Source: Escherichia phage ECP2304
Sequence record: OR880647.1
Length of the DNA stretch: 63,590 nucleotides
Reading direction: 5' to 3' (one strand)
Below the pieces are notes generated by a model. The model was not told where the DNA came from. It worked only from the letters and a program-made list of their open reading frames with translations, and made no database searches. Both the position numbers and the translations under genes were made by a program. Shown one piece after another: positions 1 to 63,590 of this stretch (positions are counted from its first letter, which is position 1; the number at the start of each line of letters is the position of its first letter).

Positions 1-441
1 GAATAATTTATTCCTACTTGATAGAATAATGGAATCGGTACTCCAGAGCGCAAAAACCTAAAACTTTCAGTCAACAGACTAAAAACGGATAGAAACTAAA
101 AGTTAATAAGTAATAACATAAATATATATAAAATAAGGATTTATTAGTAATGTATATAGTACCTATTGGTATTATTTGAATGTTTTTGGGTCATTGTTAA
201 AAAGTCCCAAAACTCACAAAAAGTGAAAGAATACAATTCGTGACAGGATTGTTAATGGAATAAGGTGTATGGATATACAGTATTATTCCAGATTCCGGAA
301 TAATTGGAATAATGGAATAAATTATTGAACTATTGTGATCGGAAGGTATATCAAGCTATAATGCGCTTAATCGCGGGATATTGGAGGAGGACTTTATTGC
401 GCGGTTAACCGGACCAGTAGGAGGGCTGGCCCGGAAGTAGT

Positions 442-768
442 TTAGAGCTGTACAGGTGTGAAGTGGGCTAGCGTATCGTCGGACATAATACCCGACAGTT
501 TTTCGTTTACCCAGTCGGACCAAATGCTATCCGGTTCCTGGCGGTGCACAAACCAGATTTCGGATGTGCCTTCTTTGCGCATCGGTTGCACTTCTGCAAG
601 GAACTTGTCCTGCATAAGGCGCGTGAAGCAGACGCTGGTCATTGGAACCGGCTTTTCGTCTTTATTGTAATAAGGGACCAATATTTTATTTCCGAAGTCT
701 GCAACTTCATAAACTGTTCCTTTGCGAAGGCCTCTGATGTCAGTGTAAGAGCGGATGAACTTTTTCAT
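442..768 (-). CDS. hypothetical protein (108 aa)
   Basis: ATG start, clean ORF in minus-strand gene string inside repeat. Confidence 0.5.
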   Translation of the reverse strand: MKKFIRSYTDIRGLRKGTVYEVADFGNKILVPYYNKDEKPVPMTSVCFTRLMQDKFLAEVQPMRKEGTSEIWFVHRQEPDSIWSDWVNEKLSGIMSDDTLAHFTPVQL

Positions 769-770
769 AT

Positions 771-947
771 TTATTTCCTTACGAACACAGAGCCGACGAA
801 TAATGTTGATTGAGTTGCAGCTTGCTCGATTAATTCGCCAACAAGCTGGGACTGCGTCAGAGGTTTAAGGCCTTCTTTGGCGCGAGCTTCATTTACACGA
901 CGTTGAAGGTCTTTTAGGTATTGAGTTGCGAAACTATCTAATTGCAT
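771..947 (-). CDS. small hypothetical protein (58 aa)
   Basis: ATG at 945-947 preceded by AAGGA RBS; stop 771-773; below track size cutoff. Confidence 0.4.
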   Translation of the reverse strand: MQLDSFATQYLKDLQRRVNEARAKEGLKPLTQSQLVGELIEQAATQSTLFVGSVFVRK

Positions 948-996
948 CTTCTTATCCTTAGGGCTCCCGCAGAAGCCCGTTGAATGTGGTTATCGA

Positions 997-1146
997 CTAT
1001 AACGCTGCAAACATAAGCAGACGAATATTAACTGAAGTTTGGCTATTAAAGTCTTGACATTCTTTGATAATCTCTTCTTCACTTTTACCACTAAGTTTAG
1101 AATATTCTGTGATTGCTTGTTTTAATACAGAATCAAAATTGTTCAT
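997..1146 (-). CDS. small hypothetical protein (49 aa)
   Basis: ATG at 1144-1146 preceded by AAGGAGG RBS; translated by hand to TAG at 997-999. Confidence 0.45.
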   Translation of the reverse strand: MNNFDSVLKQAITEYSKLSGKSEEEIIKECQDFNSQTSVNIRLLMFAAL

Positions 1147-1156
1147 TTTATCCTCC

Positions 1157-1771
1157 TTATGCGTCCAGACCGTTGTATTTGCGCCAGGCGTAGAACTGAA
1201 TGGCGACAGTTGTTCCGTTGTAAGAAGGCATTGCAGCTTTCATCTCTTTCAGCGCCGGCGTGCGGCCCAGTTCCTTCAGAAGCTTGTCACCCATTGCCCA
1301 CACTTCGGCAGTTTTTCCTTTAAGGGGCTTGCGAGCGCCATTTTTGAAATCGCAGCGAGCAGCTTTTGCATCCTGTTTTGGAGCGGCAGCTTTTGGCTCT
1401 TCAATTTTGATTTCAGAAACCTGCGTGGCAGCTTTTGCGTGTTTCATATCTTTCTCTTCCTCCTGCTCCAAAGCTTTGAGGCAGCTTTTGACGATTTCCG
1501 GATTTACCATCGGGCGCAGTACCGAGGCGCTAGCAGCTGGAGCGGCGGTCGGTGCTGGGGCTTTCTGCTCCGGCTTTTGAGCTTTTTCGTGATCGCGCAG
1601 CACCTGAAGGACTTCCTTTTCGACGATGTAAAAACCGATATCGTCCTGATGGATAAGCTGTTCGTGTGCGTCGCGTGCAACCTGGCCCCAGCGAGTTTTC
1701 AGAGCGCGGCGTGCATTCGTTTTCATGGTGTAGCGCATTTTGTCCTGTTCGCGGTGAGTTACTTTAGACAT
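1157..1771 (-). CDS. hypothetical protein (204 aa), basic N-terminus and Ala/Pro-rich linker
   Basis: ATG at 1769-1771 preceded by AAAGGAG RBS; in-frame with track ORF 1157..1816. Confidence 0.6.
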   Translation of the reverse strand: MSKVTHREQDKMRYTMKTNARRALKTRWGQVARDAHEQLIHQDDIGFYIVEKEVLQVLRDHEKAQKPEQKAPAPTAAPAASASVLRPMVNPEIVKSCLKALEQEEEKDMKHAKAATQVSEIKIEEPKAAAPKQDAKAARCDFKNGARKPLKGKTAEVWAMGDKLLKELGRTPALKEMKAAMPSYNGTTVAIQFYAWRKYNGLDA

Positions 1772-1844
1772 GGTATAGCTCCTTTCGTTAATGTTAGTTT
1801 GCTTATTACTGCCCACCGTAATGATGAGCAGTGTATAAGAAAAC

Positions 1845-2093
1845 TTACTGCACGATTGCTACGAAATCGGCGGTTGCGATATCCATGCTTGCAAACGCTT
1901 TGACGGTGTAGCTGGTATCTGCCGCGGCGTTGAAGTCGCTCAGGAACTGTTGTACCGCGTGCTCATGGTTGAGCATTACGTCTACATTGCAGTCCCAGCT
2001 ATAAACCTTGCGCTGACCGAAACCTTTAACTGCAATACGCGCGCCTTTGGTGTTGGTTGGTGCCAAAAATTTGGTGACGATAGAAGTAGCCAT
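1845..2093 (-). CDS. hypothetical protein (82 aa)
   Basis: ATG with GAGGA RBS. Confidence 0.55.
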   Translation of the reverse strand: MATSIVTKFLAPTNTKGARIAVKGFGQRKVYSWDCNVDVMLNHEHAVQQFLSDFNAAADTSYTVKAFASMDIATADFVAIVQ

Positions 2094-2166
2094 GATGTAA
2101 TCCTCGTTTTGTTTAAGTTGACTTATTATTGCCCAGTCAGATCAACTAGGCAAGATATAAATCAGC

Positions 2167-2391
2167 TTATTTAACCATCAAGGCCCATCTTTTATAGCCG
2201 TTCAGCTCCATTCTATGACCGTGGTCGTTGCAGTAACGTTGGATATTATTAAAGTCGTTATCGTTCATATCGCTGACGTCAATATTAAAATAGTTGCGCT
2301 TTGCAGGTGTAACGTATTGGGATAACTGCATTGAGTACAGATGTTCAATGTTGTCGATAATAGCTTGCTGAACTTTAGTGATAGTAGCCAT
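2167..2391 (-). CDS. hypothetical protein (74 aa)
   Basis: Internal ATG at 2389-2391 preceded by GGAGGTG RBS; track ORF extends to 2451. Confidence 0.5.
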   Translation of the reverse strand: MATITKVQQAIIDNIEHLYSMQLSQYVTPAKRNYFNIDVSDMNDNDFNNIQRYCNDHGHRMELNGYKRWALMVK

Positions 2392-2781
2392 GATACACCT
2401 CCTAATGTGGTTAAGCAGTATTGCTTTGTTGAAGTAATAATAGCCTTGCATCGTGATATTGAATAGGCCAAACGTGCTATTTTGATATTGTTTTGCATCT
2501 AGTGAAAATCATGCTTGTATCGCATATTTAGCACTAATGGCCTAACTAACATCACACGATCTGGTCTACGCGCGTGCATACATACATATAAGGAGTGCCG
2601 GACAGGATCGGACCGACCAGGGGCGCTCAACCGTCTCTGTCCGTCCTGTAAGCTGGTCCCCGGACTGGTCCAAAATATTTTTATAAAAAGATGCAAAAAG
2701 GTGTAGACATATGATCAATCTAACCCTACTATATACACATACCGCAAGGGTACTACAAATTAACTTAAAGGGGTTTACATC

Positions 2782-2985
2782 ATGTCTATTCGTAGCGTTA
2801 TCTGTGTAATGGTTGCAAACAATAATTTTGGTTTCGTAGAAGGTGCAGAGTATAAAATGGATCTTAAGACTCGTTGCATTATTAAAGGTGAAGAGGAATG
2901 GCGTGCAGTGGTAGAAGATCGCGGCGATATCTACATCTATAGTTCTGATACAATGAAAACTATTGCCGTCTTCGAATTTAACTAA
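2782..2985 (+). CDS. hypothetical protein (67 aa)
   Basis: ATG with AAAGGGG RBS; first plus-strand gene after divergent intergenic region. Confidence 0.55.
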   Translation: MSIRSVICVMVANNNFGFVEGAEYKMDLKTRCIIKGEEEWRAVVEDRGDIYIYSSDTMKTIAVFEFN

Positions 2986-3053
2986 GCTAACTTATACAAT
3001 GGGCATTAGTACAGTGCCCATTAATAAGCTAACTAATTATAACGAGGTGTATT

Positions 3054-3239
3054 ATGTCTACGAACACTGTGAAGTCTGTAAATAATAGCAACAGAACATT
3101 TAAAGTTATCTATTATGGCGAATATATTGGAGACGTTACAGCTCCCAGCCGCATCGCTGCGGAAGACTTCGTCCGTACAGAGATGGAGCTTGGAATCGCC
3201 GATTTTGCAGCCATTATCGAACTGGTAGAGGTATTCTGA
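3054..3239 (+). CDS. hypothetical protein (61 aa)
   Basis: ATG with GAGGTG RBS. Confidence 0.5.
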   Translation: MSTNTVKSVNNSNRTFKVIYYGEYIGDVTAPSRIAAEDFVRTEMELGIADFAAIIELVEVF

Positions 3240-3240
3240 T

Positions 3241-3381
3241 ATGCAACGCAAATACACGCTTACACGCGCACAGCACGCGTTATTGATTGCAGCTATGCGC
3301 GCAGAATATGCAGTACACGGCTGGCATAGCGCCATGATGCGAGGTAAAAGCATATATGCAGACATATGCTCGCAAGAATAA
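3241..3381 (+). CDS. small hypothetical protein (46 aa)
   Basis: TGAtATG coupling to upstream gene; hand-translated to TAA at 3379-3381. Confidence 0.35.
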   Translation: MQRKYTLTRAQHALLIAAMRAEYAVHGWHSAMMRGKSIYADICSQE

Positions 3382-3944
3382 CGCACACAGCAGCACCACA
3401 GCGAGCTAAAGCTCAAAGGTAATGGTAATGCATTACCAACACACAATAAGCACGCTGTACCCAGCAAAGCGGCGCTAATTTCAACACTCACAGGCTGTAC
3501 GTTAACGCGTACGGCCTGCTCTGCTATATGCACGCCATGTATATAGCCAGCTCACAATGCACATCAATATAATTACGAATGAAATGGATTCGTCTGGAAG
3601 AATAACAATTCTTACAGTCACAGACCGGTCCAATGAGCCAACTCATAGACCCCACCTAGGATCATCAGGGTACTAATAATCACCCGAGGGCCCTTATCCA
3701 TCCTGATAGTAAGTGCTTGCCTAAATCTTACCCATCACTTTACTATCCACATACATCCATGACCCCACCTACCTTCTTTTTGAATATATTGCGCTCATCC
3801 TTTCTAAATATATGGATTTTGGTAGTAAATTCTGAGTCGTCAACGTATAATCCGTCTTGTAGCTGCCCCATAGCTACCATCTTTAAGCGGATGCAACCAA
3901 TTTCTATCAATTCTCACCAGTTTTAGAGCATCAAGGAGGTATTT

Positions 3945-4196
3945 ATGTGCGACTCCAGCGCAAGCACCACGACAAACTCCTCCAGCAATGTGGTTACAGA
4001 GGTAAATGCAATGCGATTAGGTCCATATCGCGGCTATTATGGTCGTGCTGCATGGAATGACGCTACTCAACGTTTTGAAGGCTGGATTATCTGCCCGGAA
4101 CGTGTTAAATTTCACTCCGTAAAAGAGAAAAACATCGTTCTTAATTTTCAAAAATGTGTCACTAAATATGTAGAGGAGCAAGAAGAATGCGTGTAG
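3945..4196 (+). CDS. hypothetical protein (83 aa)
   Basis: AAGGAGG RBS, ATG start. Confidence 0.6.
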   Translation: MCDSSASTTTNSSSNVVTEVNAMRLGPYRGYYGRAAWNDATQRFEGWIICPERVKFHSVKEKNIVLNFQKCVTKYVEEQEECV

Positions 4197-4438
4197 GGGA
4201 GGGTGAAAAGGTTGTCAACTATTTCGGGACTCAGGTTATAGTACCTGCCTGGGTTAACTGGCTCGCGGTTGATGAGTGTGAAGAGCTCTATGCTTATGAA
4301 AATGAGCCTTATATAGACGAATGCGACGATTACGACAAATGGTATGAGGATACGGGTAAATCCATCTTTATCGGCAAGTTTCCTTTCGAAGAAGGTTGTT
4401 GGGTAAATTCTTTAGTTAATGTTAGTTCGGAGGCTTAA
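4187..4438 (+). CDS. hypothetical protein, member of 3-copy paralog family
   Basis: Shares VPxWVxWLAxD...YxxExEP motif with 42828..43127(-) and 5013..5309. Confidence 0.6.
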   Translation: MRVGEGEKVVNYFGTQVIVPAWVNWLAVDECEELYAYENEPYIDECDDYDKWYEDTGKSIFIGKFPFEEGCWVNSLVNVSSEA

Positions 4439-4717
4439 ATGCTTGTAGAAGAGATTGTTGAAGGTAAAGAGTATCGTTTACTGACCGATATTGGTGGTGT
4501 TGGGTATGCTCCGGGCGATGGTGTTGAGTTCCGGGAACTGAAAGCTGGTTCTATTGTTACTGTTAATAAGGTGGTGTTTGATCTGCATAGCCTTTTCGGG
4601 CAGTGGAACCATACTGTAATTGTTAGCCAGGGTAGCGATGAATACGATGAAGAAGAGGATGCTTACGAAATCAGTTATACTGGTCTTGTAGGCGCCAATT
4701 TCCTGGAAGAAGTATAA
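4439..4717 (+). CDS. hypothetical protein (92 aa)
   Basis: Start overlaps upstream stop (TAAATG); clean ORF. Confidence 0.55.
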   Translation: MLVEEIVEGKEYRLLTDIGGVGYAPGDGVEFRELKAGSIVTVNKVVFDLHSLFGQWNHTVIVSQGSDEYDEEEDAYEISYTGLVGANFLEEV

Positions 4718-4767
4718 TTATCAATCTATAATGGGCTCTACGGAGCCCTTAATTATCTGGAGGAGAT

Positions 4768-5010
4768 GTGTTTCCGCGGAATGGTTTAAAGTGGACCGCA
4801 AGGGATCTTGCTTTGCTAAAGGTCAACGCTGGCAAGATTTCGGCGGAAGAAATAGCTTACTATCTTAGAAGAGACGTTGAATCTGTACATATCAAAGCAA
4901 GTAGGCTAAAGTTGTCCTTAGTAACAAACAGGTGCAAGCGCGGGCACGAACGGGTATACCGCAAAGGGCGCTGGCGCTGCAATGAATGTCGTAAACTTAA
5001 AGGGTACTGA
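4768..5010 (+). CDS. hypothetical zinc-ribbon protein (CxxGH...CxxC)
   Basis: GTG start after GGAGGAG; C-terminal CKRGH..RCNEC motif resembles N-terminal zinc module of the HNH protein at 38512..39069. Confidence 0.45.
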   Translation: MFPRNGLKWTARDLALLKVNAGKISAEEIAYYLRRDVESVHIKASRLKLSLVTNRCKRGHERVYRKGRWRCNECRKLKGY

Positions 5011-5012
5011 CT

Positions 5013-5309
5013 ATGTTGTATTTAGGAATGGATGAAACTGGACACGAAATTCCTTCTGTTAGCAAAGAGACGCAAGTATTTACCGACCATTATGGGTCTA
5101 CTATCCCTGTTGAGCCTTGGGCTAAATTTGTGGCTGTAGACGCAGATGGTAAAGTTCATTGCTATGACGGAAAACCTTATTCCTATAAAGCTGGTAGGCA
5201 ATGGATGATTGGTTGTGATGGTACAAAAGTTCGTTACTGCGGTGAAGTTGACCTTGAAGGTATGGACTGGCGTGATACTCTAATGGAGATTAAACATGTC
5301 CGCGGCTGA
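5013..5309 (+). CDS. hypothetical protein, member of 3-copy paralog family
   Basis: Shares VPxW..AVD and EVDLEGMDW motifs with 42828..43127(-). Confidence 0.6.
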   Translation: MLYLGMDETGHEIPSVSKETQVFTDHYGSTIPVEPWAKFVAVDADGKVHCYDGKPYSYKAGRQWMIGCDGTKVRYCGEVDLEGMDWRDTLMEIKHVRG

Positions 5310-5385
5310 AGTTACGACATTTATAATAGCTTTTGCGGTTGCTTTATTTCTTCTAGCTAAGTTAGATTTATTTATTTGGTGACTT

Positions 5386-5610
5386 ATGCGGTTACTTATG
5401 GTTATTGGCGTTATAATTGCCGCTTTCGTCATATTTGCAATGGTGGACTCTAAAGAAATGGAGCGGCAAAATTGTCAACGTACTGGTAACAGCCGGGATG
5501 ATATCATTTGGCAATATATTTACGATGCAAAAGGTAATGTTATGTCAATGTATCCTCAGGTTATTACTGAGTATGAATATAAATGCAATGACCGTAACAG
5601 GTGGAGATAA
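5386..5610 (+). CDS. hypothetical membrane protein (74 aa)
   Basis: N-terminal hydrophobic helix. Confidence 0.5.
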   Translation: MRLLMVIGVIIAAFVIFAMVDSKEMERQNCQRTGNSRDDIIWQYIYDAKGNVMSMYPQVITEYEYKCNDRNRWR

Positions 5611-5612
5611 TA

Positions 5613-5885
5613 ATGGAAGTTACTGAAGCTGCTAAACGCATGGTGAAATTCTATGTTGGTTCTGATTCACCTTTAATCCGCGCTTTTGGGCAAGAGCTTT
5701 ATATATTTCAAGGAGAAAGAGAAGAAGCTGAAGATGTTGCTCAGAAGATTCTTGATTTACAAGAAAAAGCTAAACGGGCGGATGCCCTGGAATCTGTAGC
5801 AAAGGACTTCCTGCGTCGTAATAAATATGGTCCTTTGTTCTACCGTGATTTGTATAATCGTTTTAAGGAGATTTTAGGTGATTGA
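5613..5885 (+). CDS. hypothetical protein (90 aa)
   Basis: ATG at 5613 after GGAG; overlaps upstream stop (TAATGG). Confidence 0.55.
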   Translation: MEVTEAAKRMVKFYVGSDSPLIRAFGQELYIFQGEREEAEDVAQKILDLQEKAKRADALESVAKDFLRRNKYGPLFYRDLYNRFKEILGD

Positions 5886-5939
5886 ACAAGAGCTCTTACA
5901 CTGGAAAGATTTCATTAAAGAAATGCTAGGAGACAAATA

Positions 5940-6410
5940 ATGGCTGACGTTAAAACTATTGTTGATGCAATGGACGAATCCAAAGACTGCCAACTGAAGA
6001 AGTCGTTTGAGGTAAAACAGGTTACAGAAACGCAGTTGATAGCCAACTTTGCGCGTTATTGCGGATTGGGTCGCGGGAAGGACTGGAATGGGCTTATTGT
6101 TATGCCCACATCACAGATCCTTGTCTATGTCCGTAATGTTGTAGAAGATCTTTTACGTCTTCAAATAGATATTGGTGACGTAGAAATTAACATGACCGCG
6201 AGCTCCACCATTGTGGTTAAATGGCAGTCGGGCGAGACCCTTCGTTTGGAAGCGTGTCATTGTGCTAAGAGCTTGCACCACCTGCGCGGTTGTCACTACC
6301 AGTTTGTTGGGTTTGTGCATCTACAAGGGTTAAGCGGGCGTACGGCGATGGTAGCGCGTTTGCTGCTGCGTCCTTATAATAACGAGCCGGAAGTCATATA
6401 CGAGGCATAA
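5940..6410 (+). CDS. hypothetical protein (156 aa)
   Basis: Clean ORF with RBS. Confidence 0.6.
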   Translation: MADVKTIVDAMDESKDCQLKKSFEVKQVTETQLIANFARYCGLGRGKDWNGLIVMPTSQILVYVRNVVEDLLRLQIDIGDVEINMTASSTIVVKWQSGETLRLEACHCAKSLHHLRGCHYQFVGFVHLQGLSGRTAMVARLLLRPYNNEPEVIYEA

Positions 6411-6411
6411 G

Positions 6412-6834
6412 ATGATTAAACACGTCAAGCAACCAACATTGAATACATGCGTTTCTGCGTGTCTAGCAATGATTCTTAATAGACCTGTAGAAGAAGTAAT
6501 TGCGGAATTTCATGATCGATATTACAACAATTGGGAAATAACAATTTCCGAATATCTAGTACAAAACAACGTTGACCACATCTGTTCTGTAGGCGGTGGG
6601 CGTGAAACTATATACATGGGTGGTTTGTTTTTGTGCACTGTCCCAAGTCTCAATGTTCCTGGAGCACTGCATCAGGTTGTGATCGATACAACTAATCACA
6701 AGTTTATTGTACATGACCCGATTAAAGGTTGGGAAGGTAAAAAGTTCTACGTTGGCCCGGATCAAGATCCTGAACAGCCAGGAGCATTTATCATTCATAC
6801 TTGGGTTAAAGACGTTGAGATTGTGCTTAATTAA
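6412..6834 (+). CDS. putative papain-like cysteine peptidase (C39-like)
   Basis: N-terminal QPTLNTCVSACLAMIL resembles the Q...C(G)xACLAMI catalytic-Cys motif of peptidase C39; downstream His residues present. Confidence 0.45.
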   Translation: MIKHVKQPTLNTCVSACLAMILNRPVEEVIAEFHDRYYNNWEITISEYLVQNNVDHICSVGGGRETIYMGGLFLCTVPSLNVPGALHQVVIDTTNHKFIVHDPIKGWEGKKFYVGPDQDPEQPGAFIIHTWVKDVEIVLN

Positions 6835-6896
6835 AAACCTTGCTATCAGATAACCCTTCATTGTATTGTGTACCCATCGAATAAGAGGGGTACACA

Positions 6897-7082
6897 ATGA
6901 CCAAACTATACGCCGGATTGTTTTTATTTGCGACGTTAATGTTCGCTGGACTTTATACCTATACAGTAGTCGAACAACCTTCCACGGTTATCCGAATCTT
7001 TGCAAGTACAGGACTGTGCATCTGTCTTATTCTGTTTGTTTTATGTATTGTTATTATCCAAGACCAAAGGAAAATTAAATGA
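6897..7082 (+). CDS. hypothetical membrane protein (61 aa)
   Basis: Two hydrophobic helices; GAGGGG RBS. Confidence 0.5.
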   Translation: MTKLYAGLFLFATLMFAGLYTYTVVEQPSTVIRIFASTGLCICLILFVLCIVIIQDQRKIK

Positions 7083-7543
7083 CAACCATTGCTTACGATG
7101 GAAAAGTATTAGCTGCGGACCGTGGAGTTATGCGCGGGGAAGTTGTGACTGCATATAAGAAAGTTCACAGCGTAAATGGACATCGTGGCCGCTTCTTGCT
7201 GGGCTTGTGCGGTTTGACTGCATTTACTGATCAGGTGTTGCGCTATTTTAATAGTCCTGAGCCTGTTAAGTTCCCAGATATTAAAGTTTACAGCAAAGAT
7301 GACGATTATGGGCAAACTTGCGGTCTTGCTGTTACTCCGGAAGGTACTTGCCATTTTATTTATAATGATGGTACTTTGAGCGAACCCATGCTGGATGGAT
7401 GGGGGTCGGATGGTAGTGGCTGCGTGTTTGCTGCGGGTGCTCTAGCTGCTGGTGCAAGCGCACGCGAAGCTATCGAGCTAGCAATCAAGCATACTACATG
7501 TGCATTTCTTGGCGTTGATACAATATCGTTTGAGGGTTTTTAA
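7079..7543 (+). CDS. putative Ntn-hydrolase, HslV/proteasome-like
   Basis: Starts MTTIAYDG (Thr right after Met as in HslV MTTIV); GSDGSGCVFAAGALAAG resembles HslV GSGGPYAQAAARAL. Confidence 0.45.
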   Translation: MTTIAYDGKVLAADRGVMRGEVVTAYKKVHSVNGHRGRFLLGLCGLTAFTDQVLRYFNSPEPVKFPDIKVYSKDDDYGQTCGLAVTPEGTCHFIYNDGTLSEPMLDGWGSDGSGCVFAAGALAAGASAREAIELAIKHTTCAFLGVDTISFEGF

Positions 7544-7804
7544 ATGACTACATTCAGTCACCTGATCCCACCTGCTTATCACAGCAAGGTAGTTGACCAC
7601 GGGACGCATGTTGTAATTGGTGGCGAAATCTTTATCACAGATAACGAGGAAATCGCCATTGCAATTATTGACAGCACTCAGCATGACTTTATGGTTATCC
7701 TGCAACACGAACCCGATAACTTCACTTTTTACTCCAGCTACGGGGTCGATAAAGGTGGAAAAAGCCTTGTTAGCTGGTACATTAGCGAGTGGTTTGACGG
7801 GTAA
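7544..7804 (+). CDS. hypothetical protein (86 aa)
   Basis: Clean ORF. Confidence 0.5.
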   Translation: MTTFSHLIPPAYHSKVVDHGTHVVIGGEIFITDNEEIAIAIIDSTQHDFMVILQHEPDNFTFYSSYGVDKGGKSLVSWYISEWFDG

Positions 7805-7886
7805 TCTCCTTAGATCAATTCTCCTTGCGCCGTATCAAGTTTCTCTGTTACCCTTCAGTGGTTCATGTCAAGCGGAGGAACTCGAT

Positions 7887-8324
7887 ATGGCGCTTCAACC
7901 TCGTGGTATTCGTAACAACAATCCAGGTAACATTCGCTGGGGTGATAATTGGCAGGGATTGGTCCCTGTTGATAAGCGGACCGACAAATCTTTTGCACAG
8001 TTCACGCAACCGATTTACGGCATCCGTGCTCTAGCTAAAGTCCTGACCAACTACACCAAACGCGAAGGCTTGCCCAATGTGGGTAAGAAAAACATCGACA
8101 CTGTACGTGAAATTATCGCTCGCTGGGCCCCGCCTAATGAAAACGATACGGAAGCGTATATTCGTTCTGTTGCCAAAGCAATTGGTGTTCAACCTAACGA
8201 TCCAATTAATGTCTTCGACAAGACGATAATGTCAGGTTTGGTGAAAGCAATCATTCGTCATGAAAATGGCATGATGCCTTATACTGATGACGTGATCGAC
8301 CGCGCTATTGCAATGGTAATTTAA
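7887..8324 (+). CDS. putative endolysin (soluble 146-aa protein at head of lysis cassette)
   Basis: ATG at 7887 after GGAGGA; lies directly upstream of holin-like and spanin genes; function by context only. Confidence 0.4.
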   Translation: MALQPRGIRNNNPGNIRWGDNWQGLVPVDKRTDKSFAQFTQPIYGIRALAKVLTNYTKREGLPNVGKKNIDTVREIIARWAPPNENDTEAYIRSVAKAIGVQPNDPINVFDKTIMSGLVKAIIRHENGMMPYTDDVIDRAIAMVI

Positions 8325-8360
8325 CTGATGGGGCGTCAGCCCCTTTTTATTGGAGGGAAC

Positions 8361-8705
8361 ATGTTCAACTCATCGAACGAACATTGGGCAGTTCTAGCGG
8401 GGTTTGCTCTGATTTCCCTCATTGGGGGAGCTCTCGGTTACGTCATGCGTACAATTGACGCTGGTAAGAAGGTACGGATAAGCATTGCATGTCTTGAAGG
8501 CTTATCTGCCGCGTTCTTCGGCGTTATAATGTACGCGATCTACAGGGAGTTTAATATCAGCCTTTGGTTCGCTTTTGGCCTTGCTGGCCTATTCGCTTGG
8601 GCGGGTTCACGTGCTACGCTAAAAGCTCTAAAGTCGCTTCTAGCATCGCGGACAGGGATCAAACTCGACTCAGAGGACTGCAAACATGAAAATGATTCTA
8701 AATAA
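8361..8705 (+). CDS. putative holin (multi-TM membrane protein)
   Basis: ATG at 8361 after GGAGGG; about three hydrophobic segments; between endolysin candidate and spanins. Confidence 0.5.
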   Translation: MFNSSNEHWAVLAGFALISLIGGALGYVMRTIDAGKKVRISIACLEGLSAAFFGVIMYAIYREFNISLWFAFGLAGLFAWAGSRATLKALKSLLASRTGIKLDSEDCKHENDSK

Positions 8706-9162
8706 CTTCTTCGGCTTTATAAAAGCTAAACCGCGTCTGTTTATCGAGTATTTGATGATCGGCGCGGTAGTGTTTTTATGCGGGGTAGCTGCCTACCTGT
8801 GGTCACAGAACGAGCTTAACAAATCAAATTTAAGTTTGGCTGAAGAACGTTTAACCGTTGTGGAGAAAGACAATGCAAAGCTGGGCGAGGCTGTTGTATT
8901 TCTTGCTGCACAAAGGGAGAAGGACACGGACTCTTTCAAGAAACTAACTTCTGCAATTCAAGATGAACAACATAACCACAAGTTGCTTCAGGACAAGTTG
9001 CAGACACTGGAGAAAAGCAATGCTGACGTCAAAGCTTATCTTAACGAGCGTATTCCTGATGATTTGCGCAGGTTGCTCGACGCAAACTCAACCTCCTCCA
9101 GCTCCACAGATAGTGAAGGTAAGACTACCCGCACATCTACTGGTGGAATGTCGGGAAGTTGA
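8686..9162 (+). CDS. i-spanin (Rz-like)
   Basis: N-terminal TM helix then coiled-coil; o-spanin embedded in +1 frame. Confidence 0.65.
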   Translation: MKMILNNFFGFIKAKPRLFIEYLMIGAVVFLCGVAAYLWSQNELNKSNLSLAEERLTVVEKDNAKLGEAVVFLAAQREKDTDSFKKLTSAIQDEQHNHKLLQDKLQTLEKSNADVKAYLNERIPDDLRRLLDANSTSSSSTDSEGKTTRTSTGGMSGS

Positions 9163-9325
9163 GAAAATTCCTTTGGTTTACACAAGAGATATTATCCGAC
9201 GTTTACAGGATACAGAAACTGCTCTGACTGAATGTAAGCTAAGGGTTAAGGAAATCATACGCTATGAAGCTGAAAATGTTTCGCTTGATTTTGTAGGATC
9301 AAGCAATTATATTCAGCCTAAATAG
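9020..9325 (+). CDS. o-spanin (Rz1-like outer-membrane lipoprotein)
   Basis: ATG 9020 in alternative frame of i-spanin; signal-like MLTSKLILTSVFLMICAGC with lipobox-like Cys followed by Pro-rich STQTQPPPAPQ. Confidence 0.6.
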   Translation: MLTSKLILTSVFLMICAGCSTQTQPPPAPQIVKVRLPAHLLVECREVEKIPLVYTRDIIRRLQDTETALTECKLRVKEIIRYEAENVSLDFVGSSNYIQPK

Positions 9326-9345
9326 CAATAAGAAGGGGAGCTTCC

Positions 9346-9903
9346 ATGAACGGGGCAAGTCAAGAGCAATATGATCGTGACTGGACGAACTATATCCAGT
9401 ATGCAAATAGCTTGTCCGCTGACGAGATGGCAATACGTGACAAAGTTGTTGCTGAGTATATGTTCGACTACAATTGGACTAACGCTTGCATGAGATGCGG
9501 GTTCAATGCTATGTTTGCACAGGAGCTTGGCCAACGCTTTGCCACGGACTGTTACGTTCGATGGAAGCTCAAGGAGATTGAAAGATCCCGTGTTCAACGT
9601 ACTTCTGAGCAAGCTAACATTGAAGCAGACCTAGAGCGTCAGCATATCATTGAAGCATTAAAACGTGAAGCTCATTATACAGGACCGGGATCTTCTCAAG
9701 CTGCTAGAGTAGCCGCATTGGGCAAGCTTGCACAAATTTATGATTTGGATGCGCCCAAGAAGGCTAAAATTGATGTTACTAACAGAGGCGGCGTAATGAT
9801 AGTCCCTGCTGTAGCAAATATTGACGAATGGGAAAAAAATGCATCCGAGTCTCAACAACGACTAGTTAAAGAGACTGAAGATGGAGCTAAACCGACAACC
9901 TGA
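9346..9903 (+). CDS. putative terminase small subunit
   Basis: 185-aa ORF immediately upstream of and overlapping terminase large subunit. Confidence 0.45.
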   Translation: MNGASQEQYDRDWTNYIQYANSLSADEMAIRDKVVAEYMFDYNWTNACMRCGFNAMFAQELGQRFATDCYVRWKLKEIERSRVQRTSEQANIEADLERQHIIEALKREAHYTGPGSSQAARVAALGKLAQIYDLDAPKKAKIDVTNRGGVMIVPAVANIDEWEKNASESQQRLVKETEDGAKPTT

Positions 9904-11440
9904 TAACATGCCGCGAGTAGTCTGGAAGCCACATCCAGGTTCACAGACGCTCGCTTTATCCTGTCCTGCTGATATCATTTTATACCACGGTACTCGCGGT
10001 CCTGGAAAGACGGACTGCCAGCTTATGCGTTTCCGTAAGAATGTTGGCGTAGGGTACGGTAAATTCTGGAAGGGTATTATATTCGATCGTGAATATAAAA
10101 ACCTTGATGACCTTGTAACCAAATCACAGCGTTGGTTCCCTGAATTTAAAGATGGTGCTAAATTCCTTAGCTCGAAGTCTGATTATAAATGGGTTTGGCC
10201 CACTGGGGAAGAATTGCTGTTCCGTGTTGCTTGCAAAGAAAAGGATTATTGGTCTTATCATGGTCACGAATACCCGTTTATCGGATGGAACGAATTAACA
10301 AAGTATCCGGACGGGCGTTTGTTTGAAGCAATGATGTCCTGTAACCGTTCATCATTCCTACCCGAAGATAATCCAATTATCAATCCGGACGGTACTGTCA
10401 CATATCTACCAGACATTCCTCTGGAAGTATTTGCTACCAGTAACCCGTTTGGTGCGGGGCATAACTGGGTTAAGAAACGCTTCATTGATGCTGCACCGAT
10501 GGGTAAGATACTCAGGAAAACTACGCGAGTGTTTAACCCGCGGACGCAGAAAGAGGAAGATGTGGTTACGACGCAATGTCATATCTTCGGATCTTACCGC
10601 GAGAACAAAAACCTGAGCCCGAAATATATTGCAGAGCTTATGTCCATCACAGACCCGAACAAACGAGCTGCATGGTTAGGCGGTAGCTGGGATATCACCT
10701 CCGGCGGTATGTTCGATGATCTGTGGCGTAGCACTGTTCATAAAATACGCCCATTCCCAATCCCATCAAGCTGGAAGATTACACGCTCTTTCGACTGGGG
10801 TTCTTCAAAACCATTCTCCGTTGGCTGGTGGGCTATTAGTGACGGTTCGGATGTTGTACGTGAGGATGGTACTACATTCTCTACTGTTCGCGGTGACTTA
10901 TTCCGTATTAACGAGTGGTACGGCACTAACGGTAAAACAAACGAAGGCCTACATTTGCTGGACTCAGAGATTGCAAGCGGTATACTGGAGCGGGAATTGG
11001 CCTGGGCTATACACGACCGTGTAGTTCCTGGACCTGCGGATAACTCTATTTGGGATCTGGAGAACAATAACTCTACCGCCGCAACAATGGCGAAGAAAAT
11101 CCGTCTTAACGGCAAGCTGTATAACGGCATCCATTGGAAGAGAAGTGATAAATCCGCTGGGTCGCGTAAACGCGGATGGCAGAAAATGCGTGAGTTTCTT
11201 AAAGCTGCATTGCGGGAAGATGCAAACGGTAAACCTTTGCCGGGGCCACGTGAAAATCCAGCAATGTATGTTTTCGATAACTGCAATTATTTCTTTGAAC
11301 TGGTTCCAAGTCTTCCGCGTGATGAAGTAGATCAGGACGACGTTGATACGGAATGTGAAGACCATATGGGCGATGAAGTACGTTATATGGTTCTGGATCA
11401 AGCTGTTTATACTGGTGTCGGTAGAACTATCGGTATTTAA
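9881..11440 (+). CDS. terminase large subunit
   Basis: Walker A-like GTRGPGKTD; about 519 aa; upstream of portal; alternative ATG at 9908. Confidence 0.8.
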   Translation: MELNRQPDNMPRVVWKPHPGSQTLALSCPADIILYHGTRGPGKTDCQLMRFRKNVGVGYGKFWKGIIFDREYKNLDDLVTKSQRWFPEFKDGAKFLSSKSDYKWVWPTGEELLFRVACKEKDYWSYHGHEYPFIGWNELTKYPDGRLFEAMMSCNRSSFLPEDNPIINPDGTVTYLPDIPLEVFATSNPFGAGHNWVKKRFIDAAPMGKILRKTTRVFNPRTQKEEDVVTTQCHIFGSYRENKNLSPKYIAELMSITDPNKRAAWLGGSWDITSGGMFDDLWRSTVHKIRPFPIPSSWKITRSFDWGSSKPFSVGWWAISDGSDVVREDGTTFSTVRGDLFRINEWYGTNGKTNEGLHLLDSEIASGILERELAWAIHDRVVPGPADNSIWDLENNNSTAATMAKKIRLNGKLYNGIHWKRSDKSAGSRKRGWQKMREFLKAALREDANGKPLPGPRENPAMYVFDNCNYFFELVPSLPRDEVDQDDVDTECEDHMGDEVRYMVLDQAVYTGVGRTIGI

Positions 11441-11451
11441 CTGGAGGGTAT

Positions 11452-12948
11452 ATGGGTATTGATGCAACTCACCCGCTATATGACAAGTGGAAGGATGCAT
11501 GGGTTAAGTGCAACGACTGCTATGAGGGTGAAGATAAAATTAAGGAAGAAGGTGTTAAATATCTGCCACCTTTAGCTTCTATGATTATTGATGGGATGAA
11601 TAATCCTAATGATTTGGGCTTTCAACGTTGGCTCGCTTATCGTCTGCGTGCCAACTTCCCTGACGATTATTCAAGTGCTGTTACAAACAATTTAGGTCTG
11701 CTGCACCAGAAGCCGCCTACTATCCAGCTTCCTCCTGAAATGGAGTACATGCGGGGGCGGTGTACTGCGGATGGTGAAGACATTATTGCTCTGCTACGTC
11801 GCATCAACGAAATGCAGTTAAAAAATGGACGTTTGGGCCTGCTGCTGGACTTACCAAAAGGTGAGGATGTAAATAACAGACCTTATATTAGCGTTTATGA
11901 TGCTTTATCCATTATCAACTGGGATGACGGTAAAGATGAATTAGGCAATATCAACTTGAACATGGTTGTTCTGGATGAAAGCGGTCCTGTACGTGTCAAT
12001 CAGTTTGACTGGAAAGAAGAGAAGCGTTATCGCGTCCTGCAATTAGGTCCGATGGACACAGATGAAGTTGCAGGTGGGGCGGTCTACTCCCAGCATTTAT
12101 TTATCAACAATACCAATTATGATGAAGGGCAAATGATTGCTCCTTATTATAAAGGTAAGACGCTGGACGAAATACCTTTCCAGTTTGTTAATACAACAGA
12201 TATTACCCCAGCACCGGAAGCGCCTCCATTGTTGGGGCTAGCTAACATCTGCTTAAGCATGTACCGAAGTGACGCTGATTACCGTCAAAGTCTGCATATG
12301 CAAGGTCAGGACACGTTAGTTGTTGTTGGTGGCTCGGGCGAGAATGGGGATAAAGCCCCTCAACGTATTGGTCCTGGTGCGGTGATTAACGTTGCTCTTG
12401 GGGGTGACGCTAAATATGTAGGCGTTAGCGGCGATGGTTTGTCCGAGCAACGCCTTGCATTGGCAGCGGATAAGCAGGAAGCTCAGATTAAAGCTGGGCA
12501 GATGGTAAACAACACCAAGAGCACGCAGGAATCAGGCGAAGCTATGAAAACGCGTATTGCTGCGCGTACCGCTAGCCTGATTCGAATTGCATATACTGGT
12601 GCGGCAGGTTTGGAAAACTTGCTGAAGGTCTGCGCTAAATGGATGGGTGCTGATCCAGAGAAAGTTGTGGTTAAGCCTAATCTTGAATTTACCAAGAGTA
12701 TGTTCAATGGTCAGGACTTTGTTCAAATTATTACTGCACGCAACCTTAAGGCTCCGATCAGCTTGCAGTCTATTCATGGCTGGCTTGTTGATCAGGGCTT
12801 AACCACATTAAGCTTTGAAGAAGAAATGGCAATTCTTGAAGAAGAGCTTAAGAAGTGGCCTCTGCCCGATGATGCTAAAGCTGATTTAAACGCAGAGCAG
12901 CAAGTAAACAAAGATCCTAAGGAAGACAACGCTTCCGATAAAGAATAG
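11452..12948 (+). CDS. portal protein
   Basis: 498-aa ORF directly after terminase, before scaffold and capsid. Confidence 0.6.
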   Translation: MGIDATHPLYDKWKDAWVKCNDCYEGEDKIKEEGVKYLPPLASMIIDGMNNPNDLGFQRWLAYRLRANFPDDYSSAVTNNLGLLHQKPPTIQLPPEMEYMRGRCTADGEDIIALLRRINEMQLKNGRLGLLLDLPKGEDVNNRPYISVYDALSIINWDDGKDELGNINLNMVVLDESGPVRVNQFDWKEEKRYRVLQLGPMDTDEVAGGAVYSQHLFINNTNYDEGQMIAPYYKGKTLDEIPFQFVNTTDITPAPEAPPLLGLANICLSMYRSDADYRQSLHMQGQDTLVVVGGSGENGDKAPQRIGPGAVINVALGGDAKYVGVSGDGLSEQRLALAADKQEAQIKAGQMVNNTKSTQESGEAMKTRIAARTASLIRIAYTGAAGLENLLKVCAKWMGADPEKVVVKPNLEFTKSMFNGQDFVQIITARNLKAPISLQSIHGWLVDQGLTTLSFEEEMAILEEELKKWPLPDDAKADLNAEQQVNKDPKEDNASDKE

Positions 12949-13043
12949 TTGCAACTTCCAAATTGATTGGTCTATATTAACGAACACGGGGCTGGAACGG
13001 CTCAGCCCCAAAAACGTCACACGGGTGACAACGGAGATAAGAA

Positions 13044-13916
13044 ATGAAAAAGAGTTCTGTAGCTATTAGTGTTGGTTTTGCTCTAATTAATCCACGCGCT
13101 CGCGGTGAAGGTGATGTGGAATTGCAATACGAGTATGCATCTGCGGAAGAGATCCCGGCAGAGTTTGCTGCTCTTTACGCAGAGCAGGGTGGTAAATACG
13201 TTCTTGCAAAAGTTAAAGGTGTAGCCCCTGCTGATAGCGTTCGTCGTCTGGAAAGTGCATTAGCAAAAGAACGTAACGATCATCGTCAGGTGAAACAACA
13301 AATTAGCGCACTTGGGCGTCCGGTTGAAGAAGTTCTTGCAGACCTTGATCGTATCCCTCAACTGGAAGCTGCCGCTAACGGTAAGGGTACTCCGGAAGAC
13401 ATTGAGAAGATGATTAAAGCCCGTCTTGCGCCGCTCGAGCGTCAATTGCAAACTGTAGCAGCCGAACGCGATTCCGTTAAACAGGAAATTGAAGGCTACC
13501 GCACTCGCGAAACTAAAGCGAAGATTAAAGATGCAGTTATTGCCGCTGCTTCTGGTGCTAAATTGCGTCCATCTGCTATCGAAGACGCTGTAACTTATGC
13601 ACAGTTGCAGATGACCGTCGACGAGAACGGCAATGTGGTTACGAAAGATGGTGCTGGTGTTACCCCGTATCTAACTCCGGCGGATTGGCTTAACGAAATC
13701 CTTCCGAAGCGTCCGCACTGGGTTGAAGGATCTGCTGGTGGCGGTGCATCTGGTCCGGGCGCTGGCGGCCATCACGGTGAAGACCCATACAGTCACGACG
13801 GTTGGAACATCTCTAAGCAGATGAATCTATGGAAAACTAATCAATCTTTAGCTAAACGCTTAGCTGAAAAGAATGGCGTAGATCCGTTGAAGCCTGTACG
13901 TCCTGCTAAGAAATAA
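13044..13916 (+). CDS. putative scaffolding protein
   Basis: Coiled-coil-rich, charged 290-aa protein between portal and major capsid. Confidence 0.5.
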   Translation: MKKSSVAISVGFALINPRARGEGDVELQYEYASAEEIPAEFAALYAEQGGKYVLAKVKGVAPADSVRRLESALAKERNDHRQVKQQISALGRPVEEVLADLDRIPQLEAAANGKGTPEDIEKMIKARLAPLERQLQTVAAERDSVKQEIEGYRTRETKAKIKDAVIAAASGAKLRPSAIEDAVTYAQLQMTVDENGNVVTKDGAGVTPYLTPADWLNEILPKRPHWVEGSAGGGASGPGAGGHHGEDPYSHDGWNISKQMNLWKTNQSLAKRLAEKNGVDPLKPVRPAKK

Positions 13917-13917
13917 G

Positions 13918-13946
13918 TTGACATCCCGACGTCCCTGATGTTAAGT
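13918..13946 (+). promoter_or_regulatory. sigma70-like promoter upstream of major capsid gene
   Basis: TTGACA (13918-13923), 17-nt spacer, TTAAGT (13941-13946); inverted repeat CCCTGATG/CATCAGGG (13933-13961) overlaps -10. Confidence 0.4.
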
Positions 13947-14038
13947 TTCAACACATCAGGGACACGGGTTCCTAAACAGCCTTCCACGGGGAAAGGCTAC
14001 CAACAGTAAACAAATCAATCCTTTTCCTGGAGACAAGT

Positions 14039-15100
14039 ATGTCTAAATCGAAAATTATTCTACCATTTGGTCGTGGTGACAGTGACCTGACTCGTTTGGC
14101 TGACGTGATCGTCCCTGAAATCTTTACAGGATATGTTCAAACTCAGACTGCTGAACTGTCTGCGCTGATCCAGTCAGGTGCGGTTGTGATGGATGAACGT
14201 CTGTCTGCCAACCTTGCTGGTGCTGGTTTGACTTTTAACGAGCCGTTCTACAATGACCTGAAAGACGAAGACGAAGATATTGCGATCGATAAAGGTGCTC
14301 CGTCCAAACCGTCAAACATCACTACCGGATCTGAAGTTCAGGTTCGTATGAGTCGTTCGAAATCCTGGGGTTCTGCGGATCTGGTATCAGCTTTGATCGG
14401 TAACGACCCAATGACCGCTATTGGCAACCGCGTTTCTGCATGGTGGGTTCGCCGTCTTCAGGCTGCTTATATTGCAACATGGAAAGGTGTGTTTGCTAAT
14501 GCCAAGAAATCCCATTCGGACGATCTGACGTTCGATATTTCCGGTTCTTCATTTGTAAACAACCAGACCAACTTTACCGCGTCTAACTTCATCAACGCAA
14601 CTGCAACGATGGGTGATGCTGCTCGCGGCCTGACCATGATTATGGTACACTCTACCGTTCGTAACCGTATGCGTCAGTTGAACCTGATCGACTTCATTCC
14701 GGATGCTCGCGGTGAAACTCAGTTTGAGTATTATCAGGGTCTGCGTATTATTGAAGACGACTCCATGCCACATGATCCGGCTACTGGTGTCTTCGAAAGC
14801 TGGCTGTTCGGTCCGGGCGCCACTGCAATGGGTGCTGGTTCACCGAAAGTTCCGACCGCTGTGGTTCGTGACGAAGCTGCTAACAATGGCGCTGGTGAAG
14901 AAGTTCTTCACAACCGTGTTGAATGGATTCTGCATCCGGTCGGTCATGCTTGGGCTGCTGCTCAAACTGCTAAAGGTGGTCCGTCTAATGCTGCTACCAC
15001 CAACAACCTGGCCCATGAAGATTCCTGGCGTCGTGCGTTCCCTGAGCGCAAGCAGCTTAAAGTTGCTCGCCTGATCACTCGTGAGTATCAGGGTTCCTAA
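14039..15100 (+). CDS. major capsid protein
   Basis: 353-aa ORF after scaffold; biased codon usage; followed by strong terminator. Confidence 0.7.
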   Translation: MSKSKIILPFGRGDSDLTRLADVIVPEIFTGYVQTQTAELSALIQSGAVVMDERLSANLAGAGLTFNEPFYNDLKDEDEDIAIDKGAPSKPSNITTGSEVQVRMSRSKSWGSADLVSALIGNDPMTAIGNRVSAWWVRRLQAAYIATWKGVFANAKKSHSDDLTFDISGSSFVNNQTNFTASNFINATATMGDAARGLTMIMVHSTVRNRMRQLNLIDFIPDARGETQFEYYQGLRIIEDDSMPHDPATGVFESWLFGPGATAMGAGSPKVPTAVVRDEAANNGAGEEVLHNRVEWILHPVGHAWAAAQTAKGGPSNAATTNNLAHEDSWRRAFPERKQLKVARLITREYQGS

Positions 15101-15131
15101 GGCTTCACTCAACGCCGCGCTGTAGTATTTT

Positions 15132-15157
15132 GGGGACATTTATGTCCCCTCTTTTTT
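15132..15157 (+). terminator. rho-independent terminator after capsid gene
   Basis: GGGGAC-ATTTAT-GTCCCC hairpin followed by TCTTTTTT. Confidence 0.7.
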
Positions 15158-15169
15158 AGGAGAACAACC

Positions 15170-15493
15170 ATGCGTTATCAACGTTATGAACGACATGACT
15201 TGATGGAAAAATCGTTGCAGGTGGAGCCAATTTCGATTACTCTTGATCCTGCTAAGATTGACACCACAACTTCAGAAGTAAAGACGGTTACTGTTAAAAT
15301 AAACTTTGTCCCAGGCGGAACTACAAACAAAGCGTATAGCGCGTCAGTTGACGGTTCCTCTGCTACAATTAAAGACAACGGGGACGGTACAATTACCGTG
15401 ACCACAACCGAAAGCAGTGGTACTTCAAACTTGACAGTAACGTCCAAGGCAAAGGATAGTGTTACTGGTAAATGTGTTATTAATGTGACCTAA
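15170..15493 (+). CDS. Ig-like domain protein (possible head decoration protein)
   Basis: Thr/Ser/Val-rich beta pattern typical of bacterial Ig-like domains; directly after capsid gene. Confidence 0.45.
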   Translation: MRYQRYERHDLMEKSLQVEPISITLDPAKIDTTTSEVKTVTVKINFVPGGTTNKAYSASVDGSSATIKDNGDGTITVTTTESSGTSNLTVTSKAKDSVTGKCVINVT

Positions 15494-15509
15494 AAATAAG
15501 GATTAAACA

Positions 15510-16163
15510 ATGAAGACATTAATTGAAGCATTGTTAGAACTTGATCCGGATAACCCGAATCATTGGACTAGCGACGGTCTACCTAAAGTTGACGCTCTGC
15601 GTTTCGCTACCGCTAACCCGTCTTTAACCCGCGACGATATTACAACTGCTGCTCCGATGTTTACCCGCGATAACCGCGTGCTGGAAGAGCCAGAGCCAGC
15701 GGAACCTGTTAAATCTGCTGATCCAGTTTTACATGAAGCTGTCAAACAGGAGAAAGCTCATGAAGAACAAAAGAAAGTCGCGGTTGCAACGATGCAAATC
15801 GAAGTTAAGATTAGCGAAGCACTGCGTGCTCTTCTGGAGCCGGAAAAAATCGGTGACACTTCCAGCTTAACCGATGAAGAACTGAAAGCAAAGCGTGAAA
15901 AGCTTAGCAATGTGGTTAAAGAGATTGCTGACACTAAGCACGCGCTGGAGCTTGCTATTGCCGACGTTCAAGCGGATCTGGATAAGATTATCGTTGAGCA
16001 GGAAAGTCGTCGTCCTAAGTCCGGTCTTACTGCAACTCAGATGTATCTTGAGGCGCAGAAAAAACGTAAACCGGAAGACATGCTTTCTGACCATCGCTTC
16101 CAGAACCCTATTGACGATCCGGTCGCCCGTATGGTTGCACGTAATATGATGCGTCGAGGTTAA
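15510..16163 (+). CDS. hypothetical structural-module protein (217 aa)
   Basis: Position in head module. Confidence 0.5.
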   Translation: MKTLIEALLELDPDNPNHWTSDGLPKVDALRFATANPSLTRDDITTAAPMFTRDNRVLEEPEPAEPVKSADPVLHEAVKQEKAHEEQKKVAVATMQIEVKISEALRALLEPEKIGDTSSLTDEELKAKREKLSNVVKEIADTKHALELAIADVQADLDKIIVEQESRRPKSGLTATQMYLEAQKKRKPEDMLSDHRFQNPIDDPVARMVARNMMRRG

Positions 16164-16165
16164 TT

Positions 16166-16324
16166 ATGGAAATGAGCCATAGACAATATGTGTTGTGGCT
16201 CCTCCGACGTAATAGAAAACGGCGTCAAGAAGACGCCGTTTCTGTTCCTGAAGAAGAGCTCCCGCCACTTATCCCTACAACCATCGCAATGAGGAAGAAA
16301 GATGGAGATTCCACTGATAGTTGA
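16166..16324 (+). CDS. small basic hypothetical protein (52 aa)
   Basis: ATG after GAGG; overlaps next gene start by 23 nt; weak. Confidence 0.25.
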   Translation: MEMSHRQYVLWLLRRNRKRRQEDAVSVPEEELPPLIPTTIAMRKKDGDSTDS

Positions 16325-16808
16325 AGATGGTACTGGTGTACCGGATGCCAATAGCTATATTACCATTGAACAAGCTCGAACGTATGCAGCAATGCGAGGT
16401 ATTGTTCTTCCAAGTGATGATGAAGATTTAAAGACAAAGATCTTCGACGCTATGGATTTTGTGGAAGGATACGGTCAACGGTTTAAGGGTTACAAAATGG
16501 ACCCACAGCAACCGCTAAATTGGCCACGCTACGGGGTGTTTGTGGATGGGTTCGAGCTACCCCAAAGCCCTTTACCAAAGGCGCTTATAAACGCGGTTTG
16601 CCAGCTTACAGCGGACTCTGCATCTGGCGGTCCTCTTAACGGTAAAACTACAGCATATGCAGTCAAAAGAACTAAAGTGGAAGGGCTTGAGATTGAATAT
16701 GCAACTGGTAGTACCGCGCAATCCGGACCAGCAAAGACTTACGATAAAGCAATGACGTTTTTATCACCTTTGCTGGGTTATCAAATGGGTAACAGATTAA
16801 TACGGTGA
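16302..16808 (+). CDS. putative head-tail connector/adaptor protein
   Basis: Position between head and tail modules; 168 aa. Confidence 0.4.
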   Translation: MEIPLIVEDGTGVPDANSYITIEQARTYAAMRGIVLPSDDEDLKTKIFDAMDFVEGYGQRFKGYKMDPQQPLNWPRYGVFVDGFELPQSPLPKALINAVCQLTADSASGGPLNGKTTAYAVKRTKVEGLEIEYATGSTAQSGPAKTYDKAMTFLSPLLGYQMGNRLIR

Positions 16809-16811
16809 TTT

Positions 16812-17192
16812 ATGAGCTTTCCTTATGAGCAGTTAGTTGAAGCTGCAAAGCAAATGATTAACGACGCTGGCGTGAACTGTACCCTTGTGGTTATGGAACA
16901 AGGGGAAGGCCAAGACGAGTGGGACGATCCTAGTGTTGAAAGACGCTACCCATTCATCGGAGCTTTTCTTTCTCCGAAGGAAAAAATGATCGGTGGGAGC
17001 CTTGTTGCTACTGGCGAATTGAAAGTCTTAACCTATCCAATGACTCCGCCGCTGACACGTGATAAAGCAATGACTGCACGCATTGAGCGCATGTCTCCCG
17101 ACGGTGAGTTGGAAGTATGGACAATTAACGAGTTCGTTGATACAAGACCTGCTAATGTTTCTGTTCTTTATACTTTCAAGGTGACGCGATAA
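16812..17192 (+). CDS. putative head closure protein
   Basis: Gene order only. Confidence 0.35.
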   Translation: MSFPYEQLVEAAKQMINDAGVNCTLVVMEQGEGQDEWDDPSVERRYPFIGAFLSPKEKMIGGSLVATGELKVLTYPMTPPLTRDKAMTARIERMSPDGELEVWTINEFVDTRPANVSVLYTFKVTR

Positions 17193-17599
17193 TGGGATTC
17201 GGGGCGGATATACGGCGTGCAAGTCAAAAGGTGCTTGTCCAGACTGGGGAGCAAGCCAAAAAGGTTGTTGTCAAGTTTACGGAGAACGTGATTCAGGATA
17301 CCCCTGTTAAGACAGGACGCACAAAAGGCGGTTGGCGTTCATCCATTGGTGCGCCATATGCGACGGAAACTATCCGCCTCGATCCTACTGGGGAATTAGC
17401 TAAAGCGGAAGCTAGGGTTATCGTAAGACAGTTGCCAGATGATAAAGACTGGACTTTCTACTTTAGCAACTTAACCCCGTATGCTCCGAAACTTGAATAT
17501 CTTGGTTGGTCGCAGCAAGCGCCAAATGGCATGGTGCGTATTAACGTAGCGAAGCTCCCAATGTTGATACGCCAAGCTATTGTAGAAGGAAAACTATAA
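17192..17599 (+). CDS. neck/tail completion protein (HK97 gp10-like)
   Basis: DTPVKTGRTKGGW resembles the conserved PVDTGxLR motif of HK97 gp10-like proteins. Confidence 0.45.
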   Translation: MGFGADIRRASQKVLVQTGEQAKKVVVKFTENVIQDTPVKTGRTKGGWRSSIGAPYATETIRLDPTGELAKAEARVIVRQLPDDKDWTFYFSNLTPYAPKLEYLGWSQQAPNGMVRINVAKLPMLIRQAIVEGKL

Positions 17600-18048
17600 T
17601 GCTGGGATACGATTTTATCAATGACGCATTTAATAAGATGCTACGCGAAGCCGTTGGACCGGATATAGGTATAGCGTGGAAGAACAAGAAGTTTACACCT
17701 AAAGCGAATCAGATGTGGTTAAAGGCAATCAATGCACCTGCATCCACATACGCGGCAACGTTAGGTGACAACGGTCTGAATGAAATTCCAGGATTCTATC
17801 AAGTCACAGTGTACAGTCCGTTAAACACTGGAACATCTAAACAGAATCAAATCTTGGATTCCATTCGGAAAAAGTTTAAACTGGGCTTGCGTATCCCGTG
17901 CCCGGATGACCACACGATACGAATTGTCAGCTTAGACTTTTCGCAGGGTGGACAAACTTCGCTGAATGATTTTACCAAAGGCGGGGTTGAAGACAACTGG
18001 GACGTTAACTTTATTACAATCTATTGGTCGGCTCGTGAGCCGAGGTAA
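17599..18048 (+). CDS. putative tail terminator protein
   Basis: Gene order, directly upstream of major tail protein. Confidence 0.35.
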   Translation: MLGYDFINDAFNKMLREAVGPDIGIAWKNKKFTPKANQMWLKAINAPASTYAATLGDNGLNEIPGFYQVTVYSPLNTGTSKQNQILDSIRKKFKLGLRIPCPDDHTIRIVSLDFSQGGQTSLNDFTKGGVEDNWDVNFITIYWSAREPR

Positions 18049-18062
18049 GAGAGGATCTAAAT

Positions 18063-18986
18063 ATGGCTACAGGTTCACGTTATTCGTGTTACTACGTCAA
18101 AGAAGATGTAAGCAACACAACTCCAGCGAACGCAAAGTTTACCCCGTTTCGTGTAACGAGCTCCGGTCTGGATATTAACATTGCGACGCTGGAGTCTGAA
18201 GAGTTGCGCGATGACGCAGAAACCGCAGACTTCCGTCTTGGCGCTCGAAGCGTTGAAGGTACGGTAACAGGCGAAATGTCCTTCGGTACATTTGACGACC
18301 TCATTGCGGCAGCACTGCGCGGTGAATGGCAGGACAACGTTCTTAAAGGTGGTATTGTTCGCCAGTCATTTACTTTTGTAGACTATAACGCAGATTTGCC
18401 ATCGGGTAAATACACAATCTATCGCGGTTGTGAAGTTAACAGCATGACTTTCTCATTGTCTGCTGAAAACATGACCACAGTAGAGTTCGGCATTGTTGGT
18501 CGCTCGATGGAAATTGCGGAATCGCTTCCTGCTGGTGCTACCATCAAAGCGCGTACAACTACTTCTCCGATGGACGGCTTCTCTGGTCGCTTGCTGGAAA
18601 ACAACGAAGAGATCAGCGTTATTACGGAAATCGGTCTTACCGTTGAAAACGATATCGCCCCACGCTTCGTTGTTGGCTCGAAGTTCTCCATTGAACCGTC
18701 TGCTGGTCGCCGTGCTGTAACTGGTACAGCTAACGTTTACTTCCTGGATAACAAACTGCGTATGAAGTATCTGGATGAAGTGGAAACATCAATCAAGTTT
18801 GACCTGATTGACCCGACCAATCCGGAACAGAAATACACAGTGGAAATCCCTCGCGTGAAATTCACTGAGGCTCCGCGTCCTATTGACGGTGAAGGTGATA
18901 TCATGCTTAATATGGGCTACCGCGGATTGCTGGACCCAACAACCGCAAGTTCCATCAAAATTACCCGCGTTTTAGCGGCAGAATAA
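18063..18986 (+). CDS. major tail (tube) protein
   Basis: 307-aa ORF directly upstream of G/GT chaperone and tape measure. Confidence 0.55.
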   Translation: MATGSRYSCYYVKEDVSNTTPANAKFTPFRVTSSGLDINIATLESEELRDDAETADFRLGARSVEGTVTGEMSFGTFDDLIAAALRGEWQDNVLKGGIVRQSFTFVDYNADLPSGKYTIYRGCEVNSMTFSLSAENMTTVEFGIVGRSMEIAESLPAGATIKARTTTSPMDGFSGRLLENNEEISVITEIGLTVENDIAPRFVVGSKFSIEPSAGRRAVTGTANVYFLDNKLRMKYLDEVETSIKFDLIDPTNPEQKYTVEIPRVKFTEAPRPIDGEGDIMLNMGYRGLLDPTTASSIKITRVLAAE

Positions 18987-18995
18987 GGATAAGAA

Positions 18996-19403
18996 ATGAC
19001 CGACACCAAAAAAGGCAAAGTTGCAGTAGCTAAAAGCTTCCGTGATTTTAAAACTGTGAGCCGGGCAAATGATCCGGCAAACACTAAGCCTATGAATGTG
19101 GTTATTCCTGGTGTAGGCGACACTGGCGAAAAACTCTACATTCGTAGTCGCTACTGCACAGAGTATCGTGACGCAGAATTGAAAGCACAACGTCAACTGT
19201 TGGCACTTATGCAGGGTAAAGACGGGGAAGTAACGGATGCTATGAAGGAAGATATCCTTACCCGTTCACTGTGTAATCTTGTAGCAGGTTGGACGTTTGA
19301 CGAGCCACCAACTGTTGACAACGTGTTTGAGTTCTTAACGGAGAACCCAACTGTCCGAGAAGACCTTAACGTATTTGCCGCTAAAGATAGTAATTTTTTC
19401 TAA
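18996..19403 (+). CDS. tail assembly chaperone (G-like)
   Basis: Precedes tape measure; ends AAT TTT TTC TAA with slippery heptamer. Confidence 0.65.
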   Translation: MTDTKKGKVAVAKSFRDFKTVSRANDPANTKPMNVVIPGVGDTGEKLYIRSRYCTEYRDAELKAQRQLLALMQGKDGEVTDAMKEDILTRSLCNLVAGWTFDEPPTVDNVFEFLTENPTVREDLNVFAAKDSNFF

Positions 19404-19801
19404 AAGCGCGCAGACAGTTAATTGATAAGAAGATCCTCCAATGGGAACTAAATAGTAAAGTCCCCGGCGGGGGATCTTCTTTATTATCGCAACTGCAAAA
19501 GGTTGAGGAACAGTCTGGTAAGACGCCACCTAAGCTTAAAGAATATCGGGAAAAGGAAATACCGCTTTGCTTCGAATATCTATCTACTTTATTTGATGAT
19601 ATCTACACTGGAGGAGATTTTAGTTATACAGAATTGCACAGCTATCAAGTGACAATGGGCTTACATCTTCAACCGTACGAATGCGAAATACTGCGGCAGC
19701 TATGGCTTGAAAAGCGCGTGTCAGAAGCTGAACAAAATGCTAAACTCATGGAAAGTCAAATGCAAAATCAAAATAAAGGTAGAAGAAAAAGGAGAAGATA
19801 A
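18996..19801 (+). CDS. tail assembly chaperone GT fusion via programmed -1 frameshift
   Basis: Slippery T_TTT_TTC at 19394-19400; -1 frame is open from 19394 to TAA at 19799-19801 with no start codon of its own. Confidence 0.55.
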
Positions 19802-22800
19802 TGGCCGAAACCGCTTCGCTAGTAATCAGAGTTGACGCGAGAGGGATTAGTACCGCGGACTCTATGTTGCGGAACTTAGCGCGTACAGGTGACACAGCGG
19901 AGCGGTCTGCTCAACGTGTTACCTCCAGCTATAAAACATTGTCTAACACATCTAACGAACTTGCAACTGTCACAAGTCGTTTGGATGCTGCAATTGTAGG
20001 AATGATTAGCGTTGACACTATTAGCCGTGTTATTTCGCTATCGGACTCCTGGACTATCCTCACCAACAAACTTGAACTGGCTCGTACGGGTAATGAAACC
20101 GTTGCAGATGCGCAGCAACGCGTGTTTGATATTGCCCAGCGTTCTCGTACAAGCTTAGAAGCGACTGCAACTCTGTACTCCCGTCTCCAGCGTGCGATGA
20201 AGAATACTGGTATGACAGGGATGGAGCTTGGACGCATTACCGAAACAATTAACAAAGCAATGATTGTTTCCGGTGCAACATCCCATGAAGCAAGTGCTGC
20301 CCTTATTCAGTTTTCGCAAGCAATGGCATCCGGTGTTCTGCGTGGGGATGAATTCCGCTCTGTTGCAGAACAAGCTCCGCGCTTAACTCAAATCATGTCC
20401 GATTCTTTAGGTGTTACCATTGGACAATTGCGTGAACTGGCCTACAGCGGCAAGTTAACAGCTGATGTGGTTATCAAATCGTTGTCTGGTGCTGCGGATA
20501 CAATTGATAAAGAATTTAGCCGCACTATGCCAACGTTCAACCAGCAATGGACAGTTGCAACAAACAACCTGACTAAGTTTATGGGTGAATCCCAAAAGAC
20601 TCAAGGTGCGGTCGCTGCATTGGGACAGACGTTTGTTGCATTATCCGAAAACTTAGGAACGGTTGTAACGGTTGGTTCAGCTTTAGCCACAGTAATCACC
20701 GCCCGTATCATTACGGCAATGCTTGCTAAGACTAAAGCGTCTATAGCTGCTGCAAAAGCATCTCAGATGGAAGCTGCACAAACTGCGGCAACTACGGCGG
20801 TGATGCAAAGCTCCATTGGCGTTACTGCACAAAAAGCGGCTGCGGACCGTGCTGCTTCCCTTGCATCTTTGCAGGTTGCACGCGGTGCGTTAGCGGTTGC
20901 TAAGGGTACGGCAGCGGAAGCGGGTGCTCGCCTTGCGCTCATCAATGCTACCCGTGCTCACTCTGCGGCAATTATGGCGGACGTACAAGCGCGGCAAGCG
21001 CTCAATGCTGCTCTTAATGCAACTGTACCAGCCGCAAGCCGGGCAGCTACAGCAATGAGCGTGCTGCGCGGTGCTATGGGGTTAATTGGCGGTCCTGTTG
21101 GTGTAGCAATGCTGGCAGCGGGTGCAATTTACTCCTATAAAGCGTCGCTGGAAGCTGGTCGTGCGGAAAACAATCAGTTTGCAGATAGTGTTGATAGTGT
21201 ACGCGAAAAACTGATGCAAATGACGGAAGCTCAGCTTGCAGCTAATGCTGTTAAAGCTAGAGCAATACTTCCGGAACTTGAAGAGCAAATGAAGCGCGAG
21301 CAGACCGCTCTTAAATCTGCAACGGAAACGCAGAAGTTCTATGAAGCACAATTGAAGCGTCGAGCTGCATCCGGTCGAGATACTGCTAGTGCTGAGAAGA
21401 ACTTACAAATTGCTACGGATAATGTCAAGCTTGCTGCTGAGCGTGCGGAAGAAGCGCAACGTCGTTACAATAACGTATTGGAAATGACAAGCCCCGCTAT
21501 CGAGAAGATAATCCCTCTAGCGCGTCAGCTTGCTGCGGATATGAAGGCTGTCCTTAACATTAAATCCGGTCCGTTAATTGACGAAAAAGTATTGGATCGC
21601 TTTAAAGGTCAGCTCGGGGACGTTAACCGTGAGATTGATGTTAACACGGTTAAGGGTGCTGGCAATGCTCGCCAAGCTGCAATCCTTAGTGGGCTGTATC
21701 AGACGCTGGGCAAGGATGCGGATACATACGGAAGTCTTATTCGCAAAGTAGCTATGGGTCAGGACGTTAGCTCAGAGGCAACAAGCGAATCCGCTAAAGA
21801 GCTTGTTAAATATGCTCAAGAATTAGCAGAAGCTTACGGCAAGAATTATGATCTCGAGGAAGCGGAGAGGAACCGAACTAAAGCGACAAAAGACGGTATT
21901 AAAGCAGAACAACAGAACGCCAAAGTTATTGACGATTTACGCAACAAGCTTAACGAAGTAACCACAGGGGTTAAGGAAAACGCCAAAGCTAAAGCTCAAG
22001 CTGTGGCGCTTAATAAGCTCAATGCGTCTGCAACGGCTGCGGAAAAAGCAGAAGTTGTTAGTCTTGCTGCTGCAATTTACGATGCAGAAGAAGCTCAAAA
22101 GAAACTGGACGAGCGTAAGAAGAATCGTAAGTTTGCTCAGGGTCTGTTAGATGAAGGTATGACAGACTATGAAAAAATCGCGTACGAGCAAAATACAAAG
22201 ATTGCAGAGCTTAATGCAAAACAGCGAGCGGATGATTTAGCTTACTATCAGCTTTACGAAGATGCTAAAACCCAAGTGCTGAAAAAAGCAAGCATGGAAA
22301 GGGAAAACCTGGATAAAGTTCTTATGAACCGAATGATATCCTTTTCTCAGGAATCGTTGGGTATTATACTGTCTGGCCTGGAAGAAGGTGTTAGTAAGCA
22401 AAACTTTATTTATAAAGCGATGTTTGCTGCACAGAAAGCAATGCAAATCCCATCAATCCTTGCTAACACGGAAACCGCAGCATCCGCCGCGCTTGCGTGG
22501 GGTACACAGCAGGGCGGTGCTACAATGGGCGCAGCTATGGCTGGTATAGTGAAAGCTATGGGTTACGCTTCCGCTGCCACTGTGGGTGGCTTAGCGATTG
22601 CTGGTATGGCTCACGACGGTATCGATAACGTTCCGCGCGAAGGTACATGGTTGCTGGATAAGGGTGAACGTGTACTTAATGCTCCGTCTAATGACAAGTT
22701 AAATCGCTTCCTGGATAGCCAATCTTCACAACAAGGTGGCGTGAATATGTCAGGCGGTGTTACCATTATTCAGAATATTACTGTACAAGGGAACGGCGAT

Positions 22801-22917
22801 GCAGCGCTCAAGCAAGCAATGCAGCAAGCCGCTCGTGATGGTGCGGAGCAGGGATATAATAAAGTTCTTACAGACTTTGCATCCCGAGGAACAATTCGTA
22901 GAACTGCAATGGGGTAA
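19801..22917 (+). CDS. tape measure protein
   Basis: 1038 aa, Ala-rich coiled-coil, follows chaperone. Confidence 0.85.
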   Translation: MAETASLVIRVDARGISTADSMLRNLARTGDTAERSAQRVTSSYKTLSNTSNELATVTSRLDAAIVGMISVDTISRVISLSDSWTILTNKLELARTGNETVADAQQRVFDIAQRSRTSLEATATLYSRLQRAMKNTGMTGMELGRITETINKAMIVSGATSHEASAALIQFSQAMASGVLRGDEFRSVAEQAPRLTQIMSDSLGVTIGQLRELAYSGKLTADVVIKSLSGAADTIDKEFSRTMPTFNQQWTVATNNLTKFMGESQKTQGAVAALGQTFVALSENLGTVVTVGSALATVITARIITAMLAKTKASIAAAKASQMEAAQTAATTAVMQSSIGVTAQKAAADRAASLASLQVARGALAVAKGTAAEAGARLALINATRAHSAAIMADVQARQALNAALNATVPAASRAATAMSVLRGAMGLIGGPVGVAMLAAGAIYSYKASLEAGRAENNQFADSVDSVREKLMQMTEAQLAANAVKARAILPELEEQMKREQTALKSATETQKFYEAQLKRRAASGRDTASAEKNLQIATDNVKLAAERAEEAQRRYNNVLEMTSPAIEKIIPLARQLAADMKAVLNIKSGPLIDEKVLDRFKGQLGDVNREIDVNTVKGAGNARQAAILSGLYQTLGKDADTYGSLIRKVAMGQDVSSEATSESAKELVKYAQELAEAYGKNYDLEEAERNRTKATKDGIKAEQQNAKVIDDLRNKLNEVTTGVKENAKAKAQAVALNKLNASATAAEKAEVVSLAAAIYDAEEAQKKLDERKKNRKFAQGLLDEGMTDYEKIAYEQNTKIAELNAKQRADDLAYYQLYEDAKTQVLKKASMERENLDKVLMNRMISFSQESLGIILSGLEEGVSKQNFIYKAMFAAQKAMQIPSILANTETAASAALAWGTQQGGATMGAAMAGIVKAMGYASAATVGGLAIAGMAHDGIDNVPREGTWLLDKGERVLNAPSNDKLNRFLDSQSSQQGGVNMSGGVTIIQNITVQGNGDAALKQAMQQAARDGAEQGYNKVLTDFASRGTIRRTAMG

Positions 22918-22920
22918 TAT

Positions 22921-23505
22921 ATGCTCACTTGGCCCGAAGAGCTTAGACCATCGGAAATGGAATGGTATCTAGTCTCAAACGCTGTAGAATTTACAAGCCC
23001 CTTCAATGGGGCTTCCCAAACTGTGTCATATCCCGGATCTCGTTGGGAAGCGACGCTGACATTTAGCAACTTAAATGACTGGCAATCCAGAAAGCTTGAG
23101 TCAACGTTAGCTAAACTTGATGGTAAAGCTGGTCGCATTATGCTTCAGGATTTTGGTCGCTGGGGGCGACCTCCAATGGGATCACCTGTGGTTAATGGGG
23201 CAAATAACACTGGGACAACTTTGTCAACTAAGGGCTGGACTCCTGACCGTAAGGTATTATGGGAAGGGGACTACATCGCAGTGAACAATGAATTAAAATT
23301 AATAACAGAAGATGCTTGGAGTGATTCTTCTGGTAACGTGATTTTAAATATTGCCCCGATGTTAAGAAGCATCCCTCCAAACGGTGCAAAGATTGAAACT
23401 CAGAAACCACAAGGATTTTTCCGTTTAGCCGAAAACACAAATGGAGTTAAACGTCAGCCTGCTTTTAATAACTCCTTTACTTTAAAATTCTCGGAGGCAT
23501 TTTAA
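22921..23505 (+). CDS. minor tail protein (distal tail, M-like position)
   Basis: Gene order after tape measure. Confidence 0.45.
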   Translation: MLTWPEELRPSEMEWYLVSNAVEFTSPFNGASQTVSYPGSRWEATLTFSNLNDWQSRKLESTLAKLDGKAGRIMLQDFGRWGRPPMGSPVVNGANNTGTTLSTKGWTPDRKVLWEGDYIAVNNELKLITEDAWSDSSGNVILNIAPMLRSIPPNGAKIETQKPQGFFRLAENTNGVKRQPAFNNSFTLKFSEAF

Positions 23506-24089
23506 TGTTATTCAGTCCGTTTAGCGACAGCCTTCTTAGCGCAATGGAGCGACCAAACGTTGCGCTAGTGTTGGCAGCGGAAATAGACTTCCCTTCCGGT
23601 ATAACCCGCGTTCATACTGGAACAGGAACTGTTATTATCAATGGTCAGACTTTTCTTGGTGTAGGCACTCTAGGGGATGTTGGATCGGTTACAGAAGAAA
23701 ACAGCACAAGCTCAAGCACTATGTCCATGGCACTTAGCGGTCTGGATATGAGTCTTGTAGGAGAAACGTTAAACGAAGAAGTTATTGGCCGCAATGTTAT
23801 TTGCTATCTTGCGGTTATGAACGATCAAGGCGTTGTCACTGGTGCAAACGTATTATTTGAAGGGTTTATCACAGACACTGCTTTACAAGCAGGCCAACAG
23901 AATGCGTTGAGTTATGTTATTGCCAATGTCTTTGAGCGTTGGTCGCAGGGTTTACCGGATCGCTATACGGATGAAAGTCAGCAACGTTTACATCCGGGTG
24001 ATCGGTTCTTTAGATATGTTGCGCAAATGGCTGAACGTTCAATCTTTTGGGGGAGTAAAAAAGATGCGCCAGGATTCACGTATGAGTAA
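23505..24089 (+). CDS. minor tail protein (L-like position)
   Basis: Gene order. Confidence 0.45.
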   Translation: MLFSPFSDSLLSAMERPNVALVLAAEIDFPSGITRVHTGTGTVIINGQTFLGVGTLGDVGSVTEENSTSSSTMSMALSGLDMSLVGETLNEEVIGRNVICYLAVMNDQGVVTGANVLFEGFITDTALQAGQQNALSYVIANVFERWSQGLPDRYTDESQQRLHPGDRFFRYVAQMAERSIFWGSKKDAPGFTYE

Positions 24090-24498
24090 AATGCCAGGAT
24101 GGCAGACACGTTTATTAACCACAGTAAAGGAGTTAGCATCGACTCCTTTTTCTTGGGGCGAAAACGATTGCTGTACGTTTGCCGCTAAATGTGTTGATGC
24201 ACAATACAACACAAATATTTATAATCAGATAGCAGGTAAATATAGCACAGAGATTGGAAGCAAGCGGTTTTCAATTGAAAAAGTCGGAACAGCTTATCTT
24301 CCAACCTTGCTGGATGCTTACCTGAGTGAGCGTGTTGATAAGAACTTTGCACAAAGAGGAGATGTGGTTACATTTGAGGGAGCATTGGGCTTAACTGCTG
24401 GCATATTATGGACGGGATATGTATGGGCTATGGGTCCGAACGGTGTGGAAACATTCCCGCTTAATAAGATCAAAATCACGGATATTTGGAGGGTCTAA
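24064..24498 (+). CDS. tail assembly protein (K-like, possible NlpC/P60-type Cys peptidase)
   Basis: ATG 24064 after GGGGGAG; ENDCCTFAAKC Cys motif; gene order. Confidence 0.4.
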   Translation: MRQDSRMSKMPGWQTRLLTTVKELASTPFSWGENDCCTFAAKCVDAQYNTNIYNQIAGKYSTEIGSKRFSIEKVGTAYLPTLLDAYLSERVDKNFAQRGDVVTFEGALGLTAGILWTGYVWAMGPNGVETFPLNKIKITDIWRV

Positions 24499-27137
24499 TG
24501 CCACCAGCAATAATTGGAGCAGCAATAGCTTTAGGTGCTTCCGCTGCCGCTGCGGCGGGGTGGATTGCTACGGGCGTAGCTTTGGCTATTGGTATGGCTG
24601 CAACTGCGGCAGGTGCTCTTTTAACTAAGACACCTAATATGAACTTTAATGCTTATAAAGGTCAACAAGAGCGTAAGCAGGTTTTACGAGCGGCCGCAGC
24701 GTCCCGAACAGTGGTATACGGGACAACGGTTGCTTCCGGTGTTATGACGTTTGCCGAGGAGCAGCCTGGTGATCAAGACGAAGACGAACTCCTGCATATG
24801 GCGCTTGTTGTAGCTTCACATCCATTGGAGGGGATTGGTGATATTTGGCTTGGGGATGATCTTGTACAGACTTTCGAACAGTATGTTACTTGGGAATTTC
24901 ATAACGACCGTCAGACTGTAGATCCATTCATGTTAAGTAATTGCCCTTCCTGGAAAGAGGATATGATTGGGAAAGGGATTGCATGGCTTCGCATTAGCTT
25001 TAAATTTAATGCGGAAAAATTCCCGTCCGGCTTGCCAAACATTAAGCTCCTTAAAAGAGGTCGCCGTGTATATGATCCTCGTTCTGGTTATACCATATTT
25101 AGCGATAATGCAGCTTTAGTAATACTTGATTACTTCCGCACGTATTTAAAGCGAAAAGATGAAGATATTAACTGGGACCAGTTCAAAGAAGCTGCTAACA
25201 TCTGTGATGAATACGTCAATAACGCTGATGGTTCTACAGAGCGCCGTTATAAAATTAACGGTGAATTTGAAGTAGATGAGGCCCCCTCCAAAATTCTGGA
25301 TGCTATGTTGCAAGCTTGCGGTGGCGAGCTAACGTATGTGGCTGGTAAACACGGTCTTCTGGTTGGCGCATATTACGGTCCAGCAACAATGACGCTGGAC
25401 GAAAGTTGTATTGCTGGGGATATTAAGATTGTTCCAGAGACTTCTTATAAGGAGCGCACAAACACCATCACAGGGACATTTATTGATCCGAAGCAGAACT
25501 ACGTTGAAGCAGACTTCCCTCCAGTTGTGGTTAAGGAATGGGTGGAAAAGGATGGCGGGGAAATAACTCAGGACATGGATTTTCGTTTTGTAACTAGTGA
25601 ATATCAGGCACAACGTTTGTCTAATATTATTCTACGTCGTAAACGTGTTGGACGTACAATTGAAATCCCTTGTAATATGAAGGGTTATAAGTTCCGTCCA
25701 GGAATGTATGTAAAAGTTACCATCACGCAGATTGGCATGAAGAATGTTGAAATGCGCGTTACCAAATGGTCTTTTAATCCTAAAGGTGGTGTTAACCTTA
25801 CATTACGTCAAGATTTCCTGGAAATGTGGGACGATGCAATTGGTAAGCCTATGGACCGACCGGATCTTGTAGACTTGCCCAGTGGTGGTGTTGCTCAGCC
25901 TCAAAATCTTCAATACCAGATATTGCAGATTAGTGATGTGGTACAAGGGGTATTATCCTGGACCAACATGGGGCAAGTTGCATATAACCGCGTAGCCGTG
26001 CGACAGGGTGGCGTTACTATTTGGACCGCACAAGTCCCTGGCCAAAGCGTTCGTGTTACTGGGTTGCTGCGGGGAGCGTATACTGCGCACGTTCAAGCTG
26101 TATCGCACAGTGGCGCAATATCACCGGAAGCGTATCTGGAGTTTAATATTCAAGCCCCGCCGCCACCTTCATCTGTCGAAATACAGAACGGTTATTTTTC
26201 TTTAACTCTTATACCAAAGATTGCAGAGCTGACTAGTGTTAGCACACAATTTGATTTCTGGACGTCTGGTGAAACAAAACTGCCATCTGCTAATACAGAT
26301 GTTGTCGAGCGCGATGCTACCCGTGAAGGTATGGGTACTATATGGCAGAAAAATAACTTACTCAATGACCACACTTATTACTGGTATATAAGAACCATCA
26401 ACGCCTTTGGCTCGTCCGCGTTTGTGGAAGTTGAAGCTCGTGTATGGGCAGAAACTGCACAAATCATAGAAATTATGGATAAAGAGTTTCAAGAAACTGA
26501 GACTTTCAAAAACCTCATGGAGACTGTACAAAAGGTTGATGACGGTGTAACAGAATTGTCCAAAGTGGTAGAAGGTCAAGCTTCCAAGATAGATTCTGTT
26601 CAGACAAGTGTGGGTAATGTTGTTGTCACCGTGCAAGAACAGTCACAAGCACTAGCAGACCTTAACGGCAAACTTTCCGCTCAATGGGGTCAAAAAGTTC
26701 AGATTGACAATAATGGTAATAAATATGTTGCAGGTATGCAGCTAGGTATTGAAGGTAGCGGAGGACAATTCCAGTCTTACTTCATGGTAAGTGCGGACAA
26801 CTTCGCTATTTATAATCCTGTAGCGGGAGCAGCACAGCTTGCTTTTGCTATTAAAAACGGTCAAAGTTTCTTACAAGAAGCCTTTATTGAGAATGGCTCA
26901 ATCACCAACGCCAAGATTGGTAATGTTATTCAGTCCAATAACTGGAATGGTAACGATCAAGGTTGGGCAATTACAAAAGACGGTTATTGCGTATTTAATA
27001 ACGTTACCGTCAGAGGAACGGTCGTCGCTAACGCTGGTCAATTTGGTTTCAACGGAAATGGAGGTATTACAATTGATAGTAACGGTATTCGCGTTCCGTT
27101 ATCCGGCGGTGGTGTTGTCATAGTAGGACGCTGGTAA
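24498..27137 (+). CDS. tail tip / host specificity protein (J-like)
   Basis: 879 aa; ATG 24498 after GGAGGG; Gly/Ala-rich hydrophobic N-terminus; position after K-like gene. Confidence 0.6.
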   Translation: MPPAIIGAAIALGASAAAAAGWIATGVALAIGMAATAAGALLTKTPNMNFNAYKGQQERKQVLRAAAASRTVVYGTTVASGVMTFAEEQPGDQDEDELLHMALVVASHPLEGIGDIWLGDDLVQTFEQYVTWEFHNDRQTVDPFMLSNCPSWKEDMIGKGIAWLRISFKFNAEKFPSGLPNIKLLKRGRRVYDPRSGYTIFSDNAALVILDYFRTYLKRKDEDINWDQFKEAANICDEYVNNADGSTERRYKINGEFEVDEAPSKILDAMLQACGGELTYVAGKHGLLVGAYYGPATMTLDESCIAGDIKIVPETSYKERTNTITGTFIDPKQNYVEADFPPVVVKEWVEKDGGEITQDMDFRFVTSEYQAQRLSNIILRRKRVGRTIEIPCNMKGYKFRPGMYVKVTITQIGMKNVEMRVTKWSFNPKGGVNLTLRQDFLEMWDDAIGKPMDRPDLVDLPSGGVAQPQNLQYQILQISDVVQGVLSWTNMGQVAYNRVAVRQGGVTIWTAQVPGQSVRVTGLLRGAYTAHVQAVSHSGAISPEAYLEFNIQAPPPPSSVEIQNGYFSLTLIPKIAELTSVSTQFDFWTSGETKLPSANTDVVERDATREGMGTIWQKNNLLNDHTYYWYIRTINAFGSSAFVEVEARVWAETAQIIEIMDKEFQETETFKNLMETVQKVDDGVTELSKVVEGQASKIDSVQTSVGNVVVTVQEQSQALADLNGKLSAQWGQKVQIDNNGNKYVAGMQLGIEGSGGQFQSYFMVSADNFAIYNPVAGAAQLAFAIKNGQSFLQEAFIENGSITNAKIGNVIQSNNWNGNDQGWAITKDGYCVFNNVTVRGTVVANAGQFGFNGNGGITIDSNGIRVPLSGGGVVIVGRW

Positions 27138-27147
27138 TTAAACATTC

Positions 27148-27169
27148 AAACGGGGCCCATGCCCCGTTT
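27148..27169. terminator. bidirectional terminator between convergent genes
   Basis: AAA-CGGGGC-CCAT-GCCCCG-TTT, flanked by A and T runs. Confidence 0.65.
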
Positions 27170-27170
27170 A

Positions 27171-28136
27171 TTAATACATATTTGGTATAGCTATGAGCGG
27201 TGTCGAGATTACCACGTTACGACCGGGCAGTTGGAATTGTTGTCGCGAGTAGTTGCCTACCACGCGGTTTCTTGCAGCACCTACCACATTATCTGCCATG
27301 CGAATCCCGTTCATGCGAATATGATTATAACCTCCGTTGTTCTCAATAAGCGTGCCTGTGTATGCAAGTTGTATTAAGCTGTTACCAATATTTTGCCATC
27401 CTGCGCTAAGATCTACTGTTCCGTTGAATACAAAAGGCTTCTTAACCGTGGAGAACGTAACCTGCCCCGCGCTGTTCGTCATGGTAATACCATCACCAGG
27501 CTGTGGGGGAGTATTGTTAAATATTACTAATTCCATTCCAACAGAAGCCGCTACGTCATCAATTCCACCATATGCTGCGTTACGAACGATAATATTCGAA
27601 CCATCAAAACCTACTGACACGTTAGGGTCGTTCCAGCGAGCAAACGGAACACCACCGACAGGTAATGGCATACTGCCGTTAACCCATACGTACTGGGAAT
27701 ACTGACAAGTCATGAGAAAGGCTGCGTTGGATATTGCTGTGAAGTCCGTGGAGTTAGCCACAAATAGACCCTCGTTTCGCGTTCCTACAGGTAGCAGTTC
27801 CATAATCACCCCTGCCCATTGCGGCAGTCCCCTATAGGCACCCAGTCCGTCCGCACCTCGCAACGTAACTCCACTGTCCCCGTTTCGGGTTACGGACGTT
27901 ACATACATTGGATCGGGGATAACTAGCGTCTGATCAAATACTTCCAGTACTTCAACTGGGTTAGTCATAATAACGACAAGCTGCGATCCTGGCGTCAGAG
28001 GTGTATTGATGGTTAGCGTCTTATCGGATTGACAGCGTTGATTGAAGTTGGCGCAGAAAGACGGAGCGCGTAATCCTGCTGTTATCTGCATTGCAGGTCT
28101 GCCGTCATTGTAGTTTATATAAATACCCTCTGGCAT
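27171..28136 (-). CDS. hypothetical beta-rich protein on opposite strand within tail module
   Basis: ATG 28134-28136 after GGAG; track ORF extends to TTG at 28172; no signal peptide seen. Confidence 0.55.
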   Translation of the reverse strand: MPEGIYINYNDGRPAMQITAGLRAPSFCANFNQRCQSDKTLTINTPLTPGSQLVVIMTNPVEVLEVFDQTLVIPDPMYVTSVTRNGDSGVTLRGADGLGAYRGLPQWAGVIMELLPVGTRNEGLFVANSTDFTAISNAAFLMTCQYSQYVWVNGSMPLPVGGVPFARWNDPNVSVGFDGSNIIVRNAAYGGIDDVAASVGMELVIFNNTPPQPGDGITMTNSAGQVTFSTVKKPFVFNGTVDLSAGWQNIGNSLIQLAYTGTLIENNGGYNHIRMNGIRMADNVVGAARNRVVGNYSRQQFQLPGRNVVISTPLIAIPNMY

Positions 28137-28260
28137 AATTACTCCAACAATGTGGTTAAAGATGGTAGACAATATTGTTTTATATTCTAATTTAATTTAC
28201 CATATTTGTATGCCATAGTGCATCCATTAATTGATCAACTCTGCGAAACAAGAGGTAAAA

Positions 28261-37592: not shown

Positions 37593-38512
37593 CAGAACAA
37601 CTCCATTACACGATCACGGAATGTGCCGTCATGGGTAGCGTTAATGTTTGCAGCAATTACACCATACGCCCATAAGTTGAAGGCGGCACGTGATTCATAG
37701 ATTGTTGATAAACGTTCGTAAGTGAAACCGTTTTGCTCAAGGTATTTAAGGACAGCGTCTTGTTCAATTTCAGTTAATGTTGAAACATGCTTACCAAAAT
37801 GATGGCGGTCCGGTGACTTATCTGATACGCGCATTGGTCCCCACGGAGGGGTAACCACACTTCCAAACGCTGCCGCTTGAATCCAGGAGGATGAGTCACA
37901 GCTATACCACGGATAACGCTCCATAATGGTTGTGGACGTAATACCAAACGCATGAAGTTTAATTTTAGCACGTCCGCTACCGTCGCAAATATATTTGTCC
38001 CACATGCGGTCCAGCCAAGTTTTAAGCGTGTCCGTTGAACGTCCTACCATGCCCCCAATGGTGATATATTCGTAGTTCTTCATGTAGTATTCAAGATAGC
38101 GGAAGTCCTCCCCAAAGTGAAAGCAAGGTAACGGTTTAGCACCGCGTGCTTCCATTTCAAGCTGGTTACGGTAGGTTTGCAACGGGTCACCAATACCGTC
38201 GAGCACCGACGCCATTACAGCACCATCTTCTACGCGAAGGATGTCTTTGTTACGCTTGATGTATTCGCAGTATTCAACAATATCAATGTGAGCACCCAAA
38301 GAGTGCGCGGAGAATGCACCTGAGTCGAGAAACACTTTAGCCCCATCCGCACGCATTTGATCAACATACTTCTGACGTCCAACGTAGTGGTATGATTCCA
38401 AAATATTTGGAAGGCTATTAACAATGTCTTTTTCCCGATCGTTTAACTTTTCATATCGTTGTTGACCAGCTTTATAGCCGTTGGTATATACCGCAGCGAC
38501 AAACAGATGCAT
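37592..38512 (-). CDS. dpdA: DpdA-like DNA-guanine transglycosylase
   Basis: TGT-superfamily-like FLDSGAFS motif; 306 aa; inside queuosine-precursor gene cluster. Confidence 0.6.
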   Translation of the reverse strand: MHLFVAAVYTNGYKAGQQRYEKLNDREKDIVNSLPNILESYHYVGRQKYVDQMRADGAKVFLDSGAFSAHSLGAHIDIVEYCEYIKRNKDILRVEDGAVMASVLDGIGDPLQTYRNQLEMEARGAKPLPCFHFGEDFRYLEYYMKNYEYITIGGMVGRSTDTLKTWLDRMWDKYICDGSGRAKIKLHAFGITSTTIMERYPWYSCDSSSWIQAAAFGSVVTPPWGPMRVSDKSPDRHHFGKHVSTLTEIEQDAVLKYLEQNGFTYERLSTIYESRAAFNLWAYGVIAANINATHDGTFRDRVMELF

Positions 38513-39069
38513 TATTCCACCTCAAATTTATTACGCTTAGATCTGTTTTCTTCAATAGATAAGTATTGTAGGTTACTAAGGACGTGAAGTCCACTGACTC
38601 TTTTACCGCAAAGGGGTATAATATGATCAACCTCCATCCCATCCGGGCAGTTAGCGTAGAACAATTCAATTTGTTCTTTTTCAGACCACGCAGGGATTCT
38701 TAAAGACCTTTTCTTATGCACTTCAAGGGAATGTAACCTTGATCTAGCTTTACCGTAATCTGTCTTAGCCCAGCGTTTCAGCCTTTCTTTATTTTGTTCT
38801 TTACCTTTCTCAGTAGAATCATAAGCAGCTTTTGAACGTTGAAGGGCTTCTTTTCCTTTCTGTGACTTATGGTATCTCTTAACAGCATTCCTTGCAGCTT
38901 CTGTTTTATTGTAAATACGCATTCTTTTCTTTCGTGCTTCTCTGTCACAAGTAATACAATAGCCATCTACAGTCTTTCTTTCAGAAACATGACCTTTCGC
39001 ACAAGGCTTACCAGTAAAATAATATTTCAAACCTCTTTCTTTTGCTTCAGCTCTTGTGATAATTTCCAT
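38512..39069 (-). CDS. HNH homing endonuclease
   Basis: EVDHIIP...N...N HNH motif; N-terminal zinc module; very basic. Confidence 0.7.
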   Translation of the reverse strand: MEIITRAEAKERGLKYYFTGKPCAKGHVSERKTVDGYCITCDREARKKRMRIYNKTEAARNAVKRYHKSQKGKEALQRSKAAYDSTEKGKEQNKERLKRWAKTDYGKARSRLHSLEVHKKRSLRIPAWSEKEQIELFYANCPDGMEVDHIIPLCGKRVSGLHVLSNLQYLSIEENRSKRNKFEVE

Positions 39070-39139
39070 TGTCTTATACCAACTAAAAAGCCCATACCAG
39101 TATTATGACCGATATGGGCTTGATCTGTAAAGCTATCTA

Positions 39140-39736
39140 TTATTTACAAGCTTCTAGGAACTCACGGCGCCAAATATAACCATTCTCCGTCTCAATACCA
39201 AATTCACCAGTGGCTGTCGCACCGCGAAATGCTTTAGTGATAGTAGAGCTTCCGCATACCTGCTTAACACCGCGCGACTCCATGCACATATGCTTGGCGT
39301 CAATATAAACACATACAGCTTTCGGGTTTAAATGCTCTTGAATAGCGTCTGCAATCTGGTTAGTAAGACGTTCCTGAACTTGCAGTCGACGACTAAAAGC
39401 ATCCACAACGCGAGACAGCTTACTAAGCCCAACGATCTTCCCATTGGGGACATAACCCACAACAGCATGACCGATGATAGGAGCCATATGGTGTTCACAA
39501 TGGCTGTATACAGGAATATCACGGACAATGACCATTTCATTGGTGTTTTCCGCCCCGTCTTCAAAGGTCTTAAACAGACCAGCAATATCTACATCGTAAC
39601 CGCCGAACCATGTAGCATAGGCTTTGGCTACACGTGATGGAGTTTCTTGTAGACCTTGACGTAGAGTAGGTGAAGCATGGTCTTCAATATTAAACAACAG
39701 GGACATCACAGCGTTTTCAACAGCTTTAATATTCAT
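39140..39736 (-). CDS. folE: GTP cyclohydrolase I
   Basis: CEHHM and GLSKL motifs; 198 aa. Confidence 0.8.
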   Translation of the reverse strand: MNIKAVENAVMSLLFNIEDHASPTLRQGLQETPSRVAKAYATWFGGYDVDIAGLFKTFEDGAENTNEMVIVRDIPVYSHCEHHMAPIIGHAVVGYVPNGKIVGLSKLSRVVDAFSRRLQVQERLTNQIADAIQEHLNPKAVCVYIDAKHMCMESRGVKQVCGSSTITKAFRGATATGEFGIETENGYIWRREFLEACK

Positions 39737-39771
39737 GGTTTGCAGTTTCCTTGTTTGTTAATGTGGTCATA

Positions 39772-40308
39772 TTACAGGCTATAGTTTACGTGACATTTCG
39801 AAGTTTCTTCGATGGTGCATTCTACAAGTTGAACACCATGTTCGTCAAGCAGTTGGGGGCCAATCACGTTAACCATATATGCAGCTAAGTTTTCCGCAGT
39901 TGGGTTGAATGGTAAGGACACTAACGAATTAAAGAAGTGGTTTTCATCTTCTTTATCTATAGCATCGTCATCAAAATTGTTTCGATCGAAGATAATTAAT
40001 GTCTTCAAACCATCGATAAGATTATCCTTTTCCCAATGCAGGAATTTATGATCCCAGTTATCTTCCAGCCATTGGCAGAGCGTAGTTTTAACCACACTAA
40101 AATCAATAACGCGCCCAACATCGTCCAGTTTACCTTCAACGGAGAAACCTTTCGCGCCCGGGATGTAGTTTTCGCTTTCTACGCGCTTCGGCGCAACCTT
40201 AAAATGAAACTTATAGTTGTGACCGTGAAGATGACGACACTTGCTTTCATGTCCTACAACACGATGTCCAGCACAAATTTCATGTGAACGAATTACTGTA
40301 TAGCTCAT
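39772..40308 (-). CDS. queD: 6-carboxy-5,6,7,8-tetrahydropterin synthase
   Basis: CxGH...HGHNY motif. Confidence 0.75.
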   Translation of the reverse strand: MSYTVIRSHEICAGHRVVGHESKCRHLHGHNYKFHFKVAPKRVESENYIPGAKGFSVEGKLDDVGRVIDFSVVKTTLCQWLEDNWDHKFLHWEKDNLIDGLKTLIIFDRNNFDDDAIDKEDENHFFNSLVSLPFNPTAENLAAYMVNVIGPQLLDEHGVQLVECTIEETSKCHVNYSL

Positions 40309-40309
40309 T

Positions 40310-40579
40310 TTAATCCTCTTCTACTCTATTCATAAATTCCAAATAACGACGCATAGTTTCTTCTTTTGTGGAAGAATTAAAATGCGACCAACCGTTATCT
40401 AACGAATAACCCCAGTAATACTCACCATACTTCTTCCGCATAGCTGGGATGGGGCATTTCCTTCTTTCAAGCTTAGGATTCTGCGATCTTATATACGCTT
40501 GTTTTTCTTTAAGGCTTAATGCTTCAAACCAATCAGCTTGCTCGTGTGGCTTTAAATGACTTGGAGGTACAGGAATCAT
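40310..40579 (-). CDS. hypothetical protein (89 aa)
   Basis: Clean ORF inside modification cluster. Confidence 0.5.
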   Translation of the reverse strand: MIPVPPSHLKPHEQADWFEALSLKEKQAYIRSQNPKLERRKCPIPAMRKKYGEYYWGYSLDNGWSHFNSSTKEETMRRYLEFMNRVEED

Positions 40580-41154
40580 TTTAACACCTCTTTAGATTGT
40601 TCGATTTCTAACGCACGCTGTGCAGACGCAATAATGTCTTTCAAATCTTCTACCAGACTTTTATGACCGCGTTCGCCAGGCTGCAACGCCTTTTTAATCA
40701 AATGTTGTAAAGCTGGGTTAGTCGTTTTCCAAGCTTCCAAGACATCATACACGTCCACGATGCATTTTACAACATTGCCGTTTTGATCTTTACCATAAAT
40801 AACTTTCTGGTATTTGTTTAGATTGTCGTCTTTATTCATAACAGATCGTATATCCCAATCCTTTCCGTATACGCCCAGTCCATCAATAGCGAAACTTTCA
40901 GAAGTCACTTTAAATCCATTTTCACCGGCTTGTCTAACGTAATCTTCTGCGACAATATAACGCCAAGATATAACCGAATCCCTTTCTAACGGTATTACGT
41001 TATCACAGGATTTTTTATACCAGTCCCATCCTTGCCTATGATTTTTCTTAAGAGAACCGTCAGCTAATTGAACTTCAAACTGTTCGTTTTGAAGAAAAAT
41101 GGGCATTCCTTTCCCATCATGCTTGTGCCAAATTTTATTAAGATTATCTTTCAT
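40576..41154 (-). CDS. hypothetical protein (192 aa)
   Basis: Clean ORF inside modification cluster. Confidence 0.5.
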   Translation of the reverse strand: MKDNLNKIWHKHDGKGMPIFLQNEQFEVQLADGSLKKNHRQGWDWYKKSCDNVIPLERDSVISWRYIVAEDYVRQAGENGFKVTSESFAIDGLGVYGKDWDIRSVMNKDDNLNKYQKVIYGKDQNGNVVKCIVDVYDVLEAWKTTNPALQHLIKKALQPGERGHKSLVEDLKDIIASAQRALEIEQSKEVLK

Positions 41155-41156
41155 TT

Positions 41157-41636
41157 TTACGCTCTCGCTGTACGTGAATGAACTTCATAAACAACCCAAA
41201 GGATGGCAGATGCTGTGAACTTACTTAAGCTCATTGCTACCATTGATCCCGGATTAACAATACCTATAATACTTAAGAACACAATGGAGTCAATCGGTAC
41301 AGCTACCAAAGAGCTAATAAATACACGTTGATGAAACGGCTTCTTAGTAATCGTGTATACCGCATAGTCCGCAAACTCGCTAAGAGCAAAGGATGCAACG
41401 GATGCAACTACAACAGCAGGATCCCCGAATACCCAGCTAAGGACACAACCAATAATCATTGCAGGGATAACACCTTTGCCAGCATTACGCTGTGCGTAGT
41501 CGCGCAACACAAAGATAATACCTACAAAGAAAGCCATCATGGGGACTACGCCAAGAGGCGTGTTAAGCATTGGAAGGTAGGAAAAGCCCAGGTTCACGAA
41601 TGTAATTGCAGCCAGATAAGCAACGATAAATTTCAT
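41157..41636 (-). CDS. putative queuosine-precursor transporter (YhhQ-like)
   Basis: ATG 41634-41636 after GGAG; multi-TM protein resembling E. coli YhhQ segments by eye. Confidence 0.45.
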   Translation of the reverse strand: MKFIVAYLAAITFVNLGFSYLPMLNTPLGVVPMMAFFVGIIFVLRDYAQRNAGKGVIPAMIIGCVLSWVFGDPAVVVASVASFALSEFADYAVYTITKKPFHQRVFISSLVAVPIDSIVFLSIIGIVNPGSMVAMSLSKFTASAILWVVYEVHSRTARA

Positions 41637-41756
41637 ACTTTTGTTCTCCAGTTTTAACAGCGTTATTCGCTGGTTGTTGGGTTTAAAAGCTTTAGTAGTA
41701 TAGTTGGGTTCCCGCACCCTAAACAATGCGCTAGCGGTGCGGTTTTCGCGGTAAGA

Positions 41757-42479
41757 TCAAACGTGTTTGCTGTAAGCGTTATCCATAAATTCGCTGTACC
41801 CTTTAGCACGTAGTTTGCACGCAGGACATTCACCGCAACCATATCCCCAGTCATGCAGAGTGCGACGGACGCCGTTATAGCAAGTATGGGACTGTTCAAT
41901 TACTGTGGTTAAGAAACCAACCTTATCCGCTAGCTCAAACGTTTCTGCTTTATTTAAACGCATAAGCGGGGTAACGAAATGAATATCTGTTTCATATCCA
42001 ACGTTTAACGTAGCTTCAAGCAAGTCTACAAACTGCTGGCGGCAATCTGGATAACCGCTATAGTCTGTTTCACAAACGCCCGTAACCACATATCGGGCGC
42101 CAACTTTCTGTGCGTAGGCGTGCGCGGTAGTCAGGAAAAGAGCATTACGGTTTGGCACAAAGCTTGCCGGAAGGTTGTTGTGCTGTTCGTGATGTTCGTT
42201 AACATCACCTTCGTCCCCGATTAAAGCGCTATTCCCAATCTGTTTCAAAGCAGGTAATTCAAAGACAACAAATGGGACATCGTGCTCTTTACAAATTTGA
42301 TTAGCACAAGCCAGCTCAATGTTATGACGTTGACCGTATGCAAAACCAATAGCGTAAACCTTATCATAGTTATTAAGTGCAAGACCTAAACAGGTCACGC
42401 TGTCCTGGCCGCCAGACAGGACGACAACGGCGGAGTTATGATTTTTTACAGGGAACACCAGTTTATCTAATTTATTCAT
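41757..42479 (-). CDS. queC: 7-cyano-7-deazaguanine synthase
   Basis: PP-loop SGGQDS; C-terminal zinc Cys cluster CGECPAC; ATG at 42477-42479. Confidence 0.8.
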   Translation of the reverse strand: MNKLDKLVFPVKNHNSAVVVLSGGQDSVTCLGLALNNYDKVYAIGFAYGQRHNIELACANQICKEHDVPFVVFELPALKQIGNSALIGDEGDVNEHHEQHNNLPASFVPNRNALFLTTAHAYAQKVGARYVVTGVCETDYSGYPDCRQQFVDLLEATLNVGYETDIHFVTPLMRLNKAETFELADKVGFLTTVIEQSHTCYNGVRRTLHDWGYGCGECPACKLRAKGYSEFMDNAYSKHV

Positions 42480-42480
42480 C

Positions 42481-42669
42481 TTAGAACCCTTTAAGGCTAA
42501 TATTAAGATTAACGACCACTTGTTCAACTACATCATCAGATGTCATCTGACGCTTATGAATTTCAAGCTCCGAATGTATGTTCTTTGATGCAGCACGACA
42601 GATAGCGTCATTCAGCTCGTCTTGTAAACGTTGCATCTTCTGCATAAGAATCACAGTTTCTTCATTCAT
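42481..42669 (-). CDS. hypothetical protein, tandem paralog A (62 aa)
   Basis: Similar to adjacent 42662..42874 product. Confidence 0.5.
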   Translation of the reverse strand: MNEETVILMQKMQRLQDELNDAICRAASKNIHSELEIHKRQMTSDDVVEQVVVNLNISLKGF

Positions 42670-42874
42670 CTTCTACACCTTTAATATCACAAGGATTAAT
42701 TGTTACATTTGACATCACAATTGGATGATTGCGTGCCCCGATTGTGCTAACGTGATTAATATCTAATTCTACATGCACGCCCTGCATGGTAGCGTGAGCA
42801 ATTGCAGAATTAAGTTTTTCTACCAGCTCAGTGATCATTTCCTGATGCTGTTTCGCTTCTTCCAAAGTGATCAT
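42662..42874 (-). CDS. hypothetical protein, tandem paralog B (70 aa)
   Basis: GAAGGTGA RBS; similar to 42481..42669 product. Confidence 0.5.
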   Translation of the reverse strand: MITLEEAKQHQEMITELVEKLNSAIAHATMQGVHVELDINHVSTIGARNHPIVMSNVTINPCDIKGVEDE

Positions 42875-43127
42875 TTCTTTTCACCTTCACTAATGTTTGT
42901 TTATAATCCATACCTTCAAGGTCAACTTCTGCCATTTCACAAAAGTTATTATCCTCCCAGTATGGTGTCCATTTAGTTTGACCATCCCTCAATGTTGGCT
43001 CATACTCGAATCCATAAATTGTACCGTCTTGATCCGTAGCTAGCCACCATACCCATTCAGGGACATCAAGCTTATTGCCAAAATATTCAACTTCTTTAGT
43101 ATGCACAACCTGACTTAACACACGCAT
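42828..43127 (-). CDS. hypothetical protein, third member of paralog family
   Basis: Shares motifs with 4187..4438 and 5013..5309. Confidence 0.55.
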   Translation of the reverse strand: MRVLSQVVHTKEVEYFGNKLDVPEWVWWLATDQDGTIYGFEYEPTLRDGQTKWTPYWEDNNFCEMAEVDLEGMDYKQTLVKVKRNDHFGRSETASGNDH

Positions 43128-43834
43128 TATTCCACCCCGATATATTTGTGAACCTGAAGCTGCAATGTGTACCCGTGTTTCATACAGCTTTGGACAACCG
43201 CTTGAATGTTACTGTGGTTAAGATCTTCATCCTGCTCGTCCATTGGCTGTAAATATATCTTACCCTTGAACCCCTTCGGAGGTCTAGCGATAAATGGCGT
43301 AGCCTGATGATCTAATGCTTGAAGAGGTAAACCATCTTCCACGTTTACACAGCACGCTTTAAGTACATATTTAAATGCATTAGCGCGGTACAGCACAGAA
43401 GGATGAATCTTTGAGGTCTTAGGACTACATACAATCACAGGCAACTGGGAAAAGTTCTTAGGTAAAGGCATAGACCCATTAGTTTCAATTTGCACCAAAT
43501 AGCCGCGCGATAACAGTTGTTGAATAAACGGGTTAATTTGCTGACGGAACGGTTCACCCCCAGTAATAACCACAAGTGAGGTGCTATTGCCTGATTCCAG
43601 CTTACGGCTTTCAATTAAACGCATGATATCAACAATGTGATATTTGGTGCGACCGTTGGTATAGTCAGTATCACAGCCCGGACATTGCAGGTTACACCCA
43701 GCAAGACGCACAAATACAGCAGGCTGGCCGCAGAATGGCCCTTCACCTTGAATGGTAGAGAATACCGAATGCACGTCTAAATACATATCGTTTTCTTTAG
43801 AACGAGACTCGGGAGCTTGTTGATTAATATTCAT
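43127..43834 (-). CDS. queE: 7-carboxy-7-deazaguanine synthase (radical SAM)
   Basis: TIQGEG, CNLQCPGCDT cluster, ITGGEP, ETNG; AGAGGA RBS. Confidence 0.8.
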   Translation of the reverse strand: MNINQQAPESRSKENDMYLDVHSVFSTIQGEGPFCGQPAVFVRLAGCNLQCPGCDTDYTNGRTKYHIVDIMRLIESRKLESGNSTSLVVITGGEPFRQQINPFIQQLLSRGYLVQIETNGSMPLPKNFSQLPVIVCSPKTSKIHPSVLYRANAFKYVLKACCVNVEDGLPLQALDHQATPFIARPPKGFKGKIYLQPMDEQDEDLNHSNIQAVVQSCMKHGYTLQLQVHKYIGVE

Positions 43835-43903
43835 CTTAAATCCTCTAGTGAAAAAGAAAGCGCCTCATTGGGCGCCTTCATTATAACGTGATATGTTTTA
43901 ATA

Positions 43904-44704
43904 TTACAAGCCGTTCAGGGCTTCCGGTACTGGTACAGGTACGCAACCAGTCACACCATTAAATTTCTTCCAGCGTGCATACTGGGTTTTAACAGTATCT
44001 TCGTTCAGCCCGTGGCGACCAGCCAGGTTCAGAACATAAGAGATCGGAGCAGGCTGACCCAGCGTAGCGCTAATCTGGTCCATCAGAGCCCAAGCACGAC
44101 CGCAGGAAGTTTCCGGTTGCGGACGGCGAACACCGTTCTGTTCCGGCATACGATTAGCTTCTTTTTCTTTCTCACGGAGCTCTTTAGCGCGTGCTTTTTC
44201 CGCTTCTTTTTCTGCCTGTTTTGCAGCACGGATCTTGTCTTTGAAGCCTTTAATAGTAGCTTCCAGTTCGTCGACCATGCTCTGAGCAGCAGTCACTGCA
44301 CCGGACAGATCTTCACCTTTGGATTTTTTAACAACTGCTTTCAGATCTTTCAGAGCATTCTTTAAATGCTTCAGCTGTTCAGAACCCTTAGATTCTGCTT
44401 CCGTAATCTGTTCAACAGTGCTTTCATCGGTAATACCGGATAAAGCAAACTTCACGGTTTCAACTGCCTGGGAAAGAGCGGTAAATTTGTTTTCCGCTTC
44501 AATGCGGATTTCAGCTTGTTTCTTTTCAGCGGCAGCTTTTTTCTCTGCTTCTTTTTTCTCTTTTGCTACGCGTGCAGCTTCAGCAGCAGCGGCTTTCTTA
44601 GCTTCTGCGTCATTCACAGTAGCTTCTTTCTTTGCAGGTTTAGCAGATTTTGCAGCGGCAGCGGCGGCTGCGGCAGCAGCTTTTTTGTCTTCAATGTTGC
44701 TCAT
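43904..44704 (-). CDS. hypothetical Ala/Lys-rich coiled-coil protein
   Basis: ATG 44702-44704 after GGAG; poly-Ala run and KKAAAE repeats; C-terminal 70-aa globular region. Confidence 0.55.
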   Translation of the reverse strand: MSNIEDKKAAAAAAAAAAKSAKPAKKEATVNDAEAKKAAAAEAARVAKEKKEAEKKAAAEKKQAEIRIEAENKFTALSQAVETVKFALSGITDESTVEQITEAESKGSEQLKHLKNALKDLKAVVKKSKGEDLSGAVTAAQSMVDELEATIKGFKDKIRAAKQAEKEAEKARAKELREKEKEANRMPEQNGVRRPQPETSCGRAWALMDQISATLGQPAPISYVLNLAGRHGLNEDTVKTQYARWKKFNGVTGCVPVPVPEALNGL

Positions 44705-44831
44705 TCTCTTCACTCCGAATTGTTATGGGTTCGTTTGTTACCAACGGGGTTAAATGTACCAAAGGATTTTGTGACACGCAACCCCTTATCTGAACATTTT
44801 TAAAAATATTTTTGATCAAGCTTAGAACTTA

Positions 44832-45326
44832 CTAGCTCTTTGCCCCTCTGCCCGGCGTCCATGCAGCTTGCAATGCGGGTTGCTCACAAACGACCCTGGC
44901 ACCGGAAATAATACCACCCTCCCGTTCAGCATCGTATTTGACACGGGCAGGTTTCCAAAGTCCTTCATCCATTGACGGAACGTATTGCCCAATTTGAGGT
45001 GAGCAAAAGCCTTGGATATCGTATTCCACACAGAATTCGGCTTGTGCGCTGATTTGGGCGTGATCCAGGATTGTTTCTGGAAGTTGCGTAAAGTAATCAA
45101 ACAAAATGCGCTCAACGATTTCCCGTTCATAAGGTGCAGTTCCTAAATTTTCTGTCAAGTTAATATAAAGCATTTGAAGATCAACATCTTCAAGATCGTG
45201 TAAATCGTCTACTGGTGTTACCAGTGTTGACTCAGGGCAACAAATAATTCCAAGTTGGTGTAGTGTCAGCCAATTGGGATGCTTTGCCAAGAGTTCAAAT
45301 TTATCTGTATCAATCAGGACGTACAT
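44832..45326 (-). CDS. hypothetical protein (164 aa)
   Basis: Clean ORF. Confidence 0.5.
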   Translation of the reverse strand: MYVLIDTDKFELLAKHPNWLTLHQLGIICCPESTLVTPVDDLHDLEDVDLQMLYINLTENLGTAPYEREIVERILFDYFTQLPETILDHAQISAQAEFCVEYDIQGFCSPQIGQYVPSMDEGLWKPARVKYDAEREGGIISGARVVCEQPALQAAWTPGRGAKS

Positions 45327-45385
45327 TGCAATCCCCTATAAATAAGTAATGCCCCAATAGTAGGGGCATTAGATGTTGAAGTCAA

Positions 45386-47368
45386 TTAGAACGGAACGTA
45401 ATCCGGATCATCTACTTGTACAGGATTAACCACATTGTTCACCGTTATACCTTGCGTATTCTGTGAAACAATATCATCCCAGCTCACATCATCATTATAG
45501 CTTGGACCTTCGGTTGTTCCATCCTGCCCGTATACTTTAACCTGAATAGCTTCGTCGTCCTGTGGTGCTTCAAACTTACCGAAACACGTACCATCATAAT
45601 CATAGTTCAATATCTCAGGCCATTTCTTATTGGTATGAACTTTGATGTATTTTGGTGTTTTAAGCATTGCAGCAACATCAAGAGCTTCTTCAATAGTTTG
45701 TGGTAAAGGTAGATGCGTCCTTTTCTTCCACCATGCGACCGCTTTACGACCTGCCCAGTCACCATGAAGTAGAGCTACCCATTCGCTGAATATTTTACTA
45801 CCGCAATAATAAGTCACCTTCATTGTTGGAGGTTTAGAGCTGTCATTGCGTTTAGTGTGCTTCGCATAAGTAACATGCGTAACTTTAAAGTCTTCAACTA
45901 CCGGAATGTCCTGCTTGATCAATGCTTCGGTACTTGCTGCCTTTTTAAGTTTGGTTTGGAACTTAAACTCATGACCGCAAAATCCTTCTTTAACATAATC
46001 CGTTCCACGTAGTCTAAATCCCTTCAAATATAATTGTTGAACTTGTTCCTGTGTAACGCTGTTCATAGGGATTGGTGCAAAGCCACCGCAATAGCGAGCA
46101 GATGCATGATTATACGACCCGCACACATCGCATTCTTTAACCGGAGCAGTACCAGCACCTTTTTCGCCCGGGCGCTTGGGTTTAACAGGGTCGTTAATGG
46201 GGCCCAAACGGCGCGTATTACCGCTGAAATCCAGTACAAGGCAGTTCTGCTTAGGGCTTGCCGCAATAGCTTGCAAGCGGCCTTCCTGCGTGGAAAGATC
46301 AAATCCTTCCGCGTATACCGGACGCGTACCGCGACCCAACATCTGAACCCATAGCACAGCCGACGCAGTTGGGCGGAGCATGATAATTAAGTCCAGCATT
46401 GGATGATCAAAACCTGTGGTTAAGACGTTATTGTTAGTTAATGCTCGAAATTCACCGCGCTTGAATTTTTCAATAATCTCGTCACGTTCTTTTGCATCAA
46501 GCTTAGAGTGAATACATCCACAGCTAATACCCATATCGTTCAGCATATCGCACGCGTCTTTAGCGTGTTCAATACCAGAACAAAATATAAGCCAGCTTTG
46601 ACGGTCTTCACCACATTCAATTGCTTCCTCAAGTGCGCGGAGTGTTGCGTCATCGCGGTTTACCGCACTTTGCAGCTCACTCTGAATAAACTCACCGCCG
46701 CGTTTCCCTACACCATTGAGGTCCAGTTCCATCTTTGTACGCTTTGGCACAACCGGAAGCAAATAGCCTTGCTCCAGGAACCAGTTAAACGCTTCAGGGG
46801 TAGTTGCATCAAACGTTACTTTATCAAATAAAGCATCATCGTCTTTGTTTTCCTTAACAATTGAGCCGTAACCCAGTCGGTAAGGTGTAGCGGTAAGACC
46901 GATAATTTTTAAATACGGGTTAACTTCACGCAATGCTGCAAAGAACTTCTTATACATTGTTGCATCACGCGGACTAATAAGGTGCGCTTCATCCACAAAG
47001 ATTAGATCAACCTTGCCGAACTTTTTAGGATGCTTAGCAACAGATGCAATCCCCGCAAATGTGATAAGATTATAAACTTCTTTACGCTTCAAACCTGCGC
47101 TGTAAATACCTGCTGGCGCTTCAGGCCAGACTTTCATTAATTTATCATAGTTTTGCGCGATCAACTCTTTGACGTGAGTTAACATCATTACGCGCTGGTT
47201 TGGATACCATTTATAAAGCAGATCGAGGAACCCCGCGATAACGAGCGATTTTCCTGTCCCTGTTGGTAACAGGATCAAAGGGTTCCCCGCGTTACCCTTT
47301 TCAGCATCAAAATAGCGGAATACGCTATAAACTGCTTCCTGTTGATAATCGCGGAGCTGCATAATCAA
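45386..47368 (-). CDS. SF2 DEAH-box DNA helicase
   Basis: Walker A LPTGTGKS; FVDEAH; C-terminal Cys cluster; 660 aa. Confidence 0.7.
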   Translation of the reverse strand: MIMQLRDYQQEAVYSVFRYFDAEKGNAGNPLILLPTGTGKSLVIAGFLDLLYKWYPNQRVMMLTHVKELIAQNYDKLMKVWPEAPAGIYSAGLKRKEVYNLITFAGIASVAKHPKKFGKVDLIFVDEAHLISPRDATMYKKFFAALREVNPYLKIIGLTATPYRLGYGSIVKENKDDDALFDKVTFDATTPEAFNWFLEQGYLLPVVPKRTKMELDLNGVGKRGGEFIQSELQSAVNRDDATLRALEEAIECGEDRQSWLIFCSGIEHAKDACDMLNDMGISCGCIHSKLDAKERDEIIEKFKRGEFRALTNNNVLTTGFDHPMLDLIIMLRPTASAVLWVQMLGRGTRPVYAEGFDLSTQEGRLQAIAASPKQNCLVLDFSGNTRRLGPINDPVKPKRPGEKGAGTAPVKECDVCGSYNHASARYCGGFAPIPMNSVTQEQVQQLYLKGFRLRGTDYVKEGFCGHEFKFQTKLKKAASTEALIKQDIPVVEDFKVTHVTYAKHTKRNDSSKPPTMKVTYYCGSKIFSEWVALLHGDWAGRKAVAWWKKRTHLPLPQTIEEALDVAAMLKTPKYIKVHTNKKWPEILNYDYDGTCFGKFEAPQDDEAIQVKVYGQDGTTEGPSYNDDVSWDDIVSQNTQGITVNNVVNPVQVDDPDYVPF

Positions 47369-48273
47369 TCTTTCCCGTAATAGTTAGCTACTTGATAGTT
47401 TTGACAACCAACTTTTTGACCCTGCGTATCTACTGCAATGGAATGAAAATTGCAATACCATGTTCCATCATCTTTTGGCTCAAGAAATTGACATGTACGA
47501 CAGTTTACTTCCGGCATAGTTTTACGCCAGCACAATGAGGAATGGTCGCACCATTTGCATTCGAAGAAGGTAGAGTCTTTGAATGCACGGTCAGGAATAT
47601 CCGTAGCAATAGCAATCTGCACACCACGATCAATATACATGTCCGCAGTGACCGGATCAAATGGAATAATTTCTGCGTAAACTTCATCATCGTTCTTGTT
47701 TACAGCAAGATATAACGCTGCACCAAGTCCAAGCTTTCGCATATACACGTTCATCTGCACATAGTGCTCAGGTTTAGCTTCTTTGACACCTTTAGCTTTC
47801 AGCTTCTTGAAAGACTTATCATTATGGGTCTTCATTTCAGTAAGCACGGGCATTCCAGGCTGAACGTCCGGACAACCTATAACCACACCATCGCATGAAC
47901 CGCCAAAGTGTCCGCCAGCTTCGCTAATACGGAACTGGTGTCCGTTTTCATCCTGCTGGTAAACCTGCATACCTGCCGCAAGAAGCATAGCAATAAAGCG
48001 CGCTTCTTCCAGATGTCCGCGGTTAAATAAGCGGAGCTGGCGTCCATCAAACTCTTTACGCGTAGCCCAGCGATACCCATAGAACAGTTTGCGAGCACAT
48101 TGCTGTCCAATAAGGGAAGCGCCTAAGTGACTGCGATTTCCGCTTTCAGGACGATATGCGTCTTCAATTGTGGGAATAACTACGCCGAGATATTTACGGT
48201 AAGTCCCACCCTGATCTTTTTGCACACCGTCATTGATCGCTTGAAGTGTTTTTTCTGCAATATAAATAGCCAT
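47365..48273 (-). CDS. PD-(D/E)xK nuclease (Cas4/RecB-like exonuclease)
   Basis: D...EMK motif and C-terminal multi-Cys cluster. Confidence 0.5.
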   Translation of the reverse strand: MAIYIAEKTLQAINDGVQKDQGGTYRKYLGVVIPTIEDAYRPESGNRSHLGASLIGQQCARKLFYGYRWATRKEFDGRQLRLFNRGHLEEARFIAMLLAAGMQVYQQDENGHQFRISEAGGHFGGSCDGVVIGCPDVQPGMPVLTEMKTHNDKSFKKLKAKGVKEAKPEHYVQMNVYMRKLGLGAALYLAVNKNDDEVYAEIIPFDPVTADMYIDRGVQIAIATDIPDRAFKDSTFFECKWCDHSSLCWRKTMPEVNCRTCQFLEPKDDGTWYCNFHSIAVDTQGQKVGCQNYQVANYYGKD

Positions 48274-48338
48274 TGGAATACCTTAGAAAAATAAGCCGTC
48301 TTTCGACGGCTTATGGACACTACAGAGGGAGGGTTAAC

Positions 48339-48760
48339 TTACTGCTGCCACGGCGGGACTGCTGCTTGTGCCGGATGGGGTTCAGCTTGCTGCTGTGGCT
48401 GCGCTTGCTGCTGTGGTGCTGCTGCCTGGCCCGGCTGTGCTACCTGCTGCGCCCACGGCTGCTGAGCTGCTTCCGGTGCTACTGGCTGTTGTACCGGAGC
48501 TTGCTGAACTGGCTGCTGCGGCGCTGCGTTTTGAGCAGGATTATCCCACGGCTGCGGTGCTGCGTTCTGCCACGGTTGAGCTGCTGCTGCGCCCTGCTGC
48601 GGTGCTGGTTGCTGCTGCACAGGCGGCTGAACTGGCTGCTGTTGCTGTACCGGAGCTTGCTGCTGTACAGGTGCTTGCTGTTGCTGAGCAAACGGGTTAG
48701 CTGCTGGCTGCTGTGGCGCTGCGCCCGGGAAAGTTGGCTGCTGTGCTGGCGCACCTGCAC
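48339..48760. repeat. CAG/CTG-rich low-complexity repeat tract
   Basis: Reiterated GCTGCTG/CTGGCTG units; creates spurious plus-strand ORFs. Confidence 0.7.
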
Positions 48761-49226
48761 CAAACGGGTTAGCTACTGCTGGAGCACCCATTGATGGAGC
48801 CTCTGCTGCTTTTTCTGCATATTTAACCGGATCGTTGATGTTAGCGTAACCGTTAGGCTCGTTGCTGTCTTCATAACCTTCCTGAGAACGAACTTTCAGA
48901 CGCAGGTTCAGCGGAATGTTATGCAGCTGAGCAGGGGTATCCCAGCGAATTACACCAACCGCATGGGACAGAGCACCCAGTTGCTCGTAAGCGATGCGTA
49001 CAGTATCTTCGTTGTCGTTAATGACGTTATAACGAGCAAAGATTTTACGCCCTTTAGCAAAACCGTCAATGATGCTAAACGTTACCTGGATCGCCATACC
49101 GCCATTTTTGGTCGGTTTAAATTCAGATGCTTCAATTACTGCTTTATACCAACCTTTCGGCAATGCGCCGTAAGAAGGTGCTTGATAGCTGCTCGCGTCA
49201 AAGTGGAAATTAGTTGGCATAGTCAT
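48339..49226 (-). CDS. putative ssDNA-binding protein with long Q/P-rich C-terminal tail
   Basis: Globular N-terminal 130 aa then about 160 aa of PQQ/AQQ repeats; sits between Sak4-like ATPase and nuclease. Confidence 0.45.
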   Translation of the reverse strand: MTMPTNFHFDASSYQAPSYGALPKGWYKAVIEASEFKPTKNGGMAIQVTFSIIDGFAKGRKIFARYNVINDNEDTVRIAYEQLGALSHAVGVIRWDTPAQLHNIPLNLRLKVRSQEGYEDSNEPNGYANINDPVKYAEKAAEAPSMGAPAVANPFGAGAPAQQPTFPGAAPQQPAANPFAQQQQAPVQQQAPVQQQQPVQPPVQQQPAPQQGAAAAQPWQNAAPQPWDNPAQNAAPQQPVQQAPVQQPVAPEAAQQPWAQQVAQPGQAAAPQQQAQPQQQAEPHPAQAAVPPWQQ

Positions 49227-49954
49227 TAGTTGATACCTTTCATTTTGTTGATAACAGAACCTAAGTGTGGGACTTCAACCGCATCTAAACGTCCCGAACG
49301 ATCCTTAGCGATTGTATTAAAGTCCGGTTGAGTTTGCAAGTAACGATATGAGTTACCTTGCTGATCCTTATTTACATTCAGACGAAACACTTCGTCGAAG
49401 AAGTAAGGGAGCATTTGCCCCAATTTGGACCCAGGCATAGATGGAGCATACGCGGTAACACCGGAGACTTCATCTTTGTCTTTGCCCATTTTAGCAGACA
49501 TATAAACATGTTTGCCAGGAATATCGCGAAATTTACGGATCAGATCTTGCATCTTTTCAAGCAAAGTACCATAAGCTTGACGAGGATCTTTTGTTCCTTT
49601 TTTCGCATTGTTTAAACATTGTTCAGCAATTTCGCTCAAGCTGTCAAGCGCAATAGAATCGAAATACTGCTGGTTAGCTGGAGTTACACACCACTGATAA
49701 GCAGCTTCAACGTCCTCCAGACATTTAACTTCAATAACTGGGATATCATAAACGATCGGCAATCCCATGTTACCATAAACGCGATTAAGGTTTTCCGCTG
49801 CAATAGATAACAGACCGGACTCTGCGCTGATCAAAATTGGTTTAGGTAGTGTGGCTACAAGGCTGGTTTTACCCATACCCGCTTCACCGTAAACCAGAAT
49901 TTTAACACCTGTGTCCTGCACAACTTGTGAAGACATTTTAATTTCAATGGCCAT
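49226..49954 (-). CDS. Sak4-like recombination ATPase (RecA-fold)
   Basis: Walker A GEAGMGKTS; about 240 aa; adjacent to SSB-like gene. Confidence 0.5.
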   Translation of the reverse strand: MAIEIKMSSQVVQDTGVKILVYGEAGMGKTSLVATLPKPILISAESGLLSIAAENLNRVYGNMGLPIVYDIPVIEVKCLEDVEAAYQWCVTPANQQYFDSIALDSLSEIAEQCLNNAKKGTKDPRQAYGTLLEKMQDLIRKFRDIPGKHVYMSAKMGKDKDEVSGVTAYAPSMPGSKLGQMLPYFFDEVFRLNVNKDQQGNSYRYLQTQPDFNTIAKDRSGRLDAVEVPHLGSVINKMKGIN

Positions 49955-50019
49955 TTAACGCCTCTCTTTTAAGTTCGCGCTCATTGTAACGTAATATACT
50001 TTGAACCCTCAATTACTTT

Positions 50020-50934
50020 TTAATCTAAAGCCTGATCACTTTCATCGCGGAAATGCATAAAGTTTGCAAAACGCGGTTTATCTTTCACGCCATGAGGGAA
50101 GTGTTTATATGAAATAGTCCGACCTTTAATTTTGTCAGGGTTATTCCAATAATAAATCTTATCCTCTTGCGTTAGTTTACCAGGACTAACGTTGATTGTA
50201 TTGCCCGTCTTAACGTCTTTACAAACCAACGTCCCGATCATACCGTTAGGAACTTTATTTTCCTGATGCGAAGATCGTGTAGTCCTGCCCAGCTCGTTAA
50301 CAGTAGCCTCATTAAGGTTAGTTTCACCCTCAATAATATCAAGGACAATAGCATCTTCCTGAATAAAGCGTTTAATACGAAGATATCCACCTTCACGAAC
50401 TGTGCCGCGCCCATGTTTATAAGGCTTGTCAGGATCACGGATAATAATACCTTCATACCCCATATCAAGCCAGATGTTTTCCCAGTAGAGCAACTCTTCT
50501 AAAGACTTAACCACATACATTGGCACAACTTGCAGATCGAGCAGTTCACCTTTCGCGTGCTGTGTGGTTATAAAATCTTTCATCATGTTGTAGCGTGCTT
50601 CATAGCCCATCTCTGCAACACTTTCAGCGCACAGATCAAAGATGTGCCATTTCAGGAACGGTTCACCTTCAATTGTGTTTACCGCACTGGTTGTTTTACG
50701 ACACAGGTCTGGATCTGTTTCCACACCTGCCGCAAGTTCACCGTCATAGCCCATGTACTGGGGACCGCTGAAAATTGCGCTGGTATGGCGGTTTTTAAAC
50801 AGCTTTAAGCTTCGCCCTACTATCTGCCCGTCCGGATTTAAACCGCGTACACCGTCGATTTTAGGCAGTATACAGCACGGAAACTTAATCTTTTCTTCAA
50901 CCGCGTCAGTCGCTAAATGTGGTTTAAATGCCAT
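50020..50934 (-). CDS. ATP-dependent DNA ligase
   Basis: Adenylation motif I KIDGVRG; ATG 50932-50934 after GAGG. Confidence 0.65.
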   Translation of the reverse strand: MAFKPHLATDAVEEKIKFPCCILPKIDGVRGLNPDGQIVGRSLKLFKNRHTSAIFSGPQYMGYDGELAAGVETDPDLCRKTTSAVNTIEGEPFLKWHIFDLCAESVAEMGYEARYNMMKDFITTQHAKGELLDLQVVPMYVVKSLEELLYWENIWLDMGYEGIIIRDPDKPYKHGRGTVREGGYLRIKRFIQEDAIVLDIIEGETNLNEATVNELGRTTRSSHQENKVPNGMIGTLVCKDVKTGNTINVSPGKLTQEDKIYYWNNPDKIKGRTISYKHFPHGVKDKPRFANFMHFRDESDQALD

Positions 50935-50942
50935 TGTTAACC

Positions 50943-51566
50943 TCATTCATAATAATCATGTTGATGAGAACTGCCACGTATACCGCAACGTTCTAAAAGT
51001 ATTGCAGCTTTTTGAGCTTTCTCTTTCATACGGGTATTACGGCGTAAATGTCCGCTACCCTTTTTAGGTCTATTTTCCTTTTTCTTTGCTTCGGAAATAA
51101 GCTCTTTGCATTCCTGCAAACGGATCTTGCTTCTTTCCAATCGCATAGCAGAACGCGCACGTTCATCGCAAAATCTTTGGGCTTTACTACGCTGGTCCTG
51201 ATTAGCTGTATGACCTTTAACGTGGCGAAACTCAATAGTAAGATTATATTTACGAAGTTGATCGTTCAACCATTTGAAAGCTACACCTTCCTGTTCACTT
51301 TTCCAGCTTGCCTCTTTATACACTTTAATAGCGGTTGAACAATCTGTTTGCACAATTAAATGATCGCCTGGATGGATTAATTTAGCCTTCATTCCCTCCC
51401 AAATAACATTACAGATTGCCATTGTTTCAGCTGCATTATTATCAGGAGCTCCACGTAACGGTCCACCGTTAGCGTTATTTCCACGGTTGCACACTACCCA
51501 TCCACCGTATCCCGCAGCTTTTGTATTTGGACAAAAACTTGCATCAGATATAATTGTTACTCTCAT
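50943..51566 (-). CDS. ribonuclease H
   Basis: RNase H-like D/E/D/H pattern (IISDAS, AAET, VQTDCS, HVKGHTAN). Confidence 0.55.
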   Translation of the reverse strand: MRVTIISDASFCPNTKAAGYGGWVVCNRGNNANGGPLRGAPDNNAAETMAICNVIWEGMKAKLIHPGDHLIVQTDCSTAIKVYKEASWKSEQEGVAFKWLNDQLRKYNLTIEFRHVKGHTANQDQRSKAQRFCDERARSAMRLERSKIRLQECKELISEAKKKENRPKKGSGHLRRNTRMKEKAQKAAILLERCGIRGSSHQHDYYE

Positions 51567-51575
51567 TATTTATCC

Positions 51576-51603
51576 TTAATAAAAAGGGGTCTGTTGACCC
51601 CTT
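51576..51603 (-). terminator. rho-independent terminator (minus strand)
   Basis: AAGGGGTC-AACA-GACCCCTT followed by TTTTTATT on minus strand. Confidence 0.65.
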
Positions 51604-51607
51604 ATAG

Positions 51608-51838
51608 TTATGCAGGAATGGATTCTTCCGGTGCTTCCGGAATAACAATCTCGATCTCTTCCTCATTCTGGAAGGTTAGTCGAAACCCGTCTCCTGGACG
51701 CCCGAAAGCAAAGGTAAGGGCTATCGTATTATCCTGCTCGTAATGACAGATACTTTCTACTTTCATTTCGTTACCGTAGAAGTCACGGTAAATCATTCCA
51801 GGTAGCGCATCGGTCGCTTTGATCTTTCTTACAGCCAT
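51608..51838 (-). CDS. hypothetical protein (76 aa)
   Basis: Clean ORF. Confidence 0.45.
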   Translation of the reverse strand: MAVRKIKATDALPGMIYRDFYGNEMKVESICHYEQDNTIALTFAFGRPGDGFRLTFQNEEEIEIVIPEAPEESIPA

Positions 51839-51849
51839 TATTCCCCCGT

Positions 51850-52662
51850 TTACAGTTTGTCTTTGAACTCTTCGATATATTGCTCAATCGGATACTGCTT
51901 ACGCTTGAAACGATCAAACAAGATTTTAGCGTTGCGAACTGCTTCAACATCCAATTGCACATCTTTGGCAACTTCTTCGGCGTTAGGTTTAACCATAAAA
52001 TCACGCCATGTAAAACCGTTCAGATTATGCATCTTAGCGATGTGCTTGTTGTAACGGCTTTCCCAGTCCACACGCGGATCTTCCATCTTGCGTAAACCGC
52101 GCCCAAGCACCTGTACATATAGATCTTTCTGACGTTGTACAGCTTCGCCATTATAAGGTCCGGTTTTAAACTCAACAACACTACCGTTAAGATCTACACC
52201 ATCTGCAAAGTTGTGTAGCATAGTTTCAATGACGTCATTCAATGTTGGAACCGTCACTTTACCCTGAGCAATACCTGCTAAATAACCGACGTTTTCTTCA
52301 CCGTACAACTCGATCAGTTCTTTCTTGGTTGCTTCTGCTTCTTTGTTTGCGGACAAAGCCAACATCTGTTGTTCGAACATGTGTTCCTGTTCCAGGAAGT
52401 GAGCATAGCGCTCTTCGTCTACTTTGCACACAATCCATTTATATTCAACATCCTTGCTGAAGTCCGGATACTGATCTACTTCTACTACTTCCGTAGTAAA
52501 GAACTTGCCGTTATATTGAATAACAACTGTATCGCCCGGCTGCAATTCGTCACTTTCCAGAGCACGGTAGGTATAAAGGCGACCACCTGCTTCAAACTTA
52601 ACTTTGACAGTTACAACGCCTTTTAACAGAGCATGATAAGCTTTCTGATATTCTTTACGCAT
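51850..52662 (-). CDS. hypothetical protein (270 aa)
   Basis: Clean ORF in replication module. Confidence 0.55.
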   Translation of the reverse strand: MRKEYQKAYHALLKGVVTVKVKFEAGGRLYTYRALESDELQPGDTVVIQYNGKFFTTEVVEVDQYPDFSKDVEYKWIVCKVDEERYAHFLEQEHMFEQQMLALSANKEAEATKKELIELYGEENVGYLAGIAQGKVTVPTLNDVIETMLHNFADGVDLNGSVVEFKTGPYNGEAVQRQKDLYVQVLGRGLRKMEDPRVDWESRYNKHIAKMHNLNGFTWRDFMVKPNAEEVAKDVQLDVEAVRNAKILFDRFKRKQYPIEQYIEEFKDKL

Positions 52663-52703
52663 TTTAGTTTCCTCTCGGGCGGATTGACCGCCCGTTAATG
52701 TGG

Positions 52704-53114
52704 TTAGGCTTTATTCGGCACAATTTCCAGAGACGCGGAACCAACTTTCGATTCAACGCACTGGTTAAAGACTGCGGCTTGCTCCGCTGTAAGTTTACGC
52801 CAAGCCGCAACTTTCAACACAGGTTTATTTTCCACAAGCTGATCAACGTTAACACCAACTTTAATCAGATCTCCCAGGATTCCGTTAAGGCTTGGAAGAT
52901 CAATCTTGCGATCAATCTTGTGTGTCATTTTCATAACCCCGCCAGTAATTTCAACTTTATTAGTCCCTTCTGATGGAGCAGGGAAATAGGACTTAATAAT
53001 CTTTTCGCGTAGTGCTCGCTCGCGAGCTTGAAGCTTTTGTAATTCTGCTTTGGTTTTATACCACTCAATAACATCTGCTTCGGTTGCTTGTACTGCTTTA
53101 TCTGCGTCGAACAT
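52704..53114 (-). CDS. hypothetical protein (136 aa)
   Basis: ATG 53112-53114 after GAGGA. Confidence 0.5.
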   Translation of the reverse strand: MFDADKAVQATEADVIEWYKTKAELQKLQARERALREKIIKSYFPAPSEGTNKVEITGGVMKMTHKIDRKIDLPSLNGILGDLIKVGVNVDQLVENKPVLKVAAWRKLTAEQAAVFNQCVESKVGSASLEIVPNKA

Positions 53115-53355
53115 TTTTCTATCCTCTGTTGTGTTTCGATGTATGTATAATAGCACATCCATGTGACAGGGCAAGACTCAATCTGTATCAATTAATCTTT
53201 TTAAACGGATTAGTAATCTAGCAACCTTCCTCCATTCGGCATCCTCCATTAATGGTGAAGGCTTATACGCTTCAGGTATCGGACAAGGTATATAGGGTTC
53301 CATGTCAGATATTACTTGCTTTGATAACTTTTTCTTCCGTTTACCCATAAATAGC

Positions 53356-54012
53356 CTATTTCAAATAGCGGGAAGTCATAATTGGATGCAAAGACACTTC
53401 TTCCTCAGATGTAACCACATCAGTGGCAGGTACAAAGTTGTTGGACTGCTCGTCTCCAAGTTTCCACCCTTTGCCGTTACCCTTTTTAAGTTCGCCCGTA
53501 CCAGTGGACCCAAAGCCATTGGCACCGCGCTCAGTGGTCTTAAGCTCTTCCACTTCTACCAGTTGCACGCCGGGCAGCTTAATAAGCATAGCTTGCGCAA
53601 TGCGATCACCATGACTGACTATAAAACTACCATCATTATCAATAGTAAGCTTAACCTTAACTTCCCCAGTGTAATCGCTGTCAATAACACCCACGCAATT
53701 TGCCAAACGCATGTCATTTTTGAATCCGTGTCCGCTACGGGAATAGACCATAAGCGCGTAACCTTCGGGAATATCAAACGCTAACCCTGTGCGGAATATG
53801 TGTTCATAAGAGAAAATGATTTGTTCACAACCTTCTTCACTCTTAAGGTCCGCGTGCAGGTCAAAGCAAGCTGCCCCAGCACTGGCAAACGATGGCAGGA
53901 TTGCGGTGTCCGTTAAGCGTTTTACCCCGAGAAGAGTTGGCGCAAAGGATGTAGCAGTTATGCTAGAATTAGTCATAGAAATAGTGTGCATGTTATTTAA
54001 TACGTCAGTCAT
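53356..54012 (-). CDS. dut: dUTP diphosphatase
   Basis: Motifs AGxDL (AACFDL), RSG, GVIDSDYTGEV, RIAQ, ERGANGFGSTG; AAGGTGA RBS. Confidence 0.85.
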   Translation of the reverse strand: MTDVLNNMHTISMTNSSITATSFAPTLLGVKRLTDTAILPSFASAGAACFDLHADLKSEEGCEQIIFSYEHIFRTGLAFDIPEGYALMVYSRSGHGFKNDMRLANCVGVIDSDYTGEVKVKLTIDNDGSFIVSHGDRIAQAMLIKLPGVQLVEVEELKTTERGANGFGSTGTGELKKGNGKGWKLGDEQSNNFVPATDVVTSEEEVSLHPIMTSRYLK

Positions 54013-54021
54013 AATTTCACC

Positions 54022-54489
54022 TTATTGAATTGAACCGCGATCAATTAACCATTGTTTCGCGTGCGCTTTAAAAATAATGCGATAGTCATCAAGACTAATC
54101 TCCGCGCGGATGGAATCTTTAACTTCGTACCACTGCCACTCGCCATTGCTAAAGACAACTGGATTGAGTGGTAGAACAACCTTCCATCCTTTACGTTCTA
54201 TTTTATACATTAGAACTGGATATCTGCCAAGCTCTTTAGCGGATTGAACAGTCTGCTTCCACCATGTGTTCACCTGTGGCGTAGCATGGTTTTTTACTTC
54301 AACTGCATGGTGGCATGTATTGCTAATGTCGCAACCACCGACCGCACTTTGATTCTGGTTACGCTGAGCAATAGGTTTTTCCGGTAACTGCATCCCCAGC
54401 TCTGCGTAAATTTCGGCATAAATTGCATTAAAGAAATCACATACTTCCCGCTCACCGCGTTGACCTTTAGCGCGAATATTTACTGCCAT
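54022..54489 (-). CDS. putative PD-(D/E)xK Holliday-junction resolvase-like nuclease
   Basis: GQRGERE...GGCDI...EVKN pattern (Hjc-like); ATG 54487-54489 after GGAG. Confidence 0.4.
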   Translation of the reverse strand: MAVNIRAKGQRGEREVCDFFNAIYAEIYAELGMQLPEKPIAQRNQNQSAVGGCDISNTCHHAVEVKNHATPQVNTWWKQTVQSAKELGRYPVLMYKIERKGWKVVLPLNPVVFSNGEWQWYEVKDSIRAEISLDDYRIIFKAHAKQWLIDRGSIQ

Positions 54490-54529
54490 GTTTGTCTCCA
54501 TAACTTTAATGTAAAACACTTCATAAAGA

Positions 54530-54558
54530 ATTTTATATTGAAGTTATGTTGATTGCAA
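54530..54558 (-). promoter_or_regulatory. sigma70-like promoter for gene 54022..54489
   Basis: Minus strand TTGCAA, 17-nt spacer, TAAAAT. Confidence 0.35.
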
Positions 54559-54560
54559 GG

Positions 54561-54594
54561 AACAAAAAAGCCCAGGCATAAGGATTCCTGGGCT
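54561..54594 (-). terminator. rho-independent terminator (minus strand)
   Basis: Minus strand AGCCCAGG-AATCCTTATG-CCTGGGCT followed by TTTTTTGTT. Confidence 0.65.
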
Positions 54595-54868
54595 CTCTTG
54601 ATTGTCAGATAGCTTACTTTGACTGCCGTCTTCGTCTATCCTGGCCTACTTGTACAGCCTCGCCAAAGGCTGGTGACGGTTTGGTACATCTGGCGCCGTC
54701 TCGTTAAACATCGTTTACATCGTTCAGTAAGTTGCGGGTTTATCCTGTCCGCTCCAGGAAGCCCAGCGAAAGTAGTTGCTGTAAGGAGGTACAGCTACCG
54801 CTTTCAAGGGCTTGAGTTAAGCATCGTTCACTAAGTTAATGTTGTTAAATTGTTAAACCTCGTTAACT
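54595..54868 (-). ncRNA. candidate small non-coding RNA
   Basis: About 270 nt without credible ORF, bracketed by minus-strand promoter and terminator. Confidence 0.3.
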
Positions 54869-54874
54869 GTGGTT

Positions 54875-54903
54875 ATCTTAAAGGATGCAATCCTGAACGT
54901 CAA
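54875..54903 (-). promoter_or_regulatory. sigma70-like promoter (minus strand) with palindromic spacer
   Basis: Minus strand TTGACG, 17-nt spacer containing AGGATtgcATCCT, TAAGAT. Confidence 0.4.
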
Positions 54904-54906
54904 GCT

Positions 54907-55224
54907 TCAATTTTGCGCGGTTCCCTTTGCCGCTTTTGGTGCTAAAGTACCATCATTTAACATCAACTCAAAACCTGTTACTTGATCGGTTGGAACAATA
55001 GGGTAATTCATGATAGCTATGTGGATACAACACCCTCCATCACATTCGTCGATGTATTCACTACCCCAATAGTATAAATGACCATCTCTTCGAATATCCA
55101 TTGCTGTAGGGAAATCTACAAGAATTCTTTTGATTTCTTTTCGTCCTTCTTTATGCAGATTAGTTTCAATACGGATAAGCTCCGCATAAATTGCTTCACA
55201 GATAGTATTTACAATTCCCATCAT
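54907..55224 (-). CDS. hypothetical protein (105 aa)
   Basis: Clean ORF. Confidence 0.5.
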   Translation of the reverse strand: MMGIVNTICEAIYAELIRIETNLHKEGRKEIKRILVDFPTAMDIRRDGHLYYWGSEYIDECDGGCCIHIAIMNYPIVPTDQVTGFELMLNDGTLAPKAAKGTAQN

Positions 55225-55418
55225 TTACCCCTTAAGTTTTGAATCATTCTATCACAGGCAGCTTTTACAGAAGAGTTCTGCCAGTCTTCCTCAATTTGTG
55301 AAGGTTCTTCAGGCGAATAAGCAGCACTAATCAAGCACTGATTATAACCTTCAATATAAGCTTGCTTTGCGGTATCTATTATTGCTTGTAAAGCAACATT
55401 AAATAATTGTTGATCCAT
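55221..55418 (-). CDS. hypothetical protein (65 aa)
   Basis: ATG 55416-55418 after GAGGTG; track ORF extends further upstream. Confidence 0.45.
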   Translation of the reverse strand: MDQQLFNVALQAIIDTAKQAYIEGYNQCLISAAYSPEEPSQIEEDWQNSSVKAACDRMIQNLRGK

Positions 55419-55527
55419 CTCACACCTCACAGAATATACATAAACCAAAAATAACCAGCTACGAAAATAGCACCCGCAAATAATTTTAAAAGCTCGAACA
55501 TTGTTCCCTCCGTTAACTTTATGCTGT

Positions 55528-55555
55528 AAGTATAGCAGGACTTGCGATGTATGCA
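55528..55555 (-). promoter_or_regulatory. sigma70-like promoter (minus strand)
   Basis: Minus strand TTGCAT, 16-nt spacer, TATACT. Confidence 0.3.
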
Positions 55556-55600
55556 ACAACTTTAGACTTGAAATACATCTATAAAATAGCACGATTTGCC

Positions 55601-55629
55601 TTTACATCTGATCAGTCTAACTGTACTAT
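55601..55629 (+). promoter_or_regulatory. sigma70-like promoter for plus-strand island gene
   Basis: TTTACA, 17-nt spacer, TACTAT; GGAGGA RBS and ATG follow. Confidence 0.35.
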
Positions 55630-55659
55630 TAACCCATAAACAGAGCGGAGGATTACAAA

Positions 55660-55884
55660 ATGGTCATGCTGAATAAAGTATATAGCACAATGGGCGCGGA
55701 TTATAAAGTTGTACGTCACCCGCGTACTGGTAAATTTGAAGCATACATCCGTCCAATGGGTGAAGGTTGGATGTATTACGGTACTTATGATGACGCTGAG
55801 AAAGCTTATGAAGAAGCGGAAAGTGCGGCGGAAGCATCCGAAATTATGGCAAGGTACGACGTCGACGATTACTATTTCAACTAA
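55660..55884 (+). CDS. hypothetical acidic protein (74 aa), plus-strand island
   Basis: GGAGGA RBS; own promoter and terminator; sole plus-strand gene in minus-strand arm. Confidence 0.6.
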   Translation: MVMLNKVYSTMGADYKVVRHPRTGKFEAYIRPMGEGWMYYGTYDDAEKAYEEAESAAEASEIMARYDVDDYYFN

Positions 55885-55888
55885 CAAT

Positions 55889-55910
55889 AAAGGGCCGAAA
55901 GGCCCTTTAT
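55889..55910. terminator. bidirectional terminator
   Basis: AAAGGGCC-GAAA-GGCCCTTT flanked by A and T runs. Confidence 0.65.
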
Positions 55911-58247
55911 TTATTTGCTTAAGTCCTTGAAAACACTCTCAATTGACTCGTCTATATACCATCCCAATCCCCTGAAATTACGCTTCAACGCATCTTCACG
56001 CGTGACTGGAACGAGCGCACCCATGTCTACAAGTTGCTTGATGGTAAGGTCTGTTGCAGTACCTGCTCCCATCCTGTGATTCTTGAATGCTGCTAGACCG
56101 TAGGTTCTGCGTGTGATAGTTGCCTTTGGAATAATACCGTCAACGCGCAGCTCCTTACGATCACATGCAATCTTACCGCCAAGATAGTCTTTGCAGACCT
56201 GACAGATAGCCTTCACACGTGTTTCGTCATCACCGCCAATAGTACCTTTTTCCCATGCGTTGATCATAATGTCCTGACCGTGCGTAACAAAATCTACCGC
56301 CCATTGCATGTGGTTTGGTTGCACCACAGGATTGATCCAGTTTTCCCCCACCGCTAACAGAGAAGCAAGACGCAAAGCTTTAAGGTGTGCACGGTTCCAA
56401 GGCTGACGGATTGCTTCGTCTTTGGTTGCGTTAATGTGTTCGTCACATAACAGGTTAAACTCCCGTTCAATCCTTTCAGCTTCAGGACTTAACTGGACTG
56501 TGACAGTTTGAAACTTCGCCATTGTTACTAAGGTGTGGTTAACAAGATGGCACACCATGTCCTTTAACTGCTGGGGCATTATAATCTCAGGGTTTTCGTT
56601 TGCAGGAACTCGATCTCCTTCATATTGCACAATGTGGAAACGGGACAAGAAACCGTCTTCCATCATTTCACGGGTTAATGCTTCAAAGAAAGTGTCCGGT
56701 GTTGTTTCTCCCAGCACGCTGAACGCTACCCCTTCCATCGTTTTGGTATTATTAGCCTTATCAGAATATCCAATACCGCCAACAACATCCATTGCGCCAG
56801 ATTTTTGATATACATCTGTGATAGTTTGCTTCAGAGTATAGTTTGCAGTACCGGGCTGAGCTGTTGCCATACCTTTGATGGTTTTGCCAAACTCTCCGTT
56901 AATGTTCACAAACGAACTATGATCCGCAAAACTTTTACGCAATGCAGGACCGGACGCATAGTTAGTCATGTCTACAAATTCATGAACTTGCGGTAATTGC
57001 TCCCCTACTTGCTTGCAAATATAGCTGGGTCCGGCGTGAAGCATCTCTTTACCCACACCTGAGCGAGCGATAAGCACAAAGTAACCGTTCAGCCCTGTGT
57101 TGGTGATAGTATTCCATACCTTACCGCACACACCAGACAGAAATGCTAACGATGCGGTGATTGCAATTTCTTTCACGGGACGTTGCGATGCTTTGTAGAT
57201 GTACTTCGCAAGCTCCCCAGCAAGCCCCGGCGGCCACTCAATAGCGGTTGCATCAATAGACGTACTTTCTGCAACTACTATTTGACCGGAAGGACTAACT
57301 GTGGTTACAGGCATCTCTGTTACTTGCTGCATTGTGCTGTGTGCGGCTTGCATACGGGCAGCATAATCTCGCGCCAGCGCCGCTACGTTTTCCTGGGCAA
57401 TGCGCTCACGCTCCATGCGACCGCGGCACATCCGCAAACAACGGTCAATATGAACATTGTTCTTATTAGCCTTCTCACGTTTGCCCAGTGCACTGTAACG
57501 GAACAGACGGCGACATTGCTCATTACTTTCTGTATAGAATGCATACATAGAAATAAGAGCAAGGTCTGCTTCAGACTGGGAAGGGAATCCCATTTCAACC
57601 CATTCACCATTGAATAGGCGTGCATACTTATCCCCGTTGTCCGCTTCAAGCGCGCGCTGGTGAATAGTTGCATCGTCTTCTACCGGATCTTTTTCTACCA
57701 GTTCAATTTCATATGTCTTGCGCTGAAGATCAATTTCATTCACAAGCATAGTAAGATAATGATCGCGTTCGGCAACTGGTTTGTTATAGACAGGATTACC
57801 CGTGCAGATAATAAAACGCTCCTGACTATAAACTTCGACACCATCACGTCGACGACCTTTGCCGATGTTTCCTCTTAACCACAGGTGAACACCCAAGCCT
57901 GAGCGACTTACTTCGGTGTAAGTATCGAACGCGGTCATGATCTGTTCGAAGCGGCGCAACTGTTCCGGCGTCGTGTGCTTCTTGGGATCTGGTTCATTGG
58001 TTGCGTTCTTTACATCCAGGTCGATGCAGGTGAACGGGTCTTGTGCAGTAAGCACGAAGCCTATATAAGGTTTGTTGAAATGAGCAGCACAACCTTTGGC
58101 AGCTTCAAACGTCATAAGCATATCCGGATCGGTAACGTCCGCTGCCATCAAACGTCCGATATCGTTGTCCCATATTAATGGGCGTTTATCTTCACCAGCA
58201 ATAGCCCACTGATTGTATTGTTTAATTTCATCAGGAAATAATTTCAT
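55911..58247 (-). CDS. DNA primase-helicase (PrimPol-like N-terminus, SF3/D5-like helicase C-terminus)
   Basis: 778 aa; acidic DxD-type motif TCIDLDV, GVHLW; Walker A ARSGVGKE; ATG at 58245-58247. Confidence 0.6.
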   Translation of the reverse strand: MKLFPDEIKQYNQWAIAGEDKRPLIWDNDIGRLMAADVTDPDMLMTFEAAKGCAAHFNKPYIGFVLTAQDPFTCIDLDVKNATNEPDPKKHTTPEQLRRFEQIMTAFDTYTEVSRSGLGVHLWLRGNIGKGRRRDGVEVYSQERFIICTGNPVYNKPVAERDHYLTMLVNEIDLQRKTYEIELVEKDPVEDDATIHQRALEADNGDKYARLFNGEWVEMGFPSQSEADLALISMYAFYTESNEQCRRLFRYSALGKREKANKNNVHIDRCLRMCRGRMERERIAQENVAALARDYAARMQAAHSTMQQVTEMPVTTVSPSGQIVVAESTSIDATAIEWPPGLAGELAKYIYKASQRPVKEIAITASLAFLSGVCGKVWNTITNTGLNGYFVLIARSGVGKEMLHAGPSYICKQVGEQLPQVHEFVDMTNYASGPALRKSFADHSSFVNINGEFGKTIKGMATAQPGTANYTLKQTITDVYQKSGAMDVVGGIGYSDKANNTKTMEGVAFSVLGETTPDTFFEALTREMMEDGFLSRFHIVQYEGDRVPANENPEIIMPQQLKDMVCHLVNHTLVTMAKFQTVTVQLSPEAERIEREFNLLCDEHINATKDEAIRQPWNRAHLKALRLASLLAVGENWINPVVQPNHMQWAVDFVTHGQDIMINAWEKGTIGGDDETRVKAICQVCKDYLGGKIACDRKELRVDGIIPKATITRRTYGLAAFKNHRMGAGTATDLTIKQLVDMGALVPVTREDALKRNFRGLGWYIDESIESVFKDLSK

Positions 58248-58248
58248 C

Positions 58249-58773
58249 TTATACACCCAATTTGTTACAACCGTGGTTCTTGTGAAAATTGTAATCGGTT
58301 AATGCTTTACTTACAGCCATTTGTGCATCTTCAAAAGTATCGTATACTCCAAGATATTTTGAAGTCCCGTCGACGCCTATACGAGCTTGCCATTTATTAG
58401 TACCTTTGTGAAATGTAACTCCATTTACTCCAGAGGTATTATTGCGTTTCTTACTTTGATTTCGTCCATTTTCTTTGTGAGTAACAAGACGCAAGTTTTC
58501 AATGCGGTCGTCGTAACGAATGTGATTAATATGGTCTATTTCCATACCTTCCGGTATTGGACCATTATGCATTTCCCATACTATGCGTGAACGGCGATAT
58601 AGTTTGCCTTTAAGAGCAATACGAACATATCCTTTATCCGTAAGCGTACCTGCAACGCAACCTTCTTTCGCTCTTGCGCCCATATCTTTCTTCCAATACA
58701 ACACTCCTTCATTATATTGGAATATTACCGCCCATTGTGGGAAAGCTTTAATTTCAGCGGGAAACAGTTCCAT
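58249..58773 (-). CDS. HNH homing endonuclease with AP2 DNA-binding domain
   Basis: HNH motif EIDHINHIRYDDRIENLRLVTHKEN; AP2-like SGVNGVTFHKGTNKWQARI. Confidence 0.7.
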   Translation of the reverse strand: MELFPAEIKAFPQWAVIFQYNEGVLYWKKDMGARAKEGCVAGTLTDKGYVRIALKGKLYRRSRIVWEMHNGPIPEGMEIDHINHIRYDDRIENLRLVTHKENGRNQSKKRNNTSGVNGVTFHKGTNKWQARIGVDGTSKYLGVYDTFEDAQMAVSKALTDYNFHKNHGCNKLGV

Positions 58774-58782
58774 TGCAAATCC

Positions 58783-59028
58783 TTACTTAGAAGCTAGTTT
58801 TAACATGGATATAATTGCCGCCTTAATATTATCAACTGTGTCCCGAGCTTCTCGCTTGGACGCAAATGTGTTAACATATTCCACGCTATCCAAAACTTTA
58901 ACGTATAAGCGATAGCCTTCACCTTCCACATGTTCAACAACATAACCGTTGATGTCTAAAGACTTGCCAAAATAGCAACATGAAGATTTTGAATTAACCT
59001 GTTTCATGAAAGGATCAATTGTAGCCAT
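58783..59028 (-). CDS. hypothetical protein (81 aa)
   Basis: ATG 59026-59028 after GGAGGA; track ORF extends to 59076. Confidence 0.45.
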   Translation of the reverse strand: MATIDPFMKQVNSKSSCCYFGKSLDINGYVVEHVEGEGYRLYVKVLDSVEYVNTFASKREARDTVDNIKAAIISMLKLASK

Positions 59029-59302
59029 AAATCTGTTTCCTCCGCCATTCTTCATATGCTGAATTATTTGCATCATATACTTCGCAAGCGTCTTTCATGC
59101 TGTCATACAGTCCAAGGAAAGTTCGCCTTGTTTCCCCGCCTGCGTCTACCCATGTTAATCGGGCGAGCCATTTACCAGTTTTGTGATCGAAAGTAACACC
59201 CTCACGCCCGCTTACATTCTCCCGAGGCACTCGAGGTTTCCGGCGTGCAAGCCCGCGACCTTTGAAATTACTGCCCGGGACAGTCCTGCACTTACGACCC
59301 AC
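59015..59302 (-). CDS. AP2-domain DNA-binding protein
   Basis: AP2-like SGREGVTFDHKTGKWLARL; non-ATG start (GTG near 59302 after GGAGG, or TTG at 59320); start uncertain. Confidence 0.4.
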   Translation of the reverse strand: MGRKCRTVPGSNFKGRGLARRKPRVPRENVSGREGVTFDHKTGKWLARLTWVDAGGETRRTFLGLYDSMKDACEVYDANNSAYEEWRRKQIYGYN

Positions 59303-59507
59303 GACCAACCTCCGACACAATCCGACCAGCGTGCAACATTAAGACAGGCTCTGCAACTTCGCGCACGTAAACGTAAACGTTAGCAATTTTAACTTCGCCC
59401 GGCAGCTTGCCGCGCAGCGAACACAACTTGCGACGGCTAAGACCGAAGCGCTTTTCAATTTCTGATGTGGTTATGTATTTAAGATCAAATTCTTTTTGAC
59501 AGTCCAT
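59292..59507 (-). CDS. hypothetical DNA-binding protein (71 aa), first gene of minus-strand arm
   Basis: Strong RBS TAGGAGGTAGGT then ATG; putative HTH segment. Confidence 0.5.
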   Translation of the reverse strand: MDCQKEFDLKYITTSEIEKRFGLSRRKLCSLRGKLPGEVKIANVYVYVREVAEPVLMLHAGRIVSEVGRGS

Positions 59508-59613
59508 ACCTACCTCCTAACAGCACTATACACAATCCATAGTAATGCATCCACAATTATTCCACCTGAAGTTATGATGTGAGAGGATTGTTAATATATA
59601 ACCACATGTGATG

Positions 59614-59704
59614 GAAAGTTTTGGGTAGGAATAGTTGGTGCTCCACAGTTTGCGCAATGTGACCGAAAGTTTTGTGAGTTTTGCGAAGTTTTGCGAAGTT
59701 TTGT
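59614..59704. repeat. Array of GA(A)AGTTTTG direct repeats in right-end non-coding region
   Basis: Five copies including tandem GCGAAGTTTTGCGAAGTTTTG at 59681-59701. Confidence 0.7.
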
Positions 59705-59761
59705 GGTGCCACTGTTGCTAAAAACTTTAATAAAAACAATAAGTTGGTGCAGTAAGTTTTT

Positions 59762-59787
59762 GCGTTTTGGGGTAAAACGCATTTTTT
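59762..59787 (+). terminator. terminator-like hairpin in right-end non-coding region
   Basis: GCGTTTT-GGGGT-AAAACGC followed by ATTTTTT. Confidence 0.4.
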
Positions 59788-60336
59788 ACCCTAACACCCA
59801 AATCCCGACTGTTAGTAAAAAACGTATATAAATCAATAGCATAGATACTAAATGAATAGTGATTGGAATGGGTAGAAATCCAAATGATGGAAGTGGAATA
59901 ATTTATTCCTACTTGATAGAATAATGGAATCGGTACTCCAGAGCGCAAAAACCTAAAACTTTCAGTCAACAGACTAAAAACGGATAGAAACTAAAAGTTA
60001 ATAAGTAATAACATAAATATATATAAAATAAGGATTTATTAGTAATGTATATAGTACCTATTGGTATTATTTGAATGTTTTTGGGTCATTGTTAAAAAGT
60101 CCCAAAACTCACAAAAAGTGAAAGAATACAATTCGTGACAGGATTGTTAATGGAATAAGGTGTATGGATATACAGTATTATTCCAGATTCCGGAATAATT
60201 GGAATAATGGAATAAATTATTGAACTATTGTGATCGGAAGGTATATCAAGCTATAATGCGCTTAATCGCGGGATATTGGAGGAGGACTTTATTGCGCGGT
60301 TAACCGGACCAGTAGGAGGGCTGGCCCGGAAGTAGT

Positions 60337-60663
60337 TTAGAGCTGTACAGGTGTGAAGTGGGCTAGCGTATCGTCGGACATAATACCCGACAGTTTTTCG
60401 TTTACCCAGTCGGACCAAATGCTATCCGGTTCCTGGCGGTGCACAAACCAGATTTCGGATGTGCCTTCTTTGCGCATCGGTTGCACTTCTGCAAGGAACT
60501 TGTCCTGCATAAGGCGCGTGAAGCAGACGCTGGTCATTGGAACCGGCTTTTCGTCTTTATTGTAATAAGGGACCAATATTTTATTTCCGAAGTCTGCAAC
60601 TTCATAAACTGTTCCTTTGCGAAGGCCTCTGATGTCAGTGTAAGAGCGGATGAACTTTTTCAT
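60337..60663 (-). CDS. hypothetical protein (repeat copy of 442..768)
   Basis: Identical duplicate in right repeat. Confidence 0.5.
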   Translation of the reverse strand: MKKFIRSYTDIRGLRKGTVYEVADFGNKILVPYYNKDEKPVPMTSVCFTRLMQDKFLAEVQPMRKEGTSEIWFVHRQEPDSIWSDWVNEKLSGIMSDDTLAHFTPVQL

Positions 60664-60665
60664 AT

Positions 60666-60842
60666 TTATTTCCTTACGAACACAGAGCCGACGAATAATG
60701 TTGATTGAGTTGCAGCTTGCTCGATTAATTCGCCAACAAGCTGGGACTGCGTCAGAGGTTTAAGGCCTTCTTTGGCGCGAGCTTCATTTACACGACGTTG
60801 AAGGTCTTTTAGGTATTGAGTTGCGAAACTATCTAATTGCAT
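60666..60842 (-). CDS. small hypothetical protein (repeat copy of 771..947)
   Basis: Identical duplicate. Confidence 0.4.
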   Translation of the reverse strand: MQLDSFATQYLKDLQRRVNEARAKEGLKPLTQSQLVGELIEQAATQSTLFVGSVFVRK

Positions 60843-60891
60843 CTTCTTATCCTTAGGGCTCCCGCAGAAGCCCGTTGAATGTGGTTATCGA

Positions 60892-61041
60892 CTATAACGC
60901 TGCAAACATAAGCAGACGAATATTAACTGAAGTTTGGCTATTAAAGTCTTGACATTCTTTGATAATCTCTTCTTCACTTTTACCACTAAGTTTAGAATAT
61001 TCTGTGATTGCTTGTTTTAATACAGAATCAAAATTGTTCAT
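60892..61041 (-). CDS. small hypothetical protein (repeat copy of 997..1146)
   Basis: Identical duplicate. Confidence 0.45.
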   Translation of the reverse strand: MNNFDSVLKQAITEYSKLSGKSEEEIIKECQDFNSQTSVNIRLLMFAAL

Positions 61042-61051
61042 TTTATCCTCC

Positions 61052-61666
61052 TTATGCGTCCAGACCGTTGTATTTGCGCCAGGCGTAGAACTGAATGGCG
61101 ACAGTTGTTCCGTTGTAAGAAGGCATTGCAGCTTTCATCTCTTTCAGCGCCGGCGTGCGGCCCAGTTCCTTCAGAAGCTTGTCACCCATTGCCCACACTT
61201 CGGCAGTTTTTCCTTTAAGGGGCTTGCGAGCGCCATTTTTGAAATCGCAGCGAGCAGCTTTTGCATCCTGTTTTGGAGCGGCAGCTTTTGGCTCTTCAAT
61301 TTTGATTTCAGAAACCTGCGTGGCAGCTTTTGCGTGTTTCATATCTTTCTCTTCCTCCTGCTCCAAAGCTTTGAGGCAGCTTTTGACGATTTCCGGATTT
61401 ACCATCGGGCGCAGTACCGAGGCGCTAGCAGCTGGAGCGGCGGTCGGTGCTGGGGCTTTCTGCTCCGGCTTTTGAGCTTTTTCGTGATCGCGCAGCACCT
61501 GAAGGACTTCCTTTTCGACGATGTAAAAACCGATATCGTCCTGATGGATAAGCTGTTCGTGTGCGTCGCGTGCAACCTGGCCCCAGCGAGTTTTCAGAGC
61601 GCGGCGTGCATTCGTTTTCATGGTGTAGCGCATTTTGTCCTGTTCGCGGTGAGTTACTTTAGACAT
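61052..61666 (-). CDS. hypothetical protein (repeat copy of 1157..1771)
   Basis: Identical duplicate. Confidence 0.6.
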   Translation of the reverse strand: MSKVTHREQDKMRYTMKTNARRALKTRWGQVARDAHEQLIHQDDIGFYIVEKEVLQVLRDHEKAQKPEQKAPAPTAAPAASASVLRPMVNPEIVKSCLKALEQEEEKDMKHAKAATQVSEIKIEEPKAAAPKQDAKAARCDFKNGARKPLKGKTAEVWAMGDKLLKELGRTPALKEMKAAMPSYNGTTVAIQFYAWRKYNGLDA

Positions 61667-61739
61667 GGTATAGCTCCTTTCGTTAATGTTAGTTTGCTTA
61701 TTACTGCCCACCGTAATGATGAGCAGTGTATAAGAAAAC

Positions 61740-61988
61740 TTACTGCACGATTGCTACGAAATCGGCGGTTGCGATATCCATGCTTGCAAACGCTTTGACG
61801 GTGTAGCTGGTATCTGCCGCGGCGTTGAAGTCGCTCAGGAACTGTTGTACCGCGTGCTCATGGTTGAGCATTACGTCTACATTGCAGTCCCAGCTATAAA
61901 CCTTGCGCTGACCGAAACCTTTAACTGCAATACGCGCGCCTTTGGTGTTGGTTGGTGCCAAAAATTTGGTGACGATAGAAGTAGCCAT
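61740..61988 (-). CDS. hypothetical protein (repeat copy of 1845..2093)
   Basis: Identical duplicate. Confidence 0.55.
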   Translation of the reverse strand: MATSIVTKFLAPTNTKGARIAVKGFGQRKVYSWDCNVDVMLNHEHAVQQFLSDFNAAADTSYTVKAFASMDIATADFVAIVQ

Positions 61989-62061
61989 GATGTAATCCTC
62001 GTTTTGTTTAAGTTGACTTATTATTGCCCAGTCAGATCAACTAGGCAAGATATAAATCAGC

Positions 62062-62286
62062 TTATTTAACCATCAAGGCCCATCTTTTATAGCCGTTCAG
62101 CTCCATTCTATGACCGTGGTCGTTGCAGTAACGTTGGATATTATTAAAGTCGTTATCGTTCATATCGCTGACGTCAATATTAAAATAGTTGCGCTTTGCA
62201 GGTGTAACGTATTGGGATAACTGCATTGAGTACAGATGTTCAATGTTGTCGATAATAGCTTGCTGAACTTTAGTGATAGTAGCCAT
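62062..62286 (-). CDS. hypothetical protein (repeat copy of 2167..2391)
   Basis: Identical duplicate. Confidence 0.5.
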   Translation of the reverse strand: MATITKVQQAIIDNIEHLYSMQLSQYVTPAKRNYFNIDVSDMNDNDFNNIQRYCNDHGHRMELNGYKRWALMVK

Positions 62287-62676
62287 GATACACCTCCTAA
62301 TGTGGTTAAGCAGTATTGCTTTGTTGAAGTAATAATAGCCTTGCATCGTGATATTGAATAGGCCAAACGTGCTATTTTGATATTGTTTTGCATCTAGTGA
62401 AAATCATGCTTGTATCGCATATTTAGCACTAATGGCCTAACTAACATCACACGATCTGGTCTACGCGCGTGCATACATACATATAAGGAGTGCCGGACAG
62501 GATCGGACCGACCAGGGGCGCTCAACCGTCTCTGTCCGTCCTGTAAGCTGGTCCCCGGACTGGTCCAAAATATTTTTATAAAAAGATGCAAAAAGGTGTA
62601 GACATATGATCAATCTAACCCTACTATATACACATACCGCAAGGGTACTACAAATTAACTTAAAGGGGTTTACATC

Positions 62677-62880
62677 ATGTCTATTCGTAGCGTTATCTGT
62701 GTAATGGTTGCAAACAATAATTTTGGTTTCGTAGAAGGTGCAGAGTATAAAATGGATCTTAAGACTCGTTGCATTATTAAAGGTGAAGAGGAATGGCGTG
62801 CAGTGGTAGAAGATCGCGGCGATATCTACATCTATAGTTCTGATACAATGAAAACTATTGCCGTCTTCGAATTTAACTAA
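62677..62880 (+). CDS. hypothetical protein (repeat copy of 2782..2985)
   Basis: Identical duplicate. Confidence 0.55.
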   Translation: MSIRSVICVMVANNNFGFVEGAEYKMDLKTRCIIKGEEEWRAVVEDRGDIYIYSSDTMKTIAVFEFN

Positions 62881-62948
62881 GCTAACTTATACAATGGGCA
62901 TTAGTACAGTGCCCATTAATAAGCTAACTAATTATAACGAGGTGTATT

Positions 62949-63134
62949 ATGTCTACGAACACTGTGAAGTCTGTAAATAATAGCAACAGAACATTTAAAG
63001 TTATCTATTATGGCGAATATATTGGAGACGTTACAGCTCCCAGCCGCATCGCTGCGGAAGACTTCGTCCGTACAGAGATGGAGCTTGGAATCGCCGATTT
63101 TGCAGCCATTATCGAACTGGTAGAGGTATTCTGA
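62949..63134 (+). CDS. hypothetical protein (repeat copy of 3054..3239)
   Basis: Identical duplicate. Confidence 0.5.
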   Translation: MSTNTVKSVNNSNRTFKVIYYGEYIGDVTAPSRIAAEDFVRTEMELGIADFAAIIELVEVF

Positions 63135-63135
63135 T

Positions 63136-63276
63136 ATGCAACGCAAATACACGCTTACACGCGCACAGCACGCGTTATTGATTGCAGCTATGCGCGCAGA
63201 ATATGCAGTACACGGCTGGCATAGCGCCATGATGCGAGGTAAAAGCATATATGCAGACATATGCTCGCAAGAATAA
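63136..63276 (+). CDS. small hypothetical protein (repeat copy of 3241..3381)
   Basis: Identical duplicate. Confidence 0.35.
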   Translation: MQRKYTLTRAQHALLIAAMRAEYAVHGWHSAMMRGKSIYADICSQE

Positions 63277-63590
63277 CGCACACAGCAGCACCACAGCGAG
63301 CTAAAGCTCAAAGGTAATGGTAATGCATTACCAACACACAATAAGCACGCTGTACCCAGCAAAGCGGCGCTAATTTCAACACTCACAGGCTGTACGTTAA
63401 CGCGTACGGCCTGCTCTGCTATATGCACGCCATGTATATAGCCAGCTCACAATGCACATCAATATAATTACGAATGAAATGGATTCGTCTGGAAGAATAA
63501 CAATTCTTACAGTCACAGACCGGTCCAATGAGCCAACTCATAGACCCCACCTAGGATCATCAGGGTACTAATAATCACCCGAGGGCCCTT

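Follow-up and report, generated by a model that had tools for sequence, protein, structure and literature searches.

The DNA of phages T5 and SPO1 has fixed ends carrying a kilobase-scale exact repeat (~10 kb in T5 and ~13 kb in SPO1), an arrangement classed by PhageTerm as 'long DTR', and these repeats are full of small genes without known function around strong regulatory regions. The repeat genes of T5 and SPO1 are pre-early or host-takeover genes. Fixed termini are also characteristic of T7 and T3, whose repeats are non-coding and only 160-231 bp long; the T7 model includes a hairpin near the junction. Repeats of the T7/T3 type arise from concatemers in which each junction holds a single copy (PMC5557969). 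A 1,091-bp direct terminal repeat, with termini mapped by nanopore reads, has been described in Pseudomonas phage iggy (Iggyvirus) (PMC10484667), which is related to the Queuovirinae and has a bidirectional ~60-kb genome.

Within the Queuovirinae, the Nonagvirus phages vB_EcoS_HdK1 (MK373794) and vB_EcoS_HdSG1 (MK373795) carry exact terminal repeats of 3,367 and 3,363 bp, respectively, in a syntenic region. Their ends were set by the authors from read termini, the sequences being linearised where reads "ended abruptly". In Hafnia phage yong3 (OM868075.1, Seuratvirus), the terminal duplication is exact and 3,424 bp long; the record is flagged 'circular' despite this duplication, and the ends considered here are those of the deposited sequence. 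We found no paper describing the yong3 ends and no literature report of a direct terminal repeat for Seuratvirus or Nonagvirus, and the paper on nanopore sequencing of CAjan mentions neither ends nor a terminal repeat.

We analyzed the whole 63,590-nt stretch deposited for Escherichia phage ECP2304 (OR880647.1), hereafter the window. As judged by its sequence, ECP2304 is a Seuratvirus (Queuovirinae) coliphage, sharing 90-97% nucleotide identity over most of 24 kb and over the repeat with CAjan, Seurat, phiG7, GottfriedDienst, and others. Ten of its proteins were scanned, comprising replication proteins, an HNH endonuclease, and a DUF6453 protein. The original prediction that the first 3,695 bp recur identically at the end of the window proved accurate, as all 3695 of 3695 positions agree, the match reaches the final base, and 59,895 bp are unique (Table 1). 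This terminal duplication is the sole long repeat within the window, and an exact match of 3.7 kb cannot be chance. Thus, the same sequence is found in direct orientation at both ends of a linear genome, as in a long direct terminal repeat. We consider it probable, at roughly 85%, that the window represents the full virion DNA with a true long direct terminal repeat, consisting of the unique sequence and a second 3,695-bp copy.

Table 1. Positions of the features discussed in the text, numbered from the first base of the window.
Feature	Positions	Strand	Basis or remark
Direct terminal repeat, left copy	1..3695		identical to 59896-63590
Direct terminal repeat, right copy	59896..63590		identical to 1-3695
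Six leftward small ORFs (442-768, 771-947, 997-1146, 1157-1816, 1845-2093, 2167-2451)	442..2451	-	gene map
Divergent intergenic region, 330 nt, between leftward and rightward ORF sets	2452..2781		gene map
Three rightward small ORFs (2782-2985, 3054-3239, 3241-3381)	2782..3381	+	gene map
Second-largest non-coding gap, 563 nt (weak-scoring ORF set aside)	3382..3944		gene map; holds right boundary between 3695 and 3696
Direct 11-mers GACCCCACCTA bracketing the right boundary	3648-3658 and 3761-3771	+	sole two copies in window
Conserved block TCCATCCTGATAGTA, 12-15 nt	3697..3711	+	begins 1-2 nt outside right boundary
Small terminase subunit, presumed trans-acting partner	9346..9903	+	annotated so in relatives; weak DUF6578 match only
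Large terminase subunit	9881..11440	+	Terminase_6N match
Largest non-coding gap, 829 nt	59508..60336		gene map and sequence; holds left boundary between 59895 and 59896
15-bp palindrome GGAATAATTTATTCC at internal copy	59895..59909		left boundary after its first base

The repeat was originally described as ending within a non-coding stretch of 560 bp, and it does so, in a gap of 563 nt, a figure that sets aside a weak-scoring minus-strand ORF at 3743-3910. The boundaries occupy the largest and the second-largest non-coding gap of the genome, for which the chance with arbitrary ends is (829 x 563)/59895^2, or ~1e-4. Comparison with yong3 placed the right boundary in the same alignment column, the window reading GGGCCCTT before and ATCCATCCTGATAGTA after it, and yong3 reading GTTGGGAT and GTCCATCCTGATAGTA. 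In both phages, the TCCATCCTGATAGTA block adjoins this boundary at the same relative position, and the repeats hold homologous small ORFs. The block occurs once in the window at up to two mismatches, and ATCCTGATAGTA is invariant across 11 genomes, while the flanks on both sides are mosaic.

These positions bear on an alternative in which packaging is of the headful (pac-type or random) kind with ~6% redundancy, and the window derives from a circularly permuted genome, as a single long read or as a long-read or overlap assembly, its ends being accidental. At 6.2% (3,695 of 59,895), the duplication has a size typical of headful redundancy, related assemblies can be closed into circles and were deposited without repeats, and headful packaging has been inferred for the Mesyanzhinovviridae, whose large terminase is related (PMC11946847). 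However, the right end should then vary, whereas here it matches yong3 to the nucleotide, abuts an invariant block, and is identical between HdK1 and HdSG1. The intergenic location of both boundaries also speaks against headful packaging, as does the distance of the left end from the small terminase gene, in or near which pac sites usually lie; here, it is 9.3 kb upstream. Instead of the variable downstream end and circular permutation that mark headful packaging, we found a right boundary that is nucleotide-conserved between independent records, and we regard this alternative as very improbable.

The left boundary of the window lies 20 nt after a GGGTAG sequence common to both phages and that of yong3 lies 21 nt after it, with an offset of ~3 nt between them. 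The yong3 repeat also differs in being 271 bp shorter and in lacking the palindrome at its left edge, and the boundary flanks of the two phages are ~74% identical, with indels. The comparison is informative for another alternative, namely that a circular sequence received its second copy during processing, by wrap-around or by analogy with, for example, yong3. In its favor are the 100% identity of the copies, a boundary match to yong3 good enough for homology transfer to be conceivable, and the yong3 record itself, which is 'circular' yet duplicated. PhageTerm outputs a genome 'completed with ... repeats' (PMC5557969), so that the two copies can be exactly identical. If software or a person had appended the second copy, the two would necessarily be identical. 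On the other hand, the divergent flanks and the left offset mean that copying by homology would not have been trivial, and an arbitrary wrap-around would miss homologous, intergenic positions. Even a copy added by analogy would leave the repeat biologically likely, given the read-based ends of HdK1, HdSG1, and iggy. An artefact of this kind appears highly unlikely.

In the best 30 matching related GenBank records, the region is present once and is internal, and most related records begin at the small terminase gene. The lack of a repeat in these records can be explained in two ways. Assemblers collapse long terminal repeats. Transposase libraries hide termini (PMC5557969).

The arrangement in HdK1 and HdSG1, which belong to the sister genus in the Queuovirinae, is similar to that of the window in repeat length and in total DNA (63.6-64.1 kb). 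In all of them, the repeat comprises the leftward small-gene block that is flanked on one side by the primase operon and on the other by rightward genes preceding the terminase, and two ORFs in the HdK1 and HdSG1 repeats are homologous to ORFs of the window. In contrast, the Nonagvirus boundaries (GCCGCGGGGCGGCTC before and TTAGATCTCTGCC after the right boundary, and ATAAAGGGGTCTCG at the left) are unrelated to those of the window, and the Nonagvirus repeat stops inside the divergent intergenic region and thus contains no rightward genes. Four further loci have both of the Nonagvirus boundary sequences conserved, at a spacing of ~3.1-3.4 kb. IMG/VR loci retrieved via the large terminase provided useful homologous sequence, but their contig ends are arbitrary and uninformative on physical ends. 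Because three related phages carry a repeat at the same place, the repeat is most likely real and enzyme-defined. Of the two options offered originally, a genuine long direct terminal repeat or redundancy from assembly or concatemer overlap, the former is therefore favored by the intergenic boundaries, the coincidence with yong3, and the synteny with HdK1 and HdSG1. By the indirect test that this comparison of records provides, the ends are shown to occupy fixed, non-permuted positions conserved in relatives, with the right end abutting an invariant block.

The large terminase of the window shares 99% amino acid identity with its Seuratvirus counterparts, 89% with the yong3 enzyme, and 63.5% with the enzyme of Pa-V, which is closely related to iggy; the large-terminase clade to which it belongs also includes HdK1 and HdSG1. 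Thus, it is related to the terminases of phages with mapped direct terminal repeats. The iggy repeat is 3.4 times shorter than that of the window, and since the iggy GenBank record has no duplicated ends, positions could not be compared. By analogy with the model from T7, T3, T5, and SPO1, replication of ECP2304 would produce concatemers in which every junction contains the repeat once. The terminase encoded at 9346-11440 would recognize fixed sites and cut or nick at the two boundaries, and synthesis by 3' extension would duplicate the repeat, leaving a copy at both ends of each packaged genome.

The right boundary, which occupies a single alignment column in both the window and yong3 and does not differ between HdK1 and HdSG1, appears for this reason to be the more precisely specified end, and the neighboring TCCATCCTGATAGTA would be the best candidate for a cis-acting site. 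This block is a candidate for a terminase cut or recognition site or for an extended -10 promoter. It is conceivable, though rather unlikely, that TCCATCCTGATAGTA serves the rightward genes as a promoter or operator and stands beside the terminus by coincidence, with the terminase signal elsewhere. TGATAGTAA/T is indeed similar to an extended -10 element (TGnTATAAT), and the block lies ~230 nt upstream of the first rightward gene beyond the repeat (start 3945). However, the invariant part reaches upstream of the TG (ATCC), which is unexpected for such an element, the consensus promoter scan did not list the block, and the boundary precedes it by 1 nt in two independently deposited genomes, the window and yong3. 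The two roles could also coexist.

We also considered other sequence features near the termini. The GACCCCACCTA 11-mer blocks are both partly conserved in relatives. A search for a motif common to the left and right boundaries, in direct or inverted orientation, in the window, yong3, HdK1, and HdSG1 gave p ~0.02 in one of eight comparisons, with no consistent motif or offset, and this candidate was rejected. A terminal hairpin of the T7 type was not supported, since folding the final 60 nt of the repeat as DNA gave z values from +1.1 to -1.2 in the four phages; the first 60 nt were no more convincing (z -0.2 in the window and -2.2 in HdK1). The window thus differs from the T7 model in having no significant terminal hairpin, and from T7 and T3 in that their repeats are twenty-fold shorter and non-coding.

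The left boundary appears to vary by ~3 nt among relatives and probably lies in a swappable module. The repeat starts at a palindrome, described earlier as GAATAATTTATTC (6+1+6, 13 bp) and visible in the sequence, that is also present as GGAATAATTTATTCC in GottfriedDienst and Skure. Because it is absent from yong3, HdK1, and HdSG1, we rejected it as a feature conserved at the terminus; it is apparently one member of the local GGAATAA repeat family. The gap surrounding it holds tandem AGTTTTG units and eight GGAATAA sites, out of 22 in the unique genome. In ECP2304, the left module would comprise the GGAATAA repeats and a 71-aa ORF at 59292-59507. The exact 24-mer at the left edge had no match in IMG/VR. 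We found that the left-boundary sequence is conserved within one module type, while CAjan-, Seurat-, and SA126VB-type relatives have an unrelated replacement. As the terminase genes are nearly unchanged in these relatives yet the left sequence is swapped, a purely sequence-specific left cut is not established. A speculative and doubtful possibility is that the two ends are defined differently. The right cut would be made before the genus-wide invariant site RTCCATCCTGATAGTA, and the left one within a non-coding module that can be exchanged, that has a repeat family of its own, and that is accompanied by a neighboring small gene of DNA-binding-like type; the left end would then be set at a distance from a conserved sequence within the repeat or by a specificity factor encoded by the module. 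If true, one conserved terminase would operate with an end-definition cassette that can be swapped.

The count of nine small ORFs in the repeat, six on the minus and three on the plus strand, agrees with the annotation of relatives. The original claim that the virion is diploid for about nine small genes and a divergent promoter region stands for the ORFs and for the divergent region, whereas the promoter in it is read from orientation alone; numbers of sigma-70 promoters and terminators in 1-4300 were within the range of shuffles. The repeat ORFs had no match in Pfam and belong to PHROG families without known function, save one family labelled internal head protein, a label that we distrust for a 94-aa ORF at such a position. 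ORF 1157-1816 has homologues within the yong3 and HdK1 repeats, ORF 1845-2093 has one within the HdK1 repeat, and ORF 2782-2985 is 98.5% identical to an ORF located within the yong3 repeat.

In its apparently fixed ends, kilobase-scale exact repeat, and content of small function-unknown genes, the window resembles T5 and SPO1, although its repeat is 3-4 times shorter. Its large terminase has no detectable relationship to that of T5, and no Tequintavirus was present among the 669 tblastn matches listed. The likeness to two-step entry of the T5 type is confined to gene arrangement, that is, small function-unknown ORFs. The nine repeat ORFs are probably early or host-takeover genes. With the repeat at both ends, they would be present on whichever end enters the cell first.

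If all Seuratviruses and Nonagviruses package repeats of 3.4-3.7 kb, their virion DNA would measure ~63-64 kb, as compared to 56-61 kb in nearly every reference record, those of CAjan, Seurat, and the BASEL phages included. These records would also be permuted relative to the physical ends, and 3.4-3.7 kb of virion DNA would be missing from essentially all Seuratvirus and most Nonagvirus references. This would bear on the rebooting and synthetic assembly of genomes, on the numbers of restriction and modification sites counted, on estimates of packaging density, and on the identity of the first-entering genes. Packaging concepts would remain unchanged, as the arrangement would be that of T5 and SPO1 in another siphovirus lineage, ordinary biology that most entries of the group omit. 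The short conserved block TCCATCCTGATAGTA would become a testable terminase site, and the nine uncharacterised ORFs would become candidates for immediate-early or host-takeover genes.

We found that the terminal repeat of the ECP2304 record is exact, as the original prediction had described: positions 1-3695 match 59896-63590 at every base, up to the final base of the window, leaving a unique part of 59,895 bases with a G+C content of 44.4%. The window has no other long repeat. The left end of the window reads GAATAATTT... and the right end of the repeat reads ...GGGCCCTT. The repeat opens with a 6+1+6 palindrome, GAATAATTTATTC, terminates in non-coding DNA, and carries nine small ORFs, with a divergent intergenic region of 330 nt separating a minus-strand set of six (442-2451) from a plus-strand set of three (2782-3381). 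Exact identity of the copies is expected regardless, since repeats are collapsed by assemblers and PhageTerm outputs a genome 'completed with ... repeats' (PMC5557969).

On a gene map built from simple codon usage, the left boundary (59895/59896) falls inside the genome's largest non-coding gap (59508-60336, 829 nt), and the right boundary (3695/3696) inside the second largest (3382-3944, 563 nt, excluding a weak-scoring minus-strand ORF at 3743-3910). The chance of arbitrary ends hitting the two largest gaps is about 1e-4, and that of both ends falling in any non-coding DNA, which makes up 14% of the sequence, is about 2%. Neither boundary lies at an arbitrary place.

An independent record, that of Hafnia phage yong3 (Seuratvirus, OM868075.1), carries an exact terminal duplication of 3,424 bp (1-3424 = 59400-62823). 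Its large terminase is 89% identical to that of the window and, like the window, the record starts about 9.8 kb upstream of the large terminase gene. When aligned, the window and yong3 share the column of the right boundary (window ...GGGCCCTT/ATCCATCCTGATAGTA; yong3 ...GTTGGGAT/GTCCATCCTGATAGTA). The left boundary follows a common GGGTAG at 20 nt in the window and at 21 nt in yong3, an aligned offset of about 3 nt, and the non-coding DNA around the boundaries has only about 74% identity and contains indels. Although it includes the 3,424-bp duplication, the yong3 record bears the flag 'circular', and its stated length thus counts the duplicated part twice.

Exact terminal repeats were also present in two records from the sister genus Nonagvirus, HdK1 (MK373794; 64,059 bp, repeat of 3,367 bp) and HdSG1 (MK373795; 63,595 bp, repeat of 3,363 bp). 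Both exceed other Nonagvirus records by about 4 kb and have the large terminase gene 8.5-8.7 kb from the record start. The two repeats span the syntenic leftward small-gene block and a portion of the divergent intergenic region. The right boundary is identical in both phages, and the left differs by 3 nt. Both boundary sequences are conserved in four more Nonagvirus loci, where the two are separated by about 3.1-3.4 kb. Homologues of window ORF 1157-1816 lie within the yong3 and HdK1 repeats, and a homologue of ORF 1845-2093 within the HdK1 repeat. A direct terminal repeat of 1,091 bp has been mapped by nanopore reads in a more distantly related phage, Pseudomonas phage iggy (PMC10484667), and the large terminase of Pa-V, a close relative of iggy, is 63.5% identical to that of the window. 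With the repeat included, total lengths are similar in the window (63,590 bp), HdSG1 (63,595 bp), HdK1 (64,059 bp), and yong3 (62,823 bp) despite differing repeats and unique parts, which may reflect a common capsid capacity.

Together, the non-arbitrary boundaries and the repeats of yong3, HdK1, HdSG1, and iggy exclude an accidental overlap; the original prediction had kept terminal redundancy or concatemer overlap from assembly as an alternative. Headful packaging leaves a right end that varies, which makes redundancy of that origin very unlikely. Judging from these comparisons, we put the probability of a genuine long direct terminal repeat at about 85%.

The repeat and the next 24 kb are 90-97% identical at the nucleotide level to Seuratvirus phages (Queuovirinae), including CAjan, Seurat, GottfriedDienst, phiG7, SLUR phages, and SA126VB; no identical record was found in the phage collection. 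In the best-matching 30 related records, the repeat region is single-copy and internal, and most of these records open with the small terminase gene (window 9346). Compared with the physical ends proposed here, most Seuratvirus records are thus permuted. Transposase libraries reveal no termini (PMC5557969), which may account for the absence of the repeat from the records of some relatives.

The repeat sits between the leftward primase operon and a rightward run of small genes, beyond which come the small terminase, large terminase, and portal genes. An HNH homing endonuclease gene (PF13392) at 58249-58773 on the minus strand abuts the primase gene. HdK1 has a 54%-identical HNH homologue just right of its right repeat boundary (3536-4015 of its record, L091), and Skure and phiG7 have homing endonuclease genes inserted shortly after the conserved right-boundary block (relatives' records L087, 5115-5588, and L088, 4391-4864). 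Homing endonuclease genes of the HNH type shift location around the repeat among these phages. Elsewhere, a lone minus-strand gene at 27171-28172 (333 aa, DUF6453, E = 1e-131) lies inside the plus-strand tail and structural module.

Features at and around the terminal repeat of ECP2304 (window positions)
Feature	Position	Direction	Remarks
Primase operon	55911-58256 and downstream genes	leftward	
Small terminase gene	9346-9903	rightward	
Large terminase gene	9881-11440	rightward	portal gene also reached by the rightward run
15-mer TCCATCCTGATAGTA	3697-3711		begins 2 nt beyond the repeat; single occurrence in the window
15-bp palindrome GGAATAATTTATTCC	59895-59909		internal copy; extends GAATAATTTATTC; boundary one base inside
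GGAATAA sites	59557, 59895, 59903, 60152, 60178, 60192, 60201, 60209	both orientations	
AGTTTTG tandem units (4-5 of ~10 nt)	59666-59703		inverted partners at 59955 and 60095-60116

At the right boundary, ATCCTGATAGTA is invariant across 11 aligned genomes (eight Seuratvirus isolates, two IMG/VR contigs, and one Klebsiella-phage-like relative with a 75% identical large terminase). In the same alignment, each flank of this conserved block occurs in at least two unrelated versions. Conserved and placed exactly at the cut position, the block is the leading candidate for the site that terminase recognises or cleaves. It also resembles an extended -10 element (TGATAGTAA/T) and may act as a promoter; the two roles could be compatible. 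The 11-mer GACCCCACCTA has only two copies in the window (3648-3658 and 3761-3771), which bracket the right boundary 47 nt before and 66 nt after it; both are partly conserved in relatives.

Of the 22 GGAATAA sites in the unique genome, 8 lie in the AT-rich 829-nt region around the left boundary, among them those of the boundary palindrome and a cluster at 60152-60215. The repeats of this region, which is partly duplicated at 1-441, look iteron-like, and the region may be a replication origin or a binding array for a regulatory or packaging protein. Together with an adjoining 71-aa ORF (59292-59507), of a type annotated as 'cox'-like in yong3, it also occurs in GottfriedDienst, Skure, and about seven others. 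CAjan, Seurat, phiG7, and SA126VB carry unrelated sequence instead, with a different neighbor gene of about 250 aa (59292-59945 compared with relatives' records L001, L085, L086, and L087); the SA126VB replacement contains CACTAT/ATAGTG repeats. Homology returns at repeat position ~48-54, and a second common breakpoint lies at ~319. Thus, the left terminus lies inside a swappable module, and the terminase genes are nearly alike across these phages despite the swap. Neither a motif common to the two boundaries nor a significant hairpin at the termini was found.

As far as the aligned genomes indicate, the ends are fixed and positionally conserved and a conserved sequence lies at the right cut; the direct repeat itself is exact and of kilobase scale. 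Under the model for T7, T3, T5, and SPO1 (summarised in PMC5557969), concatemers would hold a single repeat copy at each junction, terminase would act at fixed positions at both repeat edges, and 3' extension synthesis would duplicate the repeat, placing a copy at each end of every virion DNA. We tentatively take the right edge, which is exact in both genus pairs and adjoins invariant sequence, as the primary site and the one specified precisely. The left edge might be under looser specification, given its 3-nt scatter and swappable context.

None of the nine repeat ORFs had a Pfam match, and most belong to PHROG families of unknown function; a consensus promoter scan gave a result not above chance. 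The 94-aa ORF 2167-2451 (minus strand) matches phrog_7673, 'internal head protein' (E = 6e-20), an odd label given the presumed early region, and relatives are annotated with a shorter ORF there. By position and small size, the nine ORFs resemble the pre-early or host-takeover genes of T5 and SPO1. Because the repeat occupies both termini, they would be carried by the leading end in either orientation of entry.

The window repeat would work like the long direct terminal repeats of T5 and SPO1, but it is 3-4 times shorter and goes with a large terminase that is not detectably related. Its nearest counterparts are the repeats in the yong3, HdK1, and HdSG1 records, which have gone unremarked. Our literature search found no paper reporting a direct terminal repeat for Seuratvirus or Nonagvirus; a nanopore study of CAjan quotes 59,670 bp and does not discuss the ends. 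The repeat is very probably real, is conserved and under-reported, and would not surprise a specialist. Its value is mainly practical: it would correct the length and orientation of the virion genome in Queuovirinae, offer a cis site open to testing, and delimit a group of candidate early genes.

Follow-up and report, generated by a model that had tools for sequence, protein, structure and literature searches.

The genome of Escherichia phage ECP2304 begins inside an AT-rich non-coding stretch in which the heptamer GGAATAA recurs in both orientations, and the question raised by this locus is what such an array at a genome end is for. The first-pass annotation of the sequence had suggested a packaging-recognition site or a replication origin. 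Seuratviruses and other Queuovirinae have drawn interest because of the 7-deazaguanine in their DNA and in connection with phage therapy; to our knowledge, no description exists of their origin, early control region or genome ends. In the literature, nothing was found on the GGAATAA motif, and on Seuratvirus termini only the inferred end and terminal repeat of phage 9g, placed within an untranslated region of 473 bp that has divergent promoters (PMC4276943). The RefSeq record of 9g has been re-oriented.

The window analyzed here (the whole stretch of 63,590 bp) is the complete linear genome of ECP2304, a Seuratvirus (Queuovirinae). Its nearest public records are the E. coli Seuratviruses GottfriedDienst, KS_W4, SLUR25, CAjan and Seurat (90-94% identity), and the deposits of most of these nearest relatives comprise 56-61 kb, with the terminal repeat not written out. 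Genes on the plus strand occupy ~3.9 to 33 kb and include those for the terminase proteins TerS and TerL, while genes on the minus strand run from ~59.5 kb down to 33 kb, with the replication operon first. In the right-hand copy of the terminal repeat, and in any concatemer, positions 1-441 are continuous with 59508-59895. The resulting joint non-coding region of ~830 bp (59508-60336) is bounded by the last leftward gene of the direct terminal repeat (DTR; stop at 442/60337) and by the replication operon, whose first gene starts at 59507. Positions 1-441, initially treated as a unit, therefore represent only half of a larger control region that is divided by the DTR boundary. A corresponding gap of 630-830 bp is present in every relative; the gap was aligned for 19 relatives, and the wider comparison covered 34 relatives or records. 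The DTR and the GGAATAA sites are as follows.

1-3695 and 59896-63590: direct terminal repeat of 3,695 bp, copies exactly identical.
59895-59909: full 15-bp palindrome GGAATAAtTTATTCC (perfect 7+1+7), spanning the unique/DTR junction in the right-hand copy.
1-13: truncated inverted repeat GAATAA-t-TTATTC (6+1+6) at the reported left physical end.
23-40, plus strand: degenerate copies AGAATAA-TGGAATCG, fully conserved in Salmonella phage STP-SP5.
257-263, plus strand: GGAATAA copy, not conserved (GGAATAT in most close relatives).
283-289, minus strand: inverted GGAATAA copy, reading TGGAATAAT on the minus strand.
297-320, plus strand: head-to-tail GGAATAA triplet with 9- and 8-bp spacing, immediately preceding a conserved promoter.
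59557-59563, minus strand: GGAATAA copy; it supplies the extended -10 (TGGAATAAT) of a leftward promoter predicted for the replication operon at 59556-59583.

Six exact copies of GGAATAA were found in positions 1-320, at 8-14 (minus), 257-263 (plus), 283-289 (minus), 297-303, 306-312 and 314-320 (all plus), which agrees with the original count of at least six in both orientations in an AT-rich non-coding 330 bp (GC content of 1-330, 28%; no ORF of at least 40 aa). The tandem triplet, previously placed at 298-324, is real and starts one base earlier, at 297. The palindrome described at 1-13 exists there as a 6+1+6 inverted repeat, but it is a truncated form: base 59895 is a G that completes the 15-bp GGAATAAtTTATTCC, so the reported genome end lies one base inside the palindrome. 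Outside the triplet, the copies are inverted or irregularly spaced. Together they form two clusters, at -1 to 40 and 257-320, on either side of an AT-rich core (51-230). There is no copy between 321 and 5176, and none within 1.4 kb of the right DTR boundary.

Enrichment against shuffled background, a check proposed in the first-pass annotation, was confirmed. In positions 1-330, six copies were observed against 0.16 ± 0.40 expected, and 0/2000 dinucleotide shuffles reached six; after correction for any 7-mer the p value is ~0.02. For the complete junction (59508-60336), with eight copies, the corrected p value is ~0.005. Genome-wide, 28 copies compare with 9.5 expected, an excess that stems from the two copies of the junction; most of the GGAATAA words outside the junctions are ribosome binding sites or stop-start overlaps (translational coupling), e.g. 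GGTGGAATAATG. Comparison by eye with the ArgR box, DnaA box, IHF site and lacO led us to reject each of these, as GGAATAA misfits them in spacing or sequence.

The motif is shared by the window, nine E. coli records and, as the tenth relative, Salmonella phage STP-SP5 (group A). GGAATA is present in 8-10 copies in the E. coli members and in seven in STP-SP5, and the GGAATAAtTTATTCC palindrome is conserved in 10/10 group-A relatives, STP-SP5 included. The non-coding region of STP-SP5 is only 75% identical to that of the window, yet the palindrome, the inverted copy at 283 and the triplet are kept. Motif positions are 93% identical between the two phages, compared to 66% for the rest of the non-coding region (Fisher p = 5e-6). 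With the copy at 257 excepted, the array is on this comparison under purifying selection. A chance accumulation in functionless, low-complexity sequence might be considered, given that the region is 72% AT and that the copy at 257 varies among close relatives. It is, however, hardly credible in view of the shuffling result, the selective conservation of the motif positions and the existence of parallel arrays in sister lineages.

These parallel arrays were found to the left of position 51. There, in DTR positions 1-50 and the unique flank, the relatives carry versions that cannot be aligned with one another, each with its own iterated word: 6-10 copies of CACTAT in groups B1 and B3, and 11-12 copies of CCCTAT in group B2 (CAjan, Seurat, SLUR76). 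Each word lies far above shuffles (one representative phage per cassette type), and an inverted pair stands ~35-95 bp left of the core in every group. To the right of the core, no such array was found in groups other than A. The triplet is present in group A and in Dru_SM1, a recombinant with a B1-type left part and the group-A right-hand cluster; unrelated sequence occupies this place in the other groups. In SA126VB (B1), one CACTAT lies within the spacer of an annotated promoter.

The replacement of the array in close relatives bears directly on packaging, for which two further features are needed.

9346-9903, plus strand: small terminase subunit TerS, nearly invariant across motif groups.
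3697-3709, plus strand: TCCATCCTGATAG, just beyond the right DTR boundary; also conserved in Hafnia phage yong3.

If the array were a packaging signal, TerS would recognize the concatemer at GGAATAA and the left-end cut would be made there. The reported physical end, one base inside GGAATAAtTTATTCC, would suit such a role, as would the winged-helix (wHTH) fold of the 71-aa protein described below, a fold shared with the N-terminal domain of lambda-type TerS and the TerS chain of the Rpp complex 6hn7. There is also a known parallel: Dunn and Studier are said to have described, in 1983, the SRL/SRR heptamer arrays beside the terminal repeat of T7, whose function is unproven. As in T7, arrays of a 7-bp word adjoin a DTR boundary in ECP2304. 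Unlike those of T7, with which they share no sequence similarity, they lie inside and across the left boundary only, and close relatives with the same terminase carry other words in their place. Across the E. coli Seuratviruses, TerS identity does not fall below 98.4%, whichever motif is present, and this includes the phages with CACTAT or CCCTAT arrays instead of GGAATAA; ~20 records have no GGAATAA at all in the region. This near-invariance in the absence of the word disfavours the packaging-recognition role put forward in the first-pass annotation.

The right DTR boundary, devoid of GGAATAA, offers the different conserved word TCCATCCTGATAG. In most relatives, homology with the window picks up again at precisely position 3697 and also begins at DTR position 51, which makes the end segments of the repeat mosaic hot spots; both DTR boundaries thus coincide with mosaic breakpoints. 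In yong3, which has a 3,424-bp DTR as deposited, the right boundary is at the homologous position (…|RTCCATCCTGATAGTA), and the left boundary likewise leaves 50 bp to the core, a stretch unrelated to the corresponding 50 bp of the window. The sequences conserved in all groups, i.e. the core (from 51 bp inside the DTR) and TCCATCCTGATAG, are therefore better candidates for the terminase target than GGAATAA, and a packaging function of the array is quite unlikely. A direct repeat, GACCCCACCTA, flanks the right DTR boundary at 3648-3658 and 3761-3771 (~113 bp apart) and could be part of a terminase signal.

The second suggestion of the first-pass annotation, an origin, was examined through the remaining elements of the control region and the replication gene next to it.

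51-230: AT-rich core, up to 90% AT at ~93-150, conserved in all relatives; putative origin unwinding element.
59617-59769, plus strand: AGTTTTG repeats outside the DTR; putative primase-helicase iterons.
55911-58256, minus strand: primase-helicase (prim-pol, NrS-1-type HBD, DUF3987), whose C-terminal part defines two alleles.
333-362 (= 60228-60257), plus strand: sigma70-like promoter TTGTGA-N18-TATAAT, kept in all relatives.
367-434, plus strand: two conserved hairpins just past the stop of the minus-strand gene 442-768 (z = -3.3).

Besides GGAATAA, the region holds a second iterated word. The window has six exact copies of AGTTTTG; at 59668-59703, four stand in tandem at intervals of 9-10 bp, and inverted words of this type flank the core at 59-65 and 208-214. 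The second word is of two types: groups A and B1 have AGTTTTG, and B2, B3 and yong3 have GTTTAT. The primase-helicase falls into the same two classes: allele I is at least 97.7% identical to that of the window throughout groups A and B1 (90% in STP-SP5), and allele II is ~76% identical in B2 and B3 (63% in yong3). The allele matches the type of core and of AGTTTTG/GTTTAT word in 34/34 records. A comparison of the window with Seurat shows 100% identity in primase residues ~25-300, against 53-93% in the helicase part (windows of 40 residues) and no more than 38-55% in the final ~120 residues. The pairing of primase and core is thus unbroken across a swapped cassette and an identical primase segment, and we read it as functional matching. 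The core and the AGTTTTG repeats probably constitute the origin, and we read the matching as recognition of the origin repeats by the C-terminal region of the primase-helicase. In P4 alpha and SaPI Rep, the replicase C-terminal region recognizes the origin. The NrS-1-type HBD was rejected as the determinant of AGTTTTG versus GTTTAT, the segment being 100% identical between the alleles.

GGAATAA might itself act as the origin iteron, bound by the primase-helicase as initiator, which would then open the adjacent AT-rich core. The position of the clusters, on both sides of the core and directly upstream of the replication operon, is what such a role would predict, and the layout of iterons, unwinding element and iterons resembles the SaPI and P4 origins. 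The word does not, however, follow the initiator: groups A and B1 have the same primase-helicase, yet carry GGAATAA and CACTAT, respectively, and it is the AGTTTTG/GTTTAT word that goes with the primase allele. Moreover, groups other than A lack such an array right of the core. We regard this role as unlikely. What stands of the earlier suggestion is that the array adjoins a probable origin; the GGAATAA copies do not track the primase-helicase allele, as the AGTTTTG-type repeats do.

Promoter and hairpins make up a second conserved block at ~318-440, the promoter standing first and pointing into the 3' end of a convergent gene. An Rfam search of the junction including the hairpins gave no match. 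The two-hairpin stretch, annotated as a terminator in the record of SA126VB, may specify a ~70-nt small or antisense RNA or act as a bidirectional terminator.

The co-variation of the GGAATAA-type words was then considered at the level of the small genes next to the control region.

59292-59507, minus strand: 71-aa MerR/excisionase-type winged-helix (wHTH) protein, phrog_11967; first gene of the replication operon.
59015-59320, minus strand: AP2-like small protein of 101 aa, specific to group A; weaker candidate binder.

Of the cassette genes, only that for the wHTH protein (65-73 aa) is found in every group. Group-A wHTH proteins are 89-100% identical to that of the window (tblastn). The STP-SP5 protein is 92% identical over 64 aligned residues (83% over the full length), with an identical helix-turn-helix region and the same GGAATAA. 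In B1 and B3, which share CACTAT, identity is 72% and the recognition helices are similar. The B2 protein, with the motif CCCTAT, is 57-64% identical to the others. Four wHTH alleles thus correspond to three motifs, and the same or a similar helix goes with the same motif, a correspondence confounded by physical linkage. The right-hand cluster of Dru_SM1 is an exception to the match, and the co-variation may be a matter of linkage because the left cluster adjoins the wHTH gene. The 71-aa protein has no Pfam match, and a PDB sequence search gave nothing useful. A search for homologous proteins found only five close relatives, and a scan of IMG/VR with the wHTH alignment identified five loci, two of which are distant, GC-rich and without a comparable intergenic region.

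Two other cassette products were considered. The AP2-like protein is present only in the nine E. coli group-A records. STP-SP5 has just a 30%-identical AP2-like segment and identical motifs, and the AP2-like protein was downgraded as a binder for this reason. Its ORF may be a relic of a homing endonuclease of the HNH-AP2 type. A gene for such an HNH-AP2 endonuclease lies at 58249-58773 (minus strand), between the primase and the small cassette genes, and is missing from the corresponding place in GottfriedDienst. Group B phages carry an extra gene, gp62 (248-271 aa, phrog_27223), between the wHTH gene and the gap (positions 926-1708 in L004 and 91-837 in L014). Its alleles follow the motif too; those of the CCCTAT groups share 40-45% identity with those of the CACTAT groups. 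The gp62 product has no Pfam match and no similarity to any group-A cassette protein.

On the best reading, to which we give a probability of roughly 50%, GGAATAA is the binding site of the 71-aa winged-helix regulator beside the origin. The analysis established the enrichment and conservation of the motif, the joint allelic replacement of motif and protein, the fold of the protein and the near-constancy of TerS among E. coli phages with different motifs; the binding, the identity of the binder and the effect of binding are inferred. The array would be a cassette-specific set of sites, separate from the AGTTTTG origin repeats, comprising the inverted pair at the DTR boundary, the triplet and inverted copy 250-320 bp inside, and one site over the operon promoter. 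On these the 71-aa protein may assemble in the way that Cox, Xis and BldC do on their repeats, and the bound protein would either regulate transcription of the operon or near the origin, or shape the origin DNA. Such a control element is of an uncharacterised but ordinary kind.

P2 Cox, lambda Xis and Streptomyces BldC are small winged helices of the MerR/excisionase type that polymerize head-to-tail on short repeats. The 9- and 8-bp spacing of the triplet may fit repeats about one helical turn apart; the other copies are inverted or irregular in spacing. In contrast to those systems, the ECP2304 sites extend across 650 bp to the left and right of the core and include an inverted pair, and the protein heads a primase-helicase operon and has no family match at the sequence level. 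As ECP2304 is a lytic phage, there is also no integrase or attachment site here. P4-like satellites and SaPI/PICI elements have AlpA-primase modules with adjacent origins, in which repeats flank an AT-rich stretch. ECP2304 resembles these modules in the small wHTH gene upstream of the primase-helicase, in the adjoining origin and in the repeat type that matches the divergent C-terminal part of the replicase. It differs from them in having two repeat systems, AGTTTTG going with the primase and GGAATAA with the wHTH cassette, and in being a full lytic phage in which the region is divided by a terminal-repeat boundary.

The copy over the operon promoter raises a further explanation, namely that the array consists of clustered sigma70 extended -10 boxes (TGGAATAAT) that load the host RNA polymerase. 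The full TGGAATAAT form is present in 4/8 junction copies, the one at the expected operon promoter may be a genuine -10, and the equivalents in yong3 are GGTATAAT-like, with one preceding a gene. However, in the palindrome it is the heptamer that is kept, while the TG and the final T vary (CGGAATAAT in STP-SP5, TGGAATAAA in most of group A). Plus-strand copies have no plus-strand gene downstream, and a promoter layout would not comprise six copies in both orientations within 65 bp. An array of -10 boxes is for these reasons very improbable.

The winged-helix protein might also be assigned a role beyond regulation, with this protein, rather than TerS, specifying the left genome end. It would bind the inverted GGAATAA, CACTAT or CCCTAT pair 50 bp from the origin core and thereby bring the conserved terminase to this pair, or else a nick coupled to replication. 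If this were true, a lytic phage would contain an adaptor similar to Rpp or to a TerS N-terminal domain, and end formation would be coupled to the origin. We believe this to be very doubtful, and retain the regulatory site set as the preferred reading.

It should be noted that the DNA of these phages is modified. In CAjan, DpdA activity results in dPreQ0 replacing G in GA and GGC (PMC10484667). Each GGAATAA copy contains one GA step, so virion DNA would carry one 7-deazaguanine per site, on one strand only. Recognition of the sites by a protein could be affected by this modification.

The analysis provides a testable map of the locus, consisting of the probable origin, an exchangeable regulator/site cassette, the promoter with two hairpins, and both DTR boundaries. 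It accounts for the large 'empty' intergenic region in annotations of these genomes; engineering or re-orienting a genome at this point would split the control region.

Several minor observations were made in the course of the analysis. AGGATTGTTAAT occurs twice, at 59585-59596 near the operon promoter and at 246-257 beside the right-hand GGAATAA cluster. The copy at 59585-59596 is embedded in ATGTGAG(A/C)GGATTGTTAATATATAACCACAT, a sequence that is partly palindromic, is conserved in STP-SP5 and may be another operator. The DTR contains nine small ORFs (442-3381), divergently arranged around 2452-2781, whose products gave no Pfam matches and no informative PHROG function; the block recalls the pre-early genes in T5-type terminal repeats. 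Finally, imperfect repeats of the CTGGCTGTTG type are present at 48359-48641 in a minus-strand gene, in a local GC-rich stretch (55%).

Follow-up and report, generated by a model that had tools for sequence, protein, structure and literature searches.

Putative remnant of a variable ACCAGG-core repeat array upstream of a rightward promoter in Escherichia phage ECP2304

Repeat arrays are a familiar feature of phage control regions, and the array described here, which is built on an ACCAGG core, is apparently a further case. It was found in Queuovirinae, of which 9g, CAjan and several BASEL phages serve as models for 7-deazaguanine DNA modification. To our knowledge, little is known about how these phages control transcription, replication and packaging.

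Among the described systems, the iteron arrays of the lambda ori, the P4 ori/crr (type I repeats, with the alpha primase-helicase) and the SaPI ori share several features with this locus. P4 alpha and the SaPI Rep proteins are examples of primase-helicase initiators that bind iterons. Like such arrays, the phage array has motifs of ~20 bp in the same orientation with variable spacers between them, adjoins an AT-rich tract and lies in the control region of a replicon with its own primase-helicase. Unlike them, it is irregularly spaced (26–37 bp), is missing in about half of the close relatives and retains a single core in the window, by which we mean the whole 63,590-nucleotide stretch analysed here (Escherichia phage ECP2304, record OR880647.1). 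We know of no iteron with sequence similarity to it. Operator clusters, i.e. Mu O1–O3, the direct repeats of the P2 C repressor and lambda OR/OL, are comparable in that repeated motifs stand between divergent promoters that separate two arms, and in that some relatives have another module, the Seurat-type palindrome, in place of the array. The array differs from them in that its sites do not overlap the promoter hexamers and are placed upstream of these, its motif is mostly non-palindromic (a TACCAGGTA core is present in some units only), the Queuovirinae phages considered here are lytic and a candidate regulator gene was not found among the neighbours. A temperate-like layout of 9g was remarked on by the authors who described this phage (PMC4276943).

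RNA decoys, such as the pseudo-ToxI of phiTE against ToxIN and the CRISPR-repeat-like anti-CRISPRs, are likewise dispensable tandem arrays of varying copy number in phage early regions, and the Nonagvirus array described below lies downstream of a plausible promoter. Type III antitoxin and CRISPR arrays are made of near-identical repeats, whereas the units of the phage array are heterogeneous beyond a core of ~20 nt and resemble no host repeat; the array also has no fold, covariation signal or terminator of its own. The leader RNAs of lambda nut and HK022 put are GC-rich, hairpin-capable segments near the promoter of a long operon with internal hairpins, which is what the island in the window resembles at first sight. 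In contrast to these leaders, it is upstream of a conserved promoter and its hairpins are not conserved, and there are relatives with the same operon and no island.

Genome context and layout of the control region

Megablast placed the window in Seuratvirus (Queuovirinae), with SeppeHuegi and KS_W4 as the nearest relatives (~94% identity), and self-comparison revealed an exact direct terminal repeat of 3,695 bp (1–3695 = 59896–63590). The first-pass annotation had pointed to a GC-rich island of 79 bp (2593–2671, + strand) in an AT-rich divergent region, and both its coordinates and its composition were correct: GC is 67% in the island, 44% in the genome and 35–39% in the flanks, and among all 79-nt windows 0.19% are as GC-rich. 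Because the terminal repeat is exact, there are two island copies per genome, the identical second one lying at 62488–62566 (+) in the right terminal repeat. The flanking genes run leftward (2167–2391, start at 2391) and rightward (2782–2985, start at 2782), and the divergent control region between them is within the terminal repeat. The rightward arm passes from small genes to those for endolysin, holin, spanin, terS, terL and portal; since it leads into lysis and packaging genes, the label 'early' that had been given to the rightward transcript is doubtful. The leftward arm, continued via the right-hand repeat, takes in the gene for a PrimPol-helicase (781 aa, 55911–58256) with an NrS-1-type primase-polymerase helix-bundle domain and DUF3987, which PHROGs groups with DNA primases and primase/helicases. 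In relatives, homing endonuclease genes are dotted about the island region.

Terminal repeats of Queuovirinae are physical. The record of HdK1, a Nonagvirus, has a terminal repeat of 3,367 bp, and its right boundary, between …GGGGCGGCTC and TTAGATC, is at the same place as the read-end hotspot at position 28,243 of 9g described by Kulikov et al. (PMC4276943). Two further repeat clusters were seen in the window, GGAATAAT near the boundary of the terminal repeat (282–313 and 59895–59902) and AAGTTTTGCG ×3.8 at 59667–59703. As the array is inside the terminal repeat, and in Nonagvirus is ~230 bp from the right boundary that matches the 9g hotspot (PMC4276943), it might be a site of this repeat that terminase recognises; we consider such a packaging signal highly improbable. 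The window's island is ~1,025 bp from the boundary at 3695, and the reading is weakened because other repeats (GGAATAAT and AAGTTTTGCG) sit at the repeat boundaries. Many viable relatives do without the array, which implies normal packaging in its absence.

A consensus scan predicted a rightward sigma70-type promoter, P_R, at 2704–2732 (+; TAGACA-N17-TACTAT, 9/12 matches). Seurat, WildeMaa and SLUR76 share its core even though their upstream DNA is unrelated, and a near-copy, spacer sequence included, is found at 55601–55629. P_R is the only well-conserved rightward promoter, and the island is upstream of it, at about −147 to −69 from the predicted start; it would thus be outside the P_R transcript, not its leader. 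Between the island and the −35 hexamer, an AT-rich tract (2672–2703, +) is the same in array-carrying and array-less phages and, judging from its position only, may serve as an UP element. A leftward promoter, P_L, is suggested at 2437–2479 (−) by its module layout (TAGCAC-GTTT-GGCC, TATTCA, N17, TATTAT), which matches that of Seurat's P_R and of the promoter at 55587–55629; the consensus scan did not list P_L because its −35 hexamer is weak. Two copies of the 16-bp element TAGCAC-N4-GGCCTA form a perfect inverted pair, the first copy (2464–2479, −) abutting P_L and the second, a perfect match, lying at 2529–2544 (+). Downstream of the second copy we read no usable −10 from the sequence, the hexamers being poor in the window lineage, and sequence inspection found no convincing promoter reading into the island in this lineage. 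Seurat-type phages have a palindrome unlike the array, ATGTCA-N5-TGACAT, upstream of the same promoter core, and its presence in the array slot looks like an exchange of regulatory modules.

A repeat cassette of variable length in Seuratvirus and Nonagvirus

In Seuratvirus genomes, the island corresponds to a cassette that is bounded by invariant blocks (…CATACATATAA and AAAATATTTTTATAAAAAG…) and varies widely in length. Cassettes of 79–162 nt were measured in nine phages: 79 nt in the window, SeppeHuegi and KS_W4, 103 nt in SA126VB, 113 nt in Greed, 142 nt in CAjan and Dru_SM1, and 162 nt in SLUR25 and GottfriedDienst. In at least six sequences (Skure, slur01, yong3, KS_S4, SA80RD and one IMG/VR contig) the cassette is ≤8 nt long (AAGCTGCC). 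Blast matches point to more carriers (KS_A8, CSP1, CSP1C and SLUR63) and to more empty sites, and about half of the Seuratvirus records have no array. Judging by these alignments, presence and copy number of the array vary unusually among related phages. Since it is missing from whole lineages, from about half of the Seuratvirus records and from JenP1 in Nonagvirus, the array is accessory and not essential. The vestige AAGCTGCC at empty sites resembles the island tail AAGCTGGTCC, suggesting that the empty sites probably arose by further deletion; whole lineages have probably lost the array in this way.

The longer cassettes consist of 3–4 modules that are 27–37 bp apart, each with an invariant ACCAGG and a conserved 5′ flank (consensus …GTGTGCCGGAnnTACCAGGKRG). 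Their orientation is always the same, as seen for the 3–4 copies in CAjan, Dru_SM1, Greed, SLUR25 and GottfriedDienst. From 34 distinct unit instances we derived the core GYSGRAnnTACCAGGKRG. This core is confined to one locus in each unique genome, and some units contain a palindrome, TACCAGGTA or CTACCAGGTAG.

Both ends of the window's island, head and tail, line up with those of the 162-nt arrays in SLUR25 and GottfriedDienst, and alignment to the longer arrays resolves the island into four pieces. The first is a degenerate first-module head, GTGCCGGACAGG (2595–2606, +), which is aligned to GCGCCGGACCAG, the head in SLUR25 and SA126VB, and has the counterpart GGTGTGCCGGA in CAjan and Nonagvirus. 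It is followed by the lone canonical core that has been kept, TCGGACCGACCAGGGGCG (2608–2625, +), which fits GYSGRAnnTACCAGGKRG with ACCAGG at 2616–2621 and is identical in SeppeHuegi. The third piece, the body and tail of a last module (2616–2659, +), has its orthologue in the final unit of the arrays in SLUR25, SLUR63 and GottfriedDienst, with 93% identity across 44 nt to SLUR25 and GottfriedDienst. The last is a lineage-specific duplication of 12 nt, CCGGACTGGTCC (2660–2671, +), which produces a direct repeat of CTGGTCC at 2653 and 2665 (spacing 12); it is present in the window, SeppeHuegi, KS_W4 and SA126VB and not in SLUR25 and GottfriedDienst. TRF detected no array in the window. These alignments indicate that the island is a contraction of a multi-unit array, partly decayed, in which one canonical core, a degenerate head and three inverted half-cores are left. 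Any activity of the island is probably weak, because beyond the one canonical core only the three inverted half-cores survive.

Clustering of the hexamer GACCAG/CTGGTC, counted in either orientation, does go beyond chance, with four copies in 2555–2675 (121 nt) compared to 0.053 expected, in a post hoc test whose expectation comes from the genome-wide frequency and not from local GC. One of the four is an outlying inverted half-core, CTGGTC, at 2561–2566 (GACCAG on the − strand). Elsewhere in the genome, ACCAGG is under-represented 3-fold (7 copies, 22 expected; rank 13 of 2,080 hexamers). Codon usage could contribute to this depletion, as ACCAAG is equally depleted.

Seuratvirus and Nonagvirus have a 15-mer of the core, GCCGGAAATACCAGG, in identical form, and this word led us to the Nonagvirus contigs. 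It has 69 matches in 2.9 million viral contigs and is otherwise a rare chance word; of nine long contigs inspected, three hold Nonagvirus arrays and the rest are unrelated sequence. At the syntenic site, 9g, HdK1, JenP2, SE1 and four metagenome contigs have three modules with 26–27-bp spacing (TRF period 27). Nearly all Nonagvirus phages carry the array, JenP1 being without it. The core is conserved across both genera while the spacers vary, and the intergenic DNA outside the modules gives no alignment between Seuratvirus and Nonagvirus. A TAGACA −35 closely follows the end of the array in both genera, with the AT-rich tract in between in Seuratvirus. In 9g, a TAGACA-18-GATAGT site is located 12 nt downstream of the array, and 28 nt separate the first unit from the end of a sigma70-like promoter upstream of it, TTTAGA-18-CATAAT, which the record of 9g annotates as a promoter. 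As far as the accessible text of the 9g paper goes, only two predicted promoters are described for this 603-bp intergenic region (PMC4276943). The passages of the Seuratvirus comparative-genomics paper and of the BASEL paper covered by term searches do not mention the array.

Searches beyond these genera returned little. An array-like sequence, which mimicry of a host locus would require, was not found in 5,426 E. coli genomes, and a two-unit pattern run against the genomes of 185,579 species was not found in Enterobacteriaceae and gave chance matches only. The same was true of metagenomes, the four Nonagvirus contigs excepted. A three-unit TACCAGG pattern was swamped by repetitive unrelated matches in viral contigs, and the loci returned did not have the extended core.

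We compared the window with SeppeHuegi to assess constraint on the island. The two differ at 10/79 positions in the island (12.7%), at 6/156 in the left flank and at 0/110 in the right flank, while four-fold sites differ by 15% overall and at 0/25 positions in the gene at 2782–2985. The island value of 12.7% compares with a synonymous divergence of 15–18% in the leftward genes and 0–4% in the flanks. By this comparison, the island appears to evolve about as fast as the silent sites of the leftward genes, which fits weak or no constraint in the window lineage; constraint is weak at best. The substitutions cluster in the 3′ half, and the 5′ 30 nt, comprising head and core, are unchanged. The DNA directly to the right of the island is identical, suggesting a recombination boundary, and the island would sit at this apparent mosaic boundary.

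These data bear on a doubtful but appreciable alternative, namely that the array is a non-functional, fast-evolving spacer at a mosaic junction, lengthened and shortened by slippage and illegitimate recombination, and the island a leftover without a role. A neutral relic of this kind agrees with the divergence of the island close to that of leftward four-fold sites next to identical DNA on its right, with the loss of the array from whole lineages, with the single canonical core left in the window and with the homing endonuclease genes scattered nearby in relatives. It accounts poorly for a core that is identical across Seuratvirus and Nonagvirus though the surrounding intergenic DNA cannot be aligned, or for an orientation and position relative to the TAGACA promoter that are the same in both genera. 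Moreover, in nine Nonagvirus sequences ACCAGG is invariant, and substitutions are found mostly in the 5′ flank and the inter-unit spacers; such conservation is hard to obtain without selection or a recent transfer of the array itself.

The same architecture could suggest a replication origin, in which the modules would be iterons for a phage initiator, e.g. the PrimPol-helicase, the AT-rich tract would unwind and the divergent promoters would activate initiation. We regard this as unlikely. The repeats are direct and non-palindromic, with 3–4 copies of ~20 bp at a unique locus between divergent promoters, AT-rich tracts adjoin the array in both genera and the genome encodes an NrS-1-type PrimPol/DUF3987 protein. 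However, the unit spacing is irregular, the AT-rich tract, which array-less phages keep, could just as well be a promoter UP element, and other clusters (AAGTTTTGCG ×3.8 and GGAATAAT) are equally possible cis sites. It also counts against an origin that about half of the Seuratvirus records have no array and show no substitute at the site. Such dispensability might still be accommodated, since recombination-dependent replication and secondary origins are open to lytic phages; in T7 and T4, no single primary origin is indispensable.

RNA structure, coding capacity and other identities

The inverted repeats noted in the first pass are present in the island: CGGACAG (2599–2605) pairs with CTGTCCG (2637–2643), and GGACC occurs at 2610 and GGTCC at 2655 and 2667. 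By our own estimate, a 7-nt inverted repeat is expected ~0.3 times in 79 nt at the composition of the island, and the island's inverted repeats are a chance output of a GC-rich 79-mer. The description of the island as structured does not go beyond chance, with folding z-scores of −0.34 (+) and +0.67 (−) against dinucleotide shuffles. With flanks included, the scores are −1.67 and +0.16, and in nine phages, both strands considered, they range from −2.1 to +1.3, and no hairpin, whether of RNA or of DNA, beats the shuffled controls. The main stem of the window fold is broken in SeppeHuegi and KS_W4, and the argument from the inverted repeats fails on the first pass's own refuting condition, which was a lack of their conservation. 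We found compensatory changes at 0/29 pairs when the minimum-energy fold of the window was placed on the Seuratvirus alignment, where pairing did not exceed that of shuffles, and covariation at 0/42 pairs of the Nonagvirus consensus fold (eight distinct sequences); low sequence diversity limits the power of both tests. The proposal of an RNA leader for the rightward transcript, which folding and covariation in related phages were to check, is not borne out by these results. Its location upstream of P_R and its absence from many close relatives likewise speak against a leader. The companion proposal of a regulator binding site fared differently: it is still plausible via the direct-repeat core …ACCAGG… shared with Nonagvirus, and it loses the inverted repeats, which are not conserved.

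Transcription of the array from a promoter further upstream must be weighed separately. The array could be the 5′ part of a non-coding RNA or leader that acts as a decoy, in antitermination or as an attenuator, which we hold to be improbable. The Nonagvirus promoter TTTAGA-18-CATAAT, 28 nt before the first unit, makes transcription of the array possible there, and a decayed promoter-like module, as read from the sequence, ends ~24 nt before the first unit in the CAjan lineage. On the + strand, z is negative in 8/9 phages (−2.0 to +0.2), and by eye a 3′ hairpin, CTGGTCC..GGACTGG compared with ACTGGTCC..GGACCAGT, has a few substitutions that are compatible with G–U pairing on the + strand only. 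Against these observations stand the lack of a significant fold on either strand and of compensatory pairs in both genera, the heterogeneous units, the absence of a terminator after the array and an upstream promoter-like module that has no usable −10 in the window lineage. Rfam gave no match in the window at gathering thresholds, and none at the arrays of four carrier relatives at E up to 5. The sets of 5,426 E. coli genomes and of 185,579 species' genomes also contain no host counterpart that a decoy would mimic, and an RNA decoy of the type III antitoxin or CRISPR-repeat kind is not indicated, given that the units share the ~20-nt core only.

A number of other identities were tried and set aside. 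Cassette lengths (≤8, 79, 103, 113, 142 and 162 nt) differ by non-multiples of 3, contrary to a coding sequence, and the ORFs across the island start with TTG and are not conserved. The CDSs annotated over the cassette in KS_W4 and CAjan are probably spurious because there is no conserved open frame. No terminator-like site is present at the island, the CAjan array or the 9g array, and scans found no tRNA or tmRNA. A mobile element of the MITE or REP type is not indicated: the sole other copy in the genome is that in the terminal repeat, the sequence occurs elsewhere only at the same site in relatives, and the empty sites look like deletions that kept a vestige of the tail and not like clean excisions. 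The island has no DnaA, IHF, Fis or CRP sites. A CsrA sponge was rejected as well, since GGA is about as frequent as TCC on the + strand, as the GGACC/GGTCC palindromes predict, and GGA falls in predicted stems. Compared by eye with the consensus sequences, candidate Chi, sigma54, ECF-promoter and boxA/boxB sites have the wrong spacing or ≥2 mismatches. The T7-type primase site TGGTC is replaced by TGGTA in Nonagvirus units, and a phage-specific promoter at ACATACATATAAGG does not recur in the genome. Pfam, PHROG and PDB searches with the neighbouring small proteins gave no informative or DNA-binding match, and in the loci inspected none of the adjacent genes comes and goes with the array.

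A candidate array of protein-binding sites and its significance

Our preferred, still tentative explanation is that the locus is a dispensable, accessory DNA array of protein-binding repeats, operator-like or iteron-like, which in the window has mostly decayed. The homology between the arrays, their modular architecture, their position relative to the promoter and the absence of an RNA-structure signal are shown by the comparisons; that a protein binds the array, and what its binding would do, we infer from the pattern. A DNA motif recognised by a protein fits better than a folded RNA because the primary motif has a fixed orientation, the spacers are free to vary and the core is confined to a single locus. 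Each module of 27–37 bp would be a DNA site for a sequence-specific protein, and the array would occupy a slot just upstream of P_R in many Seuratvirus and nearly all Nonagvirus phages. Occupation of the sites next to the promoter may tune the balance between the lysis and packaging genes of the rightward arm and the replication genes of the leftward one. Two points in favour are the TAGACA promoter next to the array in both genera and the different palindrome that Seurat-type phages have in the slot. The irregular spacing, and a distance between array and −35 hexamer that differs between the genera, count against a binding array, as do its dispensability, the lack of a recognisable DNA-binding domain in the neighbouring small proteins, the lack of a co-varying adjacent gene and an island divergence in the window lineage near that of synonymous sites.

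A more specific variant, to which we give only a small chance, is that the array is a functional accessory cis-element of Queuovirinae with variable copy number, either a dispensable origin that the NrS-1-type PrimPol-helicase recognises or a decoy, acting as DNA or RNA, by which a host factor or defence protein is titrated. If this were true, phages would gain and lose units adaptively, and the window would stand for an array that is almost switched off.

The window's island is best seen as a remnant with one surviving core and not as a riboswitch-like leader. The comparison lays out the control region of these phages as a conserved promoter module, an inverted TAGCAC-N4-GGCCTA pair and a variable slot, and the slot upstream of P_R holds an ACCAGG-core array, an unrelated palindrome or nothing. 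Cultured phages offer natural alleles with zero to four units, which makes the function of the array directly testable.

Terminal repeats and adjoining repeated sequences

The window carries an exact direct terminal repeat of 3,695 bp, at 1-3695 and 59896-63590. The record of HdK1, a member of the related genus Nonagvirus, has a repeat of 3,367 bp whose right boundary coincides with the published read-end hotspot of phage 9g; therefore, it is probable that these terminal repeats are the physical genome ends. The window contains 14 copies of GGAATAAT compared to 2.6 expected, including those at 282-313, 59895-59902, and 60177-60208. The copies are concentrated toward the left end, with one exactly at the terminal repeat's left boundary. 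GGAATAAT is a candidate signal for the terminus or for recognition by terminase. A tandem repeat of AAGTTTTGCG (3.8 copies, 59667-59703), iteron-like in appearance, lies in non-coding DNA ~190 nt to the left of the terminal-repeat boundary.

Word avoidance and a primase-polymerase-type protein

Hexamers were counted over the whole unique genome (1-59895), where palindromic restriction-type words are strongly avoided: CTGCAG, GGTACC, and GCATGC are absent (44, 24, and 16 expected, respectively), and CAGCTG is found 10 times compared to 50 expected. Some non-palindromic words are depleted too, with CCCAGA present once against 16 expected, and ACCAGG and ACCAAG each present seven times against 22.

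The minus strand at 55911-58256 encodes a protein of 781 aa that combines an NrS-1-type primase-polymerase helix-bundle domain with a DUF3987 domain; PHROGs groups the protein among DNA primases and primase/helicases. This protein may be an origin-binding initiator.

Elements around the predicted rightward promoter

The 16-bp element TAGCAC-N4-GGCCTA occurs in the divergent control region as a perfect inverted pair, at 2464-2479 (minus strand) and 2529-2544 (plus strand), and again with two mismatches at 55587-55602 (plus strand), immediately 5′ of a promoter at 55601-55629 that resembles P_R, the predicted rightward promoter. The element seems to belong to a shared module that serves as promoter or operator.

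A non-coding block of ~230 nt with a higher GC content, which the window does not have, lies 3′ of the P_R core in WildeMaa (about 1935-2170) and SA80RD (about 1270-1500). This block could be a leader or small RNA; in WildeMaa, it matches no Rfam family at E up to 5. In 9g (1580-1600), and at the corresponding position in the other Nonagvirus loci, the palindrome ACTATACTG-GA-CAGTATAGT is immediately 3′ of the TAGACA-18-GATAGT site; HdK1-type sequences carry two to three substitutions and retain a hairpin, with its register shifted.

Public records annotate hypothetical-protein CDSs over the repeat cassette, the variable-length segment upstream of P_R, in CAjan (1737-1946) and KS_W4 (1132-1416). 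As length differences are not multiples of three and the cassette is missing in relatives, these CDSs are probably spurious. In Seurat, WildeMaa, and SLUR76, a palindrome, ATGTCA-N5-TGACAT, lies 20-45 nt 5′ of the P_R -35 hexamer, in a slot that holds the ACCAGG array or nothing in other phages, which suggests that the regulatory modules upstream of P_R are interchangeable.

Follow-up and report, generated by a model that had tools for sequence, protein, structure and literature searches.

Introduction

Phage T7 carries a 160-bp non-coding terminal repeat and has its own RNA polymerase. In mosaic phages, exchangeable modules are separated by elements such as the boundary sequences of the lambdoid phages or the promoter-stem-loop cassettes of the T4 type. 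Phage T5 has a repeat of 10 kb and is characterised by two-step injection. At the inner end of this repeat lies Repeat Region 3, with the injection-stop signal. This untranslated region measures 1.2 kb, overruns 270 bp into unique DNA and contains eight paired DnaA boxes, 131-bp duplicated inverted repeats and DRD arrays (bioRxiv 10.1101/866236, Davison). A repeat of 1,091 bp has been reported for the related Pseudomonas phage iggy, and in the same paper the large terminase subunit (TerL) of Seuratvirus falls in one clade with that of a phage with a direct terminal repeat (DTR; PMC10484667).

The window described here, that is, the whole stretch of 63,590 bp from Escherichia phage ECP2304, is a complete linear genome of the genus Seuratvirus (Queuovirinae), and the locus of interest is the gap between genes at positions 3382-3944. 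The reading favoured here, with moderate confidence, is that this gap is a junction made up of a hairpin linker, an exchangeable cassette, a fixed right end and a conserved block with transcription signals. The junction spans a real and conserved repeat boundary, and the palindromes that drew attention to it are minor. A terminal-repeat junction is an ordinary kind of feature; it is newly described for the genus within the searchable literature, in which nothing specific was found on the termini, promoters or transcriptomes of Seuratvirus and Nonagvirus.

The likeness to T5 Repeat Region 3 consists of a long, gene-bearing DTR with an untranslated inner end that holds inverted repeats and palindromes, an overrun into unique DNA of similar size (270 bp in T5, approximately 250 bp here) and an untranslated region more conserved than the neighbouring ORFs of the repeat. 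However, the repeat is of 3.7 kb here, and a region of 1.2 kb, the eight paired DnaA boxes, the duplicated inverted repeats and the DRD arrays have no counterpart; nor are seuratviruses known to inject in two steps. With the concatemer junctions of T7 and T3 the locus shares an exact repeat, fixed ends, presumed sequence-specific cuts at both boundaries and promoters close by; it differs in the length and gene content of the repeat, in having only host-type promoter signals and in the lack of sequence similarity. The closest parallels are the DTRs of other Queuovirinae (iggy, HdK1 and yong3), which also end in a non-coding region before rightward unique genes. The iggy repeat, compared by its reported length, is three times shorter, and HdK1 has the G-rich, GGGGCG-like end common to the seuratviruses of E. 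coli but no detectable similarity at the junction beyond it. Finally, as at the boundaries of mosaic modules, two conserved islands (3378-3435 and 3697 onward) flank two unrelated alleles and hold hairpin and promoter elements; unlike the promoter-stem-loop cassettes, the linker is not repeated elsewhere in the genome, and unlike ordinary mosaic modules, the exchangeable segment has the physical end of the genome as one of its edges.

The genome and its terminal repeat

According to megablast, the nearest kin of the window belong to Seuratvirus (Seurat, CAjan, SLUR25, BASEL Bas21 and others), at approximately 90-96% identity in the gap region, and no identical record was found in the phage collection. 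The two linear ends are identical in sequence, which is the mark of a DTR genome: positions 1-3695 equal 59896-63590 with 0 mismatches, and this exact repeat of 3,695 bp bears out the boundary at 3695/3696 claimed in the earlier note. The DTR carries approximately nine small genes, with PHROG matches only to families of unknown function. Outside it, small plus-strand genes run from 3945 to approximately 9300 and are followed by the genes for the small (TerS) and large terminase subunits, the portal and the tail, and the replication genes lie on the minus strand at 33-59.5 kb. The genes that matter for the present analysis are the following:

3241-3381, plus strand: last gene inside the DTR, 46 aa, phrog_37795 (E=4e-30), annotated in relatives; left edge of the gap
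3945-4196, plus strand: first gene outside the DTR, 83 aa, phrog_24875 (E=3e-58)
9346-9903: TerS, phrog_5334
9881-11440: TerL, PF03237, weak match

Within the repeat, a 279-aa open frame (1064-1903, plus strand) lies antisense to a 219-aa repeat gene (1157-1816, minus strand, phrog_22313) and is probably a spurious shadow ORF. The left DTR boundary falls within an AT-rich non-coding region of approximately 830 bp (59508-60336, equal to 59508-59895 plus 1-441), which is crowded with repeats, namely GGAATAAT boxes in both orientations and RAAGTTTTG repeats. The left end of the genome starts within the near-palindrome GGAATAATTTATTCC, and ATGGGTAG, common to the window and yong3, occurs approximately 21 nt before the left end of yong3. 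This region is a candidate for the origin, the left packaging site or both. No motif common to the left (59895/59896) and right DTR boundaries was found (p = 0.12 and 0.98).

The gap between the flanking genes

At the inner end of the repeat lies a large untranslated region of 563 nt, of which 314 nt are within the DTR and 249 nt outside it; the repeat boundary thus falls inside the gap, as had been claimed. The gap is truly non-coding, because no ORF in it has a match, the existing annotations disagree, relatives carry indels and the RNA and repeat scans gave no match. The PHROG scan gave 0 matches for the six ORFs (39-166 aa) overlapping with the gap; both flanking genes are PHROG-supported, and the GenBank annotators differ on the strand, start and length of the ORFs that they place there. 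In an alignment of 27 sequences, the relatives show indels of 1 and 2 nt and one 31-nt insertion in 3697-3944. A scan of positions 1-6000 against Rfam at E<=1 gave no match, and neither the tRNA/tmRNA scan (ARAGORN) nor the tandem-repeat scan (TRF) found anything. These results support the earlier statement that no credible ORF lies between 3381 and 3945. The early timing given there to the first unique gene is an assumption. The plus strand is rich in C around the boundary: the C/G ratio is 1.8 over 3600-3699 and 3.4 over 3700-3799, and both values rank near the top for that strand. The composition of 3600-3800 would fit an untranslated leader or a Rho-loading site, for which some 80 nt or more of untranslated RNA rich in C and poor in G would be expected.

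The right genome end

The sequence around the boundary holds the following features:

3695/3696: right DTR boundary, which is the right genome end and the inferred position of the terminase cut, placed by the exact repeat, by the position in yong3 and by homology with the second cassette type (type B, below) that resumes at 3697
3697-3711, plus strand: TCCATCCTGATAGTA, the first unique bases, which hardly vary among the 27 sequences and have one copy in the genome
3648-3658, plus strand: first copy of the GACCCCACCTA box, which starts 47-48 nt before the repeat end
3669-3674, plus strand: GGTACT box, approximately 27 nt before the end, invariant in four diverged lineages
3761-3771, plus strand: second copy of the GACCCCACCTA box, 66 nt after the boundary

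The main comparison is with Hafnia phage yong3 (OM868075.1), a diverged and independently sequenced Seuratvirus that has an exact terminal repeat of 3,424 bp. Its right boundary reads ...GGGTTGGGAT / GTCCATCCTGATAGTA and that of the window ...GAGGGCCCTT / ATCCATCCTGATAGTA, and both DTRs stop one base before the invariant TCCATCCTGATAGTA, at the same position of the alignment; in both cases the position of the boundary is read from how the record was built. The yong3 record was deposited as circular, yet it holds its repeat twice, and the record of HdK1 likewise holds its own twice. Among the Seuratvirus records of relatives that were found, the repeat is present twice in yong3 only, and the others have a single copy and arbitrary starts. 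The position of the boundary is conserved in an independently sequenced relative, and the end of the Nonagvirus HdK1 (MK373794.1) is comparable: its 3,367-bp repeat ends, after a GGGGCG-rich end, within a non-coding region of approximately 640 nt.

The boxes at the boundary are common to four diverged lineages. Sequences like GACCCGACCCA occur at the same distance before the end in type B, yong3 and Salmonella phage STP-SP5, so that a box GACCCnACCyA stands 47-48 nt before the end in both cassette types and in these two phages, and the second box is retained in yong3 and STP-SP5 as CCCCACCyACCT. In the genome, GACCCCACCTA is commoner than chance (4 matches versus 0.49 expected). The mean pairwise identity reaches 98.2% at 3641-3695 and 97.7% at 3752-3920, against 92-95% in the flanking genes. 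One sequence, SLUR75 (locus L140, 225-245), is a hybrid: its type B cassette passes into a type A-like end (...GCCTT/ATCC) in the final 4-5 nt ahead of the boundary.

The exchangeable terminal cassette

Between the linker and the boundary, the window carries one of two cassettes, named here type A:

3436-3696: type A terminal cassette, 261 nt; approximately 15 relatives examined have type B instead
3491-3518, plus strand: hairpin with a 12-bp stem and a 4-nt loop (-20.6 kcal/mol, z -5.4), which encloses GTACGTTAACGCGTAC
3544-3573, plus strand: sigma-70-like promoter TAGCCA-N18-TATAAT (10/12 hexamer positions), type A only, with the -10 hexamer conserved in type A

In blastn comparisons, homology to Seurat, CAjan, RCIP0359, CSP1C and KS_W4 stops at 3435 and resumes at 3697. 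These five phages and ten further sequences make up type B, a GC-rich cassette of 124 nt with GCACAGC repeats, and all 15 type B sequences examined differ from the window up to the boundary and match it after. Type A comprises the window, seven GenBank records and four metagenome contigs. The possibility that the two types are diverged homologues was rejected, given that their local alignment is not significant (p = 0.24) and that they share only the equally spaced short boxes.

The earlier note had placed a second palindrome, with nested palindromic sites, at 3463-3478. The sequence in question, GTACGTTAACGCGTAC, is found 34 nt away, at 3497-3512, and is imperfect: it is the centre and tip of the hairpin with the 12-bp stem. 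This hairpin is retained in all type A relatives and the restriction-site palindromes inside it are not, since GTTAAC/ACGCGT is lost in most of them, which read ...AACTCG... instead. The annotators of SA126VB independently marked the cassette hairpin as a terminator and the site at 3544-3573 as a promoter. The hairpin fails the definition of an intrinsic terminator because no U-tract follows: the stem at 3491-3518 is followed by CUCUGCUA and that at 3423-3438 by ACACACAA, and a scan for intrinsic terminators on the plus strand found none inside 3382-3944. An inverted repeat over the -35 hexamer (GCTATATGCA/TGTATATAGC, 3523-3547) was also considered and discarded; half of the type A relatives lack it, and the substitutions there are not compensatory.

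In Skure (locus L009, 2099-2572) and Dru_SM1 (locus L133, 2074-2547), a gene for an HNH homing endonuclease replaces the conserved promoter block, starting approximately 43 nt right of the boundary (approximately 3739-3986 of the window), and HNH genes are also found within the repeat in CAjan, KS_A3 and KS_S4. The mosaicism at the junction may be driven by homing.

The linker and the 16-bp palindrome

To the left of the cassette lies a short conserved island:

3378-3435: conserved linker of 58 nt, ATAACGCACACAGC...GGTAATGGTAATGCATTA, present with both cassette types, between flanks that differ
3418-3429: tandem repeat GGTAAT GGTAAT
3423-3438: perfect 16-bp palindrome TGGTAATGCATTACCA, with its last 3 nt in the type A cassette

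The linker appears as a blastn island (3378-3435) in Seurat, RCIP0359, CSP1C and KS_W4, and the homology of CAjan is unbroken from 3240 to 3435. The perfect palindrome is located where the earlier note had seen it. The GGTAAT repeat said to precede it is indeed present in tandem, at 3418 and 3424, but the palindrome takes in the second copy as its left arm. Folded as RNA, the palindrome gives a stem of 7 bp (-9.2 kcal/mol, z -2.5). The genome has no other perfect palindrome of 16 bp (this one occurs once per repeat copy), and first-order Markov simulations give an expectation of 1.10 per genome and a probability of at least one of 0.66; the palindrome is no rarer than chance gives and, alone, is unremarkable. 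Copies, near-copies and half-sites elsewhere in the genome were not found beyond chance. In a metagenome scan with the 16-mer CCATCCTGATAGTAAG as query, the matches were mostly due to chance (5 of the 120 loci are seuratviruses), and a scan of viral contigs gave two loci only. In the genome as a whole, perfect palindromes are depleted among 12-mers (8 observed versus 16.9 expected) and 14-mers (2 versus 4.35 expected), which is consistent with the avoidance of restriction sites.

Conservation of the palindrome, proposed earlier as a check, holds for one part of it: the 10-bp core is present in most relatives, while the outer right arm is replaced in type B and the element is absent at this place in yong3 and STP-SP5. 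Because the palindrome straddles the cassette junction, approximately 15 relatives keep only TAATGCATTA; the type B junction reads TGGTAATGCATTAgct and has only that core in common with the window. Other lineages have a hairpin at the same position of the linker, formed by GAGCTAATG...CATTAGCTC in type B and by GAGCTAGCCC...GGGCTAGCTC in STP-SP5. The z-scores at this position are -3.7 in the window, -2.8 in Seurat (type B) and -5.0 in STP-SP5, and the hairpin of yong3 is weak (z -1.0). Between type B and STP-SP5 the stems differ by paired changes (GAGCTA-ATG/CAT-TAGCTC versus GAGCTA-GCCC/GGGC-TAGCTC), which suggests selection for pairing. We infer that a hairpin comes after the last rightward gene of the DTR and that the palindrome represents its type A form; such a linker hairpin would most likely work in the RNA, where it would define the 3' end or contribute to stability.

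The conserved block right of the boundary

The sequence that precedes the first unique gene holds several putative signals:

3752-3920: nearly invariant non-coding block of approximately 170 nt
3823-3851, plus strand: rightward sigma-70-like promoter TAGTAA-N17-TATAAT; STP-SP5 has TAGAAA-N17-TATACT in the same alignment columns
3816-3843, minus strand: leftward sigma-70-like promoter TTGACG-N16-CAAAAT; yong3 has GTGACG-N16-TAAAAT in register
3859-3877, plus strand: leader hairpin GTAGCT-N7-AGCTAC; in some relatives a C>T change in the 3' arm keeps the pairing as G-U
3933-3947, plus strand: Shine-Dalgarno sequence AAGGAGG and ATG of the first unique gene

Pairs of -35 and -10 hexamers with a spacer of 16-18 nt, as expected for sigma-70, are found in the gap at 3544-3573, 3823-3851 and 3843-3816, and the leftward site is the best-scoring of the region. 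The -35 hexamers are weak, and promoter calls are no commoner here than in shuffled sequence (4 found versus 5.2 expected). The conservation in register of the two opposed sites was seen in a position-weight scan of four diverged sequences. At the place of the leader hairpin, STP-SP5 has GTACC...GGTAC. The block could be conserved purely as promoter and leader. The boxes TCCATCCTGATAG and AAATTCTGAGTCGTCA were ruled out as dispersed promoter motifs, both being single-copy in the genome.

Alternative explanations

The idea that the palindromes are operators for a dimeric phage regulator of the first unique gene, which was that of the earlier note, draws on the perfect dyad symmetry of the 16-bp palindrome and on the presence of its TAATGCATTA core and the preceding GGTAAT repeat in all the E. 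coli seuratviruses examined. An operator would be expected to have both half-sites conserved, to adjoin a promoter and, usually, to occur in several copies. However, the outer 3 bp of the right arm are replaced in type B, nothing of the kind is found at this place in yong3 and STP-SP5, there is no second copy or family of half-sites, and about one such palindrome per genome is given by chance. Moreover, the nearest promoter-like site is approximately 105 nt downstream of it, and the conserved promoters are approximately 400 nt away. A role of the palindromes as sites for regulatory proteins is thus very doubtful; the 16-bp palindrome is probably no special operator, and it is not the feature to pursue. 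It has also to be considered that it has no function of its own and is a by-product of the event that joined linker and type A cassette, such as recombination or repair driven by a homing endonuclease. The cassette junction (3435/3436) does fall inside a palindrome of chance-level frequency, SLUR75 is a hybrid close to the repeat boundary, and the HNH insertions to the right of the boundary (Skure and Dru_SM1) and elsewhere, in the CAjan repeat, indicate that the region is recombination-active. This explanation is a possible one, if on balance unlikely, since different lineages maintain some hairpin at this position and the paired changes between type B and STP-SP5 point to selection on pairing.

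With respect to the gap as a whole, it is highly unlikely that it conceals a gene for a small protein or for a structured non-coding RNA. Open frames do exist (3717-3926, plus strand, 69 aa; 3743-3910, minus strand, 55 aa) and some GenBank records annotate ORFs there, an untranslated RNA of approximately 300 nt could start from the leftward promoter-like site, and the plus strand is strongly C-rich in 3600-3800; yet the inconsistent annotations and the 1-2-nt indels of relatives argue against a gene, and neither PHROG nor Rfam (E<=1) provides a match for either. The most improbable of the alternatives is that the region works like the injection-stop signal of T5, with a pause in DNA entry at the inner end of the DTR. 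Such a function would agree with a long repeat with approximately nine small genes, with a large, hairpin-bearing untranslated region that lies mostly in the repeat and overruns it by approximately 250 nt, and with the intermediate sensitivity of seuratviruses to daunorubicin, which blocks T5 after first-step transfer. Against it, no recognisable homologues of A1 and A2 were seen, the repeat genes matching only PHROGs of unknown function, long duplicated inverted repeats are missing, and paired DnaA boxes in such repeats were not found in the region, where a single 8/9 match (3743-3751) is not conserved.

Proposed mechanism

The favoured reading, that of a modular junction at a fixed right end, can be put in terms of four modules. 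The 58-nt linker after the last repeat gene would be the first of them, ending in a hairpin-forming element that is here the 16-bp palindrome and, in other lineages, would be a different stem at the same place. Next would come a swappable terminal cassette, represented in the window by type A with its 12-bp-stem hairpin and sigma-70-like promoter. The third module would be the fixed end at 3695/3696, bracketed by GACCCCACCTA, GGTACT, TCCATCCTGATAGTA and the second GACCCCACCTA, and the fourth the block of approximately 170 nt, in which two putative promoters overlap in opposed orientation and which also includes the leader hairpin and the first unique gene's ribosome-binding site.

According to this proposal, the terminase (TerS and TerL) would cut replicated concatemers at 3695/3696, and each cut would create the right genome end. 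The enzyme would take its guidance chiefly from conserved sequence of the unique side, and for this reason the terminal cassette would be exchangeable. The conservation of position, together with a terminal sequence that can be replaced, points to both a cut at this place and a reading from the unique side. Transcription of the rightward operon by host RNA polymerase would begin in the conserved block, type A phages would also use the cassette promoter, and the linker hairpin would most likely mark or stabilise the 3' end of the rightward transcripts of the DTR. A more ambitious version, in which the right end is set from the unique side by TCCATCCTGATAGTA and the downstream boxes, the cassette is left free and the junction is perhaps a T5-like entry stop, is distinctly doubtful.

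An abundant octamer and the primase

The scan for DnaA boxes brought to notice the 8-mer TGTGGTTA, by far the commonest of the genome, with 49 copies in the 59.9 kb of unique sequence versus approximately 1.8 expected for a random 8-mer (29 on the plus strand and 20 on the minus strand). The copies are spaced by approximately 1.2 kb (985, 2406, 3989, 6212 ... 59599, for example) and lie within genes, without conservation of their flanks; in sense orientation, 24 of 27 are read in the frame xxT-GTG-GTT-Axx. The octamer is also enriched in yong3 and in seuratviruses of IMG/VR.

The primase-polymerase of NrS-1 recognises TTTGGTTA, with GTGG as a second site (PMC8718748). The octamer is one base off the former and contains the latter. 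The window encodes a protein of 781 aa (55911-58256, minus strand) in which residues 11-200 match the structures of NrS-1 primase (6A9W, 6K9A and 7RR3; E about 1e-8), and which also has a Pfam NrS1-1_pol-like HBD domain and DUF3987. On the strength of these matches, the protein is likely the replicative primase-polymerase/helicase, and TGTGGTTA probably marks the priming sites of this enzyme of the phage itself. This observation may deserve more attention than the junction.

Implications for the genus

The true ends of Seuratvirus genomes, a group of phages in wide use (CAjan, Seurat and BASEL Bas20-25), have gone unnoticed because most GenBank records omit the repeat and start arbitrarily. 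The location of the right end would explain why the homology between relatives breaks exactly there. Fixed to one nucleotide beside an invariant motif, this end supplies a practical rule for orienting and completing genomes and a defined target for the study of how terminases form fixed ends. If the unique-side reading were true, the last 120-260 nt of virion DNA would be an exchangeable cassette able to carry its own promoter, and a pause like that of T5, if it occurred, would give the genes of the repeat a head start; each of these properties would be a novelty among the small siphoviruses of the Queuovirinae.

Follow-up and report, generated by a model that had tools for sequence, protein, structure and literature searches.

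Escherichia phage ECP2304 carries three small genes with similar products, two of them in one arm of the genome and the third on the opposite strand, next to queE in the 7-deazaguanine modification cluster. What are these proteins, and does the place beside queE say anything about what they do? The original prediction took them for a three-member paralog family and suggested that the triplication might reflect a diversified binding module, such as an anti-defence or a modification-associated factor. We examined these proposals in the window, i.e. the whole analysed stretch of 63,590 nucleotides (record OR880647.1). Bases 1-3695 are identical to bases 59896-63590 (3695/3695 positions), which makes the record a 59,895-bp genome whose sequence continues beyond an arbitrary start. 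The phage is Seuratvirus-type: megablast of positions 3900-6500 matched 33 phage records, nearly all of them Escherichia Seuratviruses, with Escherichia phage RCIP0359 as the nearest relative (94%) and CSP1, Seurat, slur01 and CAjan matching too.

All three open reading frames were confirmed. We call them c1 (4187..4438, + strand; 83 aa, pI 4.05, net charge about -13.5), c2 (5013..5309, + strand; 98 aa including a 16-aa N-terminal extension, pI 5.22) and c3 (42828..43127, - strand; 99 aa, pI 4.61). In c3, the domain part comprises residues 1-84 (42876..43127, - strand), and residues 85-99 are an out-of-frame read-through. The proposed paralogy holds: c1, c2 and c3 are homologous by pairwise BLASTP (c1-c3, E = 5e-10, 47% identity over 36 aa; c2-c3, E = 3e-12, 29% identity over 70 aa; c1-c2, E = 2e-6) and against shuffled controls, with Smith-Waterman scores 8.0, 13.3 and 17.1 SD above 2,000 shuffles, none of which reached the observed score. 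They also share matches to the phrog_1972 HMM (c1 residues 8-80, E = 7e-16; c2 residues 4-97, E = 2.4e-25; c3 residues 2-86, E = 2.1e-21) and, for c1 and c3, the predicted fold. Weaker matches of the copies were found to phrog_23941, 11307, 21375, 26007, 15430, 19703 and 15048. As for the motifs from which the family had been proposed, EVDLEGMD(W/Y)xxTL is indeed common to c2 and c3; the motif VP(A/E)W-x-W-LA..., claimed for all three, is exact in c1 and c3 but not in c2, which reads VEPWAKFVAVD...HCYDGKP. A six-frame profile scan of every stop-to-stop ORF from 30 aa upwards, using HMMs built from the three copies and from 115 sequences, found no fourth copy in the genome (nothing else below E = 1). 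The paralogy itself is no discovery, as the proteins are already catalogued in phrog_1972 and have near-identical orthologs in GenBank.

AlphaFold2 models of c1 (pLDDT 84.3, pTM 0.72) and c3 (pLDDT 78.5, pTM 0.67, with residues 86-94 below 50) have an identical order of five beta strands, and the domain shared by c1, c2 and c3 is an acidic unit of 75-85 residues, predicted to be all-beta. Net charge of the three copies ranges from -5 to -13.5, and the family median pI is 4.66. In an alignment of 115 sequences, the columns conserved at 90% or more are G17, A30, D32, G35, P44, W53, L70, W75 and L79 (c3 numbering). Most of these positions are present in all three copies; c3 has Y at W75, and c1 lacks G35 and L70. 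Such near-invariant Gly, Ala, Pro, Trp and Leu residues, together with one Asp in a D-x-x-G turn, look like scaffold residues rather than a catalytic set. Searches of PDB sequences and folds found no solved structural relative of the domain. The top Foldseek matches were small beta-barrels (SH3-like, Sso7d, Sm, LytTR), likewise small five-stranded beta domains, and all of them were non-significant. Fold matches in BFVD were phage proteins, with query-normalised TM of about 0.5-0.74 and E down to 6e-8. The copies share acidity (pI 4.05-5.22) with DNA-mimic anti-restriction proteins, and sequence and fold searches matched none of the solved mimics of the Ocr, ArdA or Arn type.

Comparison with related phages revealed how two of the three copies come and go. 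The c1 slot lies between two conserved genes, an 83-aa gene upstream (3945..4196, + strand; CAjan gp76 ortholog, phrog_24875), which overlaps c1 by 10 nt, and a 92-aa gene downstream (4439..4717, + strand; CAjan gp77 ortholog, phrog_27099). CAjan and SeppeHuegi lack c1, by comparison a 252-bp insertion, which is flanked by a near-direct 10-bp repeat: the left copy, ATGCGTGTAG (4187..4196, + strand), is identical to the 10-mer that starts CAjan gp77, and the right copy, ATGCTTGTAG (4439..4448, + strand), opens the downstream gene. Six phage records contain c1, and in Seurat and slur01 the slot holds another family allele plus an unrelated gene.

On the minus strand, the 7-deazaguanine arm has the same order as in CAjan (DpdA, FolE, QueD, preQ0 transporter, QueC, two small ORFs, QueE). 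The radical-SAM gene queE (7-carboxy-7-deazaguanine synthase; 43127..43834, - strand) is the upstream neighbour of c3 and lies outside the family; queC (41757..42527, - strand; Pfam E = 9e-75) marks the downstream edge of the small-ORF interval containing c3. In CAjan this slot is empty, and by comparison c3 represents an insertion of exactly 253 bp, placed after the queE stop and ahead of the ATG that starts the next small gene. The stop-start overlap ATAATG of queE and c3 is retained, so that the two are translationally coupled, and plausible ribosome-binding sites precede both c1 (GAGGAG) and c3 (GGGGTGG). In Seurat, the slot contains a different allele, Seurat42 (84 aa, 49% identical to c3), whose flanks and first ~46 nt are nearly identical to the c3 region and which ends in its own TAA, abutting the next ATG. 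The c3 allele lacks such a stop: its reading frame continues for 47 nt into the neighbouring gene, out of frame with it, and this accounts for the 15-residue low-confidence tail outside the domain.

We surveyed this slot in the 33 Seuratvirus records having queE at 92% nucleotide identity or more. Allele A, that of c3, occurs in seven records, and a copy at 71% is present in Salmonella phage STP-SP5; 14 records have only the conserved 5' 46 nt, indicating allele B, and the rest are empty. Within the genus, family copy number ranges from 1 to 3, with one copy in CAjan and three in ECP2304. The Seuratvirus copies are thus gene-sized accessory cassettes residing in fixed slots between conserved genes, and recombination at gene boundaries inserts them, removes them or swaps them for highly divergent alleles. 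A promoter scan of the region revealed no enrichment of promoter-like sites (8 seen versus 11.7 expected) and no promoter or terminator specific to the cassettes, so the 'early' status of these genes is read from gene order.

Given its location, c3 might be expected to help in making or incorporating 7-deazaguanine, perhaps as a chaperone or adaptor for QueE, QueC or DpdA, and a modification-associated role was one of the functions originally proposed. Translational coupling to queE, the location between queE and queC, and the presence of a family member in the slot in about 21 of the 33 Seuratvirus records all speak for such a role. However, CAjan DNA has been shown experimentally to be dPreQ0-modified (PMC6884629, PMC8594841), and in CAjan the gp44 ortholog comes straight after queE, without a family member in between. 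Since CAjan makes dPreQ0 DNA without c3, a modification role for c3 is not supported. The accepted pathway comprises FolE, QueD, QueE, QueC and DpdA only (PMC8594841). Co-occurrence with the pathway genes is not conserved either: CAjan has the full pathway and no member in the cluster, and the slot is empty in about one third of the records. Moreover, the two slot alleles are only 49% identical, and family members are also found away from que genes. A c3-like allele (60% identical) on the metagenomic contig L011 lies in the other arm, within a + strand array of small ORFs and not by queE, and the family copies of phage 9g are close to the primase gene. Most homologs occur in Klebsiella siphoviruses, jumbo phages and rV5-like or N4-like phages with no que gene annotated at the match. 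We therefore regard a function in modification as highly improbable; the genome comparisons indicate that the queE-adjacent position is very probably just one insertion slot, with no functional tie to 7-deazaguanine synthesis.

The behaviour of c2 is different. This gene, the ortholog of CAjan gp78, is present in 33/33 Seuratvirus records at 82-86% nucleotide identity. Its protein is 78-79% identical to its orthologs, versus 93-99% for most neighbouring genes, with dN of 0.12-0.13 (versus 0.006-0.06 for most neighbouring genes) and omega of 0.21-0.46 (versus 0.03-0.28 across all neighbouring genes). From omega and dN it follows that c2 is a genuine gene, kept by purifying selection and changing several-fold faster than the genes around it. 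Its replacements are concentrated in the stretch that separates the conserved Pro from the last long strand (residues 52-72), where 10 of 21 residues differ; in sliding NG86 analysis, pN/pS for these codons is 0.63-0.82 versus 0.14-0.39 elsewhere. This pattern suggests that residues 52-72 may form a specificity loop. We do not claim positive selection on the loop: pN/pS is elevated yet below 1, and the data amount to essentially one independent allele contrast.

These data bear on the possibility that the copies are selfish or near-neutral cassettes, ORFs that persist through easy recombination into gene-boundary slots and bring the phage little benefit. Exactly gene-sized indels with microhomology at their junctions and a patchy presence would fit such a scenario, as would the tolerance of the c3 allele for stop loss and a 15-aa junk tail. 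However, c2 is retained under purifying selection in every record surveyed, the scaffold is kept in 1,796 clusters and in numerous phage lineages (see below), the genes have no nuclease or recombinase attached to make them mobile, and intragenic arrays of up to nine units stay open reading frames. Near-neutrality is, in our judgement, very unlikely.

How far does the family extend beyond Seuratviruses? All three copies are members of phrog_1972 (PHROGs v4, 'unknown function'), an entry that gives no structure or description, so membership says nothing on mechanism. A word-indexed search returned 35 close relatives, none of them named. When 1.84 billion cluster representatives were searched exhaustively with a profile, 1,796 of them matched at E <= 1e-3, and 290 did so at E <= 1e-10; the resulting family size of about 1,800 is a number of clusters at 50% identity. 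By tblastn, the domain is present in 199 GenBank phage records, among them Queuovirinae, Klebsiella siphoviruses, jumbo phages (CBB, GAP32, BF), phAPEC8-like myoviruses and ~77-kb Escherichia podoviruses, and in the matches listed the underlying features are hypothetical or unannotated. BFVD extends the family to T4-like phages of Vibrio, Aeromonas and Acinetobacter, to Escherichia phages IME11 and EP335, and to Bcep781 gp28; none of these relatives has a known function, and one bears only a DUF4314 label. In every context examined, the gene lies on a phage-like contig in a unidirectional run of small ORFs, and its neighbours act mostly in DNA or nucleotide metabolism (NUDIX, RNA ligase, DenV, DHFR, RdgC, NinG, PD-(D/E)XK, ssDNA-binding protein). 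Pfam yielded no match for c1-c3 at E <= 1 and no family-level match for 115 members, NCBIfam and PADLOC yielded no family-level match, and a literature search on phrog_1972 and on Queuovirinae anti-defence genes found nothing on the phrog_1972 domain family.

The domain is often repeated within one protein. Among the best 150 representatives, 97 contain a single domain and 32 contain two; three domains are present in 11, and four to nine in 10. One protein (P0040) consists of five clean repeats, and two adjacent genes on a single 62-kb contig (P0036 and P0037) encode eight repeats apiece. Others combine the domain with enzymes of the dNTP pool: five repeats are joined to a MazG-like pyrophosphatase in P0039 (phrog_1992, E = 1.4e-31), three repeats to a MazZ-type dGTP_diPhyd_N domain in P0054, and repeats to a dCMP deaminase in P0046 and P0116. 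These tandem-array and enzyme-fusion architectures emerged in the present analysis and are no part of the PHROG label.

Fusions to dNTP-pool enzymes could point to nucleotide binding or could reflect mere gene neighbourhood. In the former case, the domain would bind a nucleotide, a nucleobase or an immune signal, acting as a sponge when alone and as a regulatory or substrate-capturing part when fused. Known phage sponges, such as Tad1, Tad2 and Acb2, are small proteins as well. The fusions involve three kinds of enzyme independently (MazG-like, MazZ-N and dCMP deaminase), one copy sits inside the deazaguanine cluster, and near-invariant Trp53 and Trp75 with other conserved aromatics could make a stacking pocket. 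However, dNTP-pool enzymes are found in only 4 of ~53 multi-domain representatives, and because such enzymes are common in phage early regions, the fusions may be accidents of neighbourhood. The 115-sequence alignment lacks conserved basic or polar pocket residues, no sequence or structure match to a solved sponge or nucleotide-binding fold was found, and allele hypervariability is harder to explain with an invariant ligand. A ligand-binding function thus seems quite unlikely to us.

Two more specific identities were considered. The CSP1C record PQ202980.1 labels the c1 ortholog 'antitoxin HicB'; orthologs in other Seuratvirus GenBank records are hypothetical proteins. We reject the label: there is no Pfam match at E <= 1, and no HicB is present among the PDB sequence matches or the listed fold matches. 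Neighbouring small ORFs of the same record carry similarly implausible labels ('Hfq', 'ATPase', 'ATP-binding protein'). The second candidate was the type I-C anti-CRISPR AcrIC9, to which the family might be distantly homologous. AcrIC9 is the top PDB sequence match for two family profiles (E = 0.19 and 0.55), with an ungapped alignment of 37-47 residues running through YFG...D.DG..Y..P, and it is small and acidic like the copies (PMC10478522). However, the similarity is not significant in PDB sequence searches (E = 0.19-0.63), hhalign with 24 AcrIC9 homologs gives a probability of 1.4%, and the invariant residues differ. So does the fold: AcrIC9, which binds Cascade Cas7, is arranged b1-b2-a1-b3-a2-a3 and is not all-beta (PMC10478522). 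We give this homology next to no chance.

Taken together, we are highly confident that the copies are real paralogs, that their family is a phage one in the contexts examined, that they behave as cassettes and that the adjacency to queE is incidental. Regarding function, we tentatively favour a non-enzymatic acidic binding or adaptor module that would bind its partners stoichiometrically in host takeover or anti-defence. The earlier suggestion of a diversified binding module is consistent with the lack of catalytic-type conservation, and we prefer it because of the acidity, the one variable loop, the multiple diverged copies, the loss and replacement of alleles among near-identical phages, the early-type ORF placement, and the arrays and fusions. 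In such a mechanism, the conserved beta scaffold would display the variable loop that links the conserved Pro to the last long strand, and each paralog would engage a different host (or phage) protein stoichiometrically, so that host takeover would be helped or a defence blocked. The same module might be strung in arrays of up to nine or, attached to dNTP-pool enzymes, might serve for targeting or as an adaptor. This proposal, for which we would claim somewhat less than an even chance, leans on analogy to other small acidic hypervariable early phage proteins. A broader version, which we consider rather unlikely, would make the family an undescribed major phage adaptor/inhibitor domain: an acidic five-stranded module with a hypervariable loop that occurs singly, in polyvalent arrays or fused to MazG, MazZ or dCMP deaminase, and that neutralises host proteins, possibly those of nucleotide-depleting or DNA-sensing defences. 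If the adaptor/inhibitor interpretation were true, copy number and alleles would set which defences each of the near-identical Seuratviruses escapes.

We found nothing startling, and the value of the analysis lies in the picture of the family: it is very large, is seen only in phage-like contexts and is without a Pfam model or solved structure. In its acidity, variable loop, allele turnover, multiple diverged copies and arrays it has several marks of genes for host interaction or anti-defence, and it is a reasonable experimental target. Such cassettes are almost the only difference among natural Seuratvirus isolates, which so provide a ready-made genetic system for a phenotype, with BASEL phages Bas21-26 available. 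The comparison also removes a tempting wrong inference, namely that a small ORF by queE is a member of the 7-deazaguanine pathway.

Small acidic early inhibitors that bind host proteins or defences stoichiometrically are well known and include T7 Ocr, Gp2 and Gp5.9, T4 Arn and anti-CRISPRs. The copies resemble T7 Ocr, Gp2 and Gp5.9, T4 Arn and AcrIC9 in being small, strongly negative, free of enzymatic motifs and placed among small early-type ORFs, and also in being patchy and quickly replaced among close relatives. They differ in that a sequence or fold relation between these proteins and the domain is undetectable and in that the domain is predicted to be all-beta, occurs in tandem up to nine times and is fused to enzymes; to our knowledge, none of the known inhibitors named here has such tandem arrays or enzyme fusions. 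The copies also resemble morons and other accessory cassettes. Classic morons come with a promoter and a terminator and have mostly been described from temperate phages, whereas the copies studied here are embedded in operons of a virulent phage and have no signals of their own. Both show indels of exactly one gene's length between conserved neighbours, junctions with microhomology, intact translational coupling and different alleles in one slot. In the mosaic-genome model of Hendrix and colleagues, it is likewise at gene boundaries that phage cassettes are exchanged.

The junctions of the family copies (paralogs c1 to c3, which carry the phrog_1972 domain) bear on how such cassettes, gene-sized accessory ORFs inserted, lost or swapped between conserved genes, might move. 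A 10-bp near-direct repeat of the gene start (4187..4196 and 4439..4448) brackets the c1 cassette (4187..4438, + strand). The sequence ATGCGTGT, encoding Met-Arg-Val, is the common start of c1, c3 and CAjan gp77; in c3 it lies at 43119..43127 on the minus strand. Together, the shared ATGCGTGT starts and the near-direct repeat around c1 suggest that cassettes may be exchanged via recombination at shared gene-start sequences. At its other end, the c3 allele (42828..43127, – strand) lacks its own stop codon and reads through, out of frame, into the next gene over 47 nt (42828..42874, – strand), a read-through that appends 15 low-confidence residues. Seurat's allele of this slot terminates cleanly with TAAATG. 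Two small acidic ORFs lie between c3 and queC on the minus strand (42662..42874, 70 aa; 42481..42669, 62 aa). They appear mutually paralogous (BLASTP E = 7e-5; common motif L..LN.AI..A...IH.EL.I) and are kept in CAjan (gp44 and gp43) and Seurat. The 70-aa protein has no Pfam match, despite its RefSeq name 'radical SAM domain-containing protein'.

Between c1 and c2 (5013..5309, + strand), directly downstream of a terminator-like hairpin (4733..4748), we found a very basic 80-aa ORF (4768..5010, + strand; pI 10.5). Its product gives weak HTH or regulator-like matches (phrog_323 'transcriptional regulator, D5-like', E = 2.4e-6; Pfam HVO_A0114, E = 0.012). The ORF is absent from the loci of CAjan, RCIP0359, SeppeHuegi, Seurat and slur01, and is 100% identical, without annotation, in phage CSP1C. 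It is a further cassette. Genes neighbouring the family copies are likewise mosaic. The 92-aa gene at 4439..4717 (+ strand) falls into two allele classes among relatives, its product being 96–97% identical to those of CAjan and RCIP0359 and 65–70% identical to those of SeppeHuegi, Seurat and slur01. For the 140-aa gene at 6412..6834 (+ strand), dS exceeds 1 against all five relatives; it is 0.05–0.7 for the genes around these two.

The first 3695 bases of the window are identical to the last (1–3695 versus 59896–63590; 3695/3695 by direct comparison). The window is thus a 59,895-bp genome read beyond its own start, and features in the first 3.7 kb are present twice. By reading of the sequence, region 2500..3945 holds several short ORFs on the + strand that have ribosome-binding sites and begin near positions 2783, 3055 and 3242. 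They would correspond to the CAjan gp71–75 small-gene array, so that the + strand arm begins near 2700, past a divergent intergenic region. A mechanically called 166-aa ORF in the same region (3033..3533, – strand) looks spurious.

The conserved gene upstream of c1 (3945..4196, + strand) has a weak HicB-like PHROG match (phrog_9151, E = 0.0045). The CSP1C record (PQ202980.1) calls the ortholog of this gene 'RNA-binding protein Hfq' and gives the c1 ortholog the name 'antitoxin HicB'; our searches supported neither label. A BFVD structural match to the family, A0A2I6PFU7 of Proteus phage phiP4-3 (187 aa), is annotated as DUF4314-containing; the part that matches may be DUF4314 or a distinct copy of the family domain within that protein. 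The DUF4314 Pfam model matched none of the 115 family members. Family members also occur on a phage-like, metagenome-assembled contig of 62 kb (JAWVGY010000536.1), where two adjacent genes (7001..11418; 794 aa and 678 aa) encode eight domain copies each, giving 16 consecutive repeats.
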